Shown here: in pieces, positions 1 to 64,000 of the stretch
Position numbering within the stretch: position 1 is the first letter of the stretch
Layout of the letters: each line of letters begins with the position of its first letter
Sequence record: NC_027381.1
DNA length: 64,000 nucleotides
Source of the DNA: Escherichia phage Pollock
Reading direction: 5' to 3' (one strand)
Notes under the pieces: model-generated
The model's database searches: none
The model's input: the letters and a program-made list of their open reading frames with translations, nothing else
Told to the model about the DNA's origin: nothing
Position numbers and translations under genes: made by a program

Positions 1-60
1 AATGCACACAATCATTCTGTAAGCAAAGTACTCCCCCCCCCCCATACTTCACACATTGAT

Positions 61-85
61 GAGTCTTCGACTCTAGTGGAGCAAT
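61..85 (+). promoter_or_regulatory. Hairpin promoter-like motif copy 1 (candidate virion-RNAP early promoter)
   Basis: Inverted repeat gagtc-TTC-gactc (5-bp stem, 3-nt loop) followed by tagtggagcaat; same architecture recurs at 1501, 1551 and 3828; lies about 45 nt upstream of ORF 119..454. N4 vRNAP promoters are small DNA hairpins with 3-nt loops. Confidence 0.5.
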
Positions 86-118
86 GGTGCTCTACTTAAT
101 CATGATTAGGAGTATGTT

Positions 119-454
119 ATGAAACCTGTTAACTCTATCGGTATCTTTGGTGCTGTATCTTCCTCTACTGTATCTGCATTGAATGCAATTGAACGTGGTG
201 CAGTAGCTGTAGCTAATACTGCTAACATGGCAGTAGCTCTTACTGAATGGGGTAATGAGGAGATTGAGAACCTTCGTCATCATCGTGCTATGAAGCGTGA
301 AGTAGAAGGTGAAATCTTCCGAACCAAGTATGTAATGGAAGCAGCTAAAGAAGTAGCTGAAGTACATGCAGAAGCCAATAAAGCTATGGAGAGTGCATCT
401 CCCGAAGTTAAAGCAGTATTTGATGCATTAGTAGCTAAGCATCTCAACAAGTAA
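119..454 (+). CDS. Early hypothetical protein, Ala-rich, 111 aa
   Basis: ORF directly downstream of hairpin motif copy 1; followed by hairpin plus T-run terminator at 463..487; no recognisable domain. Confidence 0.5.
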   Translation: MKPVNSIGIFGAVSSSTVSALNAIERGAVAVANTANMAVALTEWGNEEIENLRHHRAMKREVEGEIFRTKYVMEAAKEVAEVHAEANKAMESASPEVKAVFDALVAKHLNK

Positions 455-462
455 TTACTAAG

Positions 463-487
463 CCTACTCTTCGGAGTAGGTTTAAAA
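463..487 (+). terminator. Rho-independent terminator
   Basis: cctactc-ttcg-gagtagg stem-loop followed by TTT, immediately after the stop of ORF 119..454. Confidence 0.6.
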
Positions 488-696
488 ATTCTAATTCACA
501 CATTACACATCAGATAGATAGTATGTACATAAACACATGTGTATCCATACATATCGCTATAACGCTCTAGGAAGCTCTACAATGAGATTAAGGGTAGAGG
601 TAATAGGGTAACTCATGTTGATTTAATTCAATTGATTCTAGCTATGCTAGAAGACTTATACATTACTTACTTCTTAAGCTTCTCACTTCGTGAGTA

Positions 697-1035
697 ATGG
701 GTAGAAGTAAAAGGAGTATTTCAATGGCTATCATCAAATCAATCATAGGTTCTAATACAGAACCAGAAACACTTGTAGTAAACAAATACAAAGAGCCATA
801 CGATGTATACATCGGTAGAGGTTCAATATGGGGGAATCCCTTTACAATTCAAGAATATGGTAGAGGCAGATGTATAGCCATGTATGAGCAATACATACGT
901 CAAAGACTACATCAAGAACCAGACCTATACCTTCAATTACTTGAGCTTAAAGGTAAGCGATTAGGATGCTTCTGCAAACCTAAAGCATGTCATGGAGACA
1001 TACTTATTAAGCTTATCCAAGAGTACTCAAACTAA
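697..1035 (+). CDS. DUF4326-like protein
   Basis: Motifs YDVYIGRGSIWGNPF and C-terminal GCFCKPKACHGD resemble the DUF4326 family signature. Confidence 0.5.
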   Translation: MGRSKRSISMAIIKSIIGSNTEPETLVVNKYKEPYDVYIGRGSIWGNPFTIQEYGRGRCIAMYEQYIRQRLHQEPDLYLQLLELKGKRLGCFCKPKACHGDILIKLIQEYSN

Positions 1036-1500
1036 TATCCTAATTTTCCTTATTTTCAATAAATATACTATAGAACACCTAAAGACTATCTAGATATTTA
1101 AAAGGGTTATTTATGGTTACTCAAATCACAGTAGCTGAATGCGTTCGATTGGAATGGGAAAGTCATTATTACTTACCATTTATTGAACGTTACAAACTAA
1201 TCTCATTAATCAAAAGAATACTGGAGAACTAAATGGAATGGTGGAAAGCAGAACTAATCCAGTCAGTAATTGGAGCAATTATTGGTTTAGTTGTTGTCTA
1301 TGCAATGGTTAAGTTTGGAGGAGATGAAGATGCGTAAATCATTAATCATGGGTACTAAAGCTGATGTTATTAAGATGAAAGCTAAACGTCAGATGTATAA
1401 AACAGTGACTTTTGCAGAACGTTATAGTACATCTGAACCAGTGAATCGTATTGTTACTTTCAATCATCCAATCCTTAAAACTATGTAACCCTTTTCATCA

Positions 1501-1525
1501 CCGTCTTCGACGGTGGTGGAGTAAT
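1501..1525 (+). promoter_or_regulatory. Hairpin promoter-like motif copy 2
   Basis: ccgtc-TTC-gacgg followed by tggtggagtaat. Confidence 0.5.
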
Positions 1526-1550
1526 CCTCAAGATTCTCCTTCGTTTGTAA

Positions 1551-1577
1551 GAGCGACTTCGTCGCTGGTGGAATAAT
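1551..1577 (+). promoter_or_regulatory. Hairpin promoter-like motif copy 3
   Basis: agcgac-TTC-gtcgct followed by ggtggaataat; about 40 nt upstream of ORF 1607..2020. Confidence 0.5.
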
Positions 1578-1606
1578 CCAATTAATTAACTATCGAGGTA
1601 TATATC

Positions 1607-2020
1607 ATGGCTATTCTGAATGGAAATAACGCTTCTTCTATCATCGGTGCTGCTCTGAATGGTAAAGCTACAAACAATACTCAACGTCCTCAAGCTGAAA
1701 TCTTTCTGAATGTAGGTATTACTGTTCAGTTACCTAACGAAGAAGGAGAAATGGTTGATACTTTCCTGTCTCTGCCATTTGGTTTACCACTGGATACTAT
1801 GAATGAATTAGTAATTCGCGGTAGTAACGCTCAATGGAATGGGCAAGCTGCTGCTCGTAATGAGTTACTGAAGGCTTTGATGAAAATGGGTGAATCTCTG
1901 GAAGCTGGTAGTGGTACAGAGTTACCTAAACTTCAGGTTCAATTATATCGTCGTAAAGCACAGGAAGAACATATTGCAAGCAACAATGCAATGTCTCAAA
2001 TCCTTGCTGCATTAAGCTAA
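1607..2020 (+). CDS. Early hypothetical protein, 137 aa
   Basis: ORF downstream of tandem hairpin motifs; codon choice (CTG, CGT, GGT) differs from neighbouring AT-rich ORFs, suggesting high expression; terminator follows. Confidence 0.5.
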   Translation: MAILNGNNASSIIGAALNGKATNNTQRPQAEIFLNVGITVQLPNEEGEMVDTFLSLPFGLPLDTMNELVIRGSNAQWNGQAAARNELLKALMKMGESLEAGSGTELPKLQVQLYRRKAQEEHIASNNAMSQILAALS

Positions 2021-2028
2021 TACTAATC

Positions 2029-2053
2029 GGGGAGCCTTCGGGTTCCCCTTTTA
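2029..2053 (+). terminator. Rho-independent terminator
   Basis: ggggagcc-ttcg-ggttcccc stem-loop followed by TTTT. Confidence 0.7.
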
Positions 2054-2055
2054 AA

Positions 2056-2250
2056 TTGGAGGTAGGTATGAAGATATTAGCAGTGTTTCTATTGTTCTTA
2101 TTACTGCTTAGTAATGTATTACTGGAAGTACTTGATAAGGATACAGTGCAATATCAACAACAAATGGAATGCATTAAGAAGAAAATATCTCATGGCATTC
2201 CACGTAGTTCAATCCAGTTAACAGACAGTTCTTGTAAGGTGATTAAATGA
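2056..2250 (+). CDS. Small membrane or secreted protein, 64 aa
   Basis: N-terminal hydrophobic stretch ILAVFLLFLLLLSNVLL. Confidence 0.35.
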   Translation: MEVGMKILAVFLLFLLLLSNVLLEVLDKDTVQYQQQMECIKKKISHGIPRSSIQLTDSSCKVIK

Positions 2251-2426
2251 GTATCTTTATTGTAGTTTTATTTTTCTTTCTTCTTCTCCCTTCTTTTAGA
2301 AGATTAGTATTTAAAGCACTTCGTGCTCTTCTCAGAGTATTTGGATTTGTTTTATTTATTCCAGTAATTATATGTACTGTTATTTATGCATCAATAAAAG
2401 AAGCAAATCATAAAAGAAGATATTAA
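2247..2426 (+). CDS. Small hydrophobic protein, 59 aa (hand-called, below ORF-track cutoff)
   Basis: ATG overlapping the upstream stop (ATGA); product largely hydrophobic (IFIVVLFFFLLLP, FGFVLFIPVIICTVIY). Confidence 0.3.
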   Translation: MSIFIVVLFFFLLLPSFRRLVFKALRALLRVFGFVLFIPVIICTVIYASIKEANHKRRY

Positions 2427-2476
2427 ATAACAGCTCCCAATTAAGGGAGCTTATTAAACTATTAAAGAGATAGTCG

Positions 2477-2722
2477 ATGAATAAAGAATTAATATTTATT
2501 CTTAGTTGCATACGTGAATCAATGTGTGATTACACAGAAGATGAATATGAAAATGATACATCTCAATATACGAAAACAGATGACTTATGTCTTGAAGTAA
2601 TGCTCCATAAATGTTCTTCCTTTCCTAAAGAAGAAAAAAATTGTAATGCTTGCCTATTAACTTATAAAAATAATATTGGGTATTCATCTCAAATAACAAT
2701 AGTTATTCAAAAATTAATCTAA
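2477..2722 (+). CDS. Small Cys-rich protein, paralog family member (MNKELIxIL N-terminus)
   Basis: N-terminus MNKELIFILSCI shared with ORFs at 3044, 3214, 3387, 3599, 4381, 5732 and 5923; several Cys in C-x(n)-C ... C-x2-C spacing. Confidence 0.45.
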   Translation: MNKELIFILSCIRESMCDYTEDEYENDTSQYTKTDDLCLEVMLHKCSSFPKEEKNCNACLLTYKNNIGYSSQITIVIQKLI

Positions 2723-2795
2723 AGATTATCAATATTGGTAGTCCAATATTAATGTCTCTTTAGATAGTTACTCGTTAATCCAAAAGGATATCAAT

Positions 2796-3035
2796 ATGTC
2801 AAAGAAACCTAAATCACTTAAACTGCAAGAAGTTAAATTAGGAGATGTTCCTGATTATTTAGTTACTTATAGTCGTGTAGACCGTATCTGGGGAGTACAT
2901 ATTAATGGTACTTCTGTATATATTCTTAAACGATTAGTAGGTAAAAAGTACATGTATTATGTAGGTAGTCGTTATTTTAAGACACTACGTAATGCAATAT
3001 TTAGTGTTGTATTAGGAAATTCACTTCCTTTCTAG
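2796..3035 (+). CDS. Hypothetical protein, 79 aa
   Basis: ORF with AAGGA upstream; no recognisable domain. Confidence 0.35.
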   Translation: MSKKPKSLKLQEVKLGDVPDYLVTYSRVDRIWGVHINGTSVYILKRLVGKKYMYYVGSRYFKTLRNAIFSVVLGNSLPF

Positions 3036-3043
3036 GAGAAGTA

Positions 3044-3217
3044 TTGAACCAAGAATTAATACTTATTCTCTCATCTATAAGTAAATCAAAACTTTGGTGT
3101 AATTGTTATCCTATAGCATGTACTGGAGTACATTGTTTTCATTGCGTTTTGTATGAGGATATCCAACCTAGTATGTATATTGCTAAAATTTTAAAAATAG
3201 GTGAGAGAATACTATGA
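3044..3217 (+). CDS. Small Cys-rich protein, paralog family member (TTG start, hand-called)
   Basis: Translation LNQELILILSSISKSKLWCNCYPIACTGVHCFHCVLYED; AGGAG about 7 nt upstream of the TTG; stop overlaps the next paralog start. Confidence 0.4.
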   Translation: MNQELILILSSISKSKLWCNCYPIACTGVHCFHCVLYEDIQPSMYIAKILKIGERIL

Positions 3218-3390
3218 ATAAAGAATTGATAGCTATTCTTAATTATATAGAATCATGTCCAAATTTGTGTATTCACCTAACTCCACATATTGCTTGTAAT
3301 AATATTTCATGTACTTGTTGTCCTATGTTTAGAGTAATTAGAAGAACTTACTTTAAAGACATAGCAAAAGTAGTAGAAAGAATAGTATGA
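3214..3390 (+). CDS. Small Cys-rich protein, paralog family member (hand-called, 58 aa)
   Basis: Translation MNKELIAILNYIESCPNLCIHLTPHIACNNISCTCCPMF...; ATGA overlaps with both neighbours. Confidence 0.45.
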   Translation: MNKELIAILNYIESCPNLCIHLTPHIACNNISCTCCPMFRVIRRTYFKDIAKVVERIV

Positions 3391-3602
3391 ATCAGGAATT
3401 AATACTTATTCTTAAATCTCTGTGTAATATAGAAGATTACTCAATAAGAGGAATTCTATGTACAGTCATAATAGCAAAACCAAATGAAATAGGATGTGAA
3501 CACATATCATGTAGTAATTGTTATTTTGTTAGAACAGGGCCTGTAAAACACGAATATAAATTAAAAATTAGAGAAACAATTGAGAACTTTAAAACAATAT
3601 GA
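3387..3602 (+). CDS. Small Cys-rich protein, paralog family member
   Basis: MNQELILILKSL N-terminus; CEHISCSNCYF Cys cluster; 4-nt overlap with the next paralog. Confidence 0.5.
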   Translation: MNQELILILKSLCNIEDYSIRGILCTVIIAKPNEIGCEHISCSNCYFVRTGPVKHEYKLKIRETIENFKTI

Positions 3603-3805
3603 ATAAGGAATTATTATTAATAATTCAATCACTAGTTAATTTAATTTATCTTTATCATAAGAATATGCTTTGTAAAGAAATAAGAGGAAAAGCTCCGAAA
3701 TTACACTGTATCGGTGTAGAGTGCGCTAATTGCTATTATTCTTTGTCTTCTCCTGTAGAAAAAAGATATGGCTTAAAGATAGAAACCACCATTAAACAAT
3801 TCTAA
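3599..3805 (+). CDS. Small Cys-rich protein, paralog family member
   Basis: MNKELLLIIQSL N-terminus; CIGVECANCYY Cys cluster. Confidence 0.5.
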   Translation: MNKELLLIIQSLVNLIYLYHKNMLCKEIRGKAPKLHCIGVECANCYYSLSSPVEKRYGLKIETTIKQF

Positions 3806-3827
3806 TTCTCTTTGTCGCTTCGCTCCT

Positions 3828-3852
3828 CTGCCTTCGGCAGTTCTGGGGTAAT
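3828..3852 (+). promoter_or_regulatory. Hairpin promoter-like motif copy 4
   Basis: ctgcc-TTC-ggcag followed by ttctggggtaat; about 30 nt upstream of macro-domain ORF 3870. Confidence 0.45.
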
Positions 3853-3869
3853 TTCATTTAGAGGTACTT

Positions 3870-4373
3870 ATGTTAGAAGCTCGCGGTAATATGCTTGAGA
3901 TGGATTGTGATGCTCTATGCATTACTACTAATGGATTTGTTAAAAGCAATGGTGCATCAGTTATGGGTGCAGGTATTGCTAAACAAGTTCGAATAGCTAT
4001 TCCGGGAATTGATAAGATTTTAGGACAGAAAATTGCTCGTGAAGGCAATAACGTTCATCCAATCATTAACCATAATAATATCTGGATAGTATCCTTTCCT
4101 GTTAAACCAATAACTGAAATCAGTAATGGGAGTAACTTCGTAAAACATAAATATTTCCCTGAAGGGACAACAGTTCCGGGATGGGCATGTAAAGCGAATA
4201 TCAACTTGATAGTACGTTCCTGTCATCAGTTAGTAAAACTAGCTAATCAGTATGGTTGGCAGAAAGTATTACTACCTAGACCGGGATGTGGTGCTGGAGA
4301 ACTTAACTGGAATTATGTGAAAAAGGTTATCGAACCTTTATTAGATGACAGATTTATTGTCTGTACTTATTAA
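3870..4373 (+). CDS. Macro-domain-like protein (putative ADP-ribose binding or hydrolysing)
   Basis: N-terminal DALCITTNGFVKSNGASVMGAGIAKQ resembles the macro-domain DA-x-V-N-A-A-N ... G-G-G-V motif region; C-terminal LLPRPGCGAGEL resembles the second glycine-rich loop. Confidence 0.5.
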   Translation: MLEARGNMLEMDCDALCITTNGFVKSNGASVMGAGIAKQVRIAIPGIDKILGQKIAREGNNVHPIINHNNIWIVSFPVKPITEISNGSNFVKHKYFPEGTTVPGWACKANINLIVRSCHQLVKLANQYGWQKVLLPRPGCGAGELNWNYVKKVIEPLLDDRFIVCTY

Positions 4374-4380
4374 AATATTT

Positions 4381-4587
4381 ATGAAAGATGAATTAATCAT
4401 CATTTTAAATGAAATATGGTCATTACCAGAATACCAAAATATACGTGGTCCTAAGGAAGAATTATGTAGAAGAATAACATGTACCGGAGTTCACTGTACA
4501 AATTGTCCTCTTGGTTATTTCTTAAAAGACGAAGATTACGTCTCTCAAATCCATAAAATATTGGAAGTCATTAATCATGAAATATGA
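4381..4587 (+). CDS. Small Cys-rich protein, paralog family member
   Basis: MKDELIIILNEI N-terminus; CTGVHCTNCPLGYF Cys cluster (same CTGVHC as ORF 3044). ORF track begins at 4345; ATG 4381 after the macro-domain stop is the likelier start. Confidence 0.5.
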   Translation: MKDELIIILNEIWSLPEYQNIRGPKEELCRRITCTGVHCTNCPLGYFLKDEDYVSQIHKILEVINHEI

Positions 4588-5500
4588 AACTCAACTCCTG
4601 ATTGAATCTATGTTCAACCGTCATCAAGAACGTGAACTCATTAGAAATGAATTAAGAAGTTCACCTGAAATTATGGAGTTAGTTAATGCTGCTGTTAGTA
4701 AAGCATTGGAATGGGTTAAAGGAGATTACTTTGAAAGTAAGAATAAACGTTTAGCTTTATTAGATACCAATATTTTAGAAGATTTTTATATTGATGTTGC
4801 TGGTTCATTGGCTCAGTTTGGTAAAGCTAAGTATACCCAAGTAGTAGGTATGGTGTCTGGGATGATAACTACTATGTCTCAGAAAGAGGCTATACGTACT
4901 GCTGGCGAGTTAATTTCATTAGCAGCTATGGTAGACCTAGTTGATGTGATTCCTGCGTCTATGAGCATTACAGGCTCTATGGAATTGGTTTCTCGTATTC
5001 AACTTGAACCAAAAACATTAGAACTGATTGACCAGTATCAGTATCTTCCTCCAATGATTGTTCCACCTGAACCAGTTAAATCAAATACTGGTAGTGGATA
5101 CCTGTCTATTAAATGGGATTCGTTAATTCTTAAAAAGAATCATCATGAACATGATATCTGTTTAGATAATATCAATAGATTCAATTCTGTAGCATTTTGT
5201 CTGAATGAACGAGTTATCCGTAATATTCGAGATAATCGTAAACATCTGGATAGTGCTAAAGCAGATGAGACTGCTGATGAGTTTAAAGCACGAGTAGAGT
5301 CATTCCTAAAAATGGAAAAAGAATCTATGAAAGTATTTGCAATGCTCATCAATGAAGGAAATAGATTTTATCTAACTCATAAATATGACAAACGAGGACG
5401 TACTTACTGTCAAGGTTACCATGTCTCCTACCAAGGTAATACGTATCGTAAAGCTATTCTTGAATTAGCTGATAAAGAAATAGTACCTATTGAGGAATAA
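4577..5500 (+). CDS. Phage RNA polymerase II subunit 1 (N-terminal portion of a T7-like RNAP; N4 RNAP II small-subunit analog)
   Basis: C-terminal DKRGRTYCQGYHVSYQGNTYRKAILELADKE aligns with T7 RNAP DWRGRVYAVSMFNPQGNDMTKGLLTLAKGK; upstream of the catalytic subunit ORF as in N4-like phages. Confidence 0.7.
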   Translation: MKYETQLLIESMFNRHQERELIRNELRSSPEIMELVNAAVSKALEWVKGDYFESKNKRLALLDTNILEDFYIDVAGSLAQFGKAKYTQVVGMVSGMITTMSQKEAIRTAGELISLAAMVDLVDVIPASMSITGSMELVSRIQLEPKTLELIDQYQYLPPMIVPPEPVKSNTGSGYLSIKWDSLILKKNHHEHDICLDNINRFNSVAFCLNERVIRNIRDNRKHLDSAKADETADEFKARVESFLKMEKESMKVFAMLINEGNRFYLTHKYDKRGRTYCQGYHVSYQGNTYRKAILELADKEIVPIEE

Positions 5501-5502
5501 TT

Positions 5503-5739
5503 ATGGCTGAATTATCTAAACCAGAACAACTCATTAAGATTACGTTATTACTCCGTAATATTCCAAATGAGTTAGATACGCATTTTTGTAGTACTCATCC
5601 TGCATGTGAAAAATTATGTGGACCTAAACATGATAAAAGTAAATGTGCTTTATTTACATGCTCTGAAGAAGAGATTAAGAAAACTATCTTTGGATTAGAT
5701 GCAGCAGGGAGAATGTTAGGAATTATCCCTGATGAATAA
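5503..5739 (+). CDS. Small Cys-rich protein, 78 aa (divergent)
   Basis: Multiple Cys (CSTHPAC, CGPKHDKSKC, FTC); lies between the two RNAP subunit genes. Confidence 0.4.
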   Translation: MAELSKPEQLIKITLLLRNIPNELDTHFCSTHPACEKLCGPKHDKSKCALFTCSEEEIKKTIFGLDAAGRMLGIIPDE

Positions 5740-5926
5740 AGAATTAGTTTTAATCCTTAAAGAAATAAAAAGAGTATCTGAAACTTCTAAACATGGATGT
5801 ACTGGTAGTAAATTTAAAGAATTATTTCGTTGTTTAAATGTATCTTGTGGAGTATGTATATTAAATAATATACAAAATCCAAAAAAGTATAATTATCAAA
5901 TATTCTCTATTCCAATAAATCTATGA
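5732..5926 (+). CDS. Small Cys-rich protein, paralog family member
   Basis: MNKELVLILKEI N-terminus; CLNVSCGVC cluster. Confidence 0.5.
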   Translation: MNKELVLILKEIKRVSETSKHGCTGSKFKELFRCLNVSCGVCILNNIQNPKKYNYQIFSIPINL

Positions 5927-6135
5927 ATAAACAATTTATTCTTATATTGGATTCAATTAGGGATTGGGCAAAATCAGAATTTTCTTGTAAGGGTGGACTG
6001 TTAACTATACGCGATACATATATAAATGAACATTTATGTGGGTATTTATGTACCTCATGCCCTATTGTTCAAGTAAGAAGTAAACAACTTTATCCCGACC
6101 AAATCATTCAAACTTCCTCTCAACTAATTAAGTGA
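5923..6135 (+). CDS. Small Cys-rich protein, paralog family member
   Basis: MNKQFILILDSI N-terminus; CGYLCTSCP cluster; 4-nt overlap with the RNAP catalytic subunit start. Confidence 0.5.
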   Translation: MNKQFILILDSIRDWAKSEFSCKGGLLTIRDTYINEHLCGYLCTSCPIVQVRSKQLYPDQIIQTSSQLIK

Positions 6136-7370
6136 GACTCAATATGCAACAGTTTACAGCTTTCCAATATATCAAATTAGATATTGCTAACTCTTTTGGT
6201 TTAGATAAAGAACTGTTTGATGACCGTATCAAATGGTTTGAAGAAAACAAAAATAATTTAGCTAATTTGGTAAATGATGCAGATGAACCTGCTCAATTCT
6301 ACGCAGGTATGTTGGCATACCAAGATGTACTGGAAGGTAAACCAATTGGTTATTTAGTAGGTATGGATGCTACTGCATCTGGATTGCAGTGTATGGCTGC
6401 ATTAACTGGCTGTAAGACTACCGCTGAAACAGTAAATCTTATTGACCCTAATTGTCGTAAAGATGCTTATACCGATGGCTATAAAGTCATGGGAGAACTA
6501 CTTAATGGCAAGATTGATAAGATTGACCGTAAGGATTTGAAGGGAGCTATTATGACTCACTTCTATGGTTCTCAAGCAAATCCTAGAAGTGTATTTGGTG
6601 AAAATACTATAGAACTACAAAAGTTCTATGAAACTGTTCAAACCATTGCTCCCGGTGCAAATATGCTACGAGATGATTTAATCAATCTCTGGCAACCAAA
6701 AGCACTTCAACATTTATGGGAATTACCAGATGGCTTTACTGCTGTCGTTAAAGTAATGACCATGAAAGAAGAAAGCTTTGAAGTAAATGAATTAAATAGT
6801 TCCTTTACTCATCGTTATTGGGTTAATGAGGGTCAGGATTTTGGTTTATCACTTGCTGCTAATGTTGTTCACTCTGTAGATGGGATGGTAGTACGTGAGA
6901 TGAATCGTCGTGCTAACTACGATGAAACCAAAATACAGCGTGTATATGAGCTTCTGACTGGTTCAAACAATACAGGTATTGTGGACTATACAGTAGATGA
7001 TAAACAGCTTAAGAGAGCTATTGAGCTTGCTGAAAGACATCGTTTTGTTTCTACTGTGATGATTGAGTTCATTAACCATGAGAATGTACATATGATTCCT
7101 TTATGGATTAAGAACCAACTCATCGAAATTATTGAGAAGATGTTGGCTCATAAACCATATGCATTAATTGCAATTCATGATTGCTTTAAATGCCATCCTC
7201 TGTATATGAATAACGTGCGTCAGAACTACATTGATATCTTTGCTCAGATTGCAGATAGCACAATGCTTCAAGCAATTGCATCTCAAATCTCTGGTAAACG
7301 TATTCCAGTAACTAAACTGTCTAATGACCTTTCAACATACATTCGTAAATCCAACTACATGCTTAGTTAA
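6132..7370 (+). CDS. Phage RNA polymerase II catalytic subunit (T7-like single-subunit RNAP palm and fingers)
   Basis: Motif A-like GMDATASGLQC (T7 DGSCSGIQH), motif B-like RKDLKGAIMTHFYGS (T7 KRSVMTLAYGS), NVVHSVDGMVVRE (T7 NFVHSQDGSHLRK), motif C-like IAIHDCF (T7 LIHDSF). Confidence 0.85.
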   Translation: MRLNMQQFTAFQYIKLDIANSFGLDKELFDDRIKWFEENKNNLANLVNDADEPAQFYAGMLAYQDVLEGKPIGYLVGMDATASGLQCMAALTGCKTTAETVNLIDPNCRKDAYTDGYKVMGELLNGKIDKIDRKDLKGAIMTHFYGSQANPRSVFGENTIELQKFYETVQTIAPGANMLRDDLINLWQPKALQHLWELPDGFTAVVKVMTMKEESFEVNELNSSFTHRYWVNEGQDFGLSLAANVVHSVDGMVVREMNRRANYDETKIQRVYELLTGSNNTGIVDYTVDDKQLKRAIELAERHRFVSTVMIEFINHENVHMIPLWIKNQLIEIIEKMLAHKPYALIAIHDCFKCHPLYMNNVRQNYIDIFAQIADSTMLQAIASQISGKRIPVTKLSNDLSTYIRKSNYMLS

Positions 7371-7379
7371 GGAACTTCT

Positions 7380-7760
7380 ATGTCCATTTTCACTAATGTA
7401 ACTATTACCATTGACCCATTAGGTCATTACGTATCTATACCTCGTGACCGTATCCGTGATTCTTTAGGATACATTCCTCAAATTGTGGAACGTGGAGTAC
7501 GTCAAGCCAAAGATGAAAAAGATGCTGGTTTCTGGATTTGGACAATTTATCAGTATGGTAATCCTCTAAATCCACCTGAAACCAAATTGAAATTTAAAGA
7601 TGGTATTCTGACCTATCCAAAAGAAGAACCAAAATATCCAATAGCTGTTTATCACCTTAATAATGTTGCCGGATTAGATATCCGGTTTTGGCAATATGAA
7701 CATGCTATGACTGTATATACAGTTAATGGTAAAGCAATTTTATTCGGGAGAATGGATTAA
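7380..7760 (+). CDS. Hypothetical protein, 126 aa
   Basis: ORF only; no recognisable motif. Confidence 0.45.
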   Translation: MSIFTNVTITIDPLGHYVSIPRDRIRDSLGYIPQIVERGVRQAKDEKDAGFWIWTIYQYGNPLNPPETKLKFKDGILTYPKEEPKYPIAVYHLNNVAGLDIRFWQYEHAMTVYTVNGKAILFGRMD

Positions 7761-8101
7761 TGATTAAAGTAGGTAATATGGTCAGAATGGTCTTTACTAA
7801 AGACCCAGAACAACATACATCCAATGTAATAATCAAAGGGTTATACATGGATAAAGCATGGGTAATGTATGAACAGTCAGGTAAAGATGAAATTATTGAT
7901 TTAGCTGACGTAAGCTTTGGCAACCCTATTCCAGAAGAACCTGCAAATCATTCTTTTGTAGCCAGAGACTATAGTGGTAATTGGCTATATTGGGACCATA
8001 AAAAAGGTTACTGGTATGAATGCAATGACCCAACACAACACGAAGAACAAGAAGTCTCTTTACCGATTAATCAAAGCAAGCCAACTCAACCCATTTACTA
8101 A
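7760..8101 (+). CDS. Hypothetical protein, 113 aa
   Basis: ORF with ATGA overlap to the upstream gene. Confidence 0.45.
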   Translation: MIKVGNMVRMVFTKDPEQHTSNVIIKGLYMDKAWVMYEQSGKDEIIDLADVSFGNPIPEEPANHSFVARDYSGNWLYWDHKKGYWYECNDPTQHEEQEVSLPINQSKPTQPIY

Positions 8102-8224
8102 AATCTGGTTAAATGGGCGTCATTATGACGTCCATAATGTCTTTGATAAAGGGGAATATATTCAAGCTTACTTATGGACAGGCTGGGTATATTCCCCCTG
8201 CTTATTTAATAAAGAGGATTATAT

Positions 8225-8476
8225 ATGGCATTTAGTAAATTATGGAAAGCTATCCTAGTATTCACTTTTTTGTTAATTGGTAGTGCTTATAGTAAGGAAC
8301 ACACATTAAATCCTATATCTGAAGAAATGGATGTTCAAAGAATCCATGATGATGAAGCAGGCGTTACTTGCTGGATTTTATATGTTCCTAATACATCTAG
8401 ATATCAAATGCCTGACCATTACAGTATGAGTTGTTTACCTAATACTGTAATCAAACCAGAAGCAATTAAAAAATAA
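8225..8476 (+). CDS. Small secreted protein, 83 aa
   Basis: N-terminal signal-peptide-like stretch AILVFTFLLIGSAYS. Confidence 0.4.
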   Translation: MAFSKLWKAILVFTFLLIGSAYSKEHTLNPISEEMDVQRIHDDEAGVTCWILYVPNTSRYQMPDHYSMSCLPNTVIKPEAIKK

Positions 8477-8502
8477 ATAATTAAAACTTATAACTTCATA
8501 CT

Positions 8503-8532
8503 AAGCCTCCTTTTATGGAGGCTTTTAGTTTT
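8503..8532 (+). terminator. Rho-independent terminator
   Basis: aagcctcc-ttttat-ggaggctt stem-loop followed by a T-rich run. Confidence 0.65.
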
Positions 8533-8579
8533 ATACAAATGCTTCTTATACAGGAGCATCTTTATAAAACTATGTAGGA

Positions 8580-9035
8580 TTGGATATGAAAGTTAAACTG
8601 AAAGTACTTCCATTTAATAACACCAATATGAGCTTACCTAAACCAGCAACAGATGGTTCTGCTGGTATTGATTTACGAGCCAATACAGTTATGCCATTCG
8701 AACTTAAACCGGGAGAAACTACTCTGGTAAATACTGGTTTAGCTATCCATCTGGATGATGTTCACTATGCAGGTATGATTTTACCTCGTTCTGGGTTAGG
8801 GCATAAACATGGTATTGTGCTTGGAAATCTTACAGGTCTCATTGATAGTGATTATCAAGGGGAACTGATGGTAAGCCTCTGGAATCGCTCTACAAAGCCT
8901 TTTACTATTAATCCAGGTGACCGTATTGCTCAGTTAGTTATTGTGCCTGTAATGCAGCCTGAATTTGTTATAGTAGACTCTTTTGAAGCTACTGAAAGAG
9001 GCGAAGGTGGTTTCAACTCTACTGGAGTTAAGTGA
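8580..9035 (+). CDS. dut: dUTP pyrophosphatase (dUTPase)
   Basis: Conserved trimeric dUTPase motifs: [33 protein letters not shown], and C-terminal glycine-rich motif. Confidence 0.85.
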
Positions 9036-9208
9036 TGACTGAACCAATGAGTAAGTTTGAGCTAGAAAGACATATCCATAATCTTAAGGAATATGATTCC
9101 AAGATTGCTGGTCATGAATCTGAAGTAGTTCGTCTACAAGAAGAACGTCGAGAGTACATTAATCGACACAATCTTAACAAGATTGCAGAGAAGGTATTTC
9201 CTGCTTAA
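9035..9208 (+). CDS. Small hypothetical protein, 57 aa (hand-called)
   Basis: ATG overlapping the dUTPase stop; charged helical sequence. Confidence 0.3.
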   Translation: MTEPMSKFELERHIHNLKEYDSKIAGHESEVVRLQEERREYINRHNLNKIAEKVFPA

Positions 9209-9234
9209 GCGCCTACGGCGCTCTCTTTGGTTAT
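9209..9234 (+). promoter_or_regulatory. Second-class hairpin motif (TAC loop plus TCTCTTTGG)
   Basis: gcgcc-TAC-ggcgc followed by tctctttggttat; similar elements at 10011 and 18161; function unknown. Confidence 0.3.
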
Positions 9235-9263
9235 AGCTACCTTCGGGTAGCTTTTTATTTTTT
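9235..9263 (+). terminator. Rho-independent terminator
   Basis: agctacc-ttcg-ggtagct stem-loop followed by TTTTTATTTTTT. Confidence 0.75.
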
Positions 9264-9582
9264 GGGGAAAATGATGGCTAAAGAACCAATCTCCAAACTA
9301 TGTATTCCTATTGGAGATAAATATGAAATTACCTCTAATGGGTATTCATATGTATTAGTTGAGAAAAGAACTGTTCAATCAGGAGTTAAAGCTGGGACTA
9401 CTGCTTCCAGTAATGTTGGTTATTTTCAGACTTTAGGTTCTCTTGCTAAACAGTTAATTAATAAAGAAGTATGTGAAACTAACATTACTTCTTTACAACA
9501 ATTAAATGAGCGTATCGAAGAACTAGGTATTGGTATAGCTCAGTTACTTGAACAACTTGTTAAACAAAATGAAGGTAAATGA
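9262..9582 (+). CDS. Hypothetical protein (likely true start ATG at 9271)
   Basis: ORF after a terminator; C-terminal coiled-coil-like sequence. Confidence 0.4.
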   Translation: MGKMMAKEPISKLCIPIGDKYEITSNGYSYVLVEKRTVQSGVKAGTTASSNVGYFQTLGSLAKQLINKEVCETNITSLQQLNERIEELGIGIAQLLEQLVKQNEGK

Positions 9583-10006
9583 AATGGCACTAACCAATGA
9601 ACAAAAGCAAGCACTTGAAATTGTAGCTGACTTGATTAAACAACAAGAGAATCCTCTAGTTGTTTCGGCTGGATTGGCTTTGCTGTTTAAATTGGAAATT
9701 TCCAATATGTCTCCTCGTGAAGTATTGGAACAGATTGGTAAAGAACTTAAAGCTGAACATGACCATGATTCAGGATGTACTTGTCTTGAACGTCATCATT
9801 TCTTATTGAACGTTCTGAACAATCTGGAAAAACAGAAGTTCAATGATGAAGTTACTTATAAATTGTTGAGTACTGCTGAAGATGCTTGGGACACGTTTGA
9901 AGAACGTTATGAACGTATTCCTACTGTTACCTATACACCTTCGCAATTCACCATTCAAACTGGTGTACCGGGTATTTATTTTATTCACCCTGCTGTACAG
10001 AAGTAA
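9548..10006 (+). CDS. Hypothetical protein, about 140 to 152 aa
   Basis: ORF; the start may be the downstream in-frame Met (MALTNEQ). Confidence 0.45.
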   Translation: MNNLLNKMKVNEMALTNEQKQALEIVADLIKQQENPLVVSAGLALLFKLEISNMSPREVLEQIGKELKAEHDHDSGCTCLERHHFLLNVLNNLEKQKFNDEVTYKLLSTAEDAWDTFEERYERIPTVTYTPSQFTIQTGVPGIYFIHPAVQK

Positions 10007-10010
10007 TTCT

Positions 10011-10030
10011 CGCACTTCGTGCGTCTCTTA
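10011..10030 (+). promoter_or_regulatory. Second-class hairpin motif (TTC loop plus TCTCTT)
   Basis: cgcac-TTC-gtgcg followed by tctcttagg, then a terminator-like hairpin. Confidence 0.3.
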
Positions 10031-10053
10031 GGAGTCATTTTGGCTCCTTTTTA
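10031..10053 (+). terminator. Rho-independent terminator
   Basis: ggagtca-ttt-tggctcc stem-loop followed by TTTTT. Confidence 0.6.
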
Positions 10054-10078
10054 TTAACATCTGAAAGAGGAATTTATT

Positions 10079-10528
10079 ATGGGTTTATTTGGTTTTGGTA
10101 AGAAAAAAGTTAGTCAGAAAGTAGAACAAATGCGAGCTACCGCTGGAAAGATGGAAAATAAAGATATCGTTGAAGCAGGTATCGCTGTAATGGTTGGTGT
10201 AGCATTTGCAGATAAATCTTGCTCTGATGAAGAAATTGAAATTCTGGAAAATATCATTGAATCTGATGACACCTTTGCAGAATGGCGTTCTGAAACTCAG
10301 GCAATGACTAATAAATGGATAAGCAAATTCCAGAAATTCCATCGTGGTGCAATGATGGATTTGGAAAAAGAATTTAACGACCTGAAAGGAGACCCTGCTG
10401 GTCAGAAACGTGCTTTGCTGTGTGGTATTGCCGTAGCAGAAGATGATGAAGGCATGGGTGCAGAAGAAAAAGCTTTTCTTGAAAAAGTTGCAGGTTGGGC
10501 AGGCATCCGTTTGGATACTTTACTGTAA
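10079..10528 (+). CDS. TerB-like protein (tellurite-resistance TerB domain)
   Basis: Two-repeat architecture comparable to TerB: AGIAVMVGVAFADKSCSDEEIEILENII and ALLCGIAVAEDDEGMGAEEKAFLEKVA, length about 150 aa. Confidence 0.55.
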   Translation: MGLFGFGKKKVSQKVEQMRATAGKMENKDIVEAGIAVMVGVAFADKSCSDEEIEILENIIESDDTFAEWRSETQAMTNKWISKFQKFHRGAMMDLEKEFNDLKGDPAGQKRALLCGIAVAEDDEGMGAEEKAFLEKVAGWAGIRLDTLL

Positions 10529-10690
10529 ATGGCACTGAAATTACGAGGAATAATAGTAGCCGTATTATTGTTCCTTGTAGTTGCTATCGACTTCACTAGT
10601 AAGGTGATGTCGATACTAGCAGACGGTGTATTAGTTGCTGCTGTAATAGCAATAATGTGGCCTGTATTTAAAAGGACTAACAATGAGTAA
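10529..10690 (+). CDS. Small membrane protein, 53 aa (hand-called)
   Basis: Start overlaps the TerB-like stop; hydrophobic IIVAVLLFLVVAI and VLVAAVIAIMW segments. Confidence 0.3.
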   Translation: MALKLRGIIVAVLLFLVVAIDFTSKVMSILADGVLVAAVIAIMWPVFKRTNNE

Positions 10691-11015
10691 ACCAAAAATT
10701 GAAATTGAAAAGATTGATGCTTTACGTAATGCATTTAATGCAATGTACGTATCTCATCAAGAAATATCTGTAGGTGATATTGTTATTCTACACCCTTCAG
10801 TTCCGGGAATTTTTAAAGTTCCTACTGAAGAACGTCCGGGTATCGTTACTAAATTTCTACCAAAACCAATGTATGCGTATGAAATGGCTGACGATACACG
10901 TCCAAGCCATCCTTCTTCAGCAATACAATATGATTGTGTAATCAATATCATTAATGACGATGGTGAAATTGTTCCATTCTTAATGGATTCTCGTCGCCTC
11001 CTTAAAGTTAATTAA
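10683..11015 (+). CDS. Hypothetical protein, 110 aa
   Basis: ORF; terminator follows at 11021..11050. Confidence 0.45.
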   Translation: MSKPKIEIEKIDALRNAFNAMYVSHQEISVGDIVILHPSVPGIFKVPTEERPGIVTKFLPKPMYAYEMADDTRPSHPSSAIQYDCVINIINDDGEIVPFLMDSRRLLKVN

Positions 11016-11020
11016 TCTAT

Positions 11021-11050
11021 AAGCCTACTTAGTAGTAGGCTTTCATTTTT
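11021..11050 (+). terminator. Rho-independent terminator
   Basis: aagcctact-tagt-agtaggctt stem-loop followed by a T-rich run. Confidence 0.7.
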
Positions 11051-11069
11051 CATCTGTAAAGGTAATCCT

Positions 11070-11153
11070 ATGCGTCCTACAGCTATTAAAAAAGCTATTG
11101 AAAGAGCTTTTGCAGCAGGACTTGTTCCTTTTATTAAAGGTAGTCCGGGTATT
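11070..11153 (+). CDS. MoxR-like AAA+ ATPase, exon 1 (N4 gp24-like)
   Basis: Encodes MRPTAIKKAIERAFAAGLVPFIKGSPGI, ending in the first half of a Walker A motif (GSPGI) right before an in-frame TGA. Confidence 0.65.
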
Positions 11154-11543
11154 TGATTTTACAAGATACCCTAAGCAGTGATGCTTAGTAAAAAATCCCT
11201 TGAATTGCTGGAAACCCTTAAAGCTGAATTAACTACTGCGAGTTGAAAAACAAAGCCAATGTTTAAAAATAATTCAGATATGTAGGCAATCAGCAGCCAA
11301 GCTCCTAAGGTTTAGGATATTAAGCTATGGAGAAGGTTCAACGACTAGGCGTAAGCCGTACACTCAAGTGAGTGGAAGTGGGGGACTCTTTACAAACTTA
11401 CCACCATGGAATACCTTTTGTATTTGCAAAGAAAGGTCTATGTCGTAAATGTAGTAAAGATGAAGATATAGTCTCGTCTTATGTGAAAGCATAAGCTGTT
11501 TAATAAACAGAGGGTAGCTTAACGAACTACCCTGAAGATTACG
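11154..11543 (+). ncRNA. Group I intron, ORF-less (intron 1 of the MoxR-like ATPase gene)
   Basis: Contains td-type core elements: P-like AATTGCTGGAAA, Q-like AATCAGCAGCC, R-like GTTCAACGACTAG, S-like AAGATATAGTCT; 5-prime exon ends in U and intron ends in G; splicing restores Walker A GSPGIGKS. Confidence 0.7.
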
Positions 11544-11786
11544 GGTAAATCTGCAATTATTCGTCAAATTGCAAAAGAAGCTAAATTATTGGTTATTGAC
11601 CTTCGTTTAGGTCAATGTGACCCAACTGATTTATTGGGATTTCCAAATATTGAGAATGGACGGTCTGTATATCATCCACCAAAAGATATTCCAATTATTG
11701 GGGATGAAATTCCTAAAGGATATAACGGTTGGCTGTTATTCCTTGATGAAATGAATACAGCACCTAAAGCTGTTCAGGCTGCTGCT
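11544..11786 (+). CDS. MoxR-like AAA+ ATPase, exon 2
   Basis: Encodes GKSAIIRQIAKEAKLLVIDLRL...GWLLFLDEMNTAPKAVQAAA: Walker A completion plus Walker B LLFLDEMN, matching MoxR LLADEINRAPPKTQSALLE. Confidence 0.7.
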
Positions 11787-12630
11787 TAAATTAATAGGCA
11801 TTTATGGGGGAAACCTCATATCTAAAGCTACTTAAAACGGGGAACTCTTAGTAGTGTATATACACTAAAGACAATCCGTTGCTAAATAGGAATTAAGATG
11901 CAAGAAGTTTGGAAAGCTATTCCCGGATATGAGAAAGAATATGAAATTTCTACTCATGGACGGATTAAGAGTTTAGATAGAGTCGTTCCTTGTAAACATG
12001 GCACTCGCCTTGTTAAAGGAAAATTATTAAAAACCTATATTAATCGAAAAGGGTATTTAATTGTTACTTTATCTAAAGAAAATAAACTGAAAACATATAC
12101 CGTACATCAGTTAGTTGCTCTTACATTTATTCCAAATTTCATTAAAGGCACAGAAATTAATCATAAAGACGGTAATAAATCCAATCCAGTATTAGATAAT
12201 TTAGAAATTAGCAACCCTAGCCATAACCAGTTACATGCTATAGCTACAGGTCTTAAAGCAAAGGTTGGTAAGAGTAAATACCACAATGTAACTTACATTA
12301 AAAACCCACGGGCTAAGAAAAAGTGGGCTGCAAGTATAAGTTATAATGGGGAAAAATCTTTTGGATGGAAAACATTTATGACAGAAGAAGAAGCTGCAAG
12401 ATATGTAGATAAACTTCTTGATGAAATAGGTGATACTTCCCGTTTAAGAAATTTCTAATTAATTCCTTAAATGCCCAACGACTAGTCGAAAGACGTAGGC
12501 TCAAGTGAGTCGAAAAAGTAGCTCCCCAAACAAGTAAAGTTGTGGGGATTGATATAGTCTGCTCTATATAGAAATATATAGCTGGATTAATTATCCGGGT
12601 AATGATTAACGACCATTACTGAACATAAGG
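11787..12630 (+). mobile_element. Group I intron carrying an HNH homing endonuclease (intron 2 of the MoxR-like ATPase gene)
   Basis: R-like CAACGACTAG and S-like GATATAGTCT elements downstream of the HNH ORF; exon ends in U, intron ends in G; splicing yields AVQAAAYKLLDRMVGQT, matching MoxR QSALLEAMQERQVTIGGQT. Confidence 0.7.
11898..12458 (+). CDS. Intron-encoded HNH homing endonuclease
   Basis: N-terminal WKAIPGYEKEYEISTHGRIKS (NUMOD4-like), HNH core HQLVALTF...NHKDGNKSNPVLDNLE...HNQLH, C-terminal AP2-like WAASISYNGEKSFGWKTFMTEEEAARYVD. Confidence 0.8.
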   Translation: MQEVWKAIPGYEKEYEISTHGRIKSLDRVVPCKHGTRLVKGKLLKTYINRKGYLIVTLSKENKLKTYTVHQLVALTFIPNFIKGTEINHKDGNKSNPVLDNLEISNPSHNQLHAIATGLKAKVGKSKYHNVTYIKNPRAKKKWAASISYNGEKSFGWKTFMTEEEAARYVDKLLDEIGDTSRLRNF

Positions 12631-13320
12631 TATAAACTGTTGGACCGTATGGTAGGACAAACCAAATTACATCCTAGTGTTTATATTGCTGCTGCTGGTA
12701 ACAAAGATACAGATGGAGCAATTACTACTACTATGAGTAGTGCAACTCTATCTCGTATTGTTAGTATGGAACTAGAAGTTAACTTTAATGATTGGGCTGT
12801 ATGGGCATTAGCCAATAACATTGACCATCGCATCATGGGATATCTTCAGTTCAAACCAGAAGCATTCCATAAATTTGACCCTAAAAATCTTAAAGAACCT
12901 TTTCCATGCCCACGTACATGGGAGTTCATTAACCGTGCTATTAATGGATTAGATGTATCTTTAAATTCTGATTTGGGTTTATTGTCTGGAATTATTGGTA
13001 ATGGCACTGCTCGTGAATTTATTGAGTATTGTGCTATCTATGGTGAGATTGCTTCCTTTGAAGAAATTATGTCTAATCCAGAAAGCATTGTCATCAAAGA
13101 CAGACCAGACATTAAGTATGCATATGCTGGTTTTGTAGCTTCTCGCATTACCCCTGAAAATGCATCTCAATTAATGAAATTCATTAATCGACTGCCCGTT
13201 GAATTTCAGATTGTAACTTTGAGTAATGCTTTTAAAGCTAAACCTCTCATTTCTCAAGTTCCAGAAATAATGGAATGGATTACTCGTTATGCCAACGAGT
13301 CAGGTGAAGGGATGCTCTAA
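12631..13320 (+). CDS. MoxR-like AAA+ ATPase, exon 3
   Basis: Encodes YKLLDRMVGQTKLHPSVYIAAAGNKDTDGA..., the sensor and C-terminal region of an AAA_5/MoxR ATPase; an in-frame stop lies a few codons upstream of 12631. Confidence 0.7.
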   Translation, partial: YKLLDRMVGQTKLHPSVYIAAAGNKDTDGAITTTMSSATLSRIVSMELEVNFNDWAVWALANNIDHRIMGYLQFKPEAFHKFDPKNLKEPFPCPRTWEFINRAINGLDVSLNSDLGLLSGIIGNGTAREFIEYCAIYGEIASFEEIMSNPESIVIKDRPDIKYAYAGFVASRITPENASQLMKFINRLPVEFQIVTLSNAFKAKPLISQVPEIMEWITRYANESGEGML

Positions 13321-14434
13321 TAAGGAGTTTCCTATGGATAAGAATAAAGCACTGGATTTAGCCAAAGTAGATTTATTTGCCCGTAAACAAAATACTTTTA
13401 TTTGTTCCATCTTTTGCTCACTTCAGCTTAAGTGGGACGATACCATCCCTACAGCTTGTACTGATGGTTTGAGTATCTTGATAAATCCAGATTATTTTAT
13501 GGATTTACCACGTCCAATGCGAGTGACACTTCTTGCTCATGAGACGTGGCATGTTGCTTTAAAACATGTCTTAAGGGTTACGGGAAGAAATCCAAAATTA
13601 TGGAATTATGCTTGTGATTATTACATCAATAATATGCTTGATGATGCTAAGTATGTTATTGGTACTGGTTGGCTATTAGACCATCAGTATGATGGCATGA
13701 GTGCTCCAGAAATCTATAACAAGCTACAAAAATCCAGTAAAAACCTGCCTCAAAATTTATTAGGTATGGATATTAAACCCTGTCCTTCTTCATCAGAAGA
13801 AGCTATTGAATCACAAATTGATTCTATGCTTATTCGTGGCTCTATTGCTGCAAAGCAAGGAGGACAAGCTGGAAGTATCCCCGGAGATATCCAAGCATAT
13901 ATTGATGAGCTTCTGAATCCTAAATTACCTTGGAACGATATTCTCAGAAATTTTATTAATGAGATGACTCGTAATGACTACACTTGGGCTAAACCTAATA
14001 AACGGTATTTGCCTGATATTTATTTACCTTCTCTAAATTCTGAAGGTCTAGAACATATCATTTTTTATACTGATATTTCTGGTTCAGTATCTGATACACA
14101 ATTTGGTGTGTATATCAGTGAAATTCATGCAATTAAAACAACATTGAATCCAAAACGAATTACAGTATGTACGTTCGATACAAAGATTCATGAAGTGTAT
14201 GAATTAGAAGAAGGAGATGATATTAGTAAGTGTACGTTTACAGGTAGAGGAGGTACATCTCTTACTTGTGTGTATGAACATGCTAAGAAAGAGAAACCAG
14301 AACTCATCGTAATATTTTCTGATTTGGATTGTGCTCCAATGAAGGAACAACCTACACCTAATGTCATTTGGGTATGTTTGGACAATCCAACAAAAACAGT
14401 TGATTTTGGTCAACTGATTCATGTGAAAAGTTAA
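13289..14434 (+). CDS. VWA-domain protein with HExxH motif (MoxR partner; N4 gp25-like)
   Basis: HExxH-like LLAHETWHVALKH in the N-terminal half; MIDAS-like FYTDISGSVSD in the C-terminal half; sits directly downstream of the MoxR-like ATPase. Confidence 0.65.
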   Translation: MPTSQVKGCSNKEFPMDKNKALDLAKVDLFARKQNTFICSIFCSLQLKWDDTIPTACTDGLSILINPDYFMDLPRPMRVTLLAHETWHVALKHVLRVTGRNPKLWNYACDYYINNMLDDAKYVIGTGWLLDHQYDGMSAPEIYNKLQKSSKNLPQNLLGMDIKPCPSSSEEAIESQIDSMLIRGSIAAKQGGQAGSIPGDIQAYIDELLNPKLPWNDILRNFINEMTRNDYTWAKPNKRYLPDIYLPSLNSEGLEHIIFYTDISGSVSDTQFGVYISEIHAIKTTLNPKRITVCTFDTKIHEVYELEEGDDISKCTFTGRGGTSLTCVYEHAKKEKPELIVIFSDLDCAPMKEQPTPNVIWVCLDNPTKTVDFGQLIHVKS

Positions 14435-14477
14435 TCTGCATGAGTAGGTAAATTTTAATTTACCTTTCAGATGTTTT

Positions 14478-14506
14478 TGCCCTCTTTGTGAGGGCATCTT
14501 TTTTTG
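14478..14506 (+). terminator. Rho-independent terminator
   Basis: tgccctc-tttgtg-agggca stem-loop followed by TCTTTTTTT. Confidence 0.75.
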
Positions 14507-14516
14507 GAGTTGTCTC

Positions 14517-14921
14517 ATGTTTAATATTCATAAAGCTGTACGTGATGCAGCTAATTCTATGTACCCAAAGAAAATTAAAATGGAAGTACCAAGTAATCTT
14601 CCTTTATCTAATAACCGTTGTCATTACAACGCTGTACAAGCAGTTAAAAATAATTTAGCTGCTGGAATATTAGAAGTAGTTATTATTTATAAAAATGACT
14701 GTACAGTTCATTATGTAAATGTATTACCTAATGGTACTTGTGTAGATTTCACATTAGGAGTCATGTGTATAAATGATGATTATCGTTTTATACGTCATGT
14801 TTCTCCTAATGAATATGACACCATTAATAAAACTTTAAAAAATGCTAAGGATAAGTTATATGCTTCAACCCCTTGGTACATACAGAAATTAATAAAACTT
14901 TCTGGTAAAGATTGGTGTTAA
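14517..14921 (+). CDS. Hypothetical protein, 134 aa
   Basis: ORF; Cys-containing; no recognisable family. Confidence 0.45.
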   Translation: MFNIHKAVRDAANSMYPKKIKMEVPSNLPLSNNRCHYNAVQAVKNNLAAGILEVVIIYKNDCTVHYVNVLPNGTCVDFTLGVMCINDDYRFIRHVSPNEYDTINKTLKNAKDKLYASTPWYIQKLIKLSGKDWC

Positions 14922-15736
14922 TAATGAAAGAACAAGAACAACTTAGAAAAGATATTTCTCGTATCTTTTCAATCTTTAAAGCCAGTGAATGTAAATTACG
15001 TCCTCATTTCATTCTTACTGGAGAAAGTGGTACTGGAAAAACTTTCTTAATTAAGTCTTTAACTGAACAGCATAAAATGGATTATATTGAAATTAATGCT
15101 GCTCAGCTAACTAAAGAAGGTTTATCGGGAAATAGCTTAAGTAAGGCACTTGCTCCTTTACGCCAAGCTAATGGTAATCCTGTCATCTGTTTTGTAGATG
15201 AATTCGATAAATTATTTATCGCAGGGAATAACAATAGTGAATTAGCTCATGAATCTACCAATGGAGTTCAAAACGAATTCCTTAAGATTCTTGAATCTGA
15301 ATGTACTTCTGTATTTGGTGATTATGGTAAATATGTAGATGTTCCTGTAAATAATGTTCTATTTGTATTTGCAGGAGCATTCAATGGTGAACCAAATATC
15401 ACTTTAGATAAGCTACGTACTTTTGGTGTTAAAACTGAATTTTTAGGTCGTGTGGGTTTAGTTTATAACACTGTCAAAATTAGCTTAGAAAGTCTTATTC
15501 AAGTCTTAAAAGATTCAGACACTCTCACTATGTATCTGGATTTATTTCCAGAAGTTAAACGAGAGAAAGCCATCAAAGATATCTCAGCATTTATCAAAGA
15601 TAATTATGAGATGAATACTTTGGGTATTCGTATGGTTAATACGTTAATTACTCAATATTTCATTCAAGATGGAAAACTCACCCGAGATGAAGTTAAAACC
15701 AGTACTTTCCAAAATAAACTTAAATTTGGTGAGTAG
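14912..15736 (+). CDS. AAA+ ATPase, ClpX/HslU-like nucleotide-binding domain
   Basis: Walker A GESGTGKT; TKEGLSGNSL resembles ClpX TEAGYVGEDV; Walker B ICFVDEFDK resembles ClpX IDEIDK. Confidence 0.55.
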   Translation: MVLIMKEQEQLRKDISRIFSIFKASECKLRPHFILTGESGTGKTFLIKSLTEQHKMDYIEINAAQLTKEGLSGNSLSKALAPLRQANGNPVICFVDEFDKLFIAGNNNSELAHESTNGVQNEFLKILESECTSVFGDYGKYVDVPVNNVLFVFAGAFNGEPNITLDKLRTFGVKTEFLGRVGLVYNTVKISLESLIQVLKDSDTLTMYLDLFPEVKREKAIKDISAFIKDNYEMNTLGIRMVNTLITQYFIQDGKLTRDEVKTSTFQNKLKFGE

Positions 15737-15871
15737 TACGTCTAAATCTCCTATTGCATGGGATATCTTTCGTATCCCTTCAAAACATGTATGTCGAACC
15801 AAGAAACGCACTGTAGCCACTATTGCTCGTAATAAGGGTTATCGTGTGATTCCTGTGTTCGGAAGAAGTTA

Positions 15872-15888
15872 AAGCCCCTTCGGGGCTT
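15872..15888 (+). terminator. Hairpin, possible terminator or RNA processing site
   Basis: aagcccc-ttcg-gggctt perfect stem-loop but no clear T-run. Confidence 0.35.
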
Positions 15889-15966
15889 GCCTCGGAAAGA
15901 AAGAGGAATTAATCCTCTTCAAATTAAACTCTATTTTTAATCCCAATCTGAAAAGGTAAATGAAAA

Positions 15967-17409
15967 ATGGCTAAGACTCTTGAAAATGAAGAAAAGAAAG
16001 TTCACGTTGCTGACGTTGTTAAACACGGTGAGAAACTGATTCTCCCTGAAAACATGTCTATGTCTGATGCAATTGATTTGCTGAAGCGTCGTCAGAAGTA
16101 CGAAGAAGAAGAAGTAATTGTTCGTCGTACTTATAACGTATTCCCATGGGATGGTGCTCATGCACTGATGCTGGCTCTGACTGAACGTTATGGTTGGGCT
16201 GCTGCTGAAGCAACTCCGGGATTCTTTGGTTCTAACCCTCCGCAAATGCTGGATGTTCAGGTTGGTTATGGTCAAACCAAGAAAGTACCTTGGGGTCGTT
16301 TCTCTTTGCCTCAAGTAGATGGATTTGTTCAGTGCTCTGCACAGAAGAAAGATGGTCGTATTAGCTTTGAACTAGTTGGTAAAGTTCTGCGTAAAGACGA
16401 AAAGACCATCGAACTGCTATTTGATACTGTAGAAAAAACTCTGCGTACTAATTCCATTTATATGGGTCAGGCTATCAAAATTCGTTTCCGTGATAACGAT
16501 GGTGAACTGTTGGAAATGCCTGAACCAGAATTTATGGATTTACGTGGTATCAGCCGTAATTCTCTGGTTTATTCTGATGATGTTCAAAATCTGATTGAAA
16601 CTAATCTGTTTACTCCGATTGAGCGTGTAGCAGATTGCATCATCAATGAAATTCCAGTTAAACGTGGTGTACTGCTTGGTGGACCATATGGTACTGGTAA
16701 AACTATGGCTGCAACTGTTGCTGCTTCTCTGGCTACCAGCGTTGGTGTTACTTACGTATATGTACCTCGTTGTGATGAACTGTCTGATGCAATTCAGTTT
16801 GCTAAGCAGTATAGCGATAAAGCGTGTGTAATCTTCTGCGAAGATATTGACCGTGCTGTATCTGGTGAACGTAGTGTTAAGATGGATGACATCCTGAATA
16901 TTCTGGATGGTATTGATACTAAAACGTCTCGCATCATCACTGTTCTGACTACTAACCATCTGGAAAATATTAACCCAGCAATGCTGCGTCCGGGTCGTCT
17001 GGATGCAATCATTGATGTTACTCCGCCAGATGCTAAAGCAGTTGAAAAACTGGTACGTCTGTATGGTCGTGATACCATTGCTGCTGATGCAGACCTGACT
17101 CTGGTTGGTGAAGCTCTGGCAGGTACTATCCCTGCGGTAATTGCAGAAGTTGTTAAACGTGCTAAGTTGCACCAACTTCAGTATCAAGAGCCGGGTACTA
17201 TGATTAAAGAAATCAGTGGTCAAGCTCTGCTGGATTCTGCTCTGACTATTCAAGCACAGCGTAAGCTGCTGGAAGAACAGTCTAAACCAAAAGTTAAAGA
17301 ACCTACCTTTAACGAAACTATTGCTTCTGCCGTTGCTCCTGCAATTGAAGCTGCGGTAAGCAAAGTTACTAATCAGGTATCTGAACTGCACGAGCGCATC
17401 TGCGACTGA
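15967..17409 (+). CDS. AAA-family ATPase, 480 aa, codon usage suggests high expression
   Basis: Walker A GGPYGTGKT; Walker B VIFCEDIDR; second region of homology NPAMLRPGRLD typical of classic AAA proteins; strong preference for CTG, CGT and GGT codons unlike most neighbours. Confidence 0.65.
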   Translation: MAKTLENEEKKVHVADVVKHGEKLILPENMSMSDAIDLLKRRQKYEEEEVIVRRTYNVFPWDGAHALMLALTERYGWAAAEATPGFFGSNPPQMLDVQVGYGQTKKVPWGRFSLPQVDGFVQCSAQKKDGRISFELVGKVLRKDEKTIELLFDTVEKTLRTNSIYMGQAIKIRFRDNDGELLEMPEPEFMDLRGISRNSLVYSDDVQNLIETNLFTPIERVADCIINEIPVKRGVLLGGPYGTGKTMAATVAASLATSVGVTYVYVPRCDELSDAIQFAKQYSDKACVIFCEDIDRAVSGERSVKMDDILNILDGIDTKTSRIITVLTTNHLENINPAMLRPGRLDAIIDVTPPDAKAVEKLVRLYGRDTIAADADLTLVGEALAGTIPAVIAEVVKRAKLHQLQYQEPGTMIKEISGQALLDSALTIQAQRKLLEEQSKPKVKEPTFNETIASAVAPAIEAAVSKVTNQVSELHERICD

Positions 17410-17435
17410 ATCATATTCGTTAAGTGATTCTCTAA

Positions 17436-17460
17436 TAGCCCTTCAATGAGGGGCTATTTT
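17436..17460 (+). terminator. Rho-independent terminator
   Basis: tagccc-ttcaatga-ggggcta stem-loop followed by TTTT. Confidence 0.6.
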
Positions 17461-17479
17461 AGTTATCACTGGAGGAATC

Positions 17480-18160
17480 ATGAAAAATCTTTATCAGAAG
17501 ATTAATGGAAGCCAGTACAACCGAATCTTCGTTGTGGGAGATTTACATGGTTGTTTCGATGCTCTTCAAAAAGAAATGTGGGCTGTTCAATTTAATACTG
17601 AAACAGACCTTATTATATCTGTAGGTGATTTAATTGACCGTGGTACTCAAAACGTAGAGTGTTTACGTCTATTAAAAGAACCTTGGTTTAAAGCTGTTTT
17701 AGGTAATCATGAAGTAATGGCATTGAATGCCTTATCTTCTGAACTTGACAGTGAAGAATCCAACTTAGCCTATTATAACTGGTTTAGTAATGGGGGTAGT
17801 TGGATTATGGATATTACGGAAGAACAGAAACCAGAAGTATTAGAGTTATTTGGTCTGGTAGCTGAATTACCGGGAATCATCGAAATCTCTGTAGATGATA
17901 AAACTATTGTTGTTTGTCATGCAGACTACCCTTCAAATCAGTATGAATTCAATAAACCTATTGATGAAAATACCCTTATTTGGGGAAGAGGACGTATTGT
18001 TCTAAACCAAAATAAAAAAGGTACTGTTATTGAAGGTGCTGATGAATTCTATTTTGGACATACCCCAGTTAAAGAACCTACTAAATTCTATAATCAAAAC
18101 TATATTGATACAGGAGCAGTATTTCCTGTTGGTCAATTAAGTATGATTCAAATCAAATAA
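17480..18160 (+). CDS. Ser/Thr protein phosphatase (calcineurin-like metallophosphoesterase)
   Basis: Motifs GDLHG, GDLIDRG, GNHE and a later histidine motif, as in lambda-type phosphatases. Confidence 0.8.
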   Translation: MKNLYQKINGSQYNRIFVVGDLHGCFDALQKEMWAVQFNTETDLIISVGDLIDRGTQNVECLRLLKEPWFKAVLGNHEVMALNALSSELDSEESNLAYYNWFSNGGSWIMDITEEQKPEVLELFGLVAELPGIIEISVDDKTIVVCHADYPSNQYEFNKPIDENTLIWGRGRIVLNQNKKGTVIEGADEFYFGHTPVKEPTKFYNQNYIDTGAVFPVGQLSMIQIK

Positions 18161-18187
18161 CTGCCTACGGCAGTTTCTTTGGTTAAT
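18161..18187 (+). promoter_or_regulatory. Second-class hairpin motif (TAC loop plus TTTCTTTGG)
   Basis: ctgcc-TAC-ggcag followed by tttctttggttaat, upstream of ORF 18203. Confidence 0.3.
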
Positions 18188-18202
18188 TTCACATCTGTAT
18201 AG

Positions 18203-18517
18203 GTGCTCAATATGAATATTCAAAAATTTGGGGAGATTACATTTATTGGTAAATCTAATTTACCTGCAATGACTAACTTTGTTTTTGAAGTAGAAAACAA
18301 AGCAGAATCTGAAATGATTGAAAATCATCAAGTTAAAACATTGCTTATGTTAACTGCTGTACGAAATCATTTCGATAGTGTAATCAGTATGGTTCAAAAC
18401 AAGCTTGATAAAGCTTCTATAAGTGATTTTGAGGACTTTTCTGTACCAGTAGGTAAAAGTGATAAGTCTCCTAAAGAAATCGTATTAGAGAGCCTCTCAC
18501 GAATTATGAATAAGTAG
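18203..18517 (+). CDS. Hypothetical protein, 104 aa
   Basis: ORF only. Confidence 0.4.
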   Translation: MLNMNIQKFGEITFIGKSNLPAMTNFVFEVENKAESEMIENHQVKTLLMLTAVRNHFDSVISMVQNKLDKASISDFEDFSVPVGKSDKSPKEIVLESLSRIMNK

Positions 18518-18545
18518 TATTGAGCCTCTATAGTTAAGGGGGTTT

Positions 18546-18809
18546 ATGTCAGATTCTTCAAACAATACATATCGTGGAAACATGATGTGTATTAAGTTTT
18601 CCTATGACTTTAAGATAATCCTCCCTATTGAAGATGGTAAAGCCTTACTAGAATTATTGAGTAAAGCTGAACTCTTCAAAGAAGAGTATCAAAAAGAACC
18701 TCATATTGAACCAATGGATAAAGACATTGATATTAGGTTCTTAGCAAGAACTACATATGAACGTCTTAAACTTAACTTTTTAAGGTCTGATAATAATGAG
18801 CCTGACTAG
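18546..18809 (+). CDS. Hypothetical protein, 87 aa
   Basis: ORF only. Confidence 0.4.
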   Translation: MSDSSNNTYRGNMMCIKFSYDFKIILPIEDGKALLELLSKAELFKEEYQKEPHIEPMDKDIDIRFLARTTYERLKLNFLRSDNNEPD

Positions 18810-20040
18810 TTGCCAAGAGCAAGCAGCTAAACAGTTCTTATCGTTTCTTTGTACTTCAGAGAAACATATGGTTATTTCAGGTCCTCCCGGAGTAGGCAAA
18901 ACATTCATGCTTAATCACATGATTGAGATGTTGCCTAGTAGCAGGCGTATTACAACTATTATGGGAGCAGAACCTCTTCATAATATTGCTATAACAGCTA
19001 CTACTAATAAAGCTGCTGAAGTACTTCAGGAAAGATTCCCTGATAGACAAGTAACAACAATTCATTCAAAGCTAGGGCTTACAGTAAGAGATGATTACCG
19101 TACAGGTAAAACATTTACTGATAAGAGTAAAGGCTTTACACCTCTATCCGACACTCTCGTCTTAATGGACGAATCTTCAATGGCGGATACTCAATTACTG
19201 AAATTGATTGATGAAGGTACTTCTAAAAACTGTAAGATAGTTTTTATTGGAGACCATTGTCAGTTAGCTCCAGTGTCAGAAACAATGAGTCCAGTCTTCA
19301 ACTCGGGCTACATTACTTCATATCTAAATACCCAAATGCGTACTAGTAATAGTCCTGCATTAACTTTGCTGAATGAACAATTGCGTCAAACAGTAGAAAC
19401 GGGTGTCTTCAGACCAATTACTCCTGTTCCCGGTACTATCGAATTCGTTGATGACGATACGATGAGACAATTGATGAATGCTAATTTCATCTCACAGGAA
19501 ACTCCCGGTCACAAAATCCTTGCATACACAAACAATGGGGTTCAAGAATACAACACGTATATTCGAACCAAAAAGAATCTACCTCCGACATTAATAGTTG
19601 GTGATACTGTTGTATCAAACAATAGTATTGAGACTGCTGGTTCTCGAACAATTATTGAAAAAGCATACAATGTATATCATGTATCTGAAATCCAATATGA
19701 TGATGTAATTCCTTATTACTTAGTTGATATTGGAGTTGGTGGTTTAGTAAAACAACCAGTTAACTTTTCACAGCTACAAACTCATATCAGAGAAGAAGCC
19801 AGTGAAAAGAATTGGGTAGAGTATTTCCGTTTAAAGAATGAATTTGCTGACCTACGGTTTGCATATGCATCAACGGTTCATAAATCTCAAGGTTCAACCT
19901 TTGATACTGTATATATAGATTTAACTGATTTATGTATCTGTAAAGACATGAATCAATTAGCCCGTATGCTTTATGTAGCTGTAAGTCGTGCTACTACTCG
20001 TGTTGTGTTCTATGGTAATCCTCCTCATTTTATGAGGTGA
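18796..20040 (+). CDS. SF1 DNA helicase (Dda/RecD-like)
   Basis: Walker A GPPGVGKT, Walker B LVLMDESSM, C-terminal ASTVHKSQGSTFDTVYID and YVAVSRATTRV motifs typical of Dda/RecD-type helicases. Confidence 0.8.
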   Translation: MSLTSCQEQAAKQFLSFLCTSEKHMVISGPPGVGKTFMLNHMIEMLPSSRRITTIMGAEPLHNIAITATTNKAAEVLQERFPDRQVTTIHSKLGLTVRDDYRTGKTFTDKSKGFTPLSDTLVLMDESSMADTQLLKLIDEGTSKNCKIVFIGDHCQLAPVSETMSPVFNSGYITSYLNTQMRTSNSPALTLLNEQLRQTVETGVFRPITPVPGTIEFVDDDTMRQLMNANFISQETPGHKILAYTNNGVQEYNTYIRTKKNLPPTLIVGDTVVSNNSIETAGSRTIIEKAYNVYHVSEIQYDDVIPYYLVDIGVGGLVKQPVNFSQLQTHIREEASEKNWVEYFRLKNEFADLRFAYASTVHKSQGSTFDTVYIDLTDLCICKDMNQLARMLYVAVSRATTRVVFYGNPPHFMR

Positions 20041-20516
20041 TTATGTCTTCATATACAGAACCAACAAAATTACAGAAAGAGATTCTTATAGATTGGTTAT
20101 TAAACTCAATTACAGATAGTTTCTGTACTTTTGTTTATAACAGGGAAAAACAACTCTGTATTGATAATGATGCTCCTAATGGATTTATGTTTAATAACAT
20201 GGTCTTTAGGGAATCATCTAATATGGTTTTTTACTGTAAACCAGAATTAGTTGAAACAGCTAAAGAAGTGTGGAAACTCAAACAAAAAGTTAAAAGAGAT
20301 TGGTTATATCTCGAAAACTATTTTAGAAAAGTTTTTGCACGAATAACTCACTACGGTCAGTTGTATTGTTATGTTCCTTCATTCATGCATAAAAACTTAG
20401 ATAAAGTATTCTCTACTACTGTTTTAGGGGAGAAGACTATTATCGAAGGATTAATGCCTGATGAATCTATGCATAAGTTAATCTCTTTCTATGTAATGAC
20501 ACGATTGGTTATTTAA
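20037..20516 (+). CDS. Hypothetical protein, 159 aa
   Basis: ORF with start overlapping the helicase stop. Confidence 0.45.
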   Translation: MIMSSYTEPTKLQKEILIDWLLNSITDSFCTFVYNREKQLCIDNDAPNGFMFNNMVFRESSNMVFYCKPELVETAKEVWKLKQKVKRDWLYLENYFRKVFARITHYGQLYCYVPSFMHKNLDKVFSTTVLGEKTIIEGLMPDESMHKLISFYVMTRLVI

Positions 20517-20761
20517 TGGATATCGCATTTGTAGTTTCCAAATTGATTGTTACAGAGTACACGTTGCTTAGACAATGGTGGCCTGAACAATTACGTCAAT
20601 CCAGATATGTAGATAATGGAATGACTAGAACTTACTTCTTAGATACACATCCATCCCCTGAACTTCAAGAACTCATAGAAGAGTTACATAAGTTTGGGAG
20701 AGAGTATCGACTTATAGATTTAAGAGGAGTGGAAATAGATAATGCGTCATATAATCTTTGA
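20516..20761 (+). CDS. Hypothetical protein, 81 aa
   Basis: ORF only. Confidence 0.4.
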   Translation: MDIAFVVSKLIVTEYTLLRQWWPEQLRQSRYVDNGMTRTYFLDTHPSPELQELIEELHKFGREYRLIDLRGVEIDNASYNL

Positions 20762-22688
20762 ACAAAATCAAAGATATCCAATCGCCATTCTTATTAAACC
20801 TCAACAACTAAAGAAGAAAGAGATATTAGAAGCTTATATCAATCCTACTGGAATCAAGCCAAATCAATTTATTGCATTTGACCTTGAGTACAATGGGAAA
20901 AAAGCTCCTGTATCTATGCAGAAAGACTATCTTAAAGTCTTACTACCAGAGCTTTGTAATTTAAGAACAGAATATATTCTGTGCTGTGATAGTGCATATT
21001 TCAAAACCTTAACCAAGCAATCTAAAGCAGAACCTCATTGTGGTTATGTATTGCCTTGTGTCATTCCTGGTTTTGAACATCTAAATATTATTTTCTGTCC
21101 TAATTATGCTCAGATTTTCTATGACCCTTCTGTACAGGATAAAGTTAATCTGGCTCTCAAAGTTCTAGTAGATAAGGTAAATGGTCAATACCAAGAGATT
21201 GGTAAGAACATTATCCATACTGCTTACTATCCTTCTACAGTTGAAGAAATTGAAGCTTGGCTTGAATCTCTACATCAATATCCAATTCTAGCTTCAGATA
21301 TAGAGGCATTTAGTCTTAAATTCTATAAAGCAGGTGTAGGTACTATTGGATTTGCATGGGACCAACACAATGGAGGAGCATTCGCTGTTGATTATACGAA
21401 TGAACCAGACAAGGCTGAAAGAATTAGGCAGGCTCTTAAGAAGTTTTTTGAAACTTATGAAGGCAAACTGATTTGGCATAACTCAAGTTATGACTTAACA
21501 GTGCTTATTTACCAGCTTTGGATGAATGGTTTAGTAGACCAAAAAGGATTGCTTAAGGGTTTGCACATCATGTGTCGTAATTTTCACGATACTAAGATTG
21601 TGACATATCTGGCTACAAACTCTTGTGCAGGTAATGAGTTAGGGCTAAAAGCTCAAGCTCATGAATTTGCAGGAAACTATGCACAAGAAGATATTGATGA
21701 TATTACTAAAATCCCATTACCAGACCTTCTGGAGTACAACTTAATTGACTGTCTAAGTACTTGGTATGTTGCAGACAAACATGCAGATACTATGGTATTG
21801 GATGAACAATGGGAAATTTATAATACTCTGATGTTACCTTCGCTGAAGAATATTATTCAGATGCAATTAACTGGTATGCCTATTGATATGGCAGAGGTTA
21901 AGAAGGTTAAAGCAGAAATGATTAAAGAGCGAGATGGTTATCTTAGAGCCATCAAGTCATTTGCAGTAGTAGATTTGTTAGTTAACAACCTACGTAAACA
22001 ACATGTTGCTACTAGAAATGCTACGCTCAAAACCAAGCAAATTACAATGTCTGATGAGGAGACATTAGCAATAGAGTTTAATCCAAACTCTAACCCTCAA
22101 ATGCAGGAACTTTTGTATGAAATTATGGGATTACCTGTAATTGATTTAACTGATTCTAAGCAGCCTGCTACTGGTGCAGATACTCTAGAAAAGTTAATTC
22201 ATCATACAGATGATGATAGACAGAAAAAGATTCTTGAATGCCTTATTAAATATTCTAAGGTAGAAAAAATTCTTTCTGCATTTATACCTGCATTCGAAGA
22301 AGCACCTTTAGCTGAAGATGGTACTCATTATTTATTCGGAAGCTATAACTTAGGTGGTACTGTATCTGGTCGTTTGAGTTCATCAAAACCAAACATGCAA
22401 CAAATTCCTTCCTCTAAGAGTCCTTACGCCAAACCTATAAAACGATGTTTTAAAGCTGGTAAAGGTTGGCTTCTTATTGGATTAGATTTTGCATCTCTTG
22501 AAGACCGTATTTCTGCTCTAACAACCAAAGACCCTAATAAATTGAAAGTGTATATGGGGGTGAATGTTTATACGGTTACTATAGAGGGGGTTGACCATCA
22601 TATTCGAGATGACGATACAATCATTTATGATGGTAAAACTTACACTGGTGAAGAGTTCTATGATGCTTTTACCTGTGGCCTTCTATGA
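20742..22688 (+). CDS. Family A DNA polymerase, N-terminal segment (3-prime to 5-prime exonuclease domain through polymerase motif A)
   Basis: Pol I-type motifs SGRLSSSKPNMQQIP and motif A LDFASLEDR; the ORF then runs about 45 codons further to a stop; motifs B and C lie in a different frame downstream of an HNH ORF. Confidence 0.8.
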   Translation: MRHIIFEQNQRYPIAILIKPQQLKKKEILEAYINPTGIKPNQFIAFDLEYNGKKAPVSMQKDYLKVLLPELCNLRTEYILCCDSAYFKTLTKQSKAEPHCGYVLPCVIPGFEHLNIIFCPNYAQIFYDPSVQDKVNLALKVLVDKVNGQYQEIGKNIIHTAYYPSTVEEIEAWLESLHQYPILASDIEAFSLKFYKAGVGTIGFAWDQHNGGAFAVDYTNEPDKAERIRQALKKFFETYEGKLIWHNSSYDLTVLIYQLWMNGLVDQKGLLKGLHIMCRNFHDTKIVTYLATNSCAGNELGLKAQAHEFAGNYAQEDIDDITKIPLPDLLEYNLIDCLSTWYVADKHADTMVLDEQWEIYNTLMLPSLKNIIQMQLTGMPIDMAEVKKVKAEMIKERDGYLRAIKSFAVVDLLVNNLRKQHVATRNATLKTKQITMSDEETLAIEFNPNSNPQMQELLYEIMGLPVIDLTDSKQPATGADTLEKLIHHTDDDRQKKILECLIKYSKVEKILSAFIPAFEEAPLAEDGTHYLFGSYNLGGTVSGRLSSSKPNMQQIPSSKSPYAKPIKRCFKAGKGWLLIGLDFASLEDRISALTTKDPNKLKVYMGVNVYTVTIEGVDHHIRDDDTIIYDGKTYTGEEFYDAFTCGLL

Positions 22689-23205
22689 ACAACGGTATAA
22701 GATTTTTGATGAAGGTTTCATCTTAAATCTTGCAAACAATCAACTCCTAAAACCAATTCTCAATTCTAATGGATACCTTAAAGTTGGATTAGCTAATGGT
22801 GATGGTACTCATCATCAAGAGCTACTTCATATTCTGGTAGCTAAACACTTCATTCTAAATCCTTATGGCTACAAACAGGTAAACCATAAAGATGGTAATA
22901 AACTGCATTGCCATAAGGACAATCTGGAATTGTGTTCTGCTACTCAGAACGTCAAACATGCATTTAAAACAGGACTACGCCCCGGTTATATGTCTGCTGA
23001 TGATAAAGAGAAATATCTCTTTGAGGTACTAGCAGGCAAGCAAGTTAAGGACATTGCTTTTGAAATAGGCAGACGTCCTGAAACTCTGCACAAGATGCTT
23101 AGAATCACTGCTGACCGACTTGGTATCCGAAATGAATGGGACGATGTTATGAGGAGAAATAGAAAAGATGTTGCTTTACGACAGCTTGCCAAAATCAACT
23201 CATGA
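22591..23205 (+). CDS. HNH homing endonuclease inserted in the DNA polymerase gene (true start probably downstream of 22591)
   Basis: HNH_3-type core NGYLKVGLANGDGTHHQELLHILVAKHF...VNHKDGNKLHCHKDNLE...NVKH; paralogous to the intron-encoded HNH at 11898. Confidence 0.7.
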   Translation: MTIIFEMTIQSFMMVKLTLVKSSMMLLPVAFYEQRYKIFDEGFILNLANNQLLKPILNSNGYLKVGLANGDGTHHQELLHILVAKHFILNPYGYKQVNHKDGNKLHCHKDNLELCSATQNVKHAFKTGLRPGYMSADDKEKYLFEVLAGKQVKDIAFEIGRRPETLHKMLRITADRLGIRNEWDDVMRRNRKDVALRQLAKINS

Positions 23206-24028
23206 CTTCACTGGCAAGAAAATTGACAACGTAGTCAAGGCTGGTAATTCGTCAGGGTATGATGGTCATAGTTTGAGGGCATTTGCTTACTTTGGCGACC
23301 AGATGCCTGATATTGTAGATACTGTGGAAAGTATCAATAGTATTCAGGAATTATATAAGGACTTTAGACAAGACTCTAAAGCTCCTACTTTTGCATTAAC
23401 TTATCAAGGTACTTATCACACATTAATGGCTAACTGTGGTTTCCCAGAGGATAAAGCCAAAATGGTTGAGAAGAGGTATCACGAACTCTACTTCGTATCT
23501 GACCAATGGGTAAACGCTAAATTAACTCAAGCCAGTAAAGATGGATATATCACTGCTGCATTTGGATTAAGAATCCGTACTCCATTACTTAAAAATGTTG
23601 TCTGGGGAATTAAACAAACTCCTTATGAAGCTAAAGCTGAAGGCAGAACTGCTGGAAATGCTTTAGGTCAATCATGGTGTTTATTAAATAACAGGGCAGC
23701 AAATGAATTTATGGAACGAGTATGGAATTCTCCATACGCATATGTAATTAAACCATGTGCTCAAATCCATGATGCTCAATATTATCTGGTTCCAGATAAC
23801 ATCGACATTGTTCATTGGGTTAATGAAAATTTAGTCGAATGTATTGAGTGGCAAAACCATCCTGATATTTATCACGATAAAGTGAAATTAGGAGGGGAAT
23901 TAAGCGTCTTTTATCCATCATGGGCTAATGATATTTCATTGAAAAATGGAGCCTCTAAAGAGGAAATCTTAAGCACATGTGAAATTGGATTAGATAAGTA
24001 TCTTTACCCGGAGAAATATAAAAAATGA
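23168..24028 (+). CDS. Family A DNA polymerase, C-terminal segment (motifs B and C)
   Basis: DGHSLRAFAYFG (Pol I DIHRATAAEVFG), motif B RQDSKAPTFALTYQG (Pol I RRSAKAINFGLIYG), motif C CAQIHDAQ (Pol I VHDE); GAGGAG lies about 10 nt upstream of ATG 23168. Confidence 0.8.
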   Translation: MLLYDSLPKSTHDFTGKKIDNVVKAGNSSGYDGHSLRAFAYFGDQMPDIVDTVESINSIQELYKDFRQDSKAPTFALTYQGTYHTLMANCGFPEDKAKMVEKRYHELYFVSDQWVNAKLTQASKDGYITAAFGLRIRTPLLKNVVWGIKQTPYEAKAEGRTAGNALGQSWCLLNNRAANEFMERVWNSPYAYVIKPCAQIHDAQYYLVPDNIDIVHWVNENLVECIEWQNHPDIYHDKVKLGGELSVFYPSWANDISLKNGASKEEILSTCEIGLDKYLYPEKYKK

Positions 24029-24402
24029 ATATCTTACAGTCACCTATTGATAATGCTCCTGCAATTTTACAGGAAGCAAGTCGTTGTATTGCTGCCAGAG
24101 CACATGAACGAGATAAAGAATCTGAACGTTCAATGTCTCGTTGTGTAGCGGCTTTTAATGCCATGTATGATTTAAATTTAACAGAAGAACAAGGTTGGAT
24201 GTTCATGGTTTTTTTGAAAGCTGCTAGAGCATCAGGAGGTGCATTTAAACTTGATGATTATGTTGATGGTTCTGCTTACTTTGCATTAGCTGGTGAAGCT
24301 GCTATCCCACATCCTCAAATGAAATTATCTCTATCTACCTCAGAATTAGTTAAAAAACATATGGAACATTTTGGTATTCCAGCAAGTAAGGAACAAATTT
24401 AA
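24025..24402 (+). CDS. Hypothetical protein, 125 aa
   Basis: ORF only. Confidence 0.45.
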   Translation: MNILQSPIDNAPAILQEASRCIAARAHERDKESERSMSRCVAAFNAMYDLNLTEEQGWMFMVFLKAARASGGAFKLDDYVDGSAYFALAGEAAIPHPQMKLSLSTSELVKKHMEHFGIPASKEQI

Positions 24403-25034
24403 TGCAAGTTAAATTAATTACTGTAACTCCTGATGCAGAAAAAATCATTGGTTATATTGCTCGTGTATCCAATCCAGATAACCAAGATAATCCATCTGTA
24501 GCTGGTTTACTTCGTTACTGTATTAAACATGCTCATTGGAGTGTGTTTGAACAAGCAGACATGACTCTTGAGATTGAAACTACTCGTGCTATTTCTGCAC
24601 AAATTATTCGTCATCGTAGTTTTACTTTCCAAGAATTTAGTCAGCGATATGCAGAAGTTAAACAAATTCCTGCTGTTTTTGATTTACGTTCTCAGGATGA
24701 AAAGAATCGTCAAAATTCTATCGACAATATTCCTGCCGATTTAAAAGCTGACCTTCAAACCAAGATTCAAACTCACATTGTAGAAACTCAACGTTTGTAT
24801 GAAGAGTTATTGGCTCAAGGTGTAGCTAAAGAATGTGCTCGTATGATTCTGCCAATGTGTACTCCAACTAAGATTTACATGAAAGGTAATATTCGTAGCT
24901 GGATTACATATATTCAATTACGTAGTGCAAATGGTACTCAGAAAGAACATATGGAAATTGCTTTAGCTGCTAAAGAAATTTTCAAAACACAATTCCCAAT
25001 TATCTCTGAAGCCCTAGGATGGGATAAGGATTAA
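24402..25034 (+). CDS. thyX: Flavin-dependent thymidylate synthase ThyX
   Basis: ThyX signature RHR-x7-S motif (IRHRSFTFQEFSQRY); length about 210 aa. Confidence 0.85.
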   Translation: MQVKLITVTPDAEKIIGYIARVSNPDNQDNPSVAGLLRYCIKHAHWSVFEQADMTLEIETTRAISAQIIRHRSFTFQEFSQRYAEVKQIPAVFDLRSQDEKNRQNSIDNIPADLKADLQTKIQTHIVETQRLYEELLAQGVAKECARMILPMCTPTKIYMKGNIRSWITYIQLRSANGTQKEHMEIALAAKEIFKTQFPIISEALGWDKD

Positions 25035-25037
25035 TTT

Positions 25038-25670
25038 ATGTCTGTACGCTTAACTAATGCTGCTCGTGATGAAATTATAAAAGCTGCCCTAGATAAATCT
25101 GGTTTTCCTGAACGTCTCAAAGAAGCCCGAGATGAAGTAGAAAAAGTTAAAATGGAATGTCTGATTGCATCTTTTGGTGGGTTAAAAGCATATCGTCGTA
25201 TTTGCGATAAATTTAAAACTATTGAAGATAAAATTGATGCTCTCTCTAAAGAAGGAATCTTAGTTAAATCTTCTCGTGATTACAGTACTTGGAATGCAGA
25301 TAAAATGAATTTGGGGGGTATGAATGTGTACTATCCAAATCATTCTGCATTAAGTGGTGAGTTTGAAGATTTGATGATAATCCATTTAAGTAATGGAGTA
25401 AAACCAACTTTACCTGCTGATAATTCTTTGGTTCAAAAATTTCTTGATGCAGAAGCAAAAGTAAAAGAACTGGATTCTAGTATTAAAACTATTAGAGAAA
25501 ACGTAAGAGCAGTAGTTTATTCAGTAACTACTGTTAAACGTTTAATTGAAGTATGGCCTGAATCTGCGGAATTAATCCCAAAGGAAGTTGAAGTAGTCCG
25601 TGCAGGACTACCAGCAATTAATTTCGAAAGTCTTAATGCTGCTATCGGTATTCCCTCTAAAAAGGCTTAA
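25038..25670 (+). CDS. Hypothetical protein, 210 aa
   Basis: ORF only. Confidence 0.45.
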   Translation: MSVRLTNAARDEIIKAALDKSGFPERLKEARDEVEKVKMECLIASFGGLKAYRRICDKFKTIEDKIDALSKEGILVKSSRDYSTWNADKMNLGGMNVYYPNHSALSGEFEDLMIIHLSNGVKPTLPADNSLVQKFLDAEAKVKELDSSIKTIRENVRAVVYSVTTVKRLIEVWPESAELIPKEVEVVRAGLPAINFESLNAAIGIPSKKA

Positions 25671-25672
25671 TC

Positions 25673-26659
25673 ATGAAGTTAACCAATAACACTAACATCG
25701 CATTGTCGATGGCAGTATGGTTAGCTCAAGATGATTATGACTATATTGAAAAACCTAACTACATCTCTGCTACCAGTCTATTAAAGAGTGTTCGACAGTT
25801 AGTTCTAATGAAACGTCTTACAAGCGTTTCTAACGCATCAACTGATGTAGCTGACCGAATCTCTAATCGTATGGGTTCTGCCTTTCATGATGCGATTGAA
25901 AGAGCGTGGAAGGGTAATTATCAACAGTCTCTTAATGCTCTTGGTTATCCAAAAAGGGTTATTGAATCAATTCGTATTAACCCAACTCCTGAAGAGTTAA
26001 ATGAAGATGTAATTCCTATTTGGTTAGAACAGCGGGTTGAAAAGGAATTCAAAGGATGGATTATCGGAGGAAAGTTCGACATGGTTATGGAATATCGCTT
26101 AAGAGATGTTAAGTCTACTAGCGTATTCACATACATGAACAAATCCAATGATGAAAAATTCCGTATACAAGGAAGTATTTATCGTTGGCTCAATCCAGAA
26201 AAAATCAAACATGATTACATGTACATAGATTATCTCTTTACTGATTGGTCAGCTAATCAAGCCAAAAGTAATAAGGATTACCCACAGCAGAAGATTTTAG
26301 AATACCCCTTACAGTTGAAATCAGTACATGAAACGGAGCAGTATATTGCCTCCAAACTTGCTGCTTTGGAGAAGTATAAAGACTCTCCTGAACCAGAGTT
26401 ACCTGAATGTACAGAAGAAGAGTTATGGCGTGCTAAACCAGTTTATAAGTACTACAAAAATCCTAATTCAACGGGACGTAGTACAAAGAACTTTGACAAC
26501 CTGCACGATGCCAATTTGAGATTAGCTCAGGATGGTGGAGTAGGAATTGTTGTTACAGTTCCGGGTGAAGTTAAAGCTTGTAAACACTGTCCTGTCTATT
26601 CTCTTTGTACACAAAAAGATAGGTATCTGGCATCAGGAGAACTTGTCATTTCAGATTGA
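25673..26659 (+). CDS. Putative PD-(D/E)XK-type nuclease with C-terminal Cys cluster
   Basis: D...E-x-K-like segment GGKFDMVMEYRLRDVKS; C-terminal CKHCPVYSLC plus upstream PECTEEE Cys; placement in the replication module. Family assignment uncertain. Confidence 0.35.
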   Translation: MKLTNNTNIALSMAVWLAQDDYDYIEKPNYISATSLLKSVRQLVLMKRLTSVSNASTDVADRISNRMGSAFHDAIERAWKGNYQQSLNALGYPKRVIESIRINPTPEELNEDVIPIWLEQRVEKEFKGWIIGGKFDMVMEYRLRDVKSTSVFTYMNKSNDEKFRIQGSIYRWLNPEKIKHDYMYIDYLFTDWSANQAKSNKDYPQQKILEYPLQLKSVHETEQYIASKLAALEKYKDSPEPELPECTEEELWRAKPVYKYYKNPNSTGRSTKNFDNLHDANLRLAQDGGVGIVVTVPGEVKACKHCPVYSLCTQKDRYLASGELVISD

Positions 26660-28830
26660 GGAATCCAATGTTTGACCTATCATCAGCCACATACCATCCA
26701 ATCTCAGAAGAGATTGTAGATGTGCTATGTAAAAAAACCCTTAATAGTAATCGCTTGTTCTTTAGAGTTCAGGTTAGTTACTTTCTGGCTAAGATGGCAT
26801 CCAGTATGCGTTGTACTCTGGATACATTAGACAGAGGAAAGATTCCTGTTAATGTTTATGCCCTTAACTTAGCTCCATCAGGTTCAGGTAAAGGGCATTC
26901 CACTAATATCATTGAAGGTCAGTTCCTGAATCAATTTAAGGGTACTTTCCTTCAGGATACATTTCCATATATAGCTAAACAGAATCTTATAGATGTAGCT
27001 GCTAAAAGAGCAGGTAAAAATGGTACAGACCCAGCAGATGAACTTGTTAAGGTAGAAAAGGAATTTGCTAGTACGGGTGCTTTAGCATTTTCGTTTGATA
27101 GTGGTACTGTTCCTGCCCTTAAACAATTACGTCATAAGTTACTTTTAGCAGGAATTGGTGCTGCATCTTTTGAATGTGATGAGTTAGGTAAAAACTTAAT
27201 TGCAAACATGGATTTGTTAACAGCTTTTTTAGAGTTGTATGACCAAGGACTTATCAAACAAAAGTTAACCAAAAATACAGCAGACTCTCAACGAATGGAG
27301 GAATTAGAGGGGAAAACCCCAACTAATATGCTTCTGTTTGGTACTCCAAATAGTTTGCTGAATGGTGGTAAAGAAGAAGATGAATTCTATGCATTGTTAA
27401 TAGCAGGCTATGCAAGACGTTGTTTATTTGGATATTCTCGTAAAGAGGATTTTCAAAAAGACATGTCTCCTGAAGAAGTCTTCGATATGCTTACCGATTC
27501 TACGTCTAATGCTACTGTAGCTAGACTATCTCAGCATTTTGGTATGTTGGCTGATGTAGCCAAATATAACCAACATATAGCAGTTAACAGAGATGTAAGT
27601 ATTAAACTTATTGCTTATAAACTTCACTGCGAACAAATAGCTGATAAGCTTCCTGACCATGAAGAAATTCGTAAAGCTGAATTACGACACCGTTATTTCA
27701 AAGCATTGAAGTTAGCAGGCGTATATGCATTTGTAGATGAAACTCCAGAAGTAACTGAAACTCAATTACTATCTGCAATTAAATTAGTTGAAGAGTCTGG
27801 TGAAGCTTTTAATAAAATTCTCAGTCGTGAGAAGAATTATGTGAAGCTTGCTAATTATATTGCAGAAATAGGAAAAGAAGTTACTCATGTAGATTTGGTA
27901 GAAGACTTACCATTCTATAAAGGGAGTAATGCACAGAAGCAAGAGCTTATGAATTTGGCTATTGCTTATGGGTATAAGCATCACATTATTATTAAGAAAA
28001 CATATATTGATGGTATTGAGTTCTTTAAAGGTGAAGCTCTTAAACCAACTGACCTCAATAAACTTATTGTTTCTTATAGTAATCATATAGCCTATAACTA
28101 TCTCTCAGAGACGATATCCTTTAGTAACCTAGAATCCTTATGCAAGATGGAAGACATGCATTGGATTAATCATGCATTGGTTAAAGGTGCTAGTGGGGAT
28201 GGTCACAGAGAAGGTGGAAATATCATTCCTGGTTTTAATGTTATCGTCATTGATGTTGATGGAGGAACATCTCTGGATGAAGTTAGAGTATTGATGAAAG
28301 ACTATACGTATATCATCCATACTACTAAACGGCATCAAACAGAAGGATATGGCGATAGATTCAGATTAATTATACCTATCAACTATCATCTAAAATTAGA
28401 TGAGAATGAATTCAAAGAATTTATGTCAAATATCTTTGAATGGCTTCCATTTAAAGTAGATGAACAGACTAGTCAACGTGCTCGTAAATGGGCAACACAT
28501 CCGGGTATTTCATTTTCTAATGAAGGTGAAATCTTAGATGCTTTAGCTTTCATTCCAAAAACCAGTAAGAATGATGAGCTAAAGAAAACTATGGTTGATT
28601 TAGGTAATCTGGATAATCTTGAACGTTGGTTTGCTCAACGTATGGGCAACGGAAACCGAAACAATCAACTGCTAAAATTTGCTATGATGCTTGCAGATAC
28701 TGGTATGAATTATCAAGATATTCTGCATAAGGTAATTGATTTCAATTCTAAATTGAGTAATAGCCTTCCAGAGATTGAAATCCATAACACTATCATGCGT
28801 AGCGTCAGCAAAAAGTTATCAGAAAAATAA
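26656..28830 (+). CDS. Replication protein with primase-polymerase (AEP)-like C-terminal domain
   Basis: C-terminal NVIVIDVDGG ... YIIHTTKRH ... motifs resemble AEP primase-polymerase motifs I and II; 724 aa; in the replication module. Confidence 0.45.
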   Translation: MRNPMFDLSSATYHPISEEIVDVLCKKTLNSNRLFFRVQVSYFLAKMASSMRCTLDTLDRGKIPVNVYALNLAPSGSGKGHSTNIIEGQFLNQFKGTFLQDTFPYIAKQNLIDVAAKRAGKNGTDPADELVKVEKEFASTGALAFSFDSGTVPALKQLRHKLLLAGIGAASFECDELGKNLIANMDLLTAFLELYDQGLIKQKLTKNTADSQRMEELEGKTPTNMLLFGTPNSLLNGGKEEDEFYALLIAGYARRCLFGYSRKEDFQKDMSPEEVFDMLTDSTSNATVARLSQHFGMLADVAKYNQHIAVNRDVSIKLIAYKLHCEQIADKLPDHEEIRKAELRHRYFKALKLAGVYAFVDETPEVTETQLLSAIKLVEESGEAFNKILSREKNYVKLANYIAEIGKEVTHVDLVEDLPFYKGSNAQKQELMNLAIAYGYKHHIIIKKTYIDGIEFFKGEALKPTDLNKLIVSYSNHIAYNYLSETISFSNLESLCKMEDMHWINHALVKGASGDGHREGGNIIPGFNVIVIDVDGGTSLDEVRVLMKDYTYIIHTTKRHQTEGYGDRFRLIIPINYHLKLDENEFKEFMSNIFEWLPFKVDEQTSQRARKWATHPGISFSNEGEILDALAFIPKTSKNDELKKTMVDLGNLDNLERWFAQRMGNGNRNNQLLKFAMMLADTGMNYQDILHKVIDFNSKLSNSLPEIEIHNTIMRSVSKKLSEK

Positions 28831-28855
28831 CCCCTTAATTGGGGTTTTCTTATTT
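28829..28855 (+). terminator. Rho-independent terminator
   Basis: aacccc-ttaatt-ggggtt stem-loop followed by a T-rich run. Confidence 0.7.
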
Positions 28856-28869
28856 AAGCAGGAGATACA

Positions 28870-29598
28870 ATGTCAGAACCAATTAAAGATTTGGTATTGA
28901 TTGCAGGTGCATCCTCTTCAGGTAAATCATCTTCATTGATGAATTTGCCAGACCATCCGGGAGTGATGTATTTAAACTGTGAATCAGGTAAACGTCTGCC
29001 ATTTCCAAACAAGTTTGATAAATATGTAATCACTGACCCACTTCAAGTATACGAAGCATTTGATGCTGCTGAACAGATGCCTCATATTCATACCATTGTT
29101 GTAGATTCACTTACATTCTTGATGGATATGTTTGAATCTCTTTATGTAGTTGGTTCTACCAATACCATGAAGGGATGGGCAGATTATAACCAATATTTTA
29201 AAAACTTGATGCAGGATAAAGTAGCTAAGTCTACTAAACGTGTAATTTTCACTGCTCATACTCTATCTCAATTAAATGAGAATGAGATGATTATTGAAAC
29301 TAAAATTCCGATTAAAGGTGCTTTAAAGAACCAAGGAATTGAAGCGTATTTTACCTGCATTGTTTATGCCAAGAAGATGCAGCTTAAGCATCTGAAACCA
29401 TATGAAAATGACTTATTAGTCATTACTCCTGAAGAGGAAATTCTTGGCTATAAGCATGTATTTCAAACATGTATCACTAAAGATACTGTGCATGAACGTA
29501 TTCGTTCTCCACGCTTTATGTGGAAGATGAATGAAAGTTTCATTGATAATGATGTAACTAAAGTATTGGACCGTATTAAAGAATTCTACGAAGAGTAA
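28870..29598 (+). CDS. RecA-fold P-loop NTPase (AAA_24/Sak4-like)
   Basis: Walker A AGASSSGKSS near the N-terminus, Walker B-like IVVDSLTFLMD; about 240 aa as typical for phage Sak4-type ATPases. Confidence 0.5.
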   Translation: MSEPIKDLVLIAGASSSGKSSSLMNLPDHPGVMYLNCESGKRLPFPNKFDKYVITDPLQVYEAFDAAEQMPHIHTIVVDSLTFLMDMFESLYVVGSTNTMKGWADYNQYFKNLMQDKVAKSTKRVIFTAHTLSQLNENEMIIETKIPIKGALKNQGIEAYFTCIVYAKKMQLKHLKPYENDLLVITPEEEILGYKHVFQTCITKDTVHERIRSPRFMWKMNESFIDNDVTKVLDRIKEFYEE

Positions 29599-29607
29599 GG
29601 AATAAAT

Positions 29608-30348
29608 ATGTCTCTGTTAAAAAATCTGGAAACTAAAGCTGGTGTTGAAGGTGAAAAGGATACCCTAGGTGGAGGTGGTGTACTTGACTCTGGTCTGTAT
29701 GACCTGATTGTAAAAGTAGCTTATATCTCTGCTTCTAGTGGTGGTGCTTTAGCTCTAAATACTATCTTTGATTATGATGGTAAAGAAGTACGTCAGCAGT
29801 TCTGGATGACTTCTGGCAATGATAAAGGCAATAAGAACACCTATATCGGTAAAGATAATAAAGAACATTATCTACCGGGTTTCTTAGCTGCTAATAGTTT
29901 GGCTCTTTTGACTGTTGGTAAAGAAATTAGCCAACTGGAATTGGAAGAGAAAACTATCAAGCTGTATGACTATGAGGCTAAAGCTGAAGTACCTACTAAG
30001 GTACAGGTATTTGTTGAATTAACTGGTCAAAAAATTACTGCTGGTATTCAGAAACAGACCGTTGATAAGAACATTGATTCTGGTCAGGTTGACGGTAATG
30101 GTAGAAAAATTTATGTAGCATCTGGTGAAACTCGTGATATTAACGAAGTAGTTAAATTCTTCCGTCACGATGATGGTTTGACTGTACCTGAAATTGAAGC
30201 TGGTAAAACTGAGGCTCAATTTAAAAATGATTGGGATGCTAAATTTACTGGTAAAACCATCAATAAAGCTAAAGGCTCTAAGGATGGTGTAACAGCAGGT
30301 GCTCCATCAGCAACAGCAAAACCAACTAAATCCCTATTTGCTAAATAA
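29608..30348 (+). CDS. Putative single-stranded DNA-binding protein (by position; N4 SSB analog)
   Basis: Gly/Lys-rich 246-aa protein between replication genes and the vRNAP gene; ends in tail KPTKSLFAK shared with ORF 31002; strong terminator follows. No direct OB-fold motif recognised. Confidence 0.4.
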   Translation: MSLLKNLETKAGVEGEKDTLGGGGVLDSGLYDLIVKVAYISASSGGALALNTIFDYDGKEVRQQFWMTSGNDKGNKNTYIGKDNKEHYLPGFLAANSLALLTVGKEISQLELEEKTIKLYDYEAKAEVPTKVQVFVELTGQKITAGIQKQTVDKNIDSGQVDGNGRKIYVASGETRDINEVVKFFRHDDGLTVPEIEAGKTEAQFKNDWDAKFTGKTINKAKGSKDGVTAGAPSATAKPTKSLFAK

Positions 30349-30352
30349 AAAA

Positions 30353-30377
30353 GAAGCCCTCTACGGAGGGCTTTTTA
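30353..30377 (+). terminator. Rho-independent terminator
   Basis: aagccctc-tac-ggagggctt stem-loop followed by TTTT. Confidence 0.75.
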
Positions 30378-30389
30378 ATAGGTATTTTT

Positions 30390-30623
30390 ATGACAATCAA
30401 AGTAAGAATGTTCCAAAATGTCTCTGGTACAGCTTATCAGAAAGTGTCATATAAAATCATTCAAGGGATTATAGAAAATCCTAATGATAAAGAAATTGAT
30501 GTTCTTCTTACTGGTTGGGAACATGCTAGTTCTAAATCAGTAATGAGAACTAAAATTTTACAACAACTAGAGTGGTTTAAGTCTCAAGGGTACACTGTCA
30601 TTTTTAATAATGAGAGACTTTAA
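30390..30623 (+). CDS. Hypothetical protein, 77 aa
   Basis: ORF only. Confidence 0.4.
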   Translation: MTIKVRMFQNVSGTAYQKVSYKIIQGIIENPNDKEIDVLLTGWEHASSKSVMRTKILQQLEWFKSQGYTVIFNNERL

Positions 30624-30625
30624 TC

Positions 30626-31009
30626 ATGTATAAACTTATTGCCCCTCTTCGAGTACACAAATCTAAAAATAAGTTATTTAGTCTCAATTTGAATGCATAC
30701 AGGAATGAGAATAGATTTGCTTTGGACAATGCCAAAGTTAATTTTAAAAAGGTTATGGAAGAACAAATTAGTGAGTTACCTGAGTTCACTAAAGTTCATA
30801 TTACATATGTCTTTTATCCTGGAACCAAACATTTAAGTGATATTGGTAATGCGTGCTCGATAGTTGATAAGTTTTTTGCAGATGCTTTAGTTGAACTAGG
30901 GAAACTCCCAGATGACAATTATCTTTATATTCCTGAATTGGTTTTTCGGTTTGGGGCTGTAGACCAAAAAAATCCACGAGTAGAAATCTTTATTAAGGAA
31001 ATTGAATAA
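30626..31009 (+). CDS. RusA-like Holliday junction resolvase
   Basis: SDIGNACSIVDKFFADALVELGKLPDDNYL aligns with the RusA catalytic region [25 protein letters not shown]; about 125 aa. Confidence 0.6.
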   Translation: MYKLIAPLRVHKSKNKLFSLNLNAYRNENRFALDNAKVNFKKVMEEQISELPEFTKVHITYVFYPGTKHLSDIGNACSIVDKFFADALVELGKLPDDNYLYIPELVFRFGAVDQKNPRVEIFIKEIE

Positions 31010-31433
31010 TATGCAAATTACTCTGAACCAAGATGAAATTCTTGAAGCTCTGAAGAACTATGCTTTCTCTGTTATCAACGTAGCTCCGGGTAATGATATT
31101 ACTATCGACCTGAAAGCTGGTCGTGGTGAGAACGGATATTCTGCTACTTTAGAAATTACTCCTCAACGTAAAGAAGTAAAAACTTCCAACGTACATACAG
31201 GTTCTACTGAAAATACTGTAGGACTTCGTACAGAAGTTGTAGAACGTACTGTTGAATCTGATAAAAGAGTTATGCATGAAGTAACTCCAGAACTTCCAGT
31301 AGAAGGAGTAGACATTATAGATACTGAAGCTAAAGACCCTGCTGCAGACATGACTGAAGAAGAAGTTGATGCAGAAGTAGATGCATTTATGGCTACCCAG
31401 AATCCAACTAAATCACTCTTCGCTCGTAATTAA
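31002..31433 (+). CDS. Acidic hypothetical protein with SSB-like C-terminal tail
   Basis: Asp/Glu-rich; C-terminus NPTKSLFARN nearly identical to the C-terminus of ORF 29608. Confidence 0.45.
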   Translation: MNNMQITLNQDEILEALKNYAFSVINVAPGNDITIDLKAGRGENGYSATLEITPQRKEVKTSNVHTGSTENTVGLRTEVVERTVESDKRVMHEVTPELPVEGVDIIDTEAKDPAADMTEEEVDAEVDAFMATQNPTKSLFARN

Positions 31434-31446
31434 TTAAGGAGCTAAA

Positions 31447-31596
31447 ATGAAAGCACTTAAAGCTGCTTTCATTACTGCTCTCATAGTAGGGGTCTTTTTT
31501 ACATGGCCCCTAGTATTAACAGTAGCTGTGATAGCAGGATTATTTTGGTTTATCTATATGGCTCTGATTCAAACAGAAGAGGAAGAAGATAATTGA
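31447..31596 (+). CDS. Small membrane protein, 49 aa (hand-called)
   Basis: Hydrophobic ALIVGVFFTWPLVLTVAVIAGLFWFIYMAL followed by an acidic tail. Confidence 0.3.
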   Translation: MKALKAAFITALIVGVFFTWPLVLTVAVIAGLFWFIYMALIQTEEEEDN

Positions 31597-31823
31597 TTGT
31601 TTGGATTGTAATTGGATTAATTGTAGTCATTTGTCGTCTATCAATTTTTAGACAAAATGACCCAAAAGTAAAGAAAACTATGAGGAATGTTAAAATAGCC
31701 TTTGAAGATGAAAGACTTTATTGGGCTATCATTACTCCTTCTTTAATATTTTGGAGCATTATACTAGCTATATTTTGGCCTGTTGTAGTGTATACAAGAT
31801 TTTTCTACAAACAGAAAAAATAA
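31593..31823 (+). CDS. Small membrane protein, 76 aa
   Basis: Two hydrophobic segments (IVWIVIGLIVVI and IITPSLIFWSIILAIFWPVVV). Confidence 0.35.
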   Translation: MIVWIVIGLIVVICRLSIFRQNDPKVKKTMRNVKIAFEDERLYWAIITPSLIFWSIILAIFWPVVVYTRFFYKQKK

Positions 31824-31828
31824 ATAAT

Positions 31829-31855
31829 AAGCCTCTTCCATGAGGCTTTTTCTTT
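31829..31855. terminator. Bidirectional terminator between convergent transcription units
   Basis: aagcctc-ttccatg-aggctt stem-loop flanked by an A-run upstream and a T-run downstream; sits between the plus-strand block and the minus-strand vRNAP gene. Confidence 0.7.
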
Positions 31856-34800
31856 TAGTACAGACTTACTAAAGGATGGATAGTAAATCCATTTAGTGCT
31901 GTACCCATTCCAACGTTATAACTTAAGCTACCTGTTGCTAAGTTTGCTTCCATGATATTAGGTAATCCAGATTCAGCAGTATTACCAAACATAAGGAATA
32001 ATGCTCTTAATGGGTTTTCCCTAATCGTTCTTAAGATAATTTTCTGAATACGAATCTTATAGTTTAAGAACCATGTTAAACCAATAGCATCCAAATAGAA
32101 TCTGGTGCGACTAGGTAATATGTCATAGTTCACAAACTCATCCATTACTCTATTCAATGCACTATCTTTATCCATTGGATTACGAGAACGAGTAGTTAAA
32201 TGCTTATATAGAGAGTATTTAGCAACGAAGTCACCATACTGAATTGAACGATTCAATAAGAAGTACACATTACTATCTCTAGATAAAGTGATTTCTTTAG
32301 CAACACGTTTAACACTATCTGGAATACCAGAAGTGTACTCATCCATTTTAGTAAGTAGTTTATCCTTCAAAGAGTAATCATCCTGCTGACCTAAATCTTC
32401 TGCGATAGTTGGTAACAAACCAGCTTTAATTAAATCAGCTACTGGGTTACGAGCTTGAGAATCTTTAAGTTCAGATATTTTTCTCTGATACTCTTCAGCC
32501 ATTCTTGGATTATGGTTTACAGCCAGATAATGAGAATACTCGTTAATTAATTTCTCATTTCTTCTGTACTCCTCAGCAGCCAGTACAGCAGTAGACATAT
32601 CTTTAGCCATAGTAATTGGGCTAATACCTACCGTAGCCAAATGTACCATGTTAGATAAGATATTCCCTGCGGATACAACTACTGAACGAACTACAATCCA
32701 GTCCTTCATTTCCTTCACAAATTCCATCAAACCACGTTCACCAAGTCTTAGATAGCGTGCAGCATTCTTACCTAAGAATGTTTCTGCAATGTTTACAAAT
32801 GCTTTCTGAAACTCTTTAGAGAAATTGGTTTGACCAGTCCATAGATTCAGTACAGAAGGTTCACGATAACCAAATGCATTATTCAGTAAATCCTTACGTA
32901 CTTTAATTTTCCCATTAGGCCAAATACGTTTGGCTGCTTCTTTCATCTCAATAGGCATCAGTTCATAGATTTCTTTTAACTGATGGTCTGTAGAGTTTTC
33001 ATCTATAGTGATGTATTGATATGCTTTTCCTTCTCTAGCATCCTTCTTATAGATTTCACCAAGTCTTTCTAAAAGCATCTCATTGTATTTGGCAGCCTGA
33101 ATCTCTTCAGCAATACGACCTTCCCAAGCAGCTAATACTTTAGTGAAGTCATTATCTACATTTAATTGAGCTTCTCTATTAGCTCTTGGCATTTGGTACG
33201 AGTATCCCATTATTGAACCAGCGCGGTTTAAAACAGGCTGCATCTGTCCATCATAGTTCTGAGGCATTGGTTTAGAAGCATCAAATAAATCATTGATAGC
33301 AGCTTGTTTATTAGCTGATACCTTGTTCTTTTCTGATGTCTTCCATGCACCCGGGGTCATAGAACCATTAACACTTCTGCCTGTAATTGGGTTTACTCCA
33401 CCTACGGTGCTTTGCAGGGTACTCATTACACCAGCAATCCAACGAGGTTCACCACCATTGTTAGAATGGTAGTAGTACATTGGAGTTTTATCTGTATCTG
33501 CTGGGTCACGTTTAACTTGAGCACCTCTGGTATAGCCTCTACGAGATAAGCTTGGTTCATCCTTAATGGATGCAATAATTACTTTTTTGTTTGGGTCAGT
33601 GATAGTAGGAGTAAATCCTTTAACTGCTGCCAAAGAATAGTTATTACCAGATTTAGCTAACTCAGCGCCTTTAAGGCTTTCATAGTATTTGAGAGTAAAA
33701 GTCATACCATTATTATCTGGTTCACCTTTAGTCATCTCTCTACTGATTACATTACTTACTGTTTCTTTATCTGCTTGAGATAATTCAGTAAGAGCACTCA
33801 ATGAAGCCAAGGTATCAATTAACTGAGTAGCTATTTCAACAGCATCATTTGATGGTCTTTCTCTACCAGTACCAATCAAACGTGCAATAGCAGCAGCATT
33901 TGATAATTGGTATGCCAGTGGAGATACTCCATGCACCATCTGTTTAGCTAAACCATGAGCAGATTTAATATAGAATGCAGAGTTTTGAGCACCTGCTTTT
34001 TGTAACTGAGATTCTATTAAATCTATCTCTTTAGCTAACTCATTTGGATTAGTTAATAATTCATTTAAACGAACCAAGTCATACCCATTAGCAAACAGGT
34101 ATGCCATATCTGTATTGGCAACTACTCTCTGAATAGCCTCTTTCTCATTTTGGTTTAAAGAAACAAACGTTTTTTCAATCATACCCGGAACCATCTCACG
34201 AATAATCTGACGTGCTCTATCAGCAGCCATATTTTTCTGAGTTAATAAGGTATGAATACTACTGTTGGTTTCATTAGAACCAATAAATTCATTAATGAGT
34301 TCAGCGATAGTACCTAGTTTTCCATCCTGATGAATGGTCATATAAATGTGAGTTATAGCCTCACGTACATCATGAGCATCTTGTTCATTAAATACTGCTG
34401 CTCCAACAGTAATACCAAATGCTACAGACTTAGGTACTTTCTTCTCTACTTTGCTTAACTGCTTACGAATAGAGTTACCAAAAGCTCTCAACCTATCTTG
34501 AGTAGCTTCAGTGATTTCTTCTGTACCTCTACCAATTCTGGTAAAGAGATTATCTCTTGCCTGACTATCTACATGACTAATGTTCTTAGCCAGTTTAGAT
34601 AAACGAGAAGCAATATTTGTATCTCTTAAAGATTTAGTAGCTAAGCCAGATAACCAAGTAAGAATCATATTAGTTAAATCACCAATACGTTCTCTAAGAG
34701 ATGTAGCCTGATTCTGTCTGGTACGTTTAACACTAATTTGAGACAGCTTATTTCTTAATTGTTCATTGGTTTCAGCCAATGCAATAAAGTTAGCAAGTCT

Positions 34801-37800
34801 GTTAGTACGACCAGTAGCATCAGTAGTAATAGCTGTATTGCCAAATACTGCATCATATCTTTGTTTAGCTAATGCCATTTCATTAGCAGAACGATTGTTA
34901 GGGTCAGTTAAGAAATCTTCTACTTTTAAGTTTTCTCTGGCTTGCGAGTACAAACTACGTGCAACCAGAACACTTGGAGAAAAGTTCTCTAACCCATATT
35001 TCATAGATACTTGCAGCATCTTGAATACAAATGCTTCTTTCTCACTCATGTTAAAACCATGAGCAATTAATGCATTTGGTGAGTCATCAATTTCTGGGTC
35101 AATGCTATCTACCAAAAGTTTATCTTGGTAATGCTCTAAACCAGATATTTGCTGACCAGTATTTTTAATTACTTTAATGATATTGGATTGTAAGTAATCC
35201 AGAGTATCTGTTAGATGATTTACATGTTCCTGAGATGCTTTACCTGCATCCAATTTATTAAATAATGTTTCTGCATCTAATCTATTAATGTTGTTAGCAT
35301 TTTGCTGAGCATAGCTTGTTGTATCTCTGGATTTAACAGGATTGGTAGCATCAGCCAAAGCAACGGTATGGCCTAACAAACGAGTCCAGTAAGAAGTAAT
35401 GTCTGGATTAGAGCCAATAGCAAACAGACGTTTAATAGATTCAGCTAATTGCTTAAGTACCTTTGTTACAGTTCCTGTAATAGTTTTTTTAGTCATTGCA
35501 TCAATCATCCTTGGGTTAACAAGACCCCATGCAATGAATTCAGCAGTAGCCTGAGCCATATCACCAGAAGCAATATGATTATTAATCAAGTCTACAACAC
35601 TATCTGTTTCAGGATTCGTACTAGAATACTCATTAACAAATTTAGTCATGAGTGCTTCTATTGAAGCAATCTCTACTTTTTGAGCAGGAGTTAATGCTTC
35701 TGGATTACTGTAATAATTGTGAACAGCATTAGCAGTAGCAGCATGAATTAACTCATGCATTACAGTCTCAATAGACTGAGAACCAATATAGATATTCTGT
35801 CCCTGTGTAAGCCCTAAGAATGAGTTATTAAACTCAACCTTAGTATCAGGTGTCATTTCCTGTTGAACGGCTGAGAGAGCTTCTGGAGAGCCTACATACA
35901 CATTAATATCTTCAGGAATAGAGTTAGCAATCTTATCTAATACGAAGCTAGTAATTCTATTTTGACGAGAAGGTAAAGATTTAGCTGCTTCTTTAATAGC
36001 AGCAATCACATCACCTTTAGACAGTACTTTAATTCCATCATGTCCTGATACATTTCTTCCATTTTTAGCCAATGCTTCAATCATTTGACGAGTAGGAGGA
36101 ATAGTTACTCTACCTTTAGGGAGAGATACTGATTCCATAGTAGGAAGTTCTGTATTAGCAATTAACTGTTCTAAAGGAGTTCTGGTATCAATTGCTTCTT
36201 TATCAGTCTGCTTACCATTCTGAACATTGAATGGAATATTAGCCCCGGTCATTTGGTTAATAGAAGTAACTGCTTCTCCTCCTAATAAACCTTGTTTAAT
36301 AGCAGTTTGAGTAGCAGCTTCTTTTTTAAGAAGTGTAGTAAATGCTTCTAACACTTCTGGGCTAGTAGGTGAATTGGTTTCATCTGCTCCAATCATTTCC
36401 ATAATTCCACGGAAAGATTGTTCCAAACGTGTATCTGCATCTGGACCTAATTCTTCAGTTAGATTTACTCCTTCCATCGCTTGCTCAAAACGATTAGTAA
36501 AATCTTGAAGTAAATCAAATTCATTCCAACTTTGCAGAACACCTTGGTTAATAGCTTGAGAACCAGTATCTAAATGAGCTACAGCATTAATATAACCATC
36601 AAATACGTTAAGGGCATTGTTAGGGTTAATATCACGAGCAATAGCCTGCATAGCTGCTTCTACAGATTGAACCAATAAAGGCATTACACGAGTACCTGGT
36701 TCAGTATAAGTAGGAGTATCTACACCAAAAGTAGCACGACGCATTTTACCATCCAGATTTCTACGTCCTCTGGATTCCATACGATAAATATCAAATGTGA
36801 CTCTACCTTCTTCACTCAGAAGAATACCTTCATTTAATTTAGCTGCATCAGTATTACCAGCAGTAAACCAAGAGTTAAAGATAGGCATCTGAGTAATCAG
36901 TTCTCTCTTAATCTCGTTATATTGCTGCTGAGAAAGAGATTCATACTTAGATAATTTACCTGCTTCTCTAAGTTCTTTTTCTTTAGCTTCTACTACTTTA
37001 TTCCAACGAGACATGAATACTTCATGCATTACAGCAGCAGCATAAACCATCATCTTGCCGCGATTGATTACAGTACCAAATTCATTAGCAATTGATTCAT
37101 TTACTGCTGCACCAATACCAATTTTGATGTTTTGGGTAATTGCTTCAATCTGCTCGCTAGTAAACTCAAATTTAGTTACATCTTTTCCTAAATTGATAGG
37201 AGCACCAATTTTTACCCAAGAACCATTACGAAATACTTGAGCAGTAGTTAATTCATTAGTTGTATTGGTCAAATCATTAATATGAGCAATTGCAGCATCT
37301 CTATCTTCCTGATTAGTAGCTGAATCTACTGCTCTTAATGCTTCTGTGATTGCTTCGTAATAACCATTAGCAATACCCATAGCAATCTTTCTATTGATTG
37401 CATTAGCACCACCAGAATAAACAGTAACTGTTACTGGATTTTTAAGTAATCCTCGACCTATTTGGATTGGATGTTCTACATCCTCTCCTTCAACAATATT
37501 TACATCACCAATTAGTTTTGATGCAGCAAGAGTTACCCTTACCTGATTTTTCAAGCGTTCAATATCTCTCATCTCTTTTTGTTGGAATTGTCGAGATTTA
37601 TTTTTAAGGGCAGCTAACCTGTTAGGGATATTACTGTAAGCATCCATCATGTTGTTGATGTATTGCTGTGAGCCAGCAGCAGCAGTTTTATACAGGTCTA
37701 AGAATCCCGGTTCTTCAGCAGCATCATTGTATAGACGGTCTGATTGCCCATAGAACAAACCACCTTTCTCTAACTTATTCAGTAAATCTTGGTTCACGTC

Positions 37801-40800
37801 TTTTAAACCAAGCTGAACAATAGAGTTAAATGGTCCATTAGTTACACCATCAAGCTCCAGCATCACATGAGTCTGGAATGAGGATTTACCTTGTTCTACT
37901 GCTAATTCATATTGAGCTTGTGCATATAAAGCATGGAGTGTTTTAGTTTTCTCCTTACCTGCTTTTACAGCTTCTAAAAGAACCTCTGCATCAGCATCAC
38001 TAATTGAATCTTGGTTTTCAGCAGCTTTTAGAATATTGATAGCATCTCTAAATAAACCAGTACTGATAGCTTTATTTAGCTTATCTCTGGCAGTCTCAGA
38101 AGAGAGTTTATCAACAGCAATATCCAATCCTTGAGCAATAGCATAATCAAGAAATGCACCATGTTGAGGATTGTTGAGTTCAATAGTAGAAGGTTCAACA
38201 GTAATTAATTCACGATGTAATTTAGCTGACTGAGGGTTTAAATCCCCTGAGTTAAGCATCATACGGAAGTTACTAATTACGTTATATGCAAAATAAATAG
38301 GTGTATTAGCCAGAGGTAATCCAGCTTCTGACATACGAGTTAAACCGTTAATCAGAGTATTAATATCTCTTTCAATAGTACGGTTAGAACCTTGAATGGA
38401 TTTCAGATGAGCACCATTAGCATTCTCTTCTGATTGAATGCCTAACATTCTACCAATCCATTCTGTACCTAATTTATCCAGCATAAGGTCATGAAGACCC
38501 ATGTTGATATAATGAGGTTGTTTACTGGCTTTGTTACGTGCAGCAAGCATCTTTTCAGGAATATCCTGACCACCACCATTTTTAACTTTAGTGCTCTGAC
38601 CTTTTGGTGGAGTACCAAAGTATGCTCCTGCTTTTTCTCTCTGAGGATTAGTTAATTGACCTAAGAGGTCATTGGAATCCTTCATTAAGTCTACTAAACG
38701 TTTAGCAGCTTCAGATTCTTCATTCATACGAATGAATATACGAGAGTTTTTAATGTTGGATTCATTTACTTTAGTAGAACCAACAGCAGCTAATTCACTG
38801 TTTTTAACAACAGATTCTTGAACCAGATTAGCATTAATCATTACGTTCAATACTTCAGTTGCTAGTGCTTTAGATACAGCATCACGAACAGAGATAGGAG
38901 TATTAGGGTCAGCATTAATACCTAAGATTCCAAAAATCTCTCTGCTTAAATAATCAATAACATTTTGCCGGTCTGTACCTACATTACGTAATAAATCTGT
39001 TTGCTCTACAGTAGGTTTAGTTTTGTTATCTAAACCAAGAATATCCATTACTGTACGGTCATCATTGAATGTAGTTTCAACTGCATTACGTACAAACCAC
39101 TGCATCATACCAGCAGTCATTGCTTCAATTACTGGCTGAGGTAAGAAGTAAACATTTTCACCATTGATATTTCTTACTTCACTAAAATATTCGACAGGGT
39201 ATGTTTCCCAGAAGATACGTTGACCTTCAGGAGTTAATTTACCCCAAGATTGAATTAACGATTGTTCAATAGCAGGGACTAAACCAGCAAATTGACGTAG
39301 TACTTTTACTTCTTTCTCTGTTACTTGTTCTGGTTTAATAAATCCTTTAAACAGATTTTGAATCTGAGTAATAGGATTAGAACCATTGGTAAAAATGTTA
39401 TTAAGTCTTCCAGAGAAATTAGAAGTTCTCAGGAATGCAGAACGTTTACCTGTAGGTTTAAACCATTTTTTAACTTGGTTAGTAGCCTGATAGTTCTTAT
39501 CTGCTTCTGAAGTAGATTTAGCATCAGAACGTACAGTTTCTGATTGCAGACTACTCAGAATATCGAAATTAACACCTTTATCTAAACCAAGTTCTAATTG
39601 AGACTCATCCATTAAATCAGTCTCAACTTCAGTTGGTTTTTCCTGAATCTGAATTTCAGATTCAACTACATCTGGTTTCTCAAATAGTTCTCCTTGAACT
39701 GGAGTACTAGTAGGAGCTTCTGTAACAGCTTCTGGCTGTGTTTCTACAGTCTCAGAAGGTGTTTGTACCTGTTCTTCAGAAACCTGTGCAGAAGCCTCTA
39801 TAGGAGCTTCTGATTCTTGAGTTGAGACTAATTCCTCTGTAGCAACTGGAGCAGATTGTGCTGGCACAGATACAGGTTTACCATCTACTAATTGACTAGT
39901 AATGGTATGTGCTTGACGAACAGCATTAGCATCATTACGAATTTCTTTGATTAATCCTTTAGAACGTACCGGATGATACGTCATAGGATTTCCATCTAAA
40001 GATAAATATGGTTGTCCTGTAGTTGGATTAATTACTTCTACAGGTTGATTACCAGTAAAGTTTTGAGCAGCCTGTTCAAATGCATTAGCTTTAGTTTCCA
40101 TGTGCTCTGCAAAACGGTTTAAATGGTCTAATAAACCTTGAGCACGAGCAGTATCCCCTAAAGATAATGCACGGAAGATACCTTGCTGATACTGTTGAAT
40201 ACCAATAAATCCATCAGAACCTTTACGTACATCTTCTCCTACTTGGCTCATTGCTTTACCAGTAGCAGAGATAATTTTTAATTTATCTACATCCTGCTGG
40301 TTCAAACCAATGGTTTCTGCTGAATTAACTAAACGGTCAGCAACTTCTGGAGTAATAGAAGATGCATCTAAATTCATTTGAGCCAGAACAGATTTAATGT
40401 TCTTTTGTACTTCAGGAGATTTATAAGTTTCTGGAGTAATTTCAGAAGGTAAAGACTCCATAATCTTATTCATTTCTTCTGGAGTCAGTCTGAAGCTTTC
40501 AGCAGTAGTTTTAACTGCTTGTACATCAGGATGGTTCAGCACAGCATTGATATTATCAATAGCTGTTTGATACTGAGCTTTCTCTTCTTCTGGTGCAACT
40601 TCCATCTGTGCTTGAATTTGAGGTAAAGCTTCCTCATAAGCAGAGATAACATTATTACCTACAACAGCTAAATCTCTACGAGAAGCTTCATCCAAATTAC
40701 GTTCTTTAATTGCACGGGAAATTCTCAAAATAGAATCTGGAGAACTAATTTCCTCTTCAGGAATAGCTTTAAATACTTCTTTAGCAGCAGGTTCAGTAAC

Positions 40801-42468
40801 AGCATCAACAGCTTTAACTACAGTTGGTTCTGCTACTGCTTCAGCATCTGTTTGTTGTACTGTTTGTTTAACTGATTCATTAGCAGCAGATACAGTATTC
40901 CTAAAAGATTGTGCTCTGGATTCTGCTTTACGGGCTTCTCTTGCTTCAAATGCTTCACGACCTTGTTGAGCACCTTCTTGAATTGCTCTAGGTGTTTCAC
41001 TGATAGCCGAGCCAAAAGCACCCATACCCGCACCAGCAATAGCAGACTCAACAGCGTTTGAACCAATGTCTTCAGCAAGGGACTGAGATTCATCAGCAGA
41101 AGTCCGTATGCCGAGGTTAGAAGCAAATTGACCAGTAATCCCTTGGGAGGTTTCTTCAATAGTTTCTTTGAAAGCATTGTTAAGAACTCGTGAGGAAGCA
41201 CTAAAGAATCCCGTACCTTCAAGTAAGGAAGGAGTGAATATACGAGATTCAAATGGAGCAGCAACCTTACCAGTCAGAGCACCAAGAGTACCTGCTACCA
41301 AAGCAGTGACATTACCTGTTTGAGTACGTACTTGTCTTCTGGCTTGCTCTGGAGACATACCATCAGCAATTAAATCACGATACATAGGTGATTTTTCTGC
41401 TAATTGCTTATCAGTCATTCCATCAATCTGGTCTAATGTTTGTTGGGCATTAGAACCTGCTTCTTGGAAACCTACATAACCAACCAATGCTCTTTCAGCA
41501 GCATCCTGAAGACGTTTTCTACCATACTGAGTTGAAGCTAGCTTGGTAGCAAAATCTGCACCATATTCTTCAGCTAATTGTTTAAATGCTCCACGAGAAG
41601 CAATCTTACCTACTAAACCACCAGTTAATATATCTGGAGCAGATTCAGCAATAAGTGTAGTTAATGCTCCCGGAGCACCACCATATTGTTCAGCAGTATT
41701 AACAAACTGACGTAATTGTTCTTTAGCCCCTGCAACTAAAGGATTATCACCTTTAGCTATATCAGCAGCTTCACGAGCTTCAGCACCTTGTTTAAATCTC
41801 TCTTTTTCTGCTTCAATTACAGATTGTTCATATTGAACACGCGGAGAATATTGAGAACGTTGTTCTTCAACATACTGTTTTAATGGTACATCAATACCCA
41901 CTTGTTCTAATAAAGTAGGTTGTCCTAATTGTTCTTCTTGACCAGTAACATTAGCAATTAAATCTTGAGTATTTTGTAATGCTAAGTTACCCAAACCAGT
42001 AACAAATCTAGCTGTATTACCTGCCCATATCTGTGCAGCATTACCTACATCAGATAATTCTATAGGAGCATTTTCAAATATATCTGTATTGGCTTGAGCA
42101 ATATTTAAAGACAGTTTGTCTCTAGCTGCCTGAGGACCATATTTCTGCTGTAATGCAGATAAAGGCATATCTCTTAAATCAGCCAAATATTGCTCAGAAG
42201 GATTAGTTTGAGTAGCAGTAGTAGTAGTTCTTTGTCCAGATAGCATCTGATTCATCTGTTCTCTTGTATATTTAGGACCAGATTCTGCTAACTGGATTGC
42301 TTGCTGTGCTCTTTGATACTGTGGAGAACCTACAGCAAAGTCTATTTCTACCCCGGGTACTGGAGTACCTAACTCTAATTTCTTCTGTTGAGTAGCTATA
42401 TTTAATTGTTGTGTTTTTTGTAAGGCAGCATTAGCTAATTCTTGCTGTTTCTCAAATCCGGTGGCCAT
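31855..42468 (-). CDS. Virion-encapsidated RNA polymerase (vRNAP; N4 gp50-like), 3537 aa
   Basis: Single 10.6-kb ORF; a protein of about 3500 aa adjacent to the virion-protein block is the hallmark of N4-like podophages; synteny with the downstream late genes matches N4. Confidence 0.85.
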   Translation of the reverse strand: MATGFEKQQELANAALQKTQQLNIATQQKKLELGTPVPGVEIDFAVGSPQYQRAQQAIQLAESGPKYTREQMNQMLSGQRTTTTATQTNPSEQYLADLRDMPLSALQQKYGPQAARDKLSLNIAQANTDIFENAPIELSDVGNAAQIWAGNTARFVTGLGNLALQNTQDLIANVTGQEEQLGQPTLLEQVGIDVPLKQYVEEQRSQYSPRVQYEQSVIEAEKERFKQGAEAREAADIAKGDNPLVAGAKEQLRQFVNTAEQYGGAPGALTTLIAESAPDILTGGLVGKIASRGAFKQLAEEYGADFATKLASTQYGRKRLQDAAERALVGYVGFQEAGSNAQQTLDQIDGMTDKQLAEKSPMYRDLIADGMSPEQARRQVRTQTGNVTALVAGTLGALTGKVAAPFESRIFTPSLLEGTGFFSASSRVLNNAFKETIEETSQGITGQFASNLGIRTSADESQSLAEDIGSNAVESAIAGAGMGAFGSAISETPRAIQEGAQQGREAFEAREARKAESRAQSFRNTVSAANESVKQTVQQTDAEAVAEPTVVKAVDAVTEPAAKEVFKAIPEEEISSPDSILRISRAIKERNLDEASRRDLAVVGNNVISAYEEALPQIQAQMEVAPEEEKAQYQTAIDNINAVLNHPDVQAVKTTAESFRLTPEEMNKIMESLPSEITPETYKSPEVQKNIKSVLAQMNLDASSITPEVADRLVNSAETIGLNQQDVDKLKIISATGKAMSQVGEDVRKGSDGFIGIQQYQQGIFRALSLGDTARAQGLLDHLNRFAEHMETKANAFEQAAQNFTGNQPVEVINPTTGQPYLSLDGNPMTYHPVRSKGLIKEIRNDANAVRQAHTITSQLVDGKPVSVPAQSAPVATEELVSTQESEAPIEASAQVSEEQVQTPSETVETQPEAVTEAPTSTPVQGELFEKPDVVESEIQIQEKPTEVETDLMDESQLELGLDKGVNFDILSSLQSETVRSDAKSTSEADKNYQATNQVKKWFKPTGKRSAFLRTSNFSGRLNNIFTNGSNPITQIQNLFKGFIKPEQVTEKEVKVLRQFAGLVPAIEQSLIQSWGKLTPEGQRIFWETYPVEYFSEVRNINGENVYFLPQPVIEAMTAGMMQWFVRNAVETTFNDDRTVMDILGLDNKTKPTVEQTDLLRNVGTDRQNVIDYLSREIFGILGINADPNTPISVRDAVSKALATEVLNVMINANLVQESVVKNSELAAVGSTKVNESNIKNSRIFIRMNEESEAAKRLVDLMKDSNDLLGQLTNPQREKAGAYFGTPPKGQSTKVKNGGGQDIPEKMLAARNKASKQPHYINMGLHDLMLDKLGTEWIGRMLGIQSEENANGAHLKSIQGSNRTIERDINTLINGLTRMSEAGLPLANTPIYFAYNVISNFRMMLNSGDLNPQSAKLHRELITVEPSTIELNNPQHGAFLDYAIAQGLDIAVDKLSSETARDKLNKAISTGLFRDAINILKAAENQDSISDADAEVLLEAVKAGKEKTKTLHALYAQAQYELAVEQGKSSFQTHVMLELDGVTNGPFNSIVQLGLKDVNQDLLNKLEKGGLFYGQSDRLYNDAAEEPGFLDLYKTAAAGSQQYINNMMDAYSNIPNRLAALKNKSRQFQQKEMRDIERLKNQVRVTLAASKLIGDVNIVEGEDVEHPIQIGRGLLKNPVTVTVYSGGANAINRKIAMGIANGYYEAITEALRAVDSATNQEDRDAAIAHINDLTNTTNELTTAQVFRNGSWVKIGAPINLGKDVTKFEFTSEQIEAITQNIKIGIGAAVNESIANEFGTVINRGKMMVYAAAVMHEVFMSRWNKVVEAKEKELREAGKLSKYESLSQQQYNEIKRELITQMPIFNSWFTAGNTDAAKLNEGILLSEEGRVTFDIYRMESRGRRNLDGKMRRATFGVDTPTYTEPGTRVMPLLVQSVEAAMQAIARDINPNNALNVFDGYINAVAHLDTGSQAINQGVLQSWNEFDLLQDFTNRFEQAMEGVNLTEELGPDADTRLEQSFRGIMEMIGADETNSPTSPEVLEAFTTLLKKEAATQTAIKQGLLGGEAVTSINQMTGANIPFNVQNGKQTDKEAIDTRTPLEQLIANTELPTMESVSLPKGRVTIPPTRQMIEALAKNGRNVSGHDGIKVLSKGDVIAAIKEAAKSLPSRQNRITSFVLDKIANSIPEDINVYVGSPEALSAVQQEMTPDTKVEFNNSFLGLTQGQNIYIGSQSIETVMHELIHAATANAVHNYYSNPEALTPAQKVEIASIEALMTKFVNEYSSTNPETDSVVDLINNHIASGDMAQATAEFIAWGLVNPRMIDAMTKKTITGTVTKVLKQLAESIKRLFAIGSNPDITSYWTRLLGHTVALADATNPVKSRDTTSYAQQNANNINRLDAETLFNKLDAGKASQEHVNHLTDTLDYLQSNIIKVIKNTGQQISGLEHYQDKLLVDSIDPEIDDSPNALIAHGFNMSEKEAFVFKMLQVSMKYGLENFSPSVLVARSLYSQARENLKVEDFLTDPNNRSANEMALAKQRYDAVFGNTAITTDATGRTNRLANFIALAETNEQLRNKLSQISVKRTRQNQATSLRERIGDLTNMILTWLSGLATKSLRDTNIASRLSKLAKNISHVDSQARDNLFTRIGRGTEEITEATQDRLRAFGNSIRKQLSKVEKKVPKSVAFGITVGAAVFNEQDAHDVREAITHIYMTIHQDGKLGTIAELINEFIGSNETNSSIHTLLTQKNMAADRARQIIREMVPGMIEKTFVSLNQNEKEAIQRVVANTDMAYLFANGYDLVRLNELLTNPNELAKEIDLIESQLQKAGAQNSAFYIKSAHGLAKQMVHGVSPLAYQLSNAAAIARLIGTGRERPSNDAVEIATQLIDTLASLSALTELSQADKETVSNVISREMTKGEPDNNGMTFTLKYYESLKGAELAKSGNNYSLAAVKGFTPTITDPNKKVIIASIKDEPSLSRRGYTRGAQVKRDPADTDKTPMYYYHSNNGGEPRWIAGVMSTLQSTVGGVNPITGRSVNGSMTPGAWKTSEKNKVSANKQAAINDLFDASKPMPQNYDGQMQPVLNRAGSIMGYSYQMPRANREAQLNVDNDFTKVLAAWEGRIAEEIQAAKYNEMLLERLGEIYKKDAREGKAYQYITIDENSTDHQLKEIYELMPIEMKEAAKRIWPNGKIKVRKDLLNNAFGYREPSVLNLWTGQTNFSKEFQKAFVNIAETFLGKNAARYLRLGERGLMEFVKEMKDWIVVRSVVVSAGNILSNMVHLATVGISPITMAKDMSTAVLAAEEYRRNEKLINEYSHYLAVNHNPRMAEEYQRKISELKDSQARNPVADLIKAGLLPTIAEDLGQQDDYSLKDKLLTKMDEYTSGIPDSVKRVAKEITLSRDSNVYFLLNRSIQYGDFVAKYSLYKHLTTRSRNPMDKDSALNRVMDEFVNYDILPSRTRFYLDAIGLTWFLNYKIRIQKIILRTIRENPLRALFLMFGNTAESGLPNIMEANLATGSLSYNVGMGTALNGFTIHPLVSLY

Positions 42469-42513
42469 TTGAAATCCTCTAAAGGAATGTAACTGGATAG
42501 GAGTGTACTAAAA

Positions 42514-42537
42514 GAAATCCCTCACTAGGAGGGATTT
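42514..42537 (-). terminator. Hairpin between virion gene and vRNAP gene (possible terminator or attenuator)
   Basis: aaatccctc-n5-gagggattt inverted repeat with a T-rich run on the minus strand. Confidence 0.4.
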
Positions 42538-42542
42538 TGTCA

Positions 42543-43958
42543 TTATCTCGTAGATTTATTCACTTTTGGATTACCTAATGTATCCTCAAGGAACTTTCTT
42601 AACTGTTGTCGTTGTCCACTGTAATCAGGAACAACTGGTTGGAATGATTCCACAGGAGTACCAGAAATATTAGCTCTAGGTAGTTTTCTCTGAAACTCAA
42701 TTAAAGGAGCATTTGCTTCTTTAAGAAGTGATTCTTGAGATTTATCTACCAGTCTTAATGCATCAGTTAAAGCTTGTTTAGCAGCAGCATTACTTGCTGT
42801 TTTCTTAGCTTGTTCTGCATTTCTTTCTACAGTACCAAATGAAATAGATACCCCATCTGTAAACCAATTAGGAGATAACGATTGTTCCATGATATACCCA
42901 ACAGTGGCTGGCGTAGCATTGGGGTATTTTTTCTTAATACGAGTATATGCTTCTGTAGCTTCATCTGGGTCTGATAATCTAGACTGAAAGCTTTTGATAA
43001 CATCATCTGCTTTAGTCTTCTTATCATCCTGTAGATTGAATACAGTAGGGTCAATACCAGAACTAAGAAATGCAGCATTAACTTCCTGTATTGCATCCTG
43101 CTTGTATTGGTCTGCTGCTTCTTTATTAAGAACACTTTGGTTCTGAATAATAGTTGCTTGTTCAGGAGTAGGAGCACCTAATGTACTAATGTTCTGGGAT
43201 ACAGCAGTAGCAACCTGATTACCAGTAACAGGGTTAACATTAAATTTCTTCTGCAATTCAGCAGCTTTAGCCCCAATAGGTTTATCTGGATTATCCAATA
43301 CCCATTGGTTTAATTCCTGAGCATAATTTCTTAAACCAATACGTTCTTCAGCAGCAAGCTTTCTTTCTGCATTTGCAGATGCTCTGGTAGCACGAGATTC
43401 AGCTAGTTGTGCCTGTCTTAAACCAAGCTCTGCTAATTGCTGTCTACGATTAGTTAAATCACCATATAGTTGACGAGCATTAGCAAAATTAGCTTCATTT
43501 TGTCTAAGGAATGCTTCTGCCTGATTAGGATTACTAGCCAATAAAGAATAGAACTGGTTCTCATATGGTTGAGATGCCTGTTCTTTCTGTAGATTCTCTA
43601 ATTGAATCTGACCAGAAATATCTTGTCTTAACTGCCCCGGTCTTGTAGCTAAAATTTGGTTAATAGCTGATTGGTCTACAGCAGCACCAAATCTACTTCT
43701 TAAATTATCAGCAGCAAACTGTTGTCTGGCTGCTTCTAATGAAGCAGGGTCAGTAAAACCAAGTAATTCATTTTGTAATGCAGCAGTGTTTTGAGTACGT
43801 GCAGTATTAAAATTGATATTACTTAGTTCTTGCTGTCGTTGGACAGGAGCCAATAAACCAGAAAGAGCATCTCTGATGCTTTGAGCACCTACTTGTTGGA
43901 GTCTTGCTATTCCTGTTAAATCAGGAGCATCAATATTTCTCCATGTTATCTGAGCCAT
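42543..43958 (-). CDS. Virion structural protein (N4 gp51 position)
   Basis: Gln/Ala-rich 471-aa ORF in the late block upstream of the vRNAP gene. Confidence 0.45.
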   Translation of the reverse strand: MAQITWRNIDAPDLTGIARLQQVGAQSIRDALSGLLAPVQRQQELSNINFNTARTQNTAALQNELLGFTDPASLEAARQQFAADNLRSRFGAAVDQSAINQILATRPGQLRQDISGQIQLENLQKEQASQPYENQFYSLLASNPNQAEAFLRQNEANFANARQLYGDLTNRRQQLAELGLRQAQLAESRATRASANAERKLAAEERIGLRNYAQELNQWVLDNPDKPIGAKAAELQKKFNVNPVTGNQVATAVSQNISTLGAPTPEQATIIQNQSVLNKEAADQYKQDAIQEVNAAFLSSGIDPTVFNLQDDKKTKADDVIKSFQSRLSDPDEATEAYTRIKKKYPNATPATVGYIMEQSLSPNWFTDGVSISFGTVERNAEQAKKTASNAAAKQALTDALRLVDKSQESLLKEANAPLIEFQRKLPRANISGTPVESFQPVVPDYSGQRQQLRKFLEDTLGNPKVNKSTR

Positions 43959-43967
43959 GATTACTCC

Positions 43968-44432
43968 TTAGAGACGATTTTTATTTAAGTAGGCTTGAAC
44001 GTCTTCTTCTTTACCAGCGTAATCAGAAGTACGTCCTCTGATTCTGTCTTCAAGGGCTGTGTTATATGCTTGTCTTTGGTTTGCTAGATTAGTGTTATAT
44101 GCGTTTCTTTGGAAATTTAACTGGTCTTTAGCTAAACCAAGATTCTGCATACCTGACCATGCTTGGAATATAGAACCTAATCCTTGTAAGGTAGGGGAGA
44201 TGATTCCTTGACTCTGAAATCCAGTTGACGGGTCAGTACCACCAAATAAAGTGCGTGCAGTATCCCCATTCAACCAATCAGAGAATGCAGAAAACATTCC
44301 TGAATTACCTAATGCAGAAGTATCTACAGTAGATAAAGGTGTGTTTAATATACTACTTTGTGTTGGATTATAGTTTTGGTAAACCAAAGGTAATTGCTGT
44401 TGGTTCATACCAAAGTTTAAATCAAAAGCCAT
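43968..44432 (-). CDS. Virion structural protein (N4 gp52 position)
   Basis: Late-block ORF; position only. Confidence 0.45.
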   Translation of the reverse strand: MAFDLNFGMNQQQLPLVYQNYNPTQSSILNTPLSTVDTSALGNSGMFSAFSDWLNGDTARTLFGGTDPSTGFQSQGIISPTLQGLGSIFQAWSGMQNLGLAKDQLNFQRNAYNTNLANQRQAYNTALEDRIRGRTSDYAGKEEDVQAYLNKNRL

Positions 44433-44434
44433 AG

Positions 44435-46810
44435 TTAACTCCTCATAGAATTTAAGTCAGTAGGTAATGTTAAAGCATAATCAACATAATTCTCTATACT
44501 TTCTAAGGTAACAACACCTGGATTTGTACTTAAAGTTCTAGTAAAGAATTCATCTGGCTGTTCAAATAAATTAAAGAATGCAGAGTTAATTAATGCATCT
44601 ATATCAATATTAGGATTTATAGTTCCTAAAGCATCCATAGCATCTTCAATCTCTTCCATCTGCTTCTTATAGTTTTCAGCATTCTTCTGCATCTCTTTAA
44701 CGATATTTTGTAAATCTTGCTGTAGACGCATTTGAGCACCCTTAGCAACTGAAGGTACTAAATTCATTACTTCAGTAGCATAAGGGAGTCCTTTGTTACC
44801 TGTAGTACCATACGATTGATATGCAGATACTGCTCCATAGGTAAGCATTGCAATAGTAGCAATGAACATAATATTTGGACTAACAAACTTAGCTAAAATA
44901 GAAACACCAAAACTAATAGCTAAACCAATAGCTACTTGAGTAGTGATGTATACAGCTACAGCAGCAGCAACAGAAGTACCAGCAGCAGTAGCAGCACTTG
45001 CAGCAGCAGTAATACCAGCAGATAAAGTACCCAATGAATACACAGCAATTACTACAGCAATAGCTATAGTAACTACTTTAAATATTCCAGATTGATACCA
45101 CTTAGCTTTAGTAACTTGATATGAGTTAACTACAATATGTAAGCAGTCATATGTCATCTGAGTACGATGAACAATTTGTTGTGCATCTACAATATTTGCA
45201 CATAAGGGAATAAGAAATCCTTCATTATCTGGGTCAGATAAACTAGCTTCTCCAGTAATATTTACTGAATGCCCTTTGTATATATAGTTGATATGTTCTA
45301 ATCCACATATCTCTACTTCTTCATATTGAGTTTCAGATATCTGTTTTCTGAACAAGATAGTAGAAACATCAGCAGTCATTTCTACTGATGCATTAAGTAT
45401 GTTTACTACATTGATTGTAGCCTTATTACCTACGCTTCTAGTTACAGTACCAATACTGCCAATGCTTCCATTTTTTACAGTAAGGTCTGAATATTGATAT
45501 GCAATGGTAATATCATAAGGGTCTTGTCTTAGGCTTAATCTGTTAACAGGAGGTTTGCTATCAGTGTTAGAAATAGTACCTTCTTCATTAACATTCTCTG
45601 TATACCATTTAATATAATTTTCTTTATCGTTAGGAGATACCTGAGCCAGATATTTAAAGAACTCATGTAAGTAATCTATGGAAGATTCATACTTTGAATT
45701 TAAAGAAATACCCATTACAAAGAATGCATGGTCTATATCTTTAATATCTGGATTCTCATTTAAGGTATCCCCTAAATCTGTAAATCTGAGATTCAATTTA
45801 TTAAGTAGAGTTTTACTGGTTTTGAATTGTTCTGCACTGACATTATTTGGGTCAGTTAAATCTGTATTATTTACTCTTAAAGGTACAACAGGATAATAGG
45901 CAGAATCCCTAACTACATCAGTTAAGATTTTATCCAGTATAGGATAAGTTCCTGAACCAGCTTCATAAATAAAATATTTTTTACGAGATAGAGTACTTAC
46001 AACAACTGTAGTTGTAATAGTGGTTTCAGTCTTATCTTCATTAATAGTTGCCTGTACTGTAGTAACAGTTGAAGTTATTAAACCAAAATTATTATTAATG
46101 GTTTCATCAGTAGTAGTACCTTCTTCATCTCCTTCTTCATATGCTCTGGTTTCTGTAGTTACTTCAGGAGTACCCGGAGTACGTACACGATAAATTACCT
46201 GATAGTATTCAGAACCATAGTTAATATCTGAGAAGGAAACTTGTTCTGTAAAATCAATTTCAGAACCAGTACCCATTGTAATGGTGACTACACCATTATT
46301 ATCAATAGACCAGTCAATGGTAGCTGTAGAAGCTACTCCTGCTGGTGGATTACCCATACCACCATAGTCTGCATCCCAATCATATGTATTAGTCAGATAC
46401 CGTTCTATCCAATAAGATAGGTCAGCTACGTTATAATCTGACATTACAATAGATACTTCTTTTCCTTCATTTAATGAAGAAAGTACAGTCATCAAATCAT
46501 CGTAGTTAGGTACAACATAAAAAATAGAACCATCTGGTAATCCTAATGAATAATAATCTCTACCATATCTATATGCTTGTCTAATCTGAGTACCCATACC
46601 ATTCAAGTATGCTTGGTTTAAAGTACTTCCAATACCACTACCATTCATAACAGCAGTGGTAATAGTTTTCTGTAAAAAGTTTTCAGCATCATCTCCAGCT
46701 AAATTAACTGTAACTGAAGATACTGAAATAATTTTCTTTCTACTAAATAATCCCATATACATTAAAGGGGGCTTTCGCCCCCTCTCCTTAATATGTAACA
46801 CTAACTCCAT
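44435..46810 (-). CDS. Large virion protein with long hydrophobic segment (N4 gp53 position)
   Basis: 791 aa; contains an extended Ala/Val/Ile-rich hydrophobic stretch (VVTIAIAVVIAVYSLG...VAIGLAISFGVSILAKF). Confidence 0.45.
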   Translation of the reverse strand: MELVLHIKERGRKPPLMYMGLFSRKKIISVSSVTVNLAGDDAENFLQKTITTAVMNGSGIGSTLNQAYLNGMGTQIRQAYRYGRDYYSLGLPDGSIFYVVPNYDDLMTVLSSLNEGKEVSIVMSDYNVADLSYWIERYLTNTYDWDADYGGMGNPPAGVASTATIDWSIDNNGVVTITMGTGSEIDFTEQVSFSDINYGSEYYQVIYRVRTPGTPEVTTETRAYEEGDEEGTTTDETINNNFGLITSTVTTVQATINEDKTETTITTTVVVSTLSRKKYFIYEAGSGTYPILDKILTDVVRDSAYYPVVPLRVNNTDLTDPNNVSAEQFKTSKTLLNKLNLRFTDLGDTLNENPDIKDIDHAFFVMGISLNSKYESSIDYLHEFFKYLAQVSPNDKENYIKWYTENVNEEGTISNTDSKPPVNRLSLRQDPYDITIAYQYSDLTVKNGSIGSIGTVTRSVGNKATINVVNILNASVEMTADVSTILFRKQISETQYEEVEICGLEHINYIYKGHSVNITGEASLSDPDNEGFLIPLCANIVDAQQIVHRTQMTYDCLHIVVNSYQVTKAKWYQSGIFKVVTIAIAVVIAVYSLGTLSAGITAAASAATAAGTSVAAAVAVYITTQVAIGLAISFGVSILAKFVSPNIMFIATIAMLTYGAVSAYQSYGTTGNKGLPYATEVMNLVPSVAKGAQMRLQQDLQNIVKEMQKNAENYKKQMEEIEDAMDALGTINPNIDIDALINSAFFNLFEQPDEFFTRTLSTNPGVVTLESIENYVDYALTLPTDLNSMRS

Positions 46811-47432
46811 CCGCTACCTTTTTGGTAAATGCATCAACTGCACTTGTATCAAATCCTGTAGGTAGAGGAGTGCCATCATCAACCGTCTTACGAGTAATCC
46901 AAGTATCAGCAATTATCTTCAGAGCTTTCTGTTCAGCATCTCGTAAGAAACCTTCTTTCTGCTGTTTATATAAAGCTACCTGAGCACCAATAATTCCTGT
47001 TACTGAAGTACCATCAACTGTATCAGATATTTGAGCTATCTCAGTTTTAACCTTTTGAGCAATAAGGTCAGCATTAAGCTGTTGAAGTTCAATTTGTTTA
47101 TCTAACAATTGAAGTTCTTTATCTGCTTTCTCAAGTTCTTTATCTGCTAATTCAATTTGTTTATTAGCCAGATTAATTTGAGATTCAACTAAAAGGTTAT
47201 TGAGATAGGTCTTATCCTTTTCAATAAGAAAAGTGACAGCTTGAGCTAGTACTGCTGTTAACTGGCCTAAATATACTTCTGCATATTGAGTACCAGTAAT
47301 TCTGTCTTTATCCCACTGGTTATCTAGATGAGCATTGGCTGCTGACATCAACTCATCAAAGATACCAGAACCACCAACTACCTTAGTAGTTAGGTCTTCA
47401 TTTGTAATTGGATTGATAACAACAGCCATCAT
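46788..47432 (-). CDS. Virion structural protein with coiled-coil region (N4 gp54 position)
   Basis: Heptad-like repeat region LANKQIELADKELEKADKELQLLDKQIELQQ. Confidence 0.45.
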   Translation of the reverse strand: MMAVVINPITNEDLTTKVVGGSGIFDELMSAANAHLDNQWDKDRITGTQYAEVYLGQLTAVLAQAVTFLIEKDKTYLNNLLVESQINLANKQIELADKELEKADKELQLLDKQIELQQLNADLIAQKVKTEIAQISDTVDGTSVTGIIGAQVALYKQQKEGFLRDAEQKALKIIADTWITRKTVDDGTPLPTGFDTSAVDAFTKKVADGVSVTY

Positions 47433-47439
47433 CTATTCC

Positions 47440-47991
47440 TTAGTCAATAGACTTAGCAGCAGCTTGTTTAGCTTTAAGGTCAGCAAGCTCTTGTGCAGTC
47501 AGTTGAGGGAGTACCTGAATGCTGTATGCATTGGCTTGGATGTTCTGTTGAGTATCACCTTTAGGACCTTTAATGGTTTTAATAGATGAATACTTACGGT
47601 CTCTCAGGAATTTATAAATGATGTTTGGTACATGGTAACCATCTTCATAGAACTCTTCACGATACGGTACAAAGACTTTAACGTTACCTACTACGTCATT
47701 ACCTACAGTAATGATTTCACCATGATAATCAGCTTTAGATGGGTCCATACAGGTAAGACGAATACGTACAAGCTTCATAGCTTCACTATAGGCTTCAGCA
47801 CGTAATTGAGAAGCAGTTTTAGCTTTAGTAATAAACTCAGAATTATCAGCTTCTTCTGTTACATTGGCTTGACCTGACAATTTAGCTTGTACTTTTTCAC
47901 GTAATTTATCTACACCAATATTTGGATGGTAAGAAATACCTAATTGGTCAGCACGTTGTTTCAGTAAATCAAGTTCATTTAATTCGGACAT
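47440..47991 (-). CDS. Virion structural protein (N4 gp55 position)
   Basis: Late-block ORF; position only. Confidence 0.45.
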   Translation of the reverse strand: MSELNELDLLKQRADQLGISYHPNIGVDKLREKVQAKLSGQANVTEEADNSEFITKAKTASQLRAEAYSEAMKLVRIRLTCMDPSKADYHGEIITVGNDVVGNVKVFVPYREEFYEDGYHVPNIIYKFLRDRKYSSIKTIKGPKGDTQQNIQANAYSIQVLPQLTAQELADLKAKQAAAKSID

Positions 47992-48064
47992 AAATATTTT
48001 CCTTTTAACTTTCTGGGTGGAACCAGTTTTATATGGTCTCGGTAAGTTTACCGTATTTTAAGGA

Positions 48065-48092
48065 TAAAAAAAGAGTGGGTTTCCCCACTCTC
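48065..48092 (-). terminator. Rho-independent terminator after the major capsid gene
   Basis: On the minus strand agagtggg-gaaa-cccactct stem-loop followed by TTTTTTT, immediately downstream of the capsid stop. Confidence 0.7.
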
Positions 48093-48107
48093 TTTGCACT
48101 TACTGCA

Positions 48108-49295
48108 TTACATCTGAGCTACAGTTTTGTACAAACCAATCCACTCAGGACGCAGAATCAGAGAACCGTAGTACCACTTGATAGAAGTGAAACCTAATTC
48201 ACCGAATGGGTCAGAGTAAGATGCAGTAGCTTCACCCGGTTTTTTAGTGTAGGTAACAAACTTAACAGTCTTACCATCAGTCTGGAAGCCAATAGTAGTA
48301 AAGGAACCAGAACCAACACACAGCATTGGGAATACGTCATACTTATCATCAGTAGCGTAGTAACCCGGATTGATAGTTACAGAATCACCTGCACCTGCCC
48401 ATTTCATCATCTTAGGTACAACGATGATACGGAAAGAAGCAATAGAACCAATCTCACCTTTTAACAGATTACCTGCATCTGCATAATGCTGTACTGGAAT
48501 GAATGCTGCATTACCAAATGGGTCTTGCATCTTACGTAACATCAGTTCCAGTTCAGAACCAATATACAGAGCACGAGCACCTGGGATAACACGAGTATCA
48601 GTCATTAGAGAACCTTTAATCATCTTCGTCTGAAGAGGACACAGGTTATCGTTTAAAGTGATACCTAACTTAACCAGACCATCATAGGTAACTACGTTAG
48701 GAGAATTACCTTCACCAGTCATTTCACTGTTTTCTGTAGCTGTACCCGGATAGCGGATAACACCAGCACCATTCAACAGGTCAATCTGTAACTGGTCTTC
48801 AGTGATTTCATTAGCACCTTTAACAGCTTCCTGAATCAAATGCATATCCAATTCTTCATCAGAATCGAAATCCATTGATTCTTGGGTCCATTCATAGAAG
48901 AAACCAAATTTCTTAATAGTGCCTTCTAATTGAATACGTGTAAAACCAACACGGTTAACACGACCACCATTCTCAGTCAGAGTTGGTAGTTTACCCGGAA
49001 TAGTACCAATGTCTTTACTAGAGCCGTACAGGTTACCTTTATTATCAGAGGTAGTACCATCAGCATTAATACCTTGGTCATTCATGTTACGGTCATCCAG
49101 TAACGGAACATAATGGTACATCTTAATTTTTTTACCCATATGCTTTGGCATAGCAGTGACATCAGCAAGCTGGCTGAAGTACATTTCTTTTGCTGCATCT
49201 ACCAAAGCCTTCTTATAGTAATAATCCAGACGAATCTGAGGACCAATGGTAGAAGCCTTTGGACTGGAATCAGCTCCGGGGGTATTGTACTGCAT
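48108..49295 (-). CDS. Major capsid protein (N4 gp56 position)
   Basis: 395-aa ORF with highly-expressed codon usage, followed by a strong terminator, preceded by an acidic scaffold-like gene and the portal gene. Confidence 0.6.
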   Translation of the reverse strand: MQYNTPGADSSPKASTIGPQIRLDYYYKKALVDAAKEMYFSQLADVTAMPKHMGKKIKMYHYVPLLDDRNMNDQGINADGTTSDNKGNLYGSSKDIGTIPGKLPTLTENGGRVNRVGFTRIQLEGTIKKFGFFYEWTQESMDFDSDEELDMHLIQEAVKGANEITEDQLQIDLLNGAGVIRYPGTATENSEMTGEGNSPNVVTYDGLVKLGITLNDNLCPLQTKMIKGSLMTDTRVIPGARALYIGSELELMLRKMQDPFGNAAFIPVQHYADAGNLLKGEIGSIASFRIIVVPKMMKWAGAGDSVTINPGYYATDDKYDVFPMLCVGSGSFTTIGFQTDGKTVKFVTYTKKPGEATASYSDPFGELGFTSIKWYYGSLILRPEWIGLYKTVAQM

Positions 49296-49311
49296 AGATT
49301 ATCATCCTATT

Positions 49312-50385
49312 TTAACGAAATTTTAATTTAAACGTTTTTTCAAACTCTTCATCATCCATAGCCAAAGGACTTACTTCTTGCTCTTTAGCTTTGTTTGAAG
49401 GTTTGGTTGGACTTGCAGCTTTACGCTTTGCAGCCCTCTCAGAGTCTTCTTGCGTTGGAATACGAGGTTTAACTTCTACAGGTTGTTTAGGAGTTGCTTT
49501 ATTAAAGGCTCCTTTAGCTGCTAGTTCTTTACCTACATATTCATACGCTTGTAAATCTGAAAGACCACTCAAATTACCCAATGCTCTTTGCTTCGTTATT
49601 TCCGTAGCGATTGTATCAAAGATTCCATTTGCTACATGCTCGTTAATAAGTGGAATAAGAGTTGGTTCATTTGCAAGTGCACGTTTACTATTATCATCCC
49701 ATTCGTCAAGAATGACGGTCATTGTCCGATTGTATGTTGGAGTATGTTCAATACTATCCAACACCATATCTAGATTAACCTGTGCATCTGGAACAGAATA
49801 ATCTCTAGGTGTGTACTTTGGTTCTTCCTGAGTATTTACATCTAGTGGGTCAATCCCACTTTCACGAATAAGTTTACTAATTGCTTCAGGATTCTTCTTA
49901 TCTAAATCTATTAAATAAGAAAGTTTCTGTTCATCTAATAAACCATTATTTTCAAGCATCTTAAGAACTTTCAAAGATGGTTTCAAGGCTTCCATCTTCT
50001 TATTATAGTTTGCTCCTTTTTGCATGAGCTTAATAGCGTCATCAACATTATCAATTTGAATGTCTCGACCATTAGCTTTAAAAGGAGAAAACAGTTTCTT
50101 AAGCTGTTCCTCTGCATTAGTAATTTTTACTTCTTCAGTCTGATTTTCTTCAGACTCTTCAGTAGATTCTGTTTCTTTATTTTCTTCTACTGATTCATCA
50201 GAAGTATTAATTTCTTCTTCAGAAGTATTTTCTTCAGTAGTTAATGCTTCTTCTTCAGTATCTTGTTCCTGAGTATTTTCCTGTTGCTCAAATGAAGATG
50301 CCGACTCGAAAGTCGGCATTGGAGCATTCAGGAAATCAGCATCAGACATACCAAGAATAGATTGTTCAACACTGTTTCCAGACAT
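49312..50385 (-). CDS. Scaffolding-like acidic protein
   Basis: Highly acidic Glu-rich N-terminal half (EEEALTTEENTSEEEINTSDESVEENKETESTEESEEN); directly upstream of the capsid gene. Confidence 0.45.
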   Translation of the reverse strand: MSGNSVEQSILGMSDADFLNAPMPTFESASSFEQQENTQEQDTEEEALTTEENTSEEEINTSDESVEENKETESTEESEENQTEEVKITNAEEQLKKLFSPFKANGRDIQIDNVDDAIKLMQKGANYNKKMEALKPSLKVLKMLENNGLLDEQKLSYLIDLDKKNPEAISKLIRESGIDPLDVNTQEEPKYTPRDYSVPDAQVNLDMVLDSIEHTPTYNRTMTVILDEWDDNSKRALANEPTLIPLINEHVANGIFDTIATEITKQRALGNLSGLSDLQAYEYVGKELAAKGAFNKATPKQPVEVKPRIPTQEDSERAAKRKAASPTKPSNKAKEQEVSPLAMDDEEFEKTFKLKFR

Positions 50386-50391
50386 AAGCTA

Positions 50392-50730
50392 TTACTCCTG
50401 TACTTCTTCTTCTAACAGTTCGACCTGAGTCTCTTCATCTGCTGGCAAGGAATTACGTGCCTGTTCAGCAAACATTTCAGTACGACCTAAGAAGTTACGG
50501 AAATATGCAATAGCTAACATCTGATTGCGAATTTCAGTCTGGGAAACTTCATCCTGCATATTTGGATGAGCCAACAGAGATACAAGACGCTTAGGTTCAT
50601 TCTCAAAGAACTCAGTATCAATTAGACGTTTCCAATCACGGTTCTTAGTGAGACGTGATACAGAATCACCTAAAGCAATCATCTCTTTTTTTTGTTCGAT
50701 AGTAATACGAATTTGTTCAATCTGACTCAT
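50392..50730 (-). CDS. Hypothetical virion-associated protein, 112 aa
   Basis: ORF between the portal and scaffold-like genes. Confidence 0.4.
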   Translation of the reverse strand: MSQIEQIRITIEQKKEMIALGDSVSRLTKNRDWKRLIDTEFFENEPKRLVSLLAHPNMQDEVSQTEIRNQMLAIAYFRNFLGRTEMFAEQARNSLPADEETQVELLEEEVQE

Positions 50731-50753
50731 ACGTGTGTCCTCATAATGAGATA

Positions 50754-52874
50754 TTAAATTTCACTTAATGGCTTACCAGATTTAAGAATGTAATCAACAA
50801 TCTTAGTTTGAGTTTGACTTTCAGCTTGTGCAGAAATCTTCTCAACATCTCTGGCTTGTTTAACCCCAGACTCTTGTTCAATATAATCCAAGTTTTTAAG
50901 GTCTGTATCACTTTGAACATTTTGAGCTTGGGTAGCTTTATACCCTGCATTAGCTCTGTTTTCAATTGCTTTAGATTGCTTCTCAGCGATTTCAGCTTCT
51001 AAAAGTGCAATTTCTAGTTCAGCTTTACGTTGTGCTAATGGGTCAGGTTGTGGCTGATAGGATTCAATTCTTTTAGCTAAGTCAGGCATATTTCTTAAAC
51101 GAGCAATATCACTTAATACCATTTGAGTCATTTCAAAAGGCATACTATTACCCATTGTTTGTAGCATAAATGCCAATTCTTGAGCTTTTTGGTTATCAGC
51201 TTCAGCAGTAGAGATACTTAGTTTAAGGTCAAAATCACCAGCTAATTCATCTCTTCGTACTCTAACAAATTCATCATTAGTAATACGTACTACTTCTTCC
51301 TCAGATAAGAACTCAGCATTCATAGAAACAAACTTACGTCCAATTTCTATAATACCTTGAGCCAATCTACGTAAAATTCCTAATTCACGTTTAGAAGCTG
51401 CATCTAATGCACCACGAATACCAGCAGCAACATCACCTAATGCTTGTGATGCAATACCTTGAGAGAAGGATTTAACACCTGTAAGAGATTCTGCTTCATT
51501 ATTCTGATACTGAATCATTACAGCAGCAGATTGAGGAATCTCAGGGGCTGTATGCATGTAGATACCTTGTCTTGGGTCTACGTTAGCATTGAACTCATAA
51601 TCCTCACCCTTATCAAACTTACGTCTGTTGGTAATATCCAGCATGTCTTTACGAATACCAGTTTGACCGTTAGCACTACGAGCCAAGATATCAATCATTG
51701 CTCTAGTAGTAGCTCCAATAATCTTCTGGTTATCTTCCAGTAATGCACCATCTGGTTCACCATATACAGAACGAGTAACAGGTAAATATGGAACCACAAT
51801 AAATGGAATTTGTTTATCTGGATAAGGATTCTCTTCAAGACGAATCATAGTATTACCTACAAAAGTAGCTACTATAGGTACAGTCTTACCATTACCTGAA
51901 ATATCCCACCAACCCCAATACTCATAAGCTACAAATTTCTTACGAGGTTCATCTTTAAAATTAAAACCAGATGAATCTTCAGTTTCATGGTCAGGGGTAT
52001 TTAAAGGGCTAGTTGAAGATACAGAAATCTTATCCAGATTCTTATATCTACCATCTTTCTCTAAATCGGATTTAGAAGTTTCAAAACTATAGATAACAAA
52101 CTGTGCCTGAGAAATATCACCATTACATGTTGGGTCAATTACTACGTTTTGAGGATTAACTACTTCAACAGTAGGATGGTTTTTAATAACTTTCTCATAC
52201 TCAATTTCTTCAGTACCAGTTTGTACTGCTACATATGCACCATTGTTCTCATATGAGTAATCTACTGAAGCAATAATATCATCAGGAAGATTATGATATT
52301 CATTTGGATTATTAACTTTAAGTTGTAGAGCTTCTTGAATAGCCTGTACTTGGTCTTCATTCTCAGCAGGATAATAAGCATATACAGGTACAGTTTCTTT
52401 AACTGTTTCTGTTTGACTTACCCAACCAACTCTAGCAATAACAGTCCCTTCATTAACAGCAGCACGTACATACTCATCAATGAAACGAACCTTATTTATC
52501 TTTATATTGAATTGGTAATTAAGAACTAACTGGTTTTGAATAGCAGCATCTCTGTCTTCCCATGTAGCAGGAGAAACAGTAAATAATTCATCAGTACTTA
52601 AGAAGGGTTCTGTAAGAGCAGAGTATCTCCACTCAGCTTGCTTACGAATAAGCATAGGTTGAACAGAAGAACGTCCCGGACTTTTCTTTGGTTTGGCTGA
52701 ACCTTCAATCTTTAGGTTATTAAGCCAAGTAGTGATTTGGGACATCTGAGCACTATGAGAGCTATATGCAGCATTATAGTCTGCCCTCAAATCTGAGACT
52801 GTAGGTTCATTTTTCCAGTCTGTTAGATTGCTGGTTTCTTCTGGGTTTACTATACGTAAATCGTCTTTAGACAT
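50754..52874 (-). CDS. Portal protein (N4 gp59 position)
   Basis: 706-aa ORF at the head of the capsid-assembly gene order portal, scaffold, capsid. Confidence 0.55.
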   Translation of the reverse strand: MSKDDLRIVNPEETSNLTDWKNEPTVSDLRADYNAAYSSHSAQMSQITTWLNNLKIEGSAKPKKSPGRSSVQPMLIRKQAEWRYSALTEPFLSTDELFTVSPATWEDRDAAIQNQLVLNYQFNIKINKVRFIDEYVRAAVNEGTVIARVGWVSQTETVKETVPVYAYYPAENEDQVQAIQEALQLKVNNPNEYHNLPDDIIASVDYSYENNGAYVAVQTGTEEIEYEKVIKNHPTVEVVNPQNVVIDPTCNGDISQAQFVIYSFETSKSDLEKDGRYKNLDKISVSSTSPLNTPDHETEDSSGFNFKDEPRKKFVAYEYWGWWDISGNGKTVPIVATFVGNTMIRLEENPYPDKQIPFIVVPYLPVTRSVYGEPDGALLEDNQKIIGATTRAMIDILARSANGQTGIRKDMLDITNRRKFDKGEDYEFNANVDPRQGIYMHTAPEIPQSAAVMIQYQNNEAESLTGVKSFSQGIASQALGDVAAGIRGALDAASKRELGILRRLAQGIIEIGRKFVSMNAEFLSEEEVVRITNDEFVRVRRDELAGDFDLKLSISTAEADNQKAQELAFMLQTMGNSMPFEMTQMVLSDIARLRNMPDLAKRIESYQPQPDPLAQRKAELEIALLEAEIAEKQSKAIENRANAGYKATQAQNVQSDTDLKNLDYIEQESGVKQARDVEKISAQAESQTQTKIVDYILKSGKPLSEI

Positions 52875-53035
52875 TTCAAATATCCTTTAGTTACTTTGCA
52901 AGCAGTATATATGTTTATCCTCTTTCTAAACATACTTTGTCTTCTTGCGTAAGAATTATCTAATATTTCTTTGGATTTCTATTGTATTCTTGACGAACTT
53001 CTAGAGAAGTATTTCTTATTTACTGGAGGATTCTT

Positions 53036-53410
53036 ATGCATGAACCAGTTTCTGGTACAGCTATTACATCAGGACTATGGGCTACTACTCTACTATCCTA
53101 TTGGGCTGGTATACCTTCTGGGGTAATCATTGGTTCTTTTGCAGGTGCAGTTGTCTATGTGTTAACTAACTCTGATGTTCCTATCTTTAAGAGATTAACT
53201 TTTTTCTTAATTTCTTTTCTTGTAGGGATAATAGGAGCAGGATATACAGCTAAAGTTATTGAGGGATTTACTCGTGTATGGACTCAATCAGATGTTCATG
53301 TAGACCACTCTATAGGGGCACTCATAGCAGCAGCACTAGCTATTAAAGTACTATTCAATTTAATAGCTAAAGCTAAGGTTCCCAATGTTTCAGCAGGGGG
53401 AAACCAGTAA
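53036..53410 (+). CDS. Holin-like membrane protein
   Basis: Multiple predicted transmembrane segments; first gene of the plus-strand cassette ending in endolysin and spanins. Confidence 0.45.
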   Translation: MHEPVSGTAITSGLWATTLLSYWAGIPSGVIIGSFAGAVVYVLTNSDVPIFKRLTFFLISFLVGIIGAGYTAKVIEGFTRVWTQSDVHVDHSIGALIAAALAIKVLFNLIAKAKVPNVSAGGNQ

Positions 53411-53700
53411 TGACAATCATAGAGTATTTTGCTTCTTTTTCTCCAATGGAGTTAGTCAATGCATTTGTCTGTATAAGCATTGCTCTAAGATTAATGGTAT
53501 TTAGACAAGGAAATGCCAAACATAAACTAAGTTATTCAATTTTTGCTTATGTTCTTACAGTATCATCTGTTGCAATTGCTATACGTATAATTATGAAGCA
53601 CTATACAAATATTGACCCTTGGGAAGTATTTCTCAACTCGTCAATTTTAATTGGTGTATTTTGTGCTAAAGGTAATGTAGCAAAGTTACTAAGGGTATAA
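53410..53700 (+). CDS. Small membrane protein (holin or antiholin candidate)
   Basis: Hydrophobic segments (FVCISIALRLMVF, LTVSSVAIAIRII, SILIGVFCA); ATGA-coupled between the holin-like gene and the endolysin. Confidence 0.4.
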   Translation: MTIIEYFASFSPMELVNAFVCISIALRLMVFRQGNAKHKLSYSIFAYVLTVSSVAIAIRIIMKHYTNIDPWEVFLNSSILIGVFCAKGNVAKLLRV

Positions 53701-53702
53701 GT

Positions 53703-54203
53703 ATGTCTCGTGATATTTCAAATAATGGATTGAAATTTACTGCTGCTTGGGAACAGTTAAGAACCAAAGCATATAGAGCTACACAAAATGAGAAGTACCT
53801 AACGATAGGGTATGGTCACTACGGTCCTGATGTTAAACCGGGTGACACTATCACTGCTGATGGTGCTTTAAATTTACTGTACAAGGATATGGCTAAAGCT
53901 GTTCGTAAAGCATCAGAATTAGTTCATCCATCTTTTAATCAAGCTCAATTCGATGCCATTGTAGACCTATGTTTTAACGTAGGTATTGGTGTTATCGAAA
54001 AAGATAATGTTCTTGGTGATTTCGATGATGCTGTTCGTTTAGGGGATATTCCCAAAGCCAGAGAAATCATGGGGCAATTTATCTATCAAAATAAAAAACC
54101 ATTATTAGGATTAAAAAGACGAGCAGTAGGACGTATTGCTCTGTTTGATGGTAAGTCTTGGTTAGAAGCAGAAGCTATCGGGAGAGGAGTTAAATCTCTA
54201 TGA
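53703..54203 (+). CDS. Endolysin, GH24 (T4-type lysozyme family)
   Basis: GLKFTAAWEQLRTKAYRATQNEKYLTIGYGH and QAQFDAIVDLCFNVG match lysozyme-family conserved regions (catalytic Glu region, TIGYGH, DALvs.aFN.G). Confidence 0.8.
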   Translation: MSRDISNNGLKFTAAWEQLRTKAYRATQNEKYLTIGYGHYGPDVKPGDTITADGALNLLYKDMAKAVRKASELVHPSFNQAQFDAIVDLCFNVGIGVIEKDNVLGDFDDAVRLGDIPKAREIMGQFIYQNKKPLLGLKRRAVGRIALFDGKSWLEAEAIGRGVKSL

Positions 54204-54748
54204 TAAATAAAACCAAGTTATTAATGCTTGGTTTGACTGCTATAGCTCTCACTTCGGTGGGAGCTTTTTTATCTTGGTATATAGCCAGTAATAAGTATGA
54301 ATATGAAATAGCTATATTAAAGTCAGATTACAGTCTGAAATTAAAAGCTATATCAGATGAAGCAGCATTCAAACTAGGTAATGAAATAGTACGTAATAAC
54401 CAACTACAACAAGAATTGAATGAATTAGATTCTAAATATTATAGAGATTTAGAGTATGAAAAAGAACGTAATAAACAACTTAGCATTGATGTTAGTAATG
54501 GTACTCGTAGGGTGCAATTCGCAGAAACAAGTCTTGCAACCTGTAAGCAATCCAGAAATACAGGAACAATCTCCCCCAGCATGGGTAATGGAACCACCAT
54601 CGAACTCTCTCCAATTGCTGGACAAAACATTCTCAATATCCGAGAAGGAATTATTGCAGACCAAATTAAATTGAGATATTTACAAGATTACATTCGTAAA
54701 GTAGAGGCATCCAGATATGGCAAAACTAACATCCAAACAAAGAAATAA
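54200..54748 (+). CDS. i-spanin (Rz-like)
   Basis: N-terminal transmembrane helix LLMLGLTAIALTSVGAFLSWYIA followed by a charged coiled-coil-like periplasmic domain; directly downstream of the endolysin. Confidence 0.6.
   Translation: MINKTKLLMLGLTAIALTSVGAFLSWYIASNKYEYEIAILKSDYSLKLKAISDEAAFKLGNEIVRNNQLQQELNELDSKYYRDLEYEKERNKQLSIDVSNGTRRVQFAETSLATCKQSRNTGTISPSMGNGTTIELSPIAGQNILNIREGIIADQIKLRYLQDYIRKVEASRYGKTNIQTKK
54456..54674 (+). CDS. o-spanin (Rz1-like lipoprotein) embedded in the Rz frame
   Basis: Fully nested in an alternate frame of the Rz-like gene; signal peptide with lipobox LVGC (MKKNVINNLALMLVMVLVGCNS); Pro-rich mature part. Confidence 0.6.
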   Translation: MKKNVINNLALMLVMVLVGCNSQKQVLQPVSNPEIQEQSPPAWVMEPPSNSLQLLDKTFSISEKELLQTKLN

Positions 54749-54917
54749 ACTTCCTGATTCAGCTTTTGCTGGTCCAGATAGGAGTTATCCGGTACATGAT
54801 AAAGCTCATGCAGCTAATGCTAAAGCTAGAGCAACACAGCAATATGAAGCAGGTAATCTCTCTAAGTCACAAAGAGATAAGATTCGAGCCAGAGCTAATA
54901 AAGTTTTATATGGTTAA
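54717..54917 (+). CDS. Small basic protein, 66 aa
   Basis: ORF followed by a strong bidirectional terminator. Confidence 0.35.
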   Translation: MAKLTSKQRNKLPDSAFAGPDRSYPVHDKAHAANAKARATQQYEAGNLSKSQRDKIRARANKVLYG

Positions 54918-54920
54918 AAT

Positions 54921-54946
54921 AAGCCCCCAAATAAGGGGGCTTTTTA
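54921..54946. terminator. Bidirectional terminator between the lysis cassette and tail fiber genes
   Basis: aagccccc-aaataa-gggggctt stem-loop with an A-run upstream and a T-run downstream. Confidence 0.7.
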
Positions 54947-54950
54947 TTAC

Positions 54951-57806
54951 TTACTTATTCTCAAGTGCATCTATTCTACTAACCAATACATTAACAGTTT
55001 CTGCTAATGAATCAATTTGATTAATAGTAGCTCTCAGACACCACCAAAGAAGTTCTTCTTTTCTAAAGCGATATCGAGTACCTGCTTCTAATGCAGGACG
55101 TACTAGAACTTTTTGAGATTCTCTTACAAGTACTAAGGTTGTACCACTTAATAGCTCTCCTTCATCAGAGTAGATAGCAGGTTGTACAGGTACTTCTTCA
55201 TACTCTGCTGGAATCTCTTCATATTCTGCTTCAACAGCATCCCAAGAATCTAAACAGAAAGCACTGTATTTTCTCCAATCCAGTCCATGTTTAGTCATGA
55301 TATCAATTGCTGCTTGCACAGTAGGACCAGAATGTAATCTGGCATCATCACCTTCTTCTTCAATTCGTTGTAACCATCTCCATACAGAAGGTAAACGAGC
55401 TATTTCTGCAAATGCAGCAATCTCTGATGAATTGATATCTCTTGGTTCATCTTTCAATGTTGCATCAGATACAACAGTCGGTGAATTATTAAAGTAAGCA
55501 TTACTGAATGCTTTACTAGAAGAACCAATATTATAGGTATTGTTAGTTGAAGGTAAGAAGTTACCTTTAATATCTGTATCCATCTGCATGAATGCAGTGC
55601 CGTTACTACGGGCTGCAATTACATAAGCGTCAGCAGAATCGTCATAAATACCCAGATTCCCGGATGTTGATACCTGGAAAGCTCCCGCCTTCAGCGTGGT
55701 ACTGATAGTCATGCGCTTCTGGGTTTTGTCATCCGATTTAATATTCACGCCCTGCAGGTATGCCACATTCCAGCGATTTGGCGATGACCCCAGATTCATT
55801 GCCTTGTCCTGGTCGGGATGAAATGACGGCGAGACCGGACTCAATAATACAGACCAGGTCTCGCTGCCATCGGTACAATAAAGCCTTGTGCGCCCCGCCG
55901 ACTGAGTATCGTTCATTGAGTAAAGGTTAATCCCGCCACCGCTCAACAAATTCACGTCAGCGCGTATTTCCAGACAATCGTGCACGGCGTTCAGGCGGTG
56001 TTTCCACTGAACGAAGCGGCCTGTGTATTCTCCGGTTCGGAACGCATCCCCGAACAAACGAAAAACAGCAGCAGAAGTGTCTGTATCCGGAGCCTCCTTT
56101 CTGACCTCAAATAACGGGCGATGCGAGCGCAGATTCTGCTCATAGGCTGCCACCTGGAAGTCTTCATTGGGTGACAGGGCAATATTTACAGCATTGGGAC
56201 ATAGAAAAAGACTGGCATGACTATCAGGATAAGCTACACCAAAAATTGAATACCCAGTACCATCATAAGGTTCTACAGAGACAATAGCTTTAGTACGCTT
56301 TGTTCTTGTACCACGAGTATAAGTCTTTGTTGAATCCCATTGACTTGCATTACTTGTTCCATAAGTAGTAGGTGTCCAATAAGTTGGGTTTACTGGAGAA
56401 TACCCGGAAAAATTAGCTGTTCTTGCAGCAAAGTATTTTCCTTCAAATAAAACAACATCTGCTGTGGCATACCAAAAATCCATATCAAGCAGATATAGTT
56501 TACCTTTATATAAAGCTAATCCTTCTGGTTCTTGTAAACATGGATAACCTAATTCTGCATTACCAAGCATTTTCTCACGTCCATACTTAGCACGCACACC
56601 ATCTACATTAAACCATCTAATAATCTCACCTGTGAATAAATTATAAATAACAATACGGTGGGTTAAGAAAACACCATTGTATCCATAATATACATATAGA
56701 TATTGGTCATCACTTGCCATCCCTTGGAAAGATTGAGCCACCATAGGGATATTATTTATATGAAATCTATATTTAAATGTTAAAGAAACACGGTCAAATA
56801 CATAAATTATACGGTGGTCATCTCTGTTATACTGTACGTGAACAGGCTCACCTATAGTTTCAATAACTAATGTTTTACCACTTTCAGATAATGCAAGTGT
56901 GATAATTTCATCGTTGTTATAGAAGTCTGATTTAAATACTTCTACTCTAGTAATATTTGATGTAGTAGTATCTCTTCCTTTCCAATTAATTATATTGATA
57001 CCTTTACTGTCTTCAGTAGGTAAATACAAAATTACACCACCATTCTCATATATAGCCCCGATACTCTGATGACCTATATCTTCAAATACTGGAGAGAAAG
57101 AAATAACAGTAGGGTTTTCATTGTCCCCTTCTGGATTAAATGTTGTTTCAACAATTCTAACTCCACCTGTTACTGGTTGATGGATAAACATACGTAAACC
57201 ATCTGGAGTTTCACAAATACAGAATCCCTGACTTAAATTTTCTGCACCTTCAAAAATTCCTGAATAATCAATATCATGTACAACTTTATGTTGTAGAGCT
57301 ATATTATCAACAATAGGGTTATGTGTTGCTAAAGTTCCTACAGGAACCCATGCACCAACATGAATACCTCCACTTTTTTCTGGAGTAGAATCTGGTTCAA
57401 CTACTTTAGGTAGTTCTCCATCCCATCTATATAAACCAGAAATACTTGTAAGTACTTCATTCTTAGTAGTTATAGTAGTTCCTGTAGTAAATGAACCAGG
57501 TACAGTTATAAACTCTTCTCGTTGTGCCCCTAATTCACCTAAATCTACAGAACCTTGTGAATGTACAAGTACAGCATCAGTACCAAGACTGATGGCAGTA
57601 GTACCAGAAGAAATGTCAGTAGGTAAGGAATAAGCTCTTTGTGTTGTCTTATCATAAATAACCTTATAACCACCTAAATCTACTCCTTCTGAGAAGTAGA
57701 CTACTTCACTCTGTTTAACACCAAACTTACGAGCAATAGCTTGTTTGTTGGTTAAGATTCCAGTTGAACCTCTACCACCTTGGCTGAACATTTCGTTCAT
57801 ATACAC
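54951..57806 (-). CDS. Tail fiber or tailspike with C-terminal intramolecular chaperone (peptidase S74-like) domain
   Basis: C-terminal region contains SDATLKDE (S-D-x-x-x-K cleavage-site motif) and DDARLHSGPTVQAAIDIM (S74-like core); contains a locally GC-rich internal segment. Confidence 0.6.
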   Translation of the reverse strand: MYMNEMFSQGGRGSTGILTNKQAIARKFGVKQSEVVYFSEGVDLGGYKVIYDKTTQRAYSLPTDISSGTTAISLGTDAVLVHSQGSVDLGELGAQREEFITVPGSFTTGTTITTKNEVLTSISGLYRWDGELPKVVEPDSTPEKSGGIHVGAWVPVGTLATHNPIVDNIALQHKVVHDIDYSGIFEGAENLSQGFCICETPDGLRMFIHQPVTGGVRIVETTFNPEGDNENPTVISFSPVFEDIGHQSIGAIYENGGVILYLPTEDSKGINIINWKGRDTTTSNITRVEVFKSDFYNNDEIITLALSESGKTLVIETIGEPVHVQYNRDDHRIIYVFDRVSLTFKYRFHINNIPMVAQSFQGMASDDQYLYVYYGYNGVFLTHRIVIYNLFTGEIIRWFNVDGVRAKYGREKMLGNAELGYPCLQEPEGLALYKGKLYLLDMDFWYATADVVLFEGKYFAARTANFSGYSPVNPTYWTPTTYGTSNASQWDSTKTYTRGTRTKRTKAIVSVEPYDGTGYSIFGVAYPDSHASLFLCPNAVNIALSPNEDFQVAAYEQNLRSHRPLFEVRKEAPDTDTSAAVFRLFGDAFRTGEYTGRFVQWKHRLNAVHDCLEIRADVNLLSGGGINLYSMNDTQSAGRTRLYCTDGSETWSVLLSPVSPSFHPDQDKAMNLGSSPNRWNVAYLQGVNIKSDDKTQKRMTISTTLKAGAFQVSTSGNLGIYDDSADAYVIAARSNGTAFMQMDTDIKGNFLPSTNNTYNIGSSSKAFSNAYFNNSPTVVSDATLKDEPRDINSSEIAAFAEIARLPSVWRWLQRIEEEGDDARLHSGPTVQAAIDIMTKHGLDWRKYSAFCLDSWDAVEAEYEEIPAEYEEVPVQPAIYSDEGELLSGTTLVLVRESQKVLVRPALEAGTRYRFRKEELLWWCLRATINQIDSLAETVNVLVSRIDALENK

Positions 57807-57852
57807 CTCTTTGTTTTTCTAAAAAAATCCCCTCCGAAGAGGGGAGTAAAGC

Positions 57853-60800
57853 TTAGTAAAATTTCTTTTCAGTAGAAGATTCTAAAACAGAAAGACGTTC
57901 TTCTATTCTTTCTAATCTTCTGCGTAGATAAGCAGCCTCAAGCCATAAGCATTGGTCTGCACGTATTCCCCAACGATTACCAGCCTCTCTTACGAGAACT
58001 TTTTCACCAGTATCATATTCTTCCTCTACTTCTGTTTCCACACCATCAATAATGGTAGATACTTTTCTAGTTGCTAATACTGGCTCATAAGAGTCTTCCC
58101 ATTCGTCATAACAAAGAAGACCAAATTTAGTTCCATCTAAACCATGAGCAAGGAAAGCATCTCTTACCTGTTGAGCTATTACACCAAAATGCCAACGAGC
58201 ATCATCATTTTTAAGTTTGATAGCAGAGAGCCAACGGAAAGCTATGATTCTTACATCTTCCCAAGCATCCAGAATTGCATCTCCATCATATTCTGAAGAC
58301 AGAGATGAGCTAAGTTCACTGGTAGTTACTGGCTCTGTTTTCTCTCTTTCATCAGATGTATTTATTGTTCCAGATACAGCATAAACCTGAGTAGGTCTAT
58401 TATCTGCAACACCAAGACTATAGGAGTTATCCAGATAAGGATGCCAATGACCATTTGGACTTACTTTCCATCTCCATGTGTCATTACTTCCCAAATGTAA
58501 ATCAGCTCCATTTGCAGCCATTAAAGCTACATTGGAAGTGCTCATGTACATCTGGAAATAACCAACGCCTTTTCTCTGCCATTCATAAAGCAAGCCTGTT
58601 TCCTGTTCGTTGTTGAACTTTAATGCTTTTATAGGTGAATTTTCTCCCCATGTTGTATCACCCGAATAAATTACATGAGGAACCACCTCAGGATTATCAG
58701 AGATACATATTTCTTTAGATGGTAGAGATAGCGTTCTTTTATCTCCTGCACCAAGCGCATAAATCAGAATGGTGCGTCTGGTTGCCCCCATAACATCAGA
58801 ATGCTCAGATACTATTGTTACCGATGGATATAGAACACCATCGTAATCAACAAAATGCATTCCTTCTGATTCACGGAATGTAGGAGTAGAACCAATGATT
58901 CTAGGTAAATCAGTATCACCTAAATCAGAGATAGCTTTCCGTACATCATTACCTAACAAGTCACAACTGGATAAGTACTGGGTTTGTCCAAATGTAATAT
59001 TCCCGCAATACATATACAGATGCGAGCCATCAGAACAAAATCCACTAAGTGATGTGGTTTCATCACCACCGACTTGTGAAAGTTGAAGAGTAAACTCATG
59101 AGTACACATAGATGAATAATCACCTTGTGTATCAAAAATATCTGTAGAGAAAATGCGGAATGTTTGATTGTTGTAGTCAGCATTATCAGTAAATCTAACA
59201 ATCAACCATTTACCATCAAGAGAAATAGTAGGTGTAGTTGAGCTACCTGCTGTACGAGTTTCTTCTACAACTCTAAACAATTCAGGCGCATCAATTTCAC
59301 CGTCTGTGTTACTTCTCCAAGAAAATCTAACAATCCCGTGAGAACCGCCTACAGAAAAATCAAAATCAGTATGGGTAGTAGAACCTGCTGGTGTATCTGG
59401 TGCTGTAGTCCATAACTTAATTGCATTATTTAAATTCTGTACTGCTATACCCTGATGACCCAATCTGTCTTCAGGTAACATAAAGTCAGTAGAACTATTA
59501 ATAATTCTTGAGTCAGCAGAATACTTATTCCAGATAGAAACAGTAGTGGCATTACCATCTATTTCTGTATTGTGGTTAGAGTAATAAGCCCTATCTACAG
59601 GGTCATATGTGAATGTCTGTAGTGTTCTTATTTGTCCACGACCCTGAGCAATAGGAATGAATCTTACTGCTGAATTAGATTCTCGACCTATAGTATAAAC
59701 ATCCCATGCTGGCTTCTTATTAGTAAGAAGCTCCCCATTCATAGGAATGGATTTTCCGTTTATAAGCCAAGTACCATTAATATAGATATTTTTAAAGAAG
59801 GTTTTAGTAGTGGCATATACTTTGCCATCCATATCTATAACCTTGGATGTAACATCTGATTCTAGTTGCTCAAATGCACTAGTATCATCAGTAACACCAT
59901 TACCTACTATTCCCCATGCACGAGGGTCATACTCATCTTTCCAACGAGCTATCTGTAAATCAGGATATAAAGTAGCACCATCAGGATTACTAATTTTATC
60001 CTGAAGGTCTAAACCAGTAATTACTTCATCTAAGATAACTACTACGTTACCGGGAGTATAAGTAAGTTTTCCATCTGCTACTGTAGAGATATAAACATTT
60101 CTTAAAGCAGTAGGTAACCTATAGATTTTCTGTTCATCTACAGAATAGATAATAGTTTTATTATCTAATGCCTGACTGGTATTAGTACTTAAAATTACTT
60201 CTGAATTTTTTACATTAGTGGCTCTTGCTACCTCTTGAATAGTACGGTCAGCAATCTCAATAACTTCTTGCTCACCTCCAATCTGAATAATCAAACGGTC
60301 ATTAGCAACCAATGGTTCAGTAAGAGTAATGGTTTGAGCATTAGCATCTACAAAGTAGGATTGAGTTTGTAATCCCTTATAGAATCTCAAACCATTCTTA
60401 AATACCGCAGGAATATCCTGAAAGGTATATGGAATATTGATAGTAGTTTCACCACCAACAGCAGCACCTTCATTGTATAACCAGTTAAAAATAGTCCAGT
60501 TATCAATATTTGGATTATCAGGTACAGCAGGAGTACCACTAAGAAGTAAAACTACTTCATCTCCTTCCTCTAAAGCTTGAGATAATGTAACCAAGTTATT
60601 GGAAATAGAGAATTGAAATCCATAACCAACAGATTGCATGTAGCCATTAACAATAATAAATGGAACACTTACAGTTCCATTGGGTACTGTAATAGTAGTT
60701 TCTCCACCTAAAGCAAAGCCACTCTTATAAACATAAGGAATGTAGGAACCACCACCATTTCCACCAGACGAGGATGTACCTACAACAATCCAACTACCTG

Positions 60801-61119
60801 TAGCTCCAGATTCATTAGGAATGATTCCAGAAGTATCGTTTTCTACATACAAATAATCTGTATAGATTATGTAACTAGAATCAAAAGTATTATAGATACG
60901 TGCATACTTGACAGATACAGGAAGTGCTTTTAATTCATCTTCTGAAGTAACACAAATAAGTACTCCATACTTATTTAGAAATTCATAGATAAAGTGAATT
61001 TCTCCTAAGCTATCATATACAGCTTTAACTACGTCATATGCTGTACCAATAAACTTTTCTACTAATGGAGCATTGTTACCACAACAAGTATTAGTAGTTC
61101 TGATTGACATTATACCCAT
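57853..61119 (-). CDS. Tail fiber or tailspike with C-terminal intramolecular chaperone (peptidase S74-like) domain
   Basis: C-terminal SDEREKTE motif and DDARWHFGVIAQQVRDAF (matches the G-x-IAQEV core of S74 chaperone domains); 1088 aa, Gly/Thr/Ser-rich. Confidence 0.65.
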   Translation of the reverse strand: MGIMSIRTTNTCCGNNAPLVEKFIGTAYDVVKAVYDSLGEIHFIYEFLNKYGVLICVTSEDELKALPVSVKYARIYNTFDSSYIIYTDYLYVENDTSGIIPNESGATGSWIVVGTSSSGGNGGGSYIPYVYKSGFALGGETTITVPNGTVSVPFIIVNGYMQSVGYGFQFSISNNLVTLSQALEEGDEVVLLLSGTPAVPDNPNIDNWTIFNWLYNEGAAVGGETTINIPYTFQDIPAVFKNGLRFYKGLQTQSYFVDANAQTITLTEPLVANDRLIIQIGGEQEVIEIADRTIQEVARATNVKNSEVILSTNTSQALDNKTIIYSVDEQKIYRLPTALRNVYISTVADGKLTYTPGNVVVILDEVITGLDLQDKISNPDGATLYPDLQIARWKDEYDPRAWGIVGNGVTDDTSAFEQLESDVTSKVIDMDGKVYATTKTFFKNIYINGTWLINGKSIPMNGELLTNKKPAWDVYTIGRESNSAVRFIPIAQGRGQIRTLQTFTYDPVDRAYYSNHNTEIDGNATTVSIWNKYSADSRIINSSTDFMLPEDRLGHQGIAVQNLNNAIKLWTTAPDTPAGSTTHTDFDFSVGGSHGIVRFSWRSNTDGEIDAPELFRVVEETRTAGSSTTPTISLDGKWLIVRFTDNADYNNQTFRIFSTDIFDTQGDYSSMCTHEFTLQLSQVGGDETTSLSGFCSDGSHLYMYCGNITFGQTQYLSSCDLLGNDVRKAISDLGDTDLPRIIGSTPTFRESEGMHFVDYDGVLYPSVTIVSEHSDVMGATRRTILIYALGAGDKRTLSLPSKEICISDNPEVVPHVIYSGDTTWGENSPIKALKFNNEQETGLLYEWQRKGVGYFQMYMSTSNVALMAANGADLHLGSNDTWRWKVSPNGHWHPYLDNSYSLGVADNRPTQVYAVSGTINTSDEREKTEPVTTSELSSSLSSEYDGDAILDAWEDVRIIAFRWLSAIKLKNDDARWHFGVIAQQVRDAFLAHGLDGTKFGLLCYDEWEDSYEPVLATRKVSTIIDGVETEVEEEYDTGEKVLVREAGNRWGIRADQCLWLEAAYLRRRLERIEERLSVLESSTEKKFY

Positions 61120-61814
61120 CCTCTCATTTCAGGCTTCATATTAGATTGACCAATGTAAGCATTGTTCAAATCCAAATCCTCTATTCTCTTACACTCTGCT
61201 TCATATCTTTGAGACCATTCAACACCTTTAGCAGCAGTCTCTTGATTTGGTGAGTTAGAGTACAGTTGAGATGCAATGTAATAAGTAAGAGCTTTTTCAT
61301 GACTAGCAGGAATACGAATATCAGTATTTAAATCTGTAGTATCCAAAGGAATCTTTGGATGATTGGCTCTATACGTAACAAACAATGCATTAGTTTCGAT
61401 AGGAGATACTATCTGAATACAATCAAATGATGGAGTCATGATTGAACCACATTGAGGTTCATCATTTAAATAGAGGCAACAACCTACTTCACTAAAAACA
61501 CTCTCTACTCTAATTACATCCTCAGAGAATCTGTCAAAAGGAGTATCTTTAATGTATTTATATGGTTCAGTAGATTCAGTATTCATTTCAGCATACTGAA
61601 CTCTTAGATAGTATTTACTAATGTGTTCATACTGCTGAATGATTACTTCCTTTTCTAGTAAAGGAAATCTTGTATGTAATGCAGTTAAGCCTGCATTAAG
61701 TTGAGCAATAATTTTAGGATAATCTTGTTCACGAATACCCTCTCCATTATTACCTACCCTAATCAGGCTTAACTCACCTACAGACAGCATCTGGAATAGT
61801 TCAGATAATTTCAT
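61110..61814 (-). CDS. Hypothetical virion or assembly protein, 234 aa
   Basis: ORF between the terminase and tail fiber genes; position only. Confidence 0.4.
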   Translation of the reverse strand: MKLSELFQMLSVGELSLIRVGNNGEGIREQDYPKIIAQLNAGLTALHTRFPLLEKEVIIQQYEHISKYYLRVQYAEMNTESTEPYKYIKDTPFDRFSEDVIRVESVFSEVGCCLYLNDEPQCGSIMTPSFDCIQIVSPIETNALFVTYRANHPKIPLDTTDLNTDIRIPASHEKALTYYIASQLYSNSPNQETAAKGVEWSQRYEAECKRIEDLDLNNAYIGQSNMKPEMRGWV

Positions 61815-61857
61815 AATGTAGTCCCATAAATTAATGTCGCTACATTATATGCTTAAC

Positions 61858-63480
61858 CTAAACCAGATAACTATCAATTCCATTGGTTTGATGAGGTGTA
61901 GACATATCCCATATACTATCTTCTTGTACGGCTCCTGAGATGCCCTGAGATGGTTTCCACACCTTCAAACAAGACAACATACTGATGGTATCAATGAAGT
62001 CATCATGCTTACTTTTAAAGCCTTCTACAGTAGCCATACGAAGTTCATCCATAGCTTCAAGCATGATTTTTTCTTCCTTCATTTCTTCAGGGAAGTAAAA
62101 CTTACCTGTTTTAAACCAAGGAAGTACTGTATTGAATCTCACCATCTTATTGGTATTAGGTCTAATACCCGGTCTATTGTTATTGCCTTCAGAAGCAAAG
62201 TTAAACCAGATATTACGTCTCATCATCTCATCCTGAAGTAGAGGGATGAATCCACCTTGTTGACCTGTAACTTCAATACCTACAGATTGAGGTTGGTATT
62301 CAACTACCAATCTAAATAAATCATCGAAGTTTTTATCCATAAGCTGACGTCTACAGATACCATCAACCCAGAACCAGTCACCATTACTATTGATAGCCCA
62401 TACAGATATTACAGAGAAGTCTGCTGATTGCTTATCAGAGGTAGCAAAGTCAGTAGTGATATAAAAATTAAAATGCCCTCTATTCAGTAGTAGAGATTTA
62501 CGTTTATACCACTGAATATCTGACTCAAGAATTAGTCGTTCTTCATCAGAAGTAATACGTAACATCAATTCTTGGTTAAATGCAGCTACCTGTCCTGTAG
62601 ATACAGCAAGGTCATACTGACCTTTAACAAAGTCATAAGAGAATCTGTCTTCCCATGCTCCTACAAATTCTTCTCTCGTACATGGGAATTTCTCACATAT
62701 TGGGAATACGTTGACGTACCAACCCCCAGACTCAACAGCTTCATAAAGAATATCGTTCTTGTTAAAGGGTGTGCCACTGAAAACAATTTTTCTACGAGTA
62801 GGGTCAAGAGCATAGTCTACTCCTTTATACACAGTATCTTTAATTGCCTGCATTGTGCTCTTAGATTTAGCATCATCATCACTAACCAAATCATCAAGCA
62901 CAGCTAAAACAGGACGTTTACCAAAGATTTTAGTACCACGTAAACCAGTTTTAGCACCAAACATACGAACACCTAACTTATGTCCATCAGCATTAGTAAA
63001 TTCTAAGTAGGCATCAGTGAATTTAGCTTCAGGAATGTACTTCTGAAGAAATTCAGAGTTGTTATAGCGATATTCGATGTTTTTTCTTAATGATTTAACC
63101 CCGTTTTCCATAGAATCCGAGATATAAATCATACCCTCGATTTCACCAAATCCATCAATTTCACCATAAAGTGCTATGTATAAAACTAGATACTCACCAA
63201 ATAGAGTAGTTTTAGCCATACCACGAGAACATAGATTAGCTAATCGAGTACGTTTACCTGCTAATTCATCTAACATCTTAAGATGAACTACAGGAGTTAG
63301 ATTTGACTCTCCTGCTTCACCATTAACTAACTTAATAAAGTTAACGTAATTAAGTGCGAATACAGAAGGAACATAATTTCCAGAGTTCAAGGAAGCATAA
63401 TCGACAGAATTAAGCCATTCCTCTACTGTCTTTTTAACCATTGGGTCTTCTTTAATCGACACGTTCTGATTCCCCATCAA
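61858..63480 (-). CDS. Terminase large subunit
   Basis: Walker A-like CSRGMAKTT, Walker B-like VLAVLDDL, C-terminal RNase H-like nuclease acidic residues (ITTDFATSD, KHDDFIDT). Confidence 0.75.
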   Translation of the reverse strand: MMGNQNVSIKEDPMVKKTVEEWLNSVDYASLNSGNYVPSVFALNYVNFIKLVNGEAGESNLTPVVHLKMLDELAGKRTRLANLCSRGMAKTTLFGEYLVLYIALYGEIDGFGEIEGMIYISDSMENGVKSLRKNIEYRYNNSEFLQKYIPEAKFTDAYLEFTNADGHKLGVRMFGAKTGLRGTKIFGKRPVLAVLDDLVSDDDAKSKSTMQAIKDTVYKGVDYALDPTRRKIVFSGTPFNKNDILYEAVESGGWYVNVFPICEKFPCTREEFVGAWEDRFSYDFVKGQYDLAVSTGQVAAFNQELMLRITSDEERLILESDIQWYKRKSLLLNRGHFNFYITTDFATSDKQSADFSVISVWAINSNGDWFWVDGICRRQLMDKNFDDLFRLVVEYQPQSVGIEVTGQQGGFIPLLQDEMMRRNIWFNFASEGNNNRPGIRPNTNKMVRFNTVLPWFKTGKFYFPEEMKEEKIMLEAMDELRMATVEGFKSKHDDFIDTISMLSCLKVWKPSQGISGAVQEDSIWDMSTPHQTNGIDSYLV

Positions 63481-63988
63481 TTATTAGTTTAGTATGAGCA
63501 ACTTCTTTAGCGGAATACAAACCACCTTCAATGAGTTGTTGCTGCTTCGCAGCTAATCTTGAAGTTATTTCTCTTAATTCATTAATAACTCCACCTTCCT
63601 GAATACCAACATTGAGTTCAATCTTACTGGCTTCAGGACGTTTAAGATGATTAAGCAATGAGTTGGCTGCATCACATCTAACTTTTTCACTTTTAGCTGT
63701 CAACATTAAATCAGCTTGTACATTAATAGCTTTCTGGAATATGTCAGCATTAAGTACATGAGTTGGAACCAAAGTTTGCTCATAAATTAAATTAACTAAT
63801 TTATTTTTATTATATGCAGATACATAACAATGAATGTCCTTAGTAGGAGTATTGTTATTTAAGAAGTTCTGATATCTATCAGGGAATGTTTTTATGTAAG
63901 CTTCAAAGTTAGTGTGTCCCATCAGTTTAAAACTTACGTACTTAACAGCAGAGATATAGTCTTCAATCTTAAACCTACCTTCTTTCAT
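63452..63988 (-). CDS. Hypothetical protein upstream of large terminase (possible small terminase; may extend beyond called start)
   Basis: ORF immediately upstream of and overlapping the terminase large subunit start; near the window edge. Confidence 0.35.
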   Translation of the reverse strand: MKEGRFKIEDYISAVKYVSFKLMGHTNFEAYIKTFPDRYQNFLNNNTPTKDIHCYVSAYNKNKLVNLIYEQTLVPTHVLNADIFQKAINVQADLMLTAKSEKVRCDAANSLLNHLKRPEASKIELNVGIQEGGVINELREITSRLAAKQQQLIEGGLYSAKEVAHTKLIIDGESERVD

Positions 63989-64000
63989 GACATGGGTATA

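What the first reader, a model, noticed from the sequence alone, without database searches (positions are those of the whole stretch)
44435..46810. Large virion protein with an extended hydrophobic Ala/Val/Ile-rich segment
The 791-aa late protein has a long stretch (roughly VVTIAIAVVIAVYSLG ... AIGLAISFGVSILAKFVSPNIMFIATIAMLTYGAV) that looks like several membrane-spanning helices inside an otherwise soluble protein. In podophages that inject large proteins, such segments belong to ejection proteins that form a channel across the envelope; this is a candidate for the conduit through which the 3537-aa vRNAP is injected.
Basis: inference. Interest (0 to 1): 0.4.

Follow-up and report, generated by a model that had tools for sequence, protein, structure and literature searches.

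The report
N4-type tail plug protein, not conduit
This gene encodes the single-copy "plug" that seals the tail tip of an N4-like phage; its long greasy stretch matches the part that corks the tail tube in solved relatives, so it is most likely the gate of the injection channel, a role already described for phages N4 and DEV.

Summary
The ORF at 44435-46810 (-) carries a ~90-residue hydrophobic stretch, with a 124-residue run free of D/E/R (shuffles: mean 34, max 88). The true start is Met19 (ATG at 46756), giving 773 aa rather than 791.

The protein is the ortholog of N4 gp53 and DEV gp74, the Schitoviridae tail plug. Evidence:
- PDB sequence hits 9YFT "Gp53" (4.5e-54) and 9ZE4 "N4 gp53-like protein" (3.8e-40).
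- Strict synteny: tail tube, plug, gp52-like, gp51-like, vRNAP.

In the N4 cryo-EM structure, residues 29-56 and 670-716 form a "hydrophobic knot" that corks the tail tube. These map to window residues 27-52 and 561-608, where the flagged segment begins. The plug is one copy per virion and is still present on empty N4 particles.

The conduit role belongs to the neighbouring genes: the 154-aa gp52-like outer-membrane complex protein, the 471-aa gp51-like periplasmic tunnel protein, and the vRNAP N-terminus.

The hydrophobic module is universal in the family (122 of 122 diverse full-length homologs). Its fate during infection is untested, so a secondary membrane-insertion role is not excluded.

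Verdict: new member of a known kind, low interest.

The parts
44435..46756 (-). Tail plug gene (N4 gp53 / DEV gp74 ortholog), 773 aa from Met19 of the 791-aa ORF; the stop codon is at 44435-44437
46757..46810 (-). Spurious 18-codon 5' extension of the mechanical ORF; it overlaps the tail-tube gene end and the intergenic hairpin
   Evidence: Homologs start at MGLFS. The upstream ATGs are absent in B2, S5, SP-076 and MY01.
46601..46678 (-). N-terminal helices (residues 27-52), equivalent to N4 gp53 residues 29-56, the N-terminal half of the 'hydrophobic knot'
   Evidence: Alignment mapping. AF2 helices 27-38 and 42-51 with pLDDT of about 87-93. N4 structure description in PMC12633501.
45089..46600 (-). 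Globular core with a long beta-sheet protrusion (residues ~53-556). In N4 and DEV this part sits outside the tail tube and binds the receptor-binding sheath or fibre
44933..45076 (-). First half of the hydrophobic stretch (residues 561-608: VVTIAIAVVIAVYS... AAVAVYITTQV), equivalent to N4 gp53 residues 670-716, the cork or 'hydrophobic knot' in the tail-tube mouth. It is preceded by the near-invariant KWYQSGxFK motif
   Evidence: Mapping. No alignment column between 558 and 608 has 10% or more charged residues across 140 homologs. Hessa dG is 0.0 for residues 561-579.
44807..44932 (-). Second half of the hydrophobic stretch (residues 609-650: an amphipathic helix with a conserved Gly turn, then IMFIATIAMLTYGAVSAY). 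It corresponds to N4 residues 717-765, which are not resolved and lie in the tail lumen
   Evidence: [quoted passage not shown]
44438..44806 (-). C-terminal helical tail (residues 651-773) with the GLPYA motif, a long predicted helix at 661-711 and the invariant R740-T741. It is presumed to lie in the tail lumen as the proposed 'ripcord'
   Evidence: AF2 secondary structure. Invariant columns. A C-terminal tail of median 127 aa follows the hydrophobic span in 122 homologs.
46764..46785 (-). Conserved RNA hairpin (AGAGGGGGC-GAAA-GCCCCCUUU) between the Shine-Dalgarno AAGGAG (46789-46784) and the plug start codon
   Evidence: Fold energy -23.1 kcal/mol, z = -4.9. Compensatory G:C to A:U change in B2, S5 and SP-076; MY01 has a different stem with a UUCG loop.
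46788..47432 (-). Tail tube gene (N4 gp54 / DEV gp75 / B2 gp34 homolog), the dodecameric tube that the plug seals
   Evidence: 9d83_C B2 Gp34 at 7e-108; DEV gp75 at 1.4e-33; N4 Gp54 at 2.8e-33.
43968..44432 (-). gp52-like ejection protein (outer-membrane complex), a real conduit candidate
   Evidence: 8vxq_A 'N4 gp52-like protein' (DEV gp73) at 2.8e-13; N4 gp52 9yf4_OA at 4e-11. phrog_2646.
42543..43958 (-). gp51 / DEV gp72-like ejection protein (periplasmic tunnel), assigned by synteny and the conserved N-terminus MAQITWRN(I/V)DAP
   Evidence: Weak hits to N4 '66 kDa protein' 11mn_A (0.025) and DEV gp72 8vxq_R (0.45), both at the N-terminus. phrog_6467 at 1e-155. Gene order matches N4.
31855..42468 (-). 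Virion RNA polymerase (N4 gp50 homolog), 3537 aa
   Evidence: N4 vRNAP chains 11gp_A and 9pnr_A at about 1e-183.

Best explanation
The gene encodes the tail plug of an Ithacavirus-like (Humphriesvirinae, Schitoviridae) phage and is the ortholog of N4 gp53 and DEV gp74.

Proposed mechanism:
1. One copy per virion caps the distal end of the dodecameric tail tube, which is the product of the gene immediately upstream. This step is shown for N4 and DEV and inferred here.
2. The large N-terminal core (residues ~53-556) lies outside the tube, where a receptor-binding tail protein holds it.
3. The first half of the hydrophobic stretch (residues 561-608) packs with N-terminal helices 27-52 into a compact hydrophobic knot of short helices. 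This knot is wedged into the tube mouth and keeps DNA and ejection proteins inside.
4. The rest of the stretch (609-650) and the C-terminal helical tail (651-773) run up the tail lumen, next to the stored gp52-like protein.
5. Receptor engagement displaces the plug sideways and pulls the luminal C-terminus out like a ripcord. The gp52-like protein, then the gp51-like protein, then vRNAP and DNA can leave and build the trans-envelope channel.

The hydrophobic segment is therefore the stopper of the channel, not its wall.
For: Sequence homology. The protein matches the two solved plugs: 9yft_FA 'Gp53' (N4) at 4.5e-54 over three stretches including the hydrophobic region, and 9ze4_M 'N4 gp53-like protein' (DEV) at 3.8e-40. 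It matches phrog_2220 at 3e-234.

Synteny. The gene order is identical to N4: MCP, gp55, tube, plug, gp52, gp51, vRNAP.

Residue mapping. N4 knot residues 29-56 and 670-716 map to window residues 27-52 and 561-608.

Published structures.
- N4 gp53 is the tail plug. [quoted passage not shown]
- DEV gp74 caps the tube with a 12:1 mismatch and is stabilised by the gp56 fibre. Deleting gp56 causes loss of DNA from virions (PMC12892993).
- The LIT1 homolog was detected in virions by mass spectrometry (PMC3715699).

Family-wide conservation. A profile search found 2,652 cluster representatives. All 122 full-length proteins among the 150 listed carry a hydrophobic span (median 93 aa) followed by a C-terminal tail (median 127 aa).
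Against: - Nothing was measured for this phage. Copy number, location and plug function are transferred from homologs that are 25% (N4) and about 14-17% (DEV) identical.
- This clade has no N4-type sheath (gp65) or obvious DEV-type gp56 fibre. It has two tailspikes, so the partner that holds and releases the plug is unknown.
- In the closest studied relative, Shigella phage B2, the plug density was too weak to identify, and no gp53-like protein was listed for it: the paper's table gives 'N/A', meaning no homolog found in the genome or the mass-spectrometry data (PMC11654681).
- AF2 places the hydrophobic helices with low confidence (pLDDT about 40-78). The knot is not reproduced by a monomer model, and I could not inspect coordinates.
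- The segment is hydrophobic enough for membrane insertion (Hessa dG about 0; median -0.7 across the family), which is more than a cork obviously needs.
- N4 empty particles were generated in vitro, so retention of the plug may not reflect infection.
Confidence: 0.83

Rival explanations
1. Dual-role plug. The protein is the plug in the virion. After receptor-triggered displacement, its membrane-grade hydrophobic helices and luminal C-terminus are released and insert into the host outer membrane. There they anchor the tail tip and/or nucleate assembly of the gp52-like outer-membrane complex. This would resemble the hydrophobic segments of siphophage tape-measure proteins, which leave the tail lumen first and enter the envelope.
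For: - The plug is by far the most hydrophobic protein of the whole ejection module, in both this phage and N4. No 19-mer of gp51, gp52 or their homologs scores below 7 kcal/mol, whereas the plug scores 0.0 to 3.3 here and -0.8 to 2.3 in N4.
- 93% of 122 diverse homologs have a 19-mer with Hessa dG of 1 or less.
- About 50 consecutive alignment columns stay almost free of charged residues (under 10%) across 140 homologs.
- Hydrophobic character is conserved while sequence is not.
- The only annotated PHROG families hit by the C-terminal module are tape-measure proteins: phrog_1533 at 4e-7, plus 2335, 1686 and 9959.
- Half of the hydrophobic span and the C-terminal tail are unresolved in N4 and lie in the lumen beside gp52.
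Against: [quoted passage not shown] - The tape-measure hits are sporadic (2 of 23 members for phrog_1533, 1 each for the others), so they are best explained by composition.
- No experiment places gp53 in a membrane.
- A single copy cannot line a ~35 Å channel.
Confidence: 0.12
2. The protein is an internal ejection protein whose transmembrane helices oligomerise into the channel through which vRNAP and DNA cross the envelope, in the manner of T7 gp14/gp15/gp16.
For: - The hydrophobic stretch is real and helical.
- The gene lies directly next to the ejection cassette.
- Some records annotate homologs as 'putative internal virion protein' or 'TMhelix containing protein'.
Against: - Homologs are solved as a monomeric external plug with a 12:1 mismatch and are retained on empty N4 particles.
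- There is no sequence or fold similarity to the solved ejection proteins. The neighbouring ORFs, not this one, hit DEV gp73/gp72 and N4 gp52/gp51.
- Pore formation has been shown experimentally for N4 gp52 and gp51, not for gp53.
Confidence: 0.03
3. The hydrophobic stretch is compositional low complexity (an Ala/Val/Ile-rich linker) with no specific structural role.
For: Sequence in the Ala/Gly-rich middle (residues 580-600) is poorly conserved, and AF2 confidence there is below 50.
Against: - The length (median 93 aa), the position (about 127 aa from the C-terminus) and the charge-free character hold in 122 of 122 representatives that are at most 50% identical to each other.
- The stretch is preceded by the invariant W553/F559 motif.
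- The equivalent N4 residues are ordered density in the cryo-EM map.
Confidence: 0.02

Closest known systems
Escherichia phage N4 gp53, tail plug of the 'tail-gating complex' (PDB 9YFT; PMC12633501)
   Same: - Full-length homolog: E 4.5e-54, 25% identity.
- Same gene position between tail tube and gp52.
- Same MGLFS N-terminus and an identical KWYQSGIFK motif leading into the hydrophobic stretch.
- Same architecture: core, ~90-100 aa hydrophobic span, then a ~125-150 aa helical tail.
- N4 knot residues align to window residues 27-52 and 561-608.
   Different: - 773 aa versus 885 aa.
- The N4 plug is held by the gp64/gp65 sheath, which binds NfrA. This phage has no such sheath and carries two tailspikes instead, so the trigger partner must differ.
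- The intergenic hairpin upstream of the plug gene is absent in N4, where gp54 and gp53 are 3 nt apart.
Pseudomonas phage DEV gp74, tail plug (PDB 9ZE4; PMC12892993)
   Same: - Sequence E 3.8e-40.
- Caps a dodecameric tube homologous to the window's tube protein.
   Different: - 14-17% identity.
- In DEV the plug is stabilised by the gp56-gp55-gp54 receptor-binding fibre that recognises LptD.
- The deposited model covers 502 of 740 residues and was fitted at 8.5 Å from an AlphaFold model, so it says little about the hydrophobic module.
Shigella phage B2 gp33 (hypothetical protein) and the orthologs in Salmonella phages S5, FSL SP-076 and SP-058 (Ithacavirus)
   Same: Direct orthologs: 773-775 aa, about 74-77% amino-acid identity. 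They share the flanking genes and the upstream hairpin.
   Different: None is annotated or assigned. The B2 cryo-EM study saw only weak, unidentifiable plug density and lists no gp53-like protein for B2.
Schitoviridae ejection proteins: N4 gp52/gp51/gp50-NTD and DEV gp73/gp72/gp71 (PDB 8VXQ). They are functional analogs of T7 gp14/gp15/gp16
   Same: Encoded in the same late gene block and part of the same delivery process.
   Different: - They are multi-copy (nonameric in DEV), stored in the tail lumen or around the portal, and lost on ejection. N4 gp52 and gp51 form pores in bilayers.
- No homology to the plug.
- In the window they are separate ORFs (43968-44432, 42543-43958, 31855-42468).
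Tail needle/plug gp26 of P22 and Sf6 (functional analog; established knowledge, cited in PMC11445570 and PMC12892993)
   Same: Seals the tail channel of a podophage after packaging and is released on receptor contact.
   Different: It is a trimeric coiled-coil needle with no hydrophobic module, no homology and symmetric insertion.
Hydrophobic segments of siphophage and myophage tape-measure proteins (phrog_1533, 2335, 1686, 9959)
   Same: Ala/Gly/Val/Ile-rich helical segments followed by a coiled coil. They sit in the tail lumen at the distal end. Profile hits are weak (best 4e-7).
   Different: The hits are sporadic across the family (2 of 23). The plug has no length-measuring role, no tape-measure gene context and a different overall architecture. 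The similarity is most likely compositional.

Membership tests
Schitoviridae tail plug (N4 gp53 / DEV gp74 family, phrog_2220) | Significant full-length sequence similarity to the experimentally assigned plugs | tested here: met
   9yft_FA at 4.5e-54 (three stretches, covering the N-terminus, middle and C-terminus). 9ze4_M at 3.8e-40. phrog_2220 at 3e-234.
Schitoviridae tail plug (N4 gp53 / DEV gp74 family, phrog_2220) | Same fold of the globular core as a deposited plug model | tested here: met
Schitoviridae tail plug (N4 gp53 / DEV gp74 family, phrog_2220) | [quoted passage not shown] | tested here: met
   compared with the N4 map and the B2 map.
Schitoviridae tail plug (N4 gp53 / DEV gp74 family, phrog_2220) | Signature architecture: an N-terminus beginning M-G (MGLFS in the largest group), the W-Y-Q-x-G-x-F motif, a ~90 aa charge-free hydrophobic span, and a ~125 aa helical C-tail with the invariant R-T | tested here: met
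   Invariant M1, G2, W553, F559, R740 and T741 across 140 sequences. Span and tail statistics. Charge profile.
Schitoviridae tail plug (N4 gp53 / DEV gp74 family, phrog_2220) | Hydrophobic residues fold with the N-terminal helices into a knot inside the tail-tube mouth | tested here: inconclusive
   Residues align to the N4 knot. However, AF2 monomer confidence in this region is low (pLDDT about 40-78), and neither coordinates nor multimer prediction were available.
Schitoviridae tail plug (N4 gp53 / DEV gp74 family, phrog_2220) | Present in virions as a single copy at the tail tip and required to retain DNA | not testable with these tools
   Known only for homologs.
Podophage ejection / channel-forming proteins (N4 gp52-gp51-gp50NTD; DEV gp73-gp72-gp71; T7 gp14-15-16) | Homology to a characterised ejection protein | tested here: not met
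   PDB sequence and fold searches with the plug return no ejection protein. The neighbouring ORFs do.
Podophage ejection / channel-forming proteins (N4 gp52-gp51-gp50NTD; DEV gp73-gp72-gp71; T7 gp14-15-16) | Multi-copy oligomer stored inside the particle, released on ejection, forming a trans-envelope pore | not testable with these tools
   For homologs the literature reports the opposite: one copy, external, retained on empty N4 particles.
Tape-measure proteins | Consistent profile similarity, tape-measure gene context (after tail chaperones, before distal tail genes) and a long-tailed phage | tested here: not met
   Only sporadic weak hits (phrog_1533 in 2 of 23 members). The phage is a podophage, and the protein's core is the plug fold.

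The most novel reading that the evidence does not exclude
The ~90-residue, membrane-grade hydrophobic module, universal in Schitoviridae plugs, is more than a cork. After receptor-triggered unplugging, it and the luminal C-terminus are pulled out and insert into the host outer membrane. They act as the pilot or anchor that positions the tail tip and nucleates the gp52 outer-membrane complex, working like a tape-measure protein in a short-tailed phage. The plug would then be the first membrane-active component of the ejectosome.
Probability: 0.12. Interest if true: 0.5.

Novelty: new member of a known kind. Interest (0 to 1): 0.15.

Why it matters
For this finding, mostly as a correction. The flagged protein is the gate of the injection channel, not its wall, and the real conduit candidates are the three genes just downstream.

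A modest practical gain concerns the Ithacavirus clade (Shigella phage B2, Salmonella SP-076, SP-058 and S5, and this phage). There the plug was left unidentified in the published cryo-EM work, and all orthologs are annotated as hypothetical. The assignment made here names it and corrects the start codon.

The open biological point is why every Schitoviridae plug carries membrane-grade hydrophobic helices, half of which are unresolved in the tail lumen. This is a reasonable target for cryo-ET and biochemistry, but it extends published models rather than opening a new kind of system.

Tried and rejected
- Pfam scan of the plug and four neighbours: no family for the plug.
- PHROGs: only an 'unknown function' family plus weak tape-measure hits. 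I followed the tape-measure lead by scanning the C-terminal module alone and then 23 diverse members. The hits are sporadic (2 of 23, and 1 of 23 for each of the others), so I treat them as compositional.
- Profile search of the C-terminal module against 1.84 billion representatives, to look for the module in other architectures. All top 150 hits are C-termini of full-length or fragmentary gp53-like proteins of about 230-920 aa. Weaker hits are not listed, so other contexts could not be assessed.
- A deeper-alignment AF2 run, to see whether the hydrophobic knot would be predicted confidently. The core improved to above 90 but the hydrophobic region stayed at about 40-78. Coordinates are not exposed, so contacts with helices 27-52 could not be checked.
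- The N4 structure paper in Structure 2025 (pmid 40318628) is not held in the library.
- A crude hydropathy scan, to test whether the gp51/gp52 homologs carry classical transmembrane helices. They do not, in either this phage or N4. This scale therefore does not identify the experimentally proven pore formers and cannot be used to argue that the plug is the channel.
- No dedicated topology predictor (TMHMM, DeepTMHMM) was available.
Full report
**1. Observation**

The hydrophobic stretch is real:
- Kyte-Doolittle 19-residue windows of at least 1.6 span ORF residues 571-656, with a peak of 2.31.
- ORF residues 575-668 hold 22 Ala, 12 Ile, 12 Val, no Asp/Glu/Arg and 2 Lys.
- The longest D/E/R-free run is 124 residues. 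In 20,000 shuffles of the same protein the mean was 33.7 and the maximum 88.
- On the Hessa biological scale, three 19-mers score 0.0, 1.9 and 3.3 kcal/mol.
- AlphaFold2 predicts four helices: 557-573, 582-590, 597-624 and 627-648.

No dedicated topology predictor was available, so these figures are proxies.

**2. Start codon**

The 791-aa ORF is 18 codons too long.
- N4 gp53, DEV gp74 and most of the homologs listed begin MGLFS. This corresponds to Met19 of the ORF, ATG 46756-46754.
- The ORF's first ATG lies inside the 3' end of the upstream tail-tube gene, whose stop is at 46790-46788.
- The orthologous regions of Shigella phage B2, Salmonella phages S5 and SP-076 and Klebsiella phage MY01 lack the upstream ATGs.

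The protein is therefore 773 aa. Residue numbers below count from Met19; add 18 for ORF numbering.

**3. What the window is**

The region is about 79-80% nucleotide-identical to the Ithacavirus phages Salmonella S5, FSL SP-076 and SP-058 and Shigella B2 (Schitoviridae, Humphriesvirinae). Reading along the minus strand, the gene order matches N4:

| Window ORF | Assignment | Evidence |
|---|---|---|
| 706 aa | portal | phrog_1216 at 2e-266 |
| 357 aa | gp57-like | |
| 395 aa | major capsid protein | N4 gene order; B2 gp36 'major capsid protein' at the syntenic position |
| 183 aa | gp55-like | N4 gene order; phrog_2130, unknown function |
| 214 aa | tail tube | B2 Gp34 7e-108; DEV gp75 1.4e-33; N4 Gp54 2.8e-33 |
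| 773 aa | the flagged protein | see section 4 |
| 154 aa | gp52-like | DEV gp73 2.8e-13; N4 gp52 4e-11 |
| 471 aa | gp51/gp72-like | conserved N-terminus, weak hits, phrog_6467 |
| 3537 aa | vRNAP | N4 gp50, about 1e-183 |

**4. Identity of the protein**

- Pfam finds nothing. PHROGs gives phrog_2220, 'unknown function', at 3e-234.
- A search of PDB sequences returns two specific hits. One is 9YFT chain FA 'Gp53' (N4, 885 aa) at 4.5e-54. The other is 9ZE4 chain M 'N4 gp53-like protein' (DEV, 740 aa) at 3.8e-40.
- An AF2 model from 35 homologs, and a better one from 140 homologs (mean pLDDT 82.4, residues 1-555 mostly above 90), give a globular core with a long beta-sheet.
- BFVD hits are all N4-like phage proteins.

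The fold is therefore specific to this family, and the protein is a clear ortholog of N4 gp53 and DEV gp74.

**5. What that family does (literature)**

*N4 (PMC12633501).* gp53 was identified by focused asymmetric cryo-EM and LC-MS as the tail plug. It has a globular core and a feather-shaped beta-sheet outside the tube, bound by one gp64/gp65 sheath protomer.
[quoted passage not shown] Purified gp52 and gp51 form channels in planar bilayers.
- The authors propose lateral displacement of the plug, with its C-terminus acting as a 'ripcord' for luminal gp52.

*DEV (PMC12892993).* gp74 is the conserved plug, capping the dodecameric tube with a 12:1 mismatch. It is stabilised by the gp56-gp55-gp54 receptor-binding fibre, and deleting gp56 causes DNA loss.

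*LIT1 (PMC3715699).* The gp74 homolog was detected in virions by mass spectrometry.

*B2, the closest studied relative (PMC11654681).* Only weak, unassignable plug density was seen, and no gp53-like protein is listed for B2. The ortholog does exist, as B2 gp33.

**6. Mapping the hydrophobic stretch**

In the family alignment:
- N4 residues 29-56 correspond to window residues 27-52.
- N4 residues 670-716 correspond to window residues 561-608.
- N4 residues 717-765, which are unresolved, correspond to window residues 609-650.
- The C-terminal tail is residues 651-773.

So the first half of the flagged segment is the cork. The second half and the tail lie in the lumen, and their structure is unknown.

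**7. Family-wide behaviour**

- A profile of the C-terminal module found 2,652 cluster representatives at E ≤ 1e-3, of which 1,224 were at ≤ 1e-30. In all 150 listed, the module is at the extreme C-terminus of the protein.
- All 122 full-length representatives have a hydrophobic span (median 93 aa, interquartile range 82-100) followed by a tail of median 127 aa. In 93% of them at least one 19-mer has Hessa dG of 1 kcal/mol or less, with a median of -0.7.
- Across 140 homologs, no column between residues 558 and 608 has 10% or more charged residues. Residues 609-628 tolerate charges, consistent with an amphipathic helix, and there is a near-invariant Gly626. Residues 629-643 are again charge-free.
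- Invariant positions include M1, G2, W553, F559, R740 and T741.

**8. Interpretation**

The best-supported mechanism is a single-copy tail plug.
- The core is held outside the tube by a receptor-binding tail protein.
- The hydrophobic helices, together with the N-terminal helices, form the cork.
- The C-terminus sits in the lumen next to the gp52-like protein.
- Receptor binding displaces the plug and starts the ejection cascade.

Shown here: homology, fold, synteny, residue correspondence and conservation. Shown only in homologs: location, copy number, and retention on empty particles. Inferred: the trigger and the ripcord.

The conduit candidates are the three downstream genes.

**9. What remains odd**

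In both N4 and this phage the plug is by far the most hydrophobic protein of the module. The proven pore formers gp51 and gp52 have no transmembrane-grade 19-mer at all. The C-terminal module gives weak hits only to tape-measure PHROGs, but sporadically, in 2 of 23 members.

This leaves room for a secondary role in which the released hydrophobic module enters the outer membrane. I rate that at about 12%. It is not supported by the N4 empty-particle data, though those particles were emptied in vitro.

This clade also lacks the N4 sheath and the DEV fibre and carries two tailspikes. The plug's holding and trigger partner here is unknown.

**10. Side observation: a conserved hairpin**

A GC-rich hairpin with a GAAA tetraloop (46785-46764, minus strand) sits between the Shine-Dalgarno AAGGAG and the plug start codon.
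- Its fold energy is -23.1 kcal/mol, z = -4.9.
- B2, S5 and SP-076 carry a compensatory G:C to A:U change. MY01 has a different stem with a UUCG loop followed by five T's.
- It could bring the Shine-Dalgarno sequence and the AUG into register, as in a split ribosome-binding site.
- Alternatively it could attenuate transcription or translation between the 12-copy tube and the 1-copy plug.

This was not resolved.

**11. Verdict**

It is a new member of a known kind and of low interest, apart from naming the unassigned plug of the Ithacavirus clade and the open question of why the plug's cork is hydrophobic enough to enter a membrane.

Noticed in passing
window 46764-46790 (minus strand); also L002 5018-5052, L003, L004, L005: A conserved RNA hairpin (stem GGGGGC/GCCCCC, GAAA loop) lies between the tail-tube stop codon with its Shine-Dalgarno AAGGAG and the plug start codon. 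B2, S5 and SP-076 have a compensatory G:C to A:U change. MY01 has a UUCG loop and a T5 tail. It may be a split ribosome-binding site or an attenuator setting the 12:1 ratio of tube to plug.
   Followed up: partly
window 46757-46810 (minus strand): The mechanical ORF start gives 791 aa, which is 18 codons too long and overlaps the tail-tube gene. The conserved start is Met19 (MGLFS), giving 773 aa. The tail-tube ORF also probably starts at its second Met (47429), because B2 Gp34 begins MAVVI.
   Followed up: yes
L002 2693-5020 (Shigella phage B2 gp33): B2 encodes a clear ortholog of this protein (775 aa, annotated 'hypothetical'). The published B2/Moo19 structural paper lists no gp53-like protein for B2 and could not identify the plug density. 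The plug of that clade can now be named.
   Followed up: partly
window 42543-43958, 43968-44432, 31855-42468 versus L001 (N4 gp50-gp52): None of the gp50, gp51 or gp52 homologs, in this phage or in N4, has a 19-residue window of transmembrane-grade hydrophobicity (Hessa sum under 4 kcal/mol), although N4 gp51 and gp52 form pores experimentally. The plug is the only strongly hydrophobic protein of the module.
   Followed up: partly
window 48068-48095 (minus strand): A strong intrinsic-terminator-like hairpin (12-bp stem plus a T-run) lies immediately downstream of the major capsid protein gene. This suggests read-through control of the gp55, tube, plug and ejection genes.
   Followed up: no
window 49312-50385 (minus strand): The 357-aa gp57 homolog has a very acidic N-terminal third. 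It falls in phrog_2120, labelled 'tail length tape measure protein', and RefSeq gives N4 gp57 the same label. This is an implausible label for a short-tailed phage. From its position between the portal and capsid genes, it is more likely a scaffold-like protein.
   Followed up: no
window 54951-57806 and 57853-61119 (minus strand): Two large tailspike genes (951 and 1088 aa) share N-terminal adaptor modules with many tailspike PHROGs. No N4 gp65-type sheath or DEV gp56-type fibre was seen, so the partner that holds and releases the plug in this phage is unknown.
   Followed up: no

Follow-up and report, generated by a model that had tools for sequence, protein, structure and literature searches.

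Both the portal gene and the tailspike gene of Escherichia phage Pollock are read from the minus strand, and between them lies a block of genes on the opposite strand. What this block encodes, whether it is transcribed on its own and how far its arrangement departs from known lysis systems are the questions addressed here. The window, by which we mean the whole 64,000-nt stretch of NC_027381.1 that was analysed, is that of a Humphriesvirinae-like N4-type phage, and the block is very probably the host-lysis operon of this N4-like (Schitoviridae, Humphriesvirinae-type) podophage, read as a single transcription unit on the plus strand. Judged by its sequence relationships the cassette is real but ordinary, its reversed layout being already annotated in the closest relatives. 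The analysis showed which genes are present and to which families they belong, and it established the lipobox, the dual coding of the embedded frame, the conserved arrangement and the hairpins.

Gene Content and Arrangement of the Cassette

ORF calling resolved 53036..54917 into six closely packed plus-strand genes in the order holA-holB-endolysin-Rz/Rz1-orf66 (Table 1). The first-pass annotation had placed a plus-strand lysis cassette in this interval, made up of two membrane proteins, an endolysin, an Rz and a nested Rz1 within a minus-strand late block. All ORFs there are indeed on the plus strand, the portal and tailspike genes are both on the minus strand, and each of the five named lysis components scored above its curated Pfam cut-off. 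PHROGs profiles, all of lysis families, agreed with Pfam for the five proteins, and HMM E-values for the lysis proteins ranged from 1e-11 to 1e-26. The genes are joined by TAATG (holA/holB), a 2-nt gap (holB/endolysin), ATGA (endolysin/Rz) and a 32-nt overlap of the Rz 3' end with orf66; because starts and stops overlap or nearly abut in this way, translation along the unit is probably coupled.

Table 1. Features of the lysis cassette and its borders (positions in the window)
Feature	Coordinates	Strand	Size	Description
Portal gene	50754..52874	-		SU10_portal, 517 bits
Divergent intergenic region	52875..53035	.	161 nt	portal (-) to holA (+); conserved blocks vs six relatives
Candidate -10 TATACT	52904..52909	-		portal operon; 5/6 to TATAAT; within invariant block GCAGTATATATG
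Candidate -10 TATTCT	52985..52990	+		lysis operon; within invariant block GTATTCT
Palindrome ACTTCT-AG-AGAAGT	52997..53010	+		~25 nt upstream of holA ATG
holA	53036..53410	+	124 aa	3 hydrophobic segments; PF16931 (Phage_holin_8) / phrog_198
holB	53410..53700	+	96 aa	membrane protein; PF05449 (Phage_holin_3_7) / phrog_217; start overlaps holA stop
Endolysin	53703..54203	+	166 aa	soluble GH24-type; PF00959 (Phage_lysozyme)
Rz	54200..54748	+	182 aa	i-spanin; PF03245; start overlaps endolysin stop
Hairpin 1	54210..54234	+		inside Rz 5' end; AAACCAAGU...GCUUGGUUU
Terminator-like hairpin	54244..54275	+		inside Rz; 9-bp stem AGCUCUCAC/GUGGGAGCU, UUCG loop, then UUUUUUAUCUU
Rz1	54456..54674	+	72 aa	o-spanin; wholly within Rz, +1 frame; PF06085
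orf66	54717..54917	+	66 aa	basic; last gene of unit; phrog_16160
Terminal hairpin	54921..54942	.		AAGCCCCC-AAATAA-GGGGGCTT; common to convergent orf66 (+) and tailspike (-)
Tailspike gene	54951..57806	-		Tail_spike_N + Peptidase_S74

By analogy with lambda and P22, the unit would act in three steps. Two small holin-family proteins with three TMDs each would build up in the inner membrane and open holes at a set time, hole formation being a role that we infer for the holA and holB products from these models; the soluble, signal-less GH24 muramidase would then exit through the holes and break down the murein; and Rz, anchored to the inner membrane, and the outer-membrane lipoprotein Rz1 are proposed to form a complex that would bridge the periplasm and, once the wall is removed, fuse the inner and outer membranes. 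Transcription of the unit would start in the gap beside the portal gene and end at the hairpin that is shared with the tailspike gene.

The Two Membrane Proteins

Both membrane proteins carry the sequence hallmarks of three-TMD, class I-like holins: they are small and TMD-bearing, end in a charged C-terminus, neighbour an endolysin gene and belong to holin families, with scores of 90.7 bits against Phage_holin_8 for holA (cut-off 26.4) and 71 bits against Phage_holin_3_7 for holB (cut-off 25.4). The holA ATG is preceded by GGAGG, 7 nt upstream, and its product ends in KAKVPNVSAGGNQ; holB has two clear TMDs and one weaker one and ends in KGNVAKLLRV. The holA product is 85% identical to those of B2 and SP-058 and 69% identical to that of Pylas.

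The reading under which both proteins take part in hole formation competes with one under which a single membrane protein is the holin, its partner serving as an antiholin or a regulator of timing, or having no part in lysis (acting, for example, in superinfection exclusion). We regard the balance here as close, tilting slightly against the single-holin reading. In the records of Pylas and KpCHEMY26 the first gene is entered as "antiholin/holin" and the next one as "holin", the two proteins are of distinct families, and they have diverged unequally (85% vs 70% identity to B2), all of which would suit a division of roles. On the other side, both match families that are named as holins, and the lambda-type dual-start motif is absent from holA (which starts MHEPV) and from holB (which starts MTIIEY and has no further Met before residue 13), so that the "antiholin" label of the Pylas record has no sequence support here. 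A literature search on PF16931 and PF05449 returned list mentions only and no experimental test of a member of either family, which likewise lends nothing to a single-holin assignment. The pair also occurs together in the distant non-N4 cassettes L039, L040 and L062, a co-occurrence that fits a two-component holin as well as a holin-antiholin pair. Assigning holin to one of the proteins and partner or antiholin to the other is presumptive, and we continue to treat holA and holB as two holin-family genes of one lysis unit.

The Endolysin

The endolysin scored 85.2 bits against Phage_lysozyme PF00959 (cut-off 22.3) and matched PDB entry 8hp8, the endolysin mtEC340M, with E = 4e-54; P22 lysozyme (2anv) was also among its matches. 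EC340, the parent enzyme of mtEC340M, has shown activity in zymograms (PMC8886149). No hydrophobic or TM-like window was found anywhere in the Pollock protein, the N-terminus included, and as it lacks a hydrophobic N-terminus it would need a holin to leave the cytoplasm. By these features it is predicted to be of the soluble, holin-dependent class rather than of the SAR or signal-peptide type.

Glu17 is the catalytic Glu by alignment, as it falls on the Glu of the EG/EQ motif that is conserved in 8hp8, 6h9d and 8app. The canonical T4/P22-type triad E-x8-D/C-x5-T was not found in the endolysin, which reads E17-x8-A26-x7-T34. Ala26 thus occupies the canonical Asp position of the GH24 triad, as an Ala also does in the zymogram-active EC340 (8hp8), and the role of the missing Asp may fall to Glu30, which lies in the conserved NEK motif.

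Conserved Hairpins in the 5' End of Rz

Rz is conserved at its start beyond what its neighbours show, with a synonymous-codon identity of 0.80 over codons 4-30 against at most 0.66 in any 27-codon window of holA, holB or the endolysin gene. Two hairpins fall in this segment. The first retains all of its 9 pairs, none broken, in an RNAalifold analysis of 12 genomes; the second, 45 nt into Rz, has terminator-like geometry and folds at -15.7 kcal/mol (z = -2.7), and its stem and T6-7 run are kept in 12 of 12 N4-like relatives despite a variable loop. A hidden overlapping ORF beneath the conserved segment was considered and rejected, no start or frame being conserved on either strand.

The default reading of a uniformly transcribed unit would have to be given up if the second hairpin and its U-tract worked as a partial intrinsic terminator or attenuator, or stabilised an mRNA 3' end; a functional hairpin here means that the lysis unit is not uniformly transcribed, and in the attenuator case holin and endolysin mRNA would exceed spanin and orf66 mRNA. 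We hold this as a tentative reading, on the doubtful side. Its geometry and conservation, the raised synonymous identity and the lack of any alternative-frame ORF that could explain that identity speak for it. Host RNAP, on which N4 late transcription relies (PMC4496689), responds to hairpin and U-tract signals. Against it, a covariation test of the hairpins was not significant (214 of 500 shuffles reached the observed score, with one compensatory pair), and most of the changes seen are one-sided transitions. The same region also encodes the Rz TMD, distant Rz homologues do not have the hairpin, and the hairpin sits at a recombination junction demonstrated by B2 and SP-058, which are near-identical in holA, holB and Rz and only 69% identical in the endolysin; the high nucleotide identity at this place could therefore stem from recent exchange or from a recombination linker.

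A wider form of the proposal, equally tentative, is that Humphriesvirinae-type lysis operons carry a regulatory two-hairpin RNA element in the first 75 nt of Rz together with an orf66 that belongs to a very large and unusually conserved family of phage proteins of about 66 aa. The second hairpin may then be an intrinsic terminator with U6-7, serving as an attenuator or mRNA-end element that separates spanin and orf66 expression from holin and endolysin expression. Should it work, it would exemplify the tuning of spanin dosage within an operon.

The Divergent Gap and Expression of the Cassette

The first-pass annotation had bounded the cassette by a divergent intergenic region, which is confirmed at 161 nt, and had concluded that the cassette is independently transcribed. 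The second claim follows from gene orientation. Going upstream, the next plus-strand gene stops at 31433, with over 21 kb and a run of minus-strand genes in between, so that the cassette would need a promoter of its own. A sigma70 consensus scan of 52875..53035 (-35/-10, 16-18 nt spacing), on the other hand, detected no promoter, leaving only conserved -10-like hexamers. One of these is TATACT, which lies ~30 nt ahead of the ATG of the portal gene in a block that is invariant in 7 genomes; the other lies in GTATTCT, which is invariant in all aligned relatives and has no conserved -35 element. We consider both to be putative promoter elements.

Neither ACTTCTNNAGAAGT, GCAGTATATATG nor TATTGTATTCTT recurs above chance within the window as a repeated promoter element. 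The palindrome ahead of holA has conserved arms (ACTTC/GAAGT) and a varying centre, occurs in one mismatch-free copy in the window, and is a candidate operator or 5'-UTR stem-loop. It was rejected as a vRNAP-type hairpin promoter, being without the TTC loop and TGGTGGAGTAAT-like tail of the three left-end hairpins.

Expression of the cassette is presumably late. In B2 the same plus-strand block also encodes gp45, a protein that decorates the capsid and is present in virions (PMC11654681), which points the same way and weighs against the alternative that the cassette is not of the late sigma70/N4SSB type and is transcribed by phage RNAPII from a middle-type promoter. Under that alternative the lysis proteins would appear earlier and lysis timing would be set by holin triggering only. 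Its attraction lies in polarity and in the negative sigma70 scan: the cassette has the plus orientation of the early and middle block 1..31433, and in N4 the late transcripts are the leftward ones, early and middle transcription going the other way (PMC4496689). Both conserved elements of the gap nevertheless resemble -10 hexamers, a search for k-mers common to the plus-strand intergenic gaps of the window yielded no middle-promoter motif for comparison, and the holA palindrome has no tail of the kind that marks the left-end vRNAP-type promoters. We therefore judge transcription by RNAPII to be improbable and retain late expression as the preferred reading.

Rz and the Embedded Rz1

Rz scored 54.6 bits against Phage_lysis PF03245 over residues 56-167 (cut-off 25.4) and 166 bits against phrog_2466; a hydrophobic window at about residues 7-28 forms its N-terminal TMD, and Cys115 is invariant in the alignment. 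Within it, starting 256 nt from the Rz start, lies the Rz1 frame, which scored 43.8 bits against PF06085 (cut-off 27.9) and 89 bits against phrog_3198 (E = 1.8e-25). Inspection of its N-terminus bore out the nested lipoprotein with lipobox LVGC that had been proposed earlier: the signal reads MKK-NVINNLALMLVMV-LVGC, with an MKK n-region, a hydrophobic h-region, the lipobox at residues 17-20 and the lipidated Cys at position 20. The mature protein has 53 aa, 6 of them Pro, and begins C-N-S. By the rule of the Lol pathway in E. coli, lipoproteins with Asp at +2, next to the lipid-modified Cys, are retained in the inner membrane; Rz1 has no Asp there and is predicted to be sorted to the outer membrane. 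Its mature form contains no Cys other than the lipidated one, and hence a lambda-style Rz1 disulfide dimer cannot form.

The overlap bears the signature of dual coding. Where Rz1 overlaps it, Rz has a third-codon-position identity of 0.82, compared with 0.65 and 0.54 in its non-overlapping parts. Counted over synonymous codons, identity reaches 0.85 in the overlap and ~0.5 in Rz outside the overlap and the 5' end. Additionally, the Rz1 frame is better conserved (61-74%) than Rz itself (51-64%), Rz1 with its signal peptide and lipobox Cys is present in 7 of 7 close relatives, and the lipobox and fully embedded layout are kept in 53 of 65 IMG/VR loci. By this comparative evidence the embedded ORF is a real gene that persists with its lipobox under dual-coding constraint. 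That it is a chance open frame, the phage using Rz alone or another outer-membrane disruptor, would agree with the weak Shine-Dalgarno (AGAG) ahead of its ATG and with its absence from the annotation of the SP-058, B2 and MY01 GenBank records, and we give it practically no credence in view of the profile scores, the conservation of frame, signal and lipobox, and the dual-coding signature.

orf66 and the End of the Unit

A sixth gene, orf66, was overlooked in the first-pass annotation, although the end reported there, 54917, is the orf66 stop. Its product is 89-94% identical to those of B2, SP-058 and MY01, far better conserved than its neighbours, and has 2388 homologous clusters, whose genomic contexts are inconsistent. 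Profile searches returned only a sub-threshold DUF6582 match in Pfam, no match in NCBIfam and, in the PDB, only a 25-residue motif match to the crAss001 cargo protein gp45 (E = 0.0018); DUF6582 was not mentioned in any paper found by a literature search. An AlphaFold model gave a helical hairpin (pLDDT 81), for which Foldseek returned nothing below E = 0.29. We infer that orf66 is co-transcribed cargo of the lysis unit.

Downstream of orf66, the bidirectional terminator proposed at 54921 has the expected sequence features and is retained as a prediction: a GC-rich hairpin (8-bp stem, 6 GC pairs; -17.1 and -16.8 kcal/mol on the two strands) between convergent genes, with U-rich tails TTTATTACTT on the plus strand and CTTATTTTAA on the minus strand. 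Its sequence suggests that it terminates transcription of both genes.

Comparison with Related Phages and Known Lysis Systems

The same inverted layout is annotated in Pylas, MY01, SP-058, As2, B2, KpCHEMY26 and TR2 and was found in 9 of 9 N4-like IMG/VR loci; the cassette of Klebsiella phage Pylas (MH899585) has been described in print (PMC6856287). These Humphriesvirinae/Triduovirus relatives (Klebsiella phage Pylas, phages KpCHEMY26 and MY01, Salmonella phages FSL SP-058, As2 and TR2, and Shigella phage B2) share the slot, which adjoins the portal gene, diverges from it and lies ahead of the tailspike gene, as well as the orientation, the hairpin inside Rz, the gene order and the families (PF16931, PF05449, GH24 endolysin, Rz with embedded Rz1). 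They differ from the window in sequence, with amino-acid identities of only 47-85%, and in extent: the plus-strand block of the window ends at orf66, whereas the relatives add a decoration-protein gene and two more genes. A megablast of the cassette against GenBank phages gave a best match of 75% identity and no near-identical deposited phage, whereas IMG/VR contains the exact contig. Affinities within the cassette are mosaic, holA and holB being nearest Ithacavirus, the endolysin nearest the B2 allele (84%) and Rz nearest Pylasvirus (63%). B2 and SP-058 are themselves 100, 100 and 99% identical in holA, holB and Rz and only 69% identical in the endolysin. Apart from a possible function of the Rz-internal hairpin, the cassette brings nothing new to lysis biology, and its direct value is for correct annotation, since several GenBank records of related phages omit the embedded Rz1 and orf66.

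The endolysin has further relatives in EC340 (from E. coli phage PBEC131) and the endolysins of K1G/Kagunavirus-type siphophages, which belong to the same GH24 subfamily and share the motif RAT-x-NEKYLTIGYG. Kagunavirus-type endolysins are 61-75% identical to that of the window; those siphophages differ in phage background, and their adjoining holin is a "class I holin-like" protein.

The lambda S-R-Rz/Rz1 and P22 13-19-15/Rz1 cassettes carry out three-step lysis and have Rz1 embedded in the +1 frame of Rz. The window follows the same logic and the same embedding, and its Rz is 30-40% identical to that of P22-like and lambdoid phages by tblastn. It departs from them in having two separate holin-family genes, of other holin families, in place of one dual-start gene, in a mature Rz1 without internal Cys, and in the absence of an evident Q-type antitermination context.

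In N4 (NC_008720), gp63-gp62-gp61-gp60 occupy the same slot, with the tail genes on one side and the portal gene on the other, and follow the same functional order of small membrane proteins, endolysin and spanin. The N4 lysis genes are, however, co-oriented with the late block, whereas the cassette of the window is inverted, and the families differ: the N4 endolysin is GH108 + PG_binding_3, its holin DUF7940 / phrog_1356 and its spanin phrog_6197. A tblastn comparison of the window's lysis genes with gp60-gp63 gave no matches at 1e-3, and with no homology, different families and opposite orientation we rejected an assignment of the cassette to the N4 (Enquatrovirinae) gp60-63 type. Enquatrovirinae endolysins have been described as SAR-type N-acetylmuramidases (PMC11395603), in contrast to the soluble enzyme predicted here. 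Taken together, the case illustrates the replacement of a lysis module at a fixed slot, a co-oriented GH108 (SAR-type) module in N4 against an inverted, lambdoid-type module with a soluble GH24 enzyme in the window, with single genes swapped inside the inverted cassette of this lineage.

Gene Content and Layout of the Lysis Cassette

Six plus-strand ORFs span window positions 53036..54917, with the portal and tailspike genes on the minus strand on either side. The first-pass annotation had read this stretch as a plus-strand lysis cassette amid minus-strand genes, comprising two membrane proteins, a GH24 lysozyme-type endolysin, an Rz-like i-spanin and an Rz1-like lipoprotein (lipobox LVGC) in an alternate frame inside Rz; the orientation and all five named lysis genes were recovered, and a sixth gene within the same coordinates, orf66, had gone unmentioned. 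Neighboring genes meet, in order, at TAATG, across a 2-nt gap, at ATGA and through a 32-nt overlap, and a good Shine-Dalgarno sequence accompanies every start except that of Rz1, a layout typical of a single translationally coupled operon.

Pfam and PHROGs both confirmed the proposed families. All five lysis proteins exceeded the curated Pfam cut-offs, with matches of holA (the first holin gene) to Phage_holin_8 (90.7 bits), holB (the second) to Phage_holin_3_7 (71 bits), the endolysin to Phage_lysozyme (85.2 bits) and Rz to Phage_lysis (54.6 bits), and with Rz1, at 43.8 bits, above its 27.9-bit cut-off; PHROGs called the first two proteins holins, the third an endolysin and the last two Rz-like spanins. 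Hydropathy analysis assigned three hydrophobic segments to holA, two clear ones and a weaker one to holB, a single N-terminal TMD to Rz and none to the endolysin, from which the enzyme is predicted to be soluble and holin-dependent, not SAR-type. Its closest solved structure is 8hp8, endolysin mtEC340M (E = 4e-54), whose parent EC340 is muralytic by zymogram assay (PMC8886149). Glu17 aligns to the conserved catalytic Glu, and the canonical Asp position is occupied by Ala, as it is in EC340. Judged by homology, lysis very probably follows the canonical holin, endolysin, spanin pathway.

Features of the cassette region and compared loci (window positions unless a relative is named)
Feature	Position	Strand	Description
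portal	50754..52874	-	SU10_portal, 517 bits; flanks cassette
Gap block 1			GCAGTATATATG; reverse complement holds TATACT, ~30 nt before portal ATG
Gap block 2			TCTAAT
Gap block 3			GTATTCT; holds TATTCT
Gap block 4 (palindrome)	52997..53010	+	ACTTCT-AG-AGAAGT; ~25 nt upstream of holA ATG
holA	53036..53410	+	124 aa
holB	53410..53700	+	96 aa
endolysin	53703..54203	+	166 aa
Rz	54200..54748	+	182 aa
Second Rz-internal hairpin	54210..54234	+	Conserved equally
Terminator-like site in Rz	54244..54275	+	45 nt into Rz; AGCUCUCAC-UUCG-GUGGGAGCU then UUUUUUAUCUU
Rz1	54456..54674	+	72 aa; +1 frame of Rz, wholly within Rz
orf66	54717..54917	+	66 aa
Site of three further genes in relatives, absent from the window	54918..54950; B2 (L006) 5254..6627
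tailspike	54951..57806	-	Tail_spike_N + Peptidase_S74; flanks cassette
Endolysin allele pair	B2 (L006) 4001..4501; FSL SP-058 (L003) 3180..3671		69% identity

The Nested Rz1 Gene

The signal-peptide and lipobox check proposed for the nested ORF came out in its favor: the frame encodes a lipoprotein signal of textbook form, MKK-NVINNLALMLVMV-LVGC, and the mature protein starts C-N-S, with proline at 6 of its 53 positions and no Cys beyond that of the lipobox. In 7/7 close relatives the +1 frame is open and retains a signal peptide with a terminal Cys, and the mature protein is strongly conserved among them (QVLQPVSSPxIQEQxPAAWAMEPxSNSLQL). Conservation against the relatives was higher in the Rz1 frame (61-74%) than in the Rz frame (51-64%). 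Third-codon-position identity of Rz was 0.82 within the overlap versus 0.65 and 0.54 in the segments outside it, with amino-acid identity equal across all three parts, and synonymous-codon identity was 0.85 in the overlap versus ~0.5 in the Rz segments that belong to neither the overlap nor the conserved 5' end. A lipobox and fully embedded layout, scored by simple criteria, were found in 53 of the 65 IMG/VR loci encoding an Rz1 relative. Taken together, the open frame, the retained signal and Cys, the conservation of the frame, the wobble constraint and the recurrence across loci show that the nested ORF is a real gene.

Transcription of the Cassette

As a plus-strand unit between minus-strand genes, the cassette must be served by a promoter of its own; the closest plus-strand gene upstream stops at 31433. 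The first-pass annotation had also placed a divergent intergenic region upstream of the cassette and a bidirectional terminator at 54921; the divergent gap and a terminator-like hairpin at that position were both recovered. A consensus scan of the 161-nt portal/holA gap found no sigma70 promoter, and alignment with relatives revealed four conserved blocks, from which we infer TATACT and TATTCT to be candidate divergent -10 elements lacking -35 boxes. The palindrome, whose arms ACTTC/GAAGT are conserved in relatives around a variable center (AUA, ACC, UAGA, UUAA), is possibly a 5'-UTR stem-loop or an operator. The 3' hairpin (54921..54942) folds at ~-17 kcal/mol whichever strand is considered, has a U-rich tail on each, and fills the 33 nt that separate orf66 from the convergent tailspike gene.

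In N4, N4SSB directs host sigma70-RNAP to transcribe the late genes, lysis genes included, in the leftward direction (PMC4496689). The capsid decoration protein gp45 of phage B2, present in virions, is encoded in the same plus-strand block (PMC11654681), which argues for late expression of that block. Less probably, the phage RNAPII transcribes the cassette, an alternative with which its polarity, the same as that of the middle genes, is consistent.

Toward the window's left end, a run of 11 C occupies 33..43, and three hairpins with 5-bp stems and a TTC loop lie at ~61..85, 1499..1525 and 1551..1577 (+) (GAGTC-TTC-GACTC, CCGTC-TTC-GACGG and GCGAC-TTC-GTCGC), each followed by a T(A/G)GTGGA(G/A)(C/T)AAT tail. 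Five copies of a ~50-nt repeat containing ATGAATAAAGAATTAATA...TTATTCTTA (2456..3643, +) are located at the starts of small ORFs, suggesting a family of paralogous early genes.

Conserved Hairpins at the 5' End of Rz

The opening 75 nt of Rz contain two hairpins, both of them found in 12/12 N4-like relatives examined and neither in distant Rz homologues. The terminator-like one, picked up by the sequence scan, has a U6 tract and folds at -15.7 kcal/mol (z = -2.7); its stem and T6-7 run recur, with a variable loop, in all 12 relatives. Nucleotide identity across the cassette in four clades peaked twice, at this hairpin region (0.81-0.86) and at the Rz/Rz1 overlap. Synonymous-codon identity over Rz codons 4-30 was 0.80, against a maximum of 0.66 for 27-codon windows in holA, holB and endolysin, and no alternative-frame ORF explained the conservation. 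One of two readings is a conserved recombination linker combined with TMD constraint. The other, a partial terminator or attenuator, draws on nucleotide-level conservation of the stem, T-run and synonymous sites; we consider it unlikely, as covariation was not significant and the segment sits at the endolysin/Rz recombination junction seen between B2 and FSL SP-058.

orf66 and Neighboring Genes

The orf66 product is basic, begins MAKLTSKQRNKLPDSAFAGPDRSYPVHDKAHAANAKARATQQ..., and belongs to phrog_16160 (PHROGs), with a sub-threshold Pfam match to DUF6582. It is 89-94% identical to its B2, SP-058 and MY01 orthologues, compared with 51-64% for the adjacent Rz, and is absent from Pylas and KpCHEMY26. 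Its family numbers at least 2388 protein clusters, and the 120 best-matching ones are at least 68% identical to orf66; more distant homologues extend to phages that infect other bacterial phyla and include proteins at 57-59% identity from phages of Acidobacteria and Acetobacteraceae, and the neighbors of homologues vary among nucleotide-metabolism genes, primase, lysins or head-tail genes. The predicted fold, a helical hairpin preceded by a less ordered N-terminus (pLDDT 81), had no informative structural match, and the motif FAGPxRSYP weakly matched the crAss001 cargo protein gp45 (7qog_M, E = 0.0018). The B2 orthologue, gp44, is missing from the B2 virion protein table (PMC11654681). We treat orf66 as co-transcribed cargo.

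In relatives, three further plus-strand genes, including that for B2 gp45, lie 3' of orf66; since the 64-kb window contains no homologue of any of them, Pollock may lack that decoration protein. Residues 152-951 of the adjacent tailspike are ~50% identical to tail fibers of ~45-kb E. coli and Raoultella podophages, and tblastn against the closest relatives' loci found nothing but a 46-aa N-terminal stretch in TR2, which indicates a swapped receptor-binding module. Both tailspike genes, this one and 57853..61119 (-), encode a C-terminal Peptidase_S74 chaperone domain.

Lineage and Comparison with Other Phages

A 3537-aa virion RNA polymerase is encoded in the window (31855..42468, -), and the window's portal protein shares 87-90% identity with its counterparts in FSL SP-058 (Salmonella), B2 (Shigella) and Pylas (Klebsiella), all Schitoviridae of subfamily Humphriesvirinae. 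IMG/VR contig UViG_2706796286_000001 (68,365 bp) matched the window sequence exactly, and the cassette region had no match above 75% nucleotide identity among GenBank phages. The same cassette, adjoining the portal gene and divergent from it, is present in seven GenBank relatives (Pylas, MY01, KpCHEMY26, FSL SP-058, As2, B2 and TR2), most of whose records annotate holin, holin, endolysin and spanin, and in 9/9 N4-like IMG/VR loci; the inverted cassette is thus already described for this lineage.

Between B2 and SP-058, holA and holB are 100% and Rz 99% identical, versus 69% for the endolysin, a clean single-gene allele replacement within the cassette. The window endolysin is of B2 type (84% identity to that allele; 61-75% to K1G/Kagunavirus-type siphophage endolysins), and the window Rz is closest to the Pylas type (63%). 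Single cassette genes have thus been exchanged within the lineage, which is ordinary lysis-module mosaicism.

Comparison with N4 points to replacement of the lysis module. N4 carries its lysis genes, gp63-gp60, at the corresponding site, with tail genes on one side and portal gene gp59 on the other; however, they are co-oriented with the late genes, belong to different families (GH108 + PG_binding_3, DUF7940 / phrog_1356, phrog_6197) and showed no tblastn similarity to the window genes. In a Vibrio N4-like phage, the endolysin gene is likewise co-oriented, directly upstream of the portal gene. The four-gene order recurs complete, at 34-42% identity, in three non-N4-like contigs (L039, L040 and L062), and relatives of the window's Rz/Rz1 pair occur in P22-like and lambdoid phages and in many contigs derived from prophages. 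The Pollock cassette, though divergent, is an ordinary example of a type of lysis cassette that has already been annotated, and described in print, in its closest relatives.

Follow-up and report, generated by a model that had tools for sequence, protein, structure and literature searches.

Within the analysed window, a stretch of 64,000 nucleotides (64 kb) from the Escherichia phage Pollock (NC_027381.1), the tail-fibre gene very probably carries a recombination patch: about 630 nt of this N4-like phage gene were exchanged for the homologous stretch of a prophage fibre gene, presumably in an infected E. coli cell with a resident P2-like or Mu-like prophage, intact or defective. N4-like phages are a virulent group, and receptor-binding proteins determine which bacteria a phage kills. 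Events of this kind are already known, and the Pollock locus is a new, well-resolved case of a phage borrowing receptor-binding sequence from a prophage.

The fibre gene and its parts are located as follows.
54951..57800, minus strand: tail-fibre (receptor-binding) protein gene, from the list of open reading frames and the Pfam domains Tail_spike_N and Peptidase_S74
57321..57800, minus strand: N-terminal virion-anchor domain (aa 3-162) of the CBA120 tailspike / G7C gp63.1 type, from a PDB sequence search and Pfam
56262..57299, minus strand: predicted beta-propeller-like domain of the fibre body (aa ~170-515), AT-rich and outside the patch, from an AlphaFold2 model and Foldseek
55567..56200, minus strand: GC-rich patch (aa 536-747), prophage-type in place of the phage-type allele, from alignments with donor and sister sequences
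54951..55469, minus strand: C-terminal intramolecular chaperone (Peptidase_S74), phage-type and AT-rich, from Pfam and PDB sequence matches

The open reading frame extends to a GTG at 57806 (54951..57806, 951 aa). The true start is likely the ATG at 57800 (949 aa), which has the ribosome-binding site AAAGAGG upstream and agrees with the gene calls in sister phages, beginning at MNEMF. Terminator-like hairpins are present on both sides of the gene (57845-57828 and 54938-54924), and the promoter and terminator scans gave nothing linked to the GC-rich block.

The GC content of the patch (634 nt) is 0.51 (0.509), compared with 0.35 (0.354) in the rest of the gene and 0.36 in the whole 64 kb. In windows of 200 nt, the GC content climbs from 0.30-0.40 to 0.49-0.54 at about 55600-56200. 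In windows of 600 nt (mean over the 64 kb 0.36, sd 0.03), the maximum of the entire stretch, 0.522, was found at 55580, approximately 5 sd over the mean, while the runner-up region reached 0.45. Log-likelihood segmentation, which contrasted GC of 0.52 with 0.36, returned a block at 55594-56180 with a score of 33; every other segment of the 64 kb scored 9.2 or less. The GC3 values were 0.37-0.70 in the block and 0.07-0.30 in the flanks of the same gene. The block, with limits refined to 55567-56200 by comparison with the donor and sister sequences, deviates in composition far more strongly than any other part of the 64 kb. An earlier note made from the sequence had placed a GC-rich block at 55590-56220 of the fibre gene and proposed a sliding-window GC and codon-usage check, and the marked deviation described above agrees with it closely. 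The G/C-rich strings that it cited were found on the plus strand and the block-encoded peptide ...DKAMNLGSSPNRWNVAYLQGV... on the minus strand. Two further GC peaks (16143-17137 and 40911-41150) lie within ordinary open reading frames without an E. coli match and were set aside.

The nucleotide search of the block identified tail-fibre genes of E. coli prophages. Matches of 96.8-97.3% over 678 nt, all of them chromosomal, were present in 87 of the 5,426 complete E. coli genomes. These prophage genes are located in one Mu-like tail module and otherwise in P2-like ones (gpV-W-J-I, then the fibre), among which is the defective P2 remnant in E. coli C and B. Nucleotides 497-2778 of the phage gene align with the prophage gene at 76% overall, and the homologous body corresponds to aa ~165-950. 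Outside the patch, the two genes are 64-68% (~67%) identical at the nucleotide level with a pS of 0.85; inside it, the identity is 98.0-98.9% with a pS of 0.014 (98.6% of the synonymous sites identical). The phage fibre body is an old, AT-shifted homologue of the fibre gene of P2-like and Mu-like E. coli prophages, with the synonymous sites outside the patch saturated. The prophage gene is GC-rich from end to end. The patch shares its GC content, which is also that of E. coli, and phage and prophage GC3 coincide inside the block only. The earlier note had interpreted the block as a module acquired from a higher-GC phage or prophage. Recombination from a prophage stands, while the addition of foreign material does not: because homology with the prophage gene extends through the whole body of the fibre gene (~67%), the event was an allelic, gene-conversion-like replacement.

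The best match to the 634-nt patch was prophage allele L001 (626/634), followed by L003 (621/634). Over the 612-nt core (56180-55567), 605 positions agreed with L001 and 599-600 with four other prophage alleles, and the E. coli C allele differed at 12 of the 612 sites. None of the 5,426 complete E. coli genomes contained a donor closer than 626/634, and no sampled prophage allele was 100% identical. At the prophage-polymorphic sites, the Pollock patch agrees with allele pL001 at 10 of 12.

The phage GenBank collection contained no nucleotide match to the block, even at low stringency; matches to known phages there are confined to the first ~460 nt of the gene, and the best full-length protein relatives are ~50% identical. 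Relatives in IMG/VR were limited to the source contig itself and contigs of prophage type. Since the block was unmatched in the phage GenBank collection, the pre-patch state had to be sought in metagenome and SRA assemblies. Eight syntenic sister contigs from independent samples were obtained (L021/22/29, L023, L026-28 and L030), all of them 97-99% identical to Pollock at both ends of the fibre gene. A prophage-like segment is absent from L030. In L021/22/29 and L023, the interval is AT-rich except for prophage-type stretches of 70-89 nt, namely 55972-55903 in L021 (69/70 identical to prophage) and 56087-55999 in L023 (85/89); both short patches are significant (Bonferroni P < 1e-6), with log-likelihood ratios about twice the permutation maximum. 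L026/27/28, three separate ENA assemblies, carry the largest patch among the sisters, 574 nt at 55972-55399 with 566-567 positions identical to prophage, which in L026 types to pL002 at 11 of 11 prophage-polymorphic sites, unlike the Pollock patch. The earlier note would have been refuted by orthologues of uniform composition with Pollock throughout; the sister orthologues remain AT-rich over this interval.

The comparison of orthologues for breakpoints, also proposed earlier, gave sharp limits in the sister and prophage alignments. The two junctions, both placed by base-level alignments and a triplet test, are as follows.
56179..56200, minus strand: 5' crossover interval, a stretch common to phage-type and prophage-type alleles (GTCCCAATGCTGTAAATAT...)
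55566..55603, minus strand: 3' junction

On the 5' side, the bases at 56201-56202 are phage-type and those from 56178 onward prophage-type, with 56181 ambiguous. On the 3' side, phage-type bases begin at 55566, directly after 55567, the last informative position of prophage type; the crossover is at the end of a 37-nt run (55603-55567) identical to the prophage allele. Within this run, the sister alleles share only 7-14 nt at a time with the prophage. As the runs of identity between the sampled parental types are so short here, the recipient allele or the mechanism may actually have been other than the sampled sisters imply. In the triplet test, Pollock grouped with the prophage at 179-180 informative sites inside the patch and with the sisters at 1-5; outside it, the counts were 41-61 for the prophage and 452-491 for the sisters, and the chi-square values for the breakpoints were 450-517. 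The gene therefore switches from the type of the sisters (recipient) to that of the prophages (donor) and back, and the switched segment has the GC and GC3 of the donor and a synonymous divergence from it far lower than that outside, as in a recombinant mosaic. No Chi sites that could have caused the breakpoints were found in the phage or prophage genes.

The Pollock, sister and prophage alleles align without gaps over the block and the open reading frame is continuous. As the length is unchanged relative to the sisters, the block is not an inserted intein, intron, homing-endonuclease cassette or mobile element. Between the sister phages, no other part of the gene is as divergent as this segment (dS 0.74, dN 0.17 versus 0.30 and 0.06 in the flanks), as might be expected if no transfer had occurred and the composition had arisen by local selection on the protein or mRNA, or by targeted diversification, for example by a diversity-generating retroelement. 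However, the 98.6% synonymous identity to the prophage allele refutes this explanation, whose probability is practically nil. Moreover, the same domains are encoded by AT-rich orthologues, 54951-61119 contains no repeat of which the block is part, be it direct or inverted, no template/variable repeat pair or other template resembling that of a diversity-generating retroelement, and no other repeat of note, and no tRNA, as a source of GC peaks, was found in the 64-kb stretch.

One contig alone shows this exact recombinant; the junction 33-mer had no other occurrence in IMG/VR or JGI metagenomes, and a sister-specific 47-mer was absent from JGI metagenomes. A recombinant confined to one contig, a homologous gene in the common hosts E. 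coli C and B, and junctions within short shared stretches could all be produced by an assembly chimera, in which host reads from the homologous prophage gene were joined at short shared k-mers. This is nevertheless very unlikely, as the patch is identical to none of the 87 genome alleles, including that of E. coli C, and its six phage-private substitutions are all GC-to-AT. In addition, analogous patches with other borders are present in independently assembled sisters from different samples, the reading frame is unbroken, and the host path would presumably need to beat a far deeper phage coverage.

Taken over all patches, 13 of the 14 distinct phage-specific substitutions are GC-to-AT. This bias, together with the differing patches of the sisters, argues for a recurrent prophage-to-phage transfer and against an assembly artefact. 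The reverse direction, with a GC-rich sequence native to the phage lineage and given to the prophages, would be in keeping with the phage-to-prophage flow apparent in the neighbouring fibre gene, but we consider it extremely unlikely. In GC and GC3, the patch agrees with the remainder of the prophage gene and not with the phage, and the prophage gene is GC-rich throughout in 87 genomes and in two kinds of tail module. Also, the patch is missing from L030, L021/22/29 and L023 are mostly AT-rich over the interval, and the drift within the patch is toward AT. As far as sequence comparison can demonstrate it, the homology, the type of donor, the breakpoints, the direction and the recurrence of prophage-to-phage exchange in the lineage are established.

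How often the exchange occurred is a separate matter. All patches lie inside one interval (56200-55399), and L021 and L026 have a common 5' edge at 55972 as well as a private C-to-T at 55935. The substitutions E694K and D735N are common to the Pollock and L026/28 patches and occur in none of the five prophage alleles; nor were K694/N735 seen among the prophage-type proteins retrieved. A shared history thus fits these two variants at least as well as independent acquisition. The rest of the fibre gene is a phage-phage mosaic. These observations would agree with a single ancestral uptake of at least ~800 nt (at least 56200-55399) from a prophage, parts of which were then overwritten by recombination with phage alleles, leaving nested remnants. 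On the other hand, in the 406-nt overlap of the patches, Pollock follows pL001 and L026 follows pL002 at the three sites separating these alleles, among them the pL002-private G at 55826. A single origin would require three coincident changes to known prophage states, and we regard it as possible but doubtful.

The exchange of the fibre segment with prophage alleles very probably ran as follows. The phage and prophage fibre genes have an old common origin, and the phage copy drifted to the low GC content of the phage. Crossovers took place in short conserved islands, presumably while the phage was infecting a lysogen. The imported stretch retained the prophage GC and codon usage, its drift to AT having just begun, and took the place of the predicted beta-domains between the beta-propeller and the stalk/chaperone. 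As the sisters show, this interval has undergone such exchanges more than once; their borders vary, and two or more donor alleles were involved. The catalysis may be ascribed to the phage exonuclease, Sak4-like annealase and SSB and/or the host RecA. The phage candidates were assigned using PHROGs (25673..30348), with a primase gene, which is not part of the proposal, between them.
25673-26659, plus strand: exonuclease, candidate recombination gene (phrog_2139, E 2e-145)
26656-28830, plus strand: DNA primase, 724 aa (phrog_2135, E 0)
28870-29598, plus strand: Sak4-like ssDNA-annealing protein, candidate recombination gene (phrog_124, E 5e-47)
29608-30348, plus strand: SSB, candidate recombination gene (phrog_743, E 4e-75)

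The fibre protein combines parts of different kinds. Its anchor (aa 3-162) matches by sequence the branched tailspikes of G7C and CBA120 (4oj5, E 6e-69; 4qnl, E 2e-57; also 5w6f and 5w6h), and Tail_spike_N (PF18668) was found at aa 96-157 with 64.6 bits (gathering score 25), which assigns it to this family of anchors; the DNA coding for it is ~80% identical to the tailspike N-termini of Kuttervirus and N4-like phages. Similarly, aa 733-874 match by sequence the endosialidase-type intramolecular chaperones, as in K1F endoNF and T5 pb1 (3gw6 for the endosialidase chaperone, 4uw8 for pb1). Peptidase_S74 (PF13884) was found at aa 780-842 with 37.3 bits (gathering score 22), and the Ser780...Lys785 motif (VVS780-DATLK785) at the start of the domain places it in the S74 family, from which autocleavage at Ser780 would be expected. 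In the sisters L026-L028, the chaperone region is partly prophage-type, as the L026 patch extends to 55399.

The PDB sequence search revealed no relative of the central 570 residues among solved structures. The AlphaFold2 model has a pLDDT mostly above 90 across the propeller-like part, a region that is ~68% identical to the prophage alleles at the nucleotide level. The fibre body may resemble the receptor-binding proteins of the S. aureus phages phi11, 80alpha and P68 (5efv, 6v8i, 6iab) in its predicted fold, a beta-propeller followed by C-terminal beta-domains; these top Foldseek hits had E-values of 6e-11 to 5e-10 over ~580-610 columns, with an identity of 12-13% and low TM-scores (0.30-0.41). 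The N-terminal anchor is unlike that of the staphylococcal proteins, and the Pollock fibre ends in the Peptidase_S74 chaperone, in which, to our knowledge, the staphylococcal proteins do not end. In the model, the patch corresponds to predicted beta-domains between the beta-propeller and the chaperone-proximal stalk. It alters 45-57 of 204 residues compared with the sister phages, and the changes are concentrated in aa 631-746. An effect of the patch on host range, which the earlier note considered likely, is plausible, and the patch may have been retained because it alters or restores receptor binding.

Horizontal exchange of tail-fibre segments between unrelated coliphages has been described for lambda stf, T4 gp37 and P2 H (Montag 1989; Haggard-Ljungquist 1992, as summarised in PMC3945230), where the exchanges are presented as ancient and possibly due to site-specific recombination by invertases. 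Compared with them, the Pollock exchange is recent (~1% divergence) and lies within a homologous gene, with the crossovers in short conserved islands; no invertase or inversion site was seen for it. In the work of De Paepe et al. 2014 (PMC3945230), phage recombinases acted on short, diverged stretches shared with defective prophages. The Pollock case is similar in that an infecting phage gains DNA from resident, often defective, prophages with tail-fibre genes among the substrates, short diverged homology at the borders is tolerated, and phage-encoded recombinases, here candidates, are implicated. However, that study concerned temperate phages and Rad52-like recombinases, while Pollock is N4-like and encodes a Sak4-like annealase.

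Genes are widely exchanged between virulent phages and temperate ones (Moura de Sousa et al. 2021, PMC8136500, which cites the earlier report of Bouchard and Moineau 2000), and virulent phages of E. coli and Salmonella have been compared with prophages (PMC11069274). As in these surveys, a virulent phage would gain prophage sequence on infecting a lysogen, with flow in both directions. The surveys dealt with whole genes or ~540-bp regions of unknown function, whereas Pollock carries an intragenic patch with base-level breakpoints, for which the donor alleles are available along with an unpatched version and several other patches.

This locus is an unusually complete natural series: it has donor alleles, four patches that differ in their borders, a sister without a patch and base-level breakpoints, and early compositional drift after transfer is also visible. 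The renewal of receptor-binding proteins by strictly lytic phages is relevant to phage therapy and to phage-host arms races. The locus also calls for practical caution, as a phage deemed safely virulent can gain prophage DNA (here ~630 nt) from commonly used hosts; the caution extends to E. coli C or B because both carry the homologous fibre gene. As a tentative and rather improbable extension, 56200-55399 may be a standing recombination hotspot, at which strictly virulent N4-like coliphages repeatedly sample alleles of P2-like/Mu-like prophages, donate sequence back (as in the neighbouring fibre gene) and re-tune imports by the same charge changes (E694K, D735N) in separate acquisitions. If so, lytic phages would find in the prophage fibre genes a ready stock of receptor-binding sequence already adapted to the hosts.

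The neighbouring fibre gene contains a block 97-100% identical to a P22-like prophage tailspike, and the flow there seems to have been from phage to prophage.

The GC content of the window was examined in sliding windows. It reached 0.49–0.54 at ~55600–56200 versus 0.30–0.40 in the surroundings (200-nt windows), and in 600-nt windows over the whole stretch the peak of 0.522, starting at 55580, stood against a mean of 0.36 (sd 0.03) and a second-best value of 0.45. Likelihood segmentation delimited 55594–56180 with a score of 33, while all other segments scored 9.2 or less. The GC rise claimed earlier inside the tail fibre gene is thus real and exceptional. Minor peaks (0.46–0.50) were seen at 16143–17137, in a 480-aa ORF (15967–17409) of unknown function with ATPase-like matches, and at 40911–41150, in the 3,537-aa virion RNA polymerase ORF. 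As neither peak matched any E. coli genome, both were rejected as prophage patches.

IMG/VR contig IMGVR_UViG_2706796286_000001 (68,365 bp) matches the window at 100% identity. The portal-to-lysis region is ~81–82% identical to Shigella phage B2 and the Salmonella phages FSL SP-058, SP-076, and SP154, and the window encodes the 3,537-aa ORF, N4-like RNA polymerase subunits, a primase, and a split DNA polymerase, so the phage can be assigned to the N4-like podoviruses. N4-like phages are strictly virulent. The DNA polymerase is apparently split into ORFs 20742–22688 and 23168–24028, with an HNH endonuclease ORF (22591–23205) in between; additional HNH endonuclease ORFs lie at 11898–12458 and 13289–14434.

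The fibre gene and its protein have the following features:
54951–57806, minus strand: tail fibre ORF, called mechanically from GTG 57806, 951 aa
aa 3–162: virion anchor (PF18668; 4oj5, E 6e-69), common to CBA120 tailspikes and G7C gp63.1
aa ~170–515: beta-propeller-like domain, then a linker (AlphaFold2 model)
aa ~550–664 and ~697–740: post-propeller beta-domains (AlphaFold2 model)
aa 780–842: start of the Peptidase_S74 intramolecular chaperone (VVS780-DATLK785 motif)

The true start is likely ATG 57800, giving 949 aa rather than 951, because it is preceded by an AAAGAGG ribosome-binding site, which GTG 57806 overlaps, and the sister phages are called from the same methionine. For the 570 residues between the anchor and the C-terminal part, no relative of solved structure was identified by sequence. 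The AlphaFold2 model was built on a 60-sequence alignment (mean pLDDT 86), and its best structural matches were the receptor-binding proteins of the S. aureus phages phi11, 80alpha, and P68 (E 6e-11 to 5e-10, with low TM-scores). The GC-rich patch corresponds to aa 536–747, beginning in the linker and stopping where a low-confidence part of the model, presumably a trimeric stalk, starts; the patch would therefore cover essentially the whole post-propeller globular part. Within it, aa ~680–760 (about 55530–55770) are nearly missing from distant members of the fibre-body family (25–35% identity; alignment occupancy 0.02–0.03) and are thus an addition peculiar to the closely related enterobacterial members. 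The fibre-body module, whose family comprises about 200 clusters at 50% identity, also follows N-termini of other kinds, the T7-gp17 type among them, in metagenomic proteins.

A search of ~50,000 phage records with the block gave no match. Meanwhile, chromosomal tail fibre genes in 87 of 5,426 complete E. coli genomes matched it at 96.8–97.3% over 678 nt. These genes sit after gpV-W-J-I-type baseplate genes of P2-like prophages; in E. coli C the gene lies in a defective P2 remnant adjoining ogrK/yegQ, the same gene being matched in B-derived strains, and in E. coli SW070919 it follows a Mu-like tail module. The alignment of the phage and prophage genes spans nt 497–2778 of the phage gene, beyond the block. 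In a codon alignment, identity in the flanks is 56–79% and GC3 is 0.07–0.30 in the phage versus 0.33–0.80 in the prophage, but at aa ~536–746 identity rises to 96–100% and GC3 is equal. The synonymous difference pS (Nei-Gojobori) is 0.85 (saturated) in the flanks and 0.014 in the block. The higher-GC phage or prophage source suggested in the earlier note is thus borne out by E. coli prophage fibre genes.

The allele closest to the patch is that of the Mu-like prophage of SW070919 (L001:10432–13287). It is annotated as a 761-aa gene whose start falls within the body, immediately downstream of a truncated pseudogene. Its N-terminal adaptor looks disrupted; of the donor types sampled, the closest one may thus be defective.

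A protein search turned up sister phages, whose full-length fibre proteins also carry the N4-type anchor. Gene order on their contigs is that of the window (fibre, fibre, lysis cassette, portal), with an overall identity of 94–96%; at aa 1–100 and 736–950 they are 97–99% identical, while the state of the block varies. Every allele was scored against the prophage gene.

Prophage-type segments of the fibre alleles (window coordinates) and their identity to a prophage allele
56200–55567: window, 626/634
55972–55399: sisters L026, L027, and L028 (three different ENA assemblies, one a 69-kb contig), 566–567/574
55972–55903: sisters L021, L022, and L029, 69/70
56087–55999: sister L023, 85/89
No prophage-type segment: sister L030

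Both short segments reach significance (Bonferroni P < 1e-6; LLR 21–23 versus a permutation maximum of 10.5–11.6). In the triplet test, 179–180 informative sites within the patch sided with the prophage versus 1–5 with the sisters; beyond it, the counts were 41–61 versus 452–491. Comparison with donor and sister alleles placed the 5' switch within 56200–56179, a stretch conserved across all alleles, and the 3' switch between 55567 and 55566, where the sampled parental types share runs of only 7–14 nt. An assembly chimera is unlikely: no known allele matches the patch exactly, the E. coli C allele deviating from it at 12 of 612 core sites; the patch bears private AT-ward changes; and in independent assemblies the sisters carry similar patches with different borders.

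AT-rich phage alleles, too, are mixed within the fibre gene (about 57490–57230, 57090–56900, and 56410–56230), by exchanges that leave no trace in composition. The window resembles L023 (82–98%) and not L021 (66–82%) at aa ~121–190 and ~466–525, and L021 (93–98%) and not L023 (69–79%) at aa ~241–300.

The patch has the same composition as E. coli and as the prophage gene, whose entire length is GC-rich. This composition, the identity at synonymous sites, and the unpatched sisters contradict a transfer from phage to prophage; together with the lack of notable repeats in 54951–61119, they also contradict selection or a diversification element as the origin of the composition. Fourteen distinct substitutions within the patches occur in none of the five prophage alleles, and 13 of them are GC-to-AT, as are all six of those in the window patch (chance 0.002–0.02 under unbiased substitution). 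A transfer from prophage to phage, followed by the onset of drift toward the AT-rich composition of the phage, fits these data. In line with the recent acquisition proposed earlier, the transfer is recent on the scale of the gene's history, though not brand new.

The window patch agrees with the SW070919 allele at 10 of 12 prophage-polymorphic sites and the L026 patch with the E. coli C type at 11 of 11, and these different donor alleles indicate at least two acquisitions from prophages. A single large ancestral patch could explain why the charge-changing E694K and D735N (window 55727 and 55604) are common to the window and L026/L028 and occur in no sampled prophage allele; other possible reasons for this sharing are convergence, an unsampled donor, or phage-to-phage spread of patch sequence. 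We consider a single patch less likely, since the window and L026 patches, where they overlap, disagree at exactly three sites, the ones by which the two donor alleles differ. L021 and L026 have a border and a private substitution in common, so some patches are related by descent. The donor typing and these shared features lead us to favour repeated exchange, some patches having been shortened later by phage–phage recombination.

The exchange most likely took place by recombination while the phage infected a cell that harboured the prophage gene, and the crossovers would have fallen in short islands of conservation. Candidates for the acting enzymes are an exonuclease, a Sak4-like single-strand annealing protein, and an SSB, all encoded by the phage; no Chi sites were found in the phage or prophage fibre gene. 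Phage recombinases can recombine short stretches of diverged sequence with defective prophages (PMC3945230). Fibre-segment exchanges of lambda, T4, and P2, as cited in that paper, are classical and ancient, whereas the window patch is recent on that scale of gene history. Extensive temperate–virulent gene flow was described by Moura de Sousa et al. (PMC8136500). Given these precedents, the patch is a new and very well resolved case of a kind of event already known.

Compared with the sisters, the patch changes 45–57 of 204 residues, mainly at aa 631–746. Among the sisters themselves, too, no part of the gene diverges more than this interval (dS 0.74 and dN 0.17; flanks, 0.30 and 0.06). The patch may plausibly act in receptor recognition, because the region is distal and adjoins the part upstream of the chaperone that resembles in sequence the distal end of T5 pb1. 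In phi11, the closest structural analogue, the known sugar-binding part is the propeller and not the tower, so the patch is only a candidate host-range determinant.

The second fibre gene (57853–61119, minus strand, 1,088 aa) is homologous from ~aa 360 on to the tailspike of a P22-like prophage by intS/argW in E. coli AST215, its only match among the 5,426 genomes. Identity to this tailspike (L024:4977–7466) is mostly 62–89% and reaches 97–100% over ~360 nt (about 58480–58840), a block that has no GC contrast. The sisters share this block with the window and are 97–100% identical to it over most of the gene (87–88% at aa 801–840), so here the prophage looks like the recipient, a direction opposite to that of the main patch.
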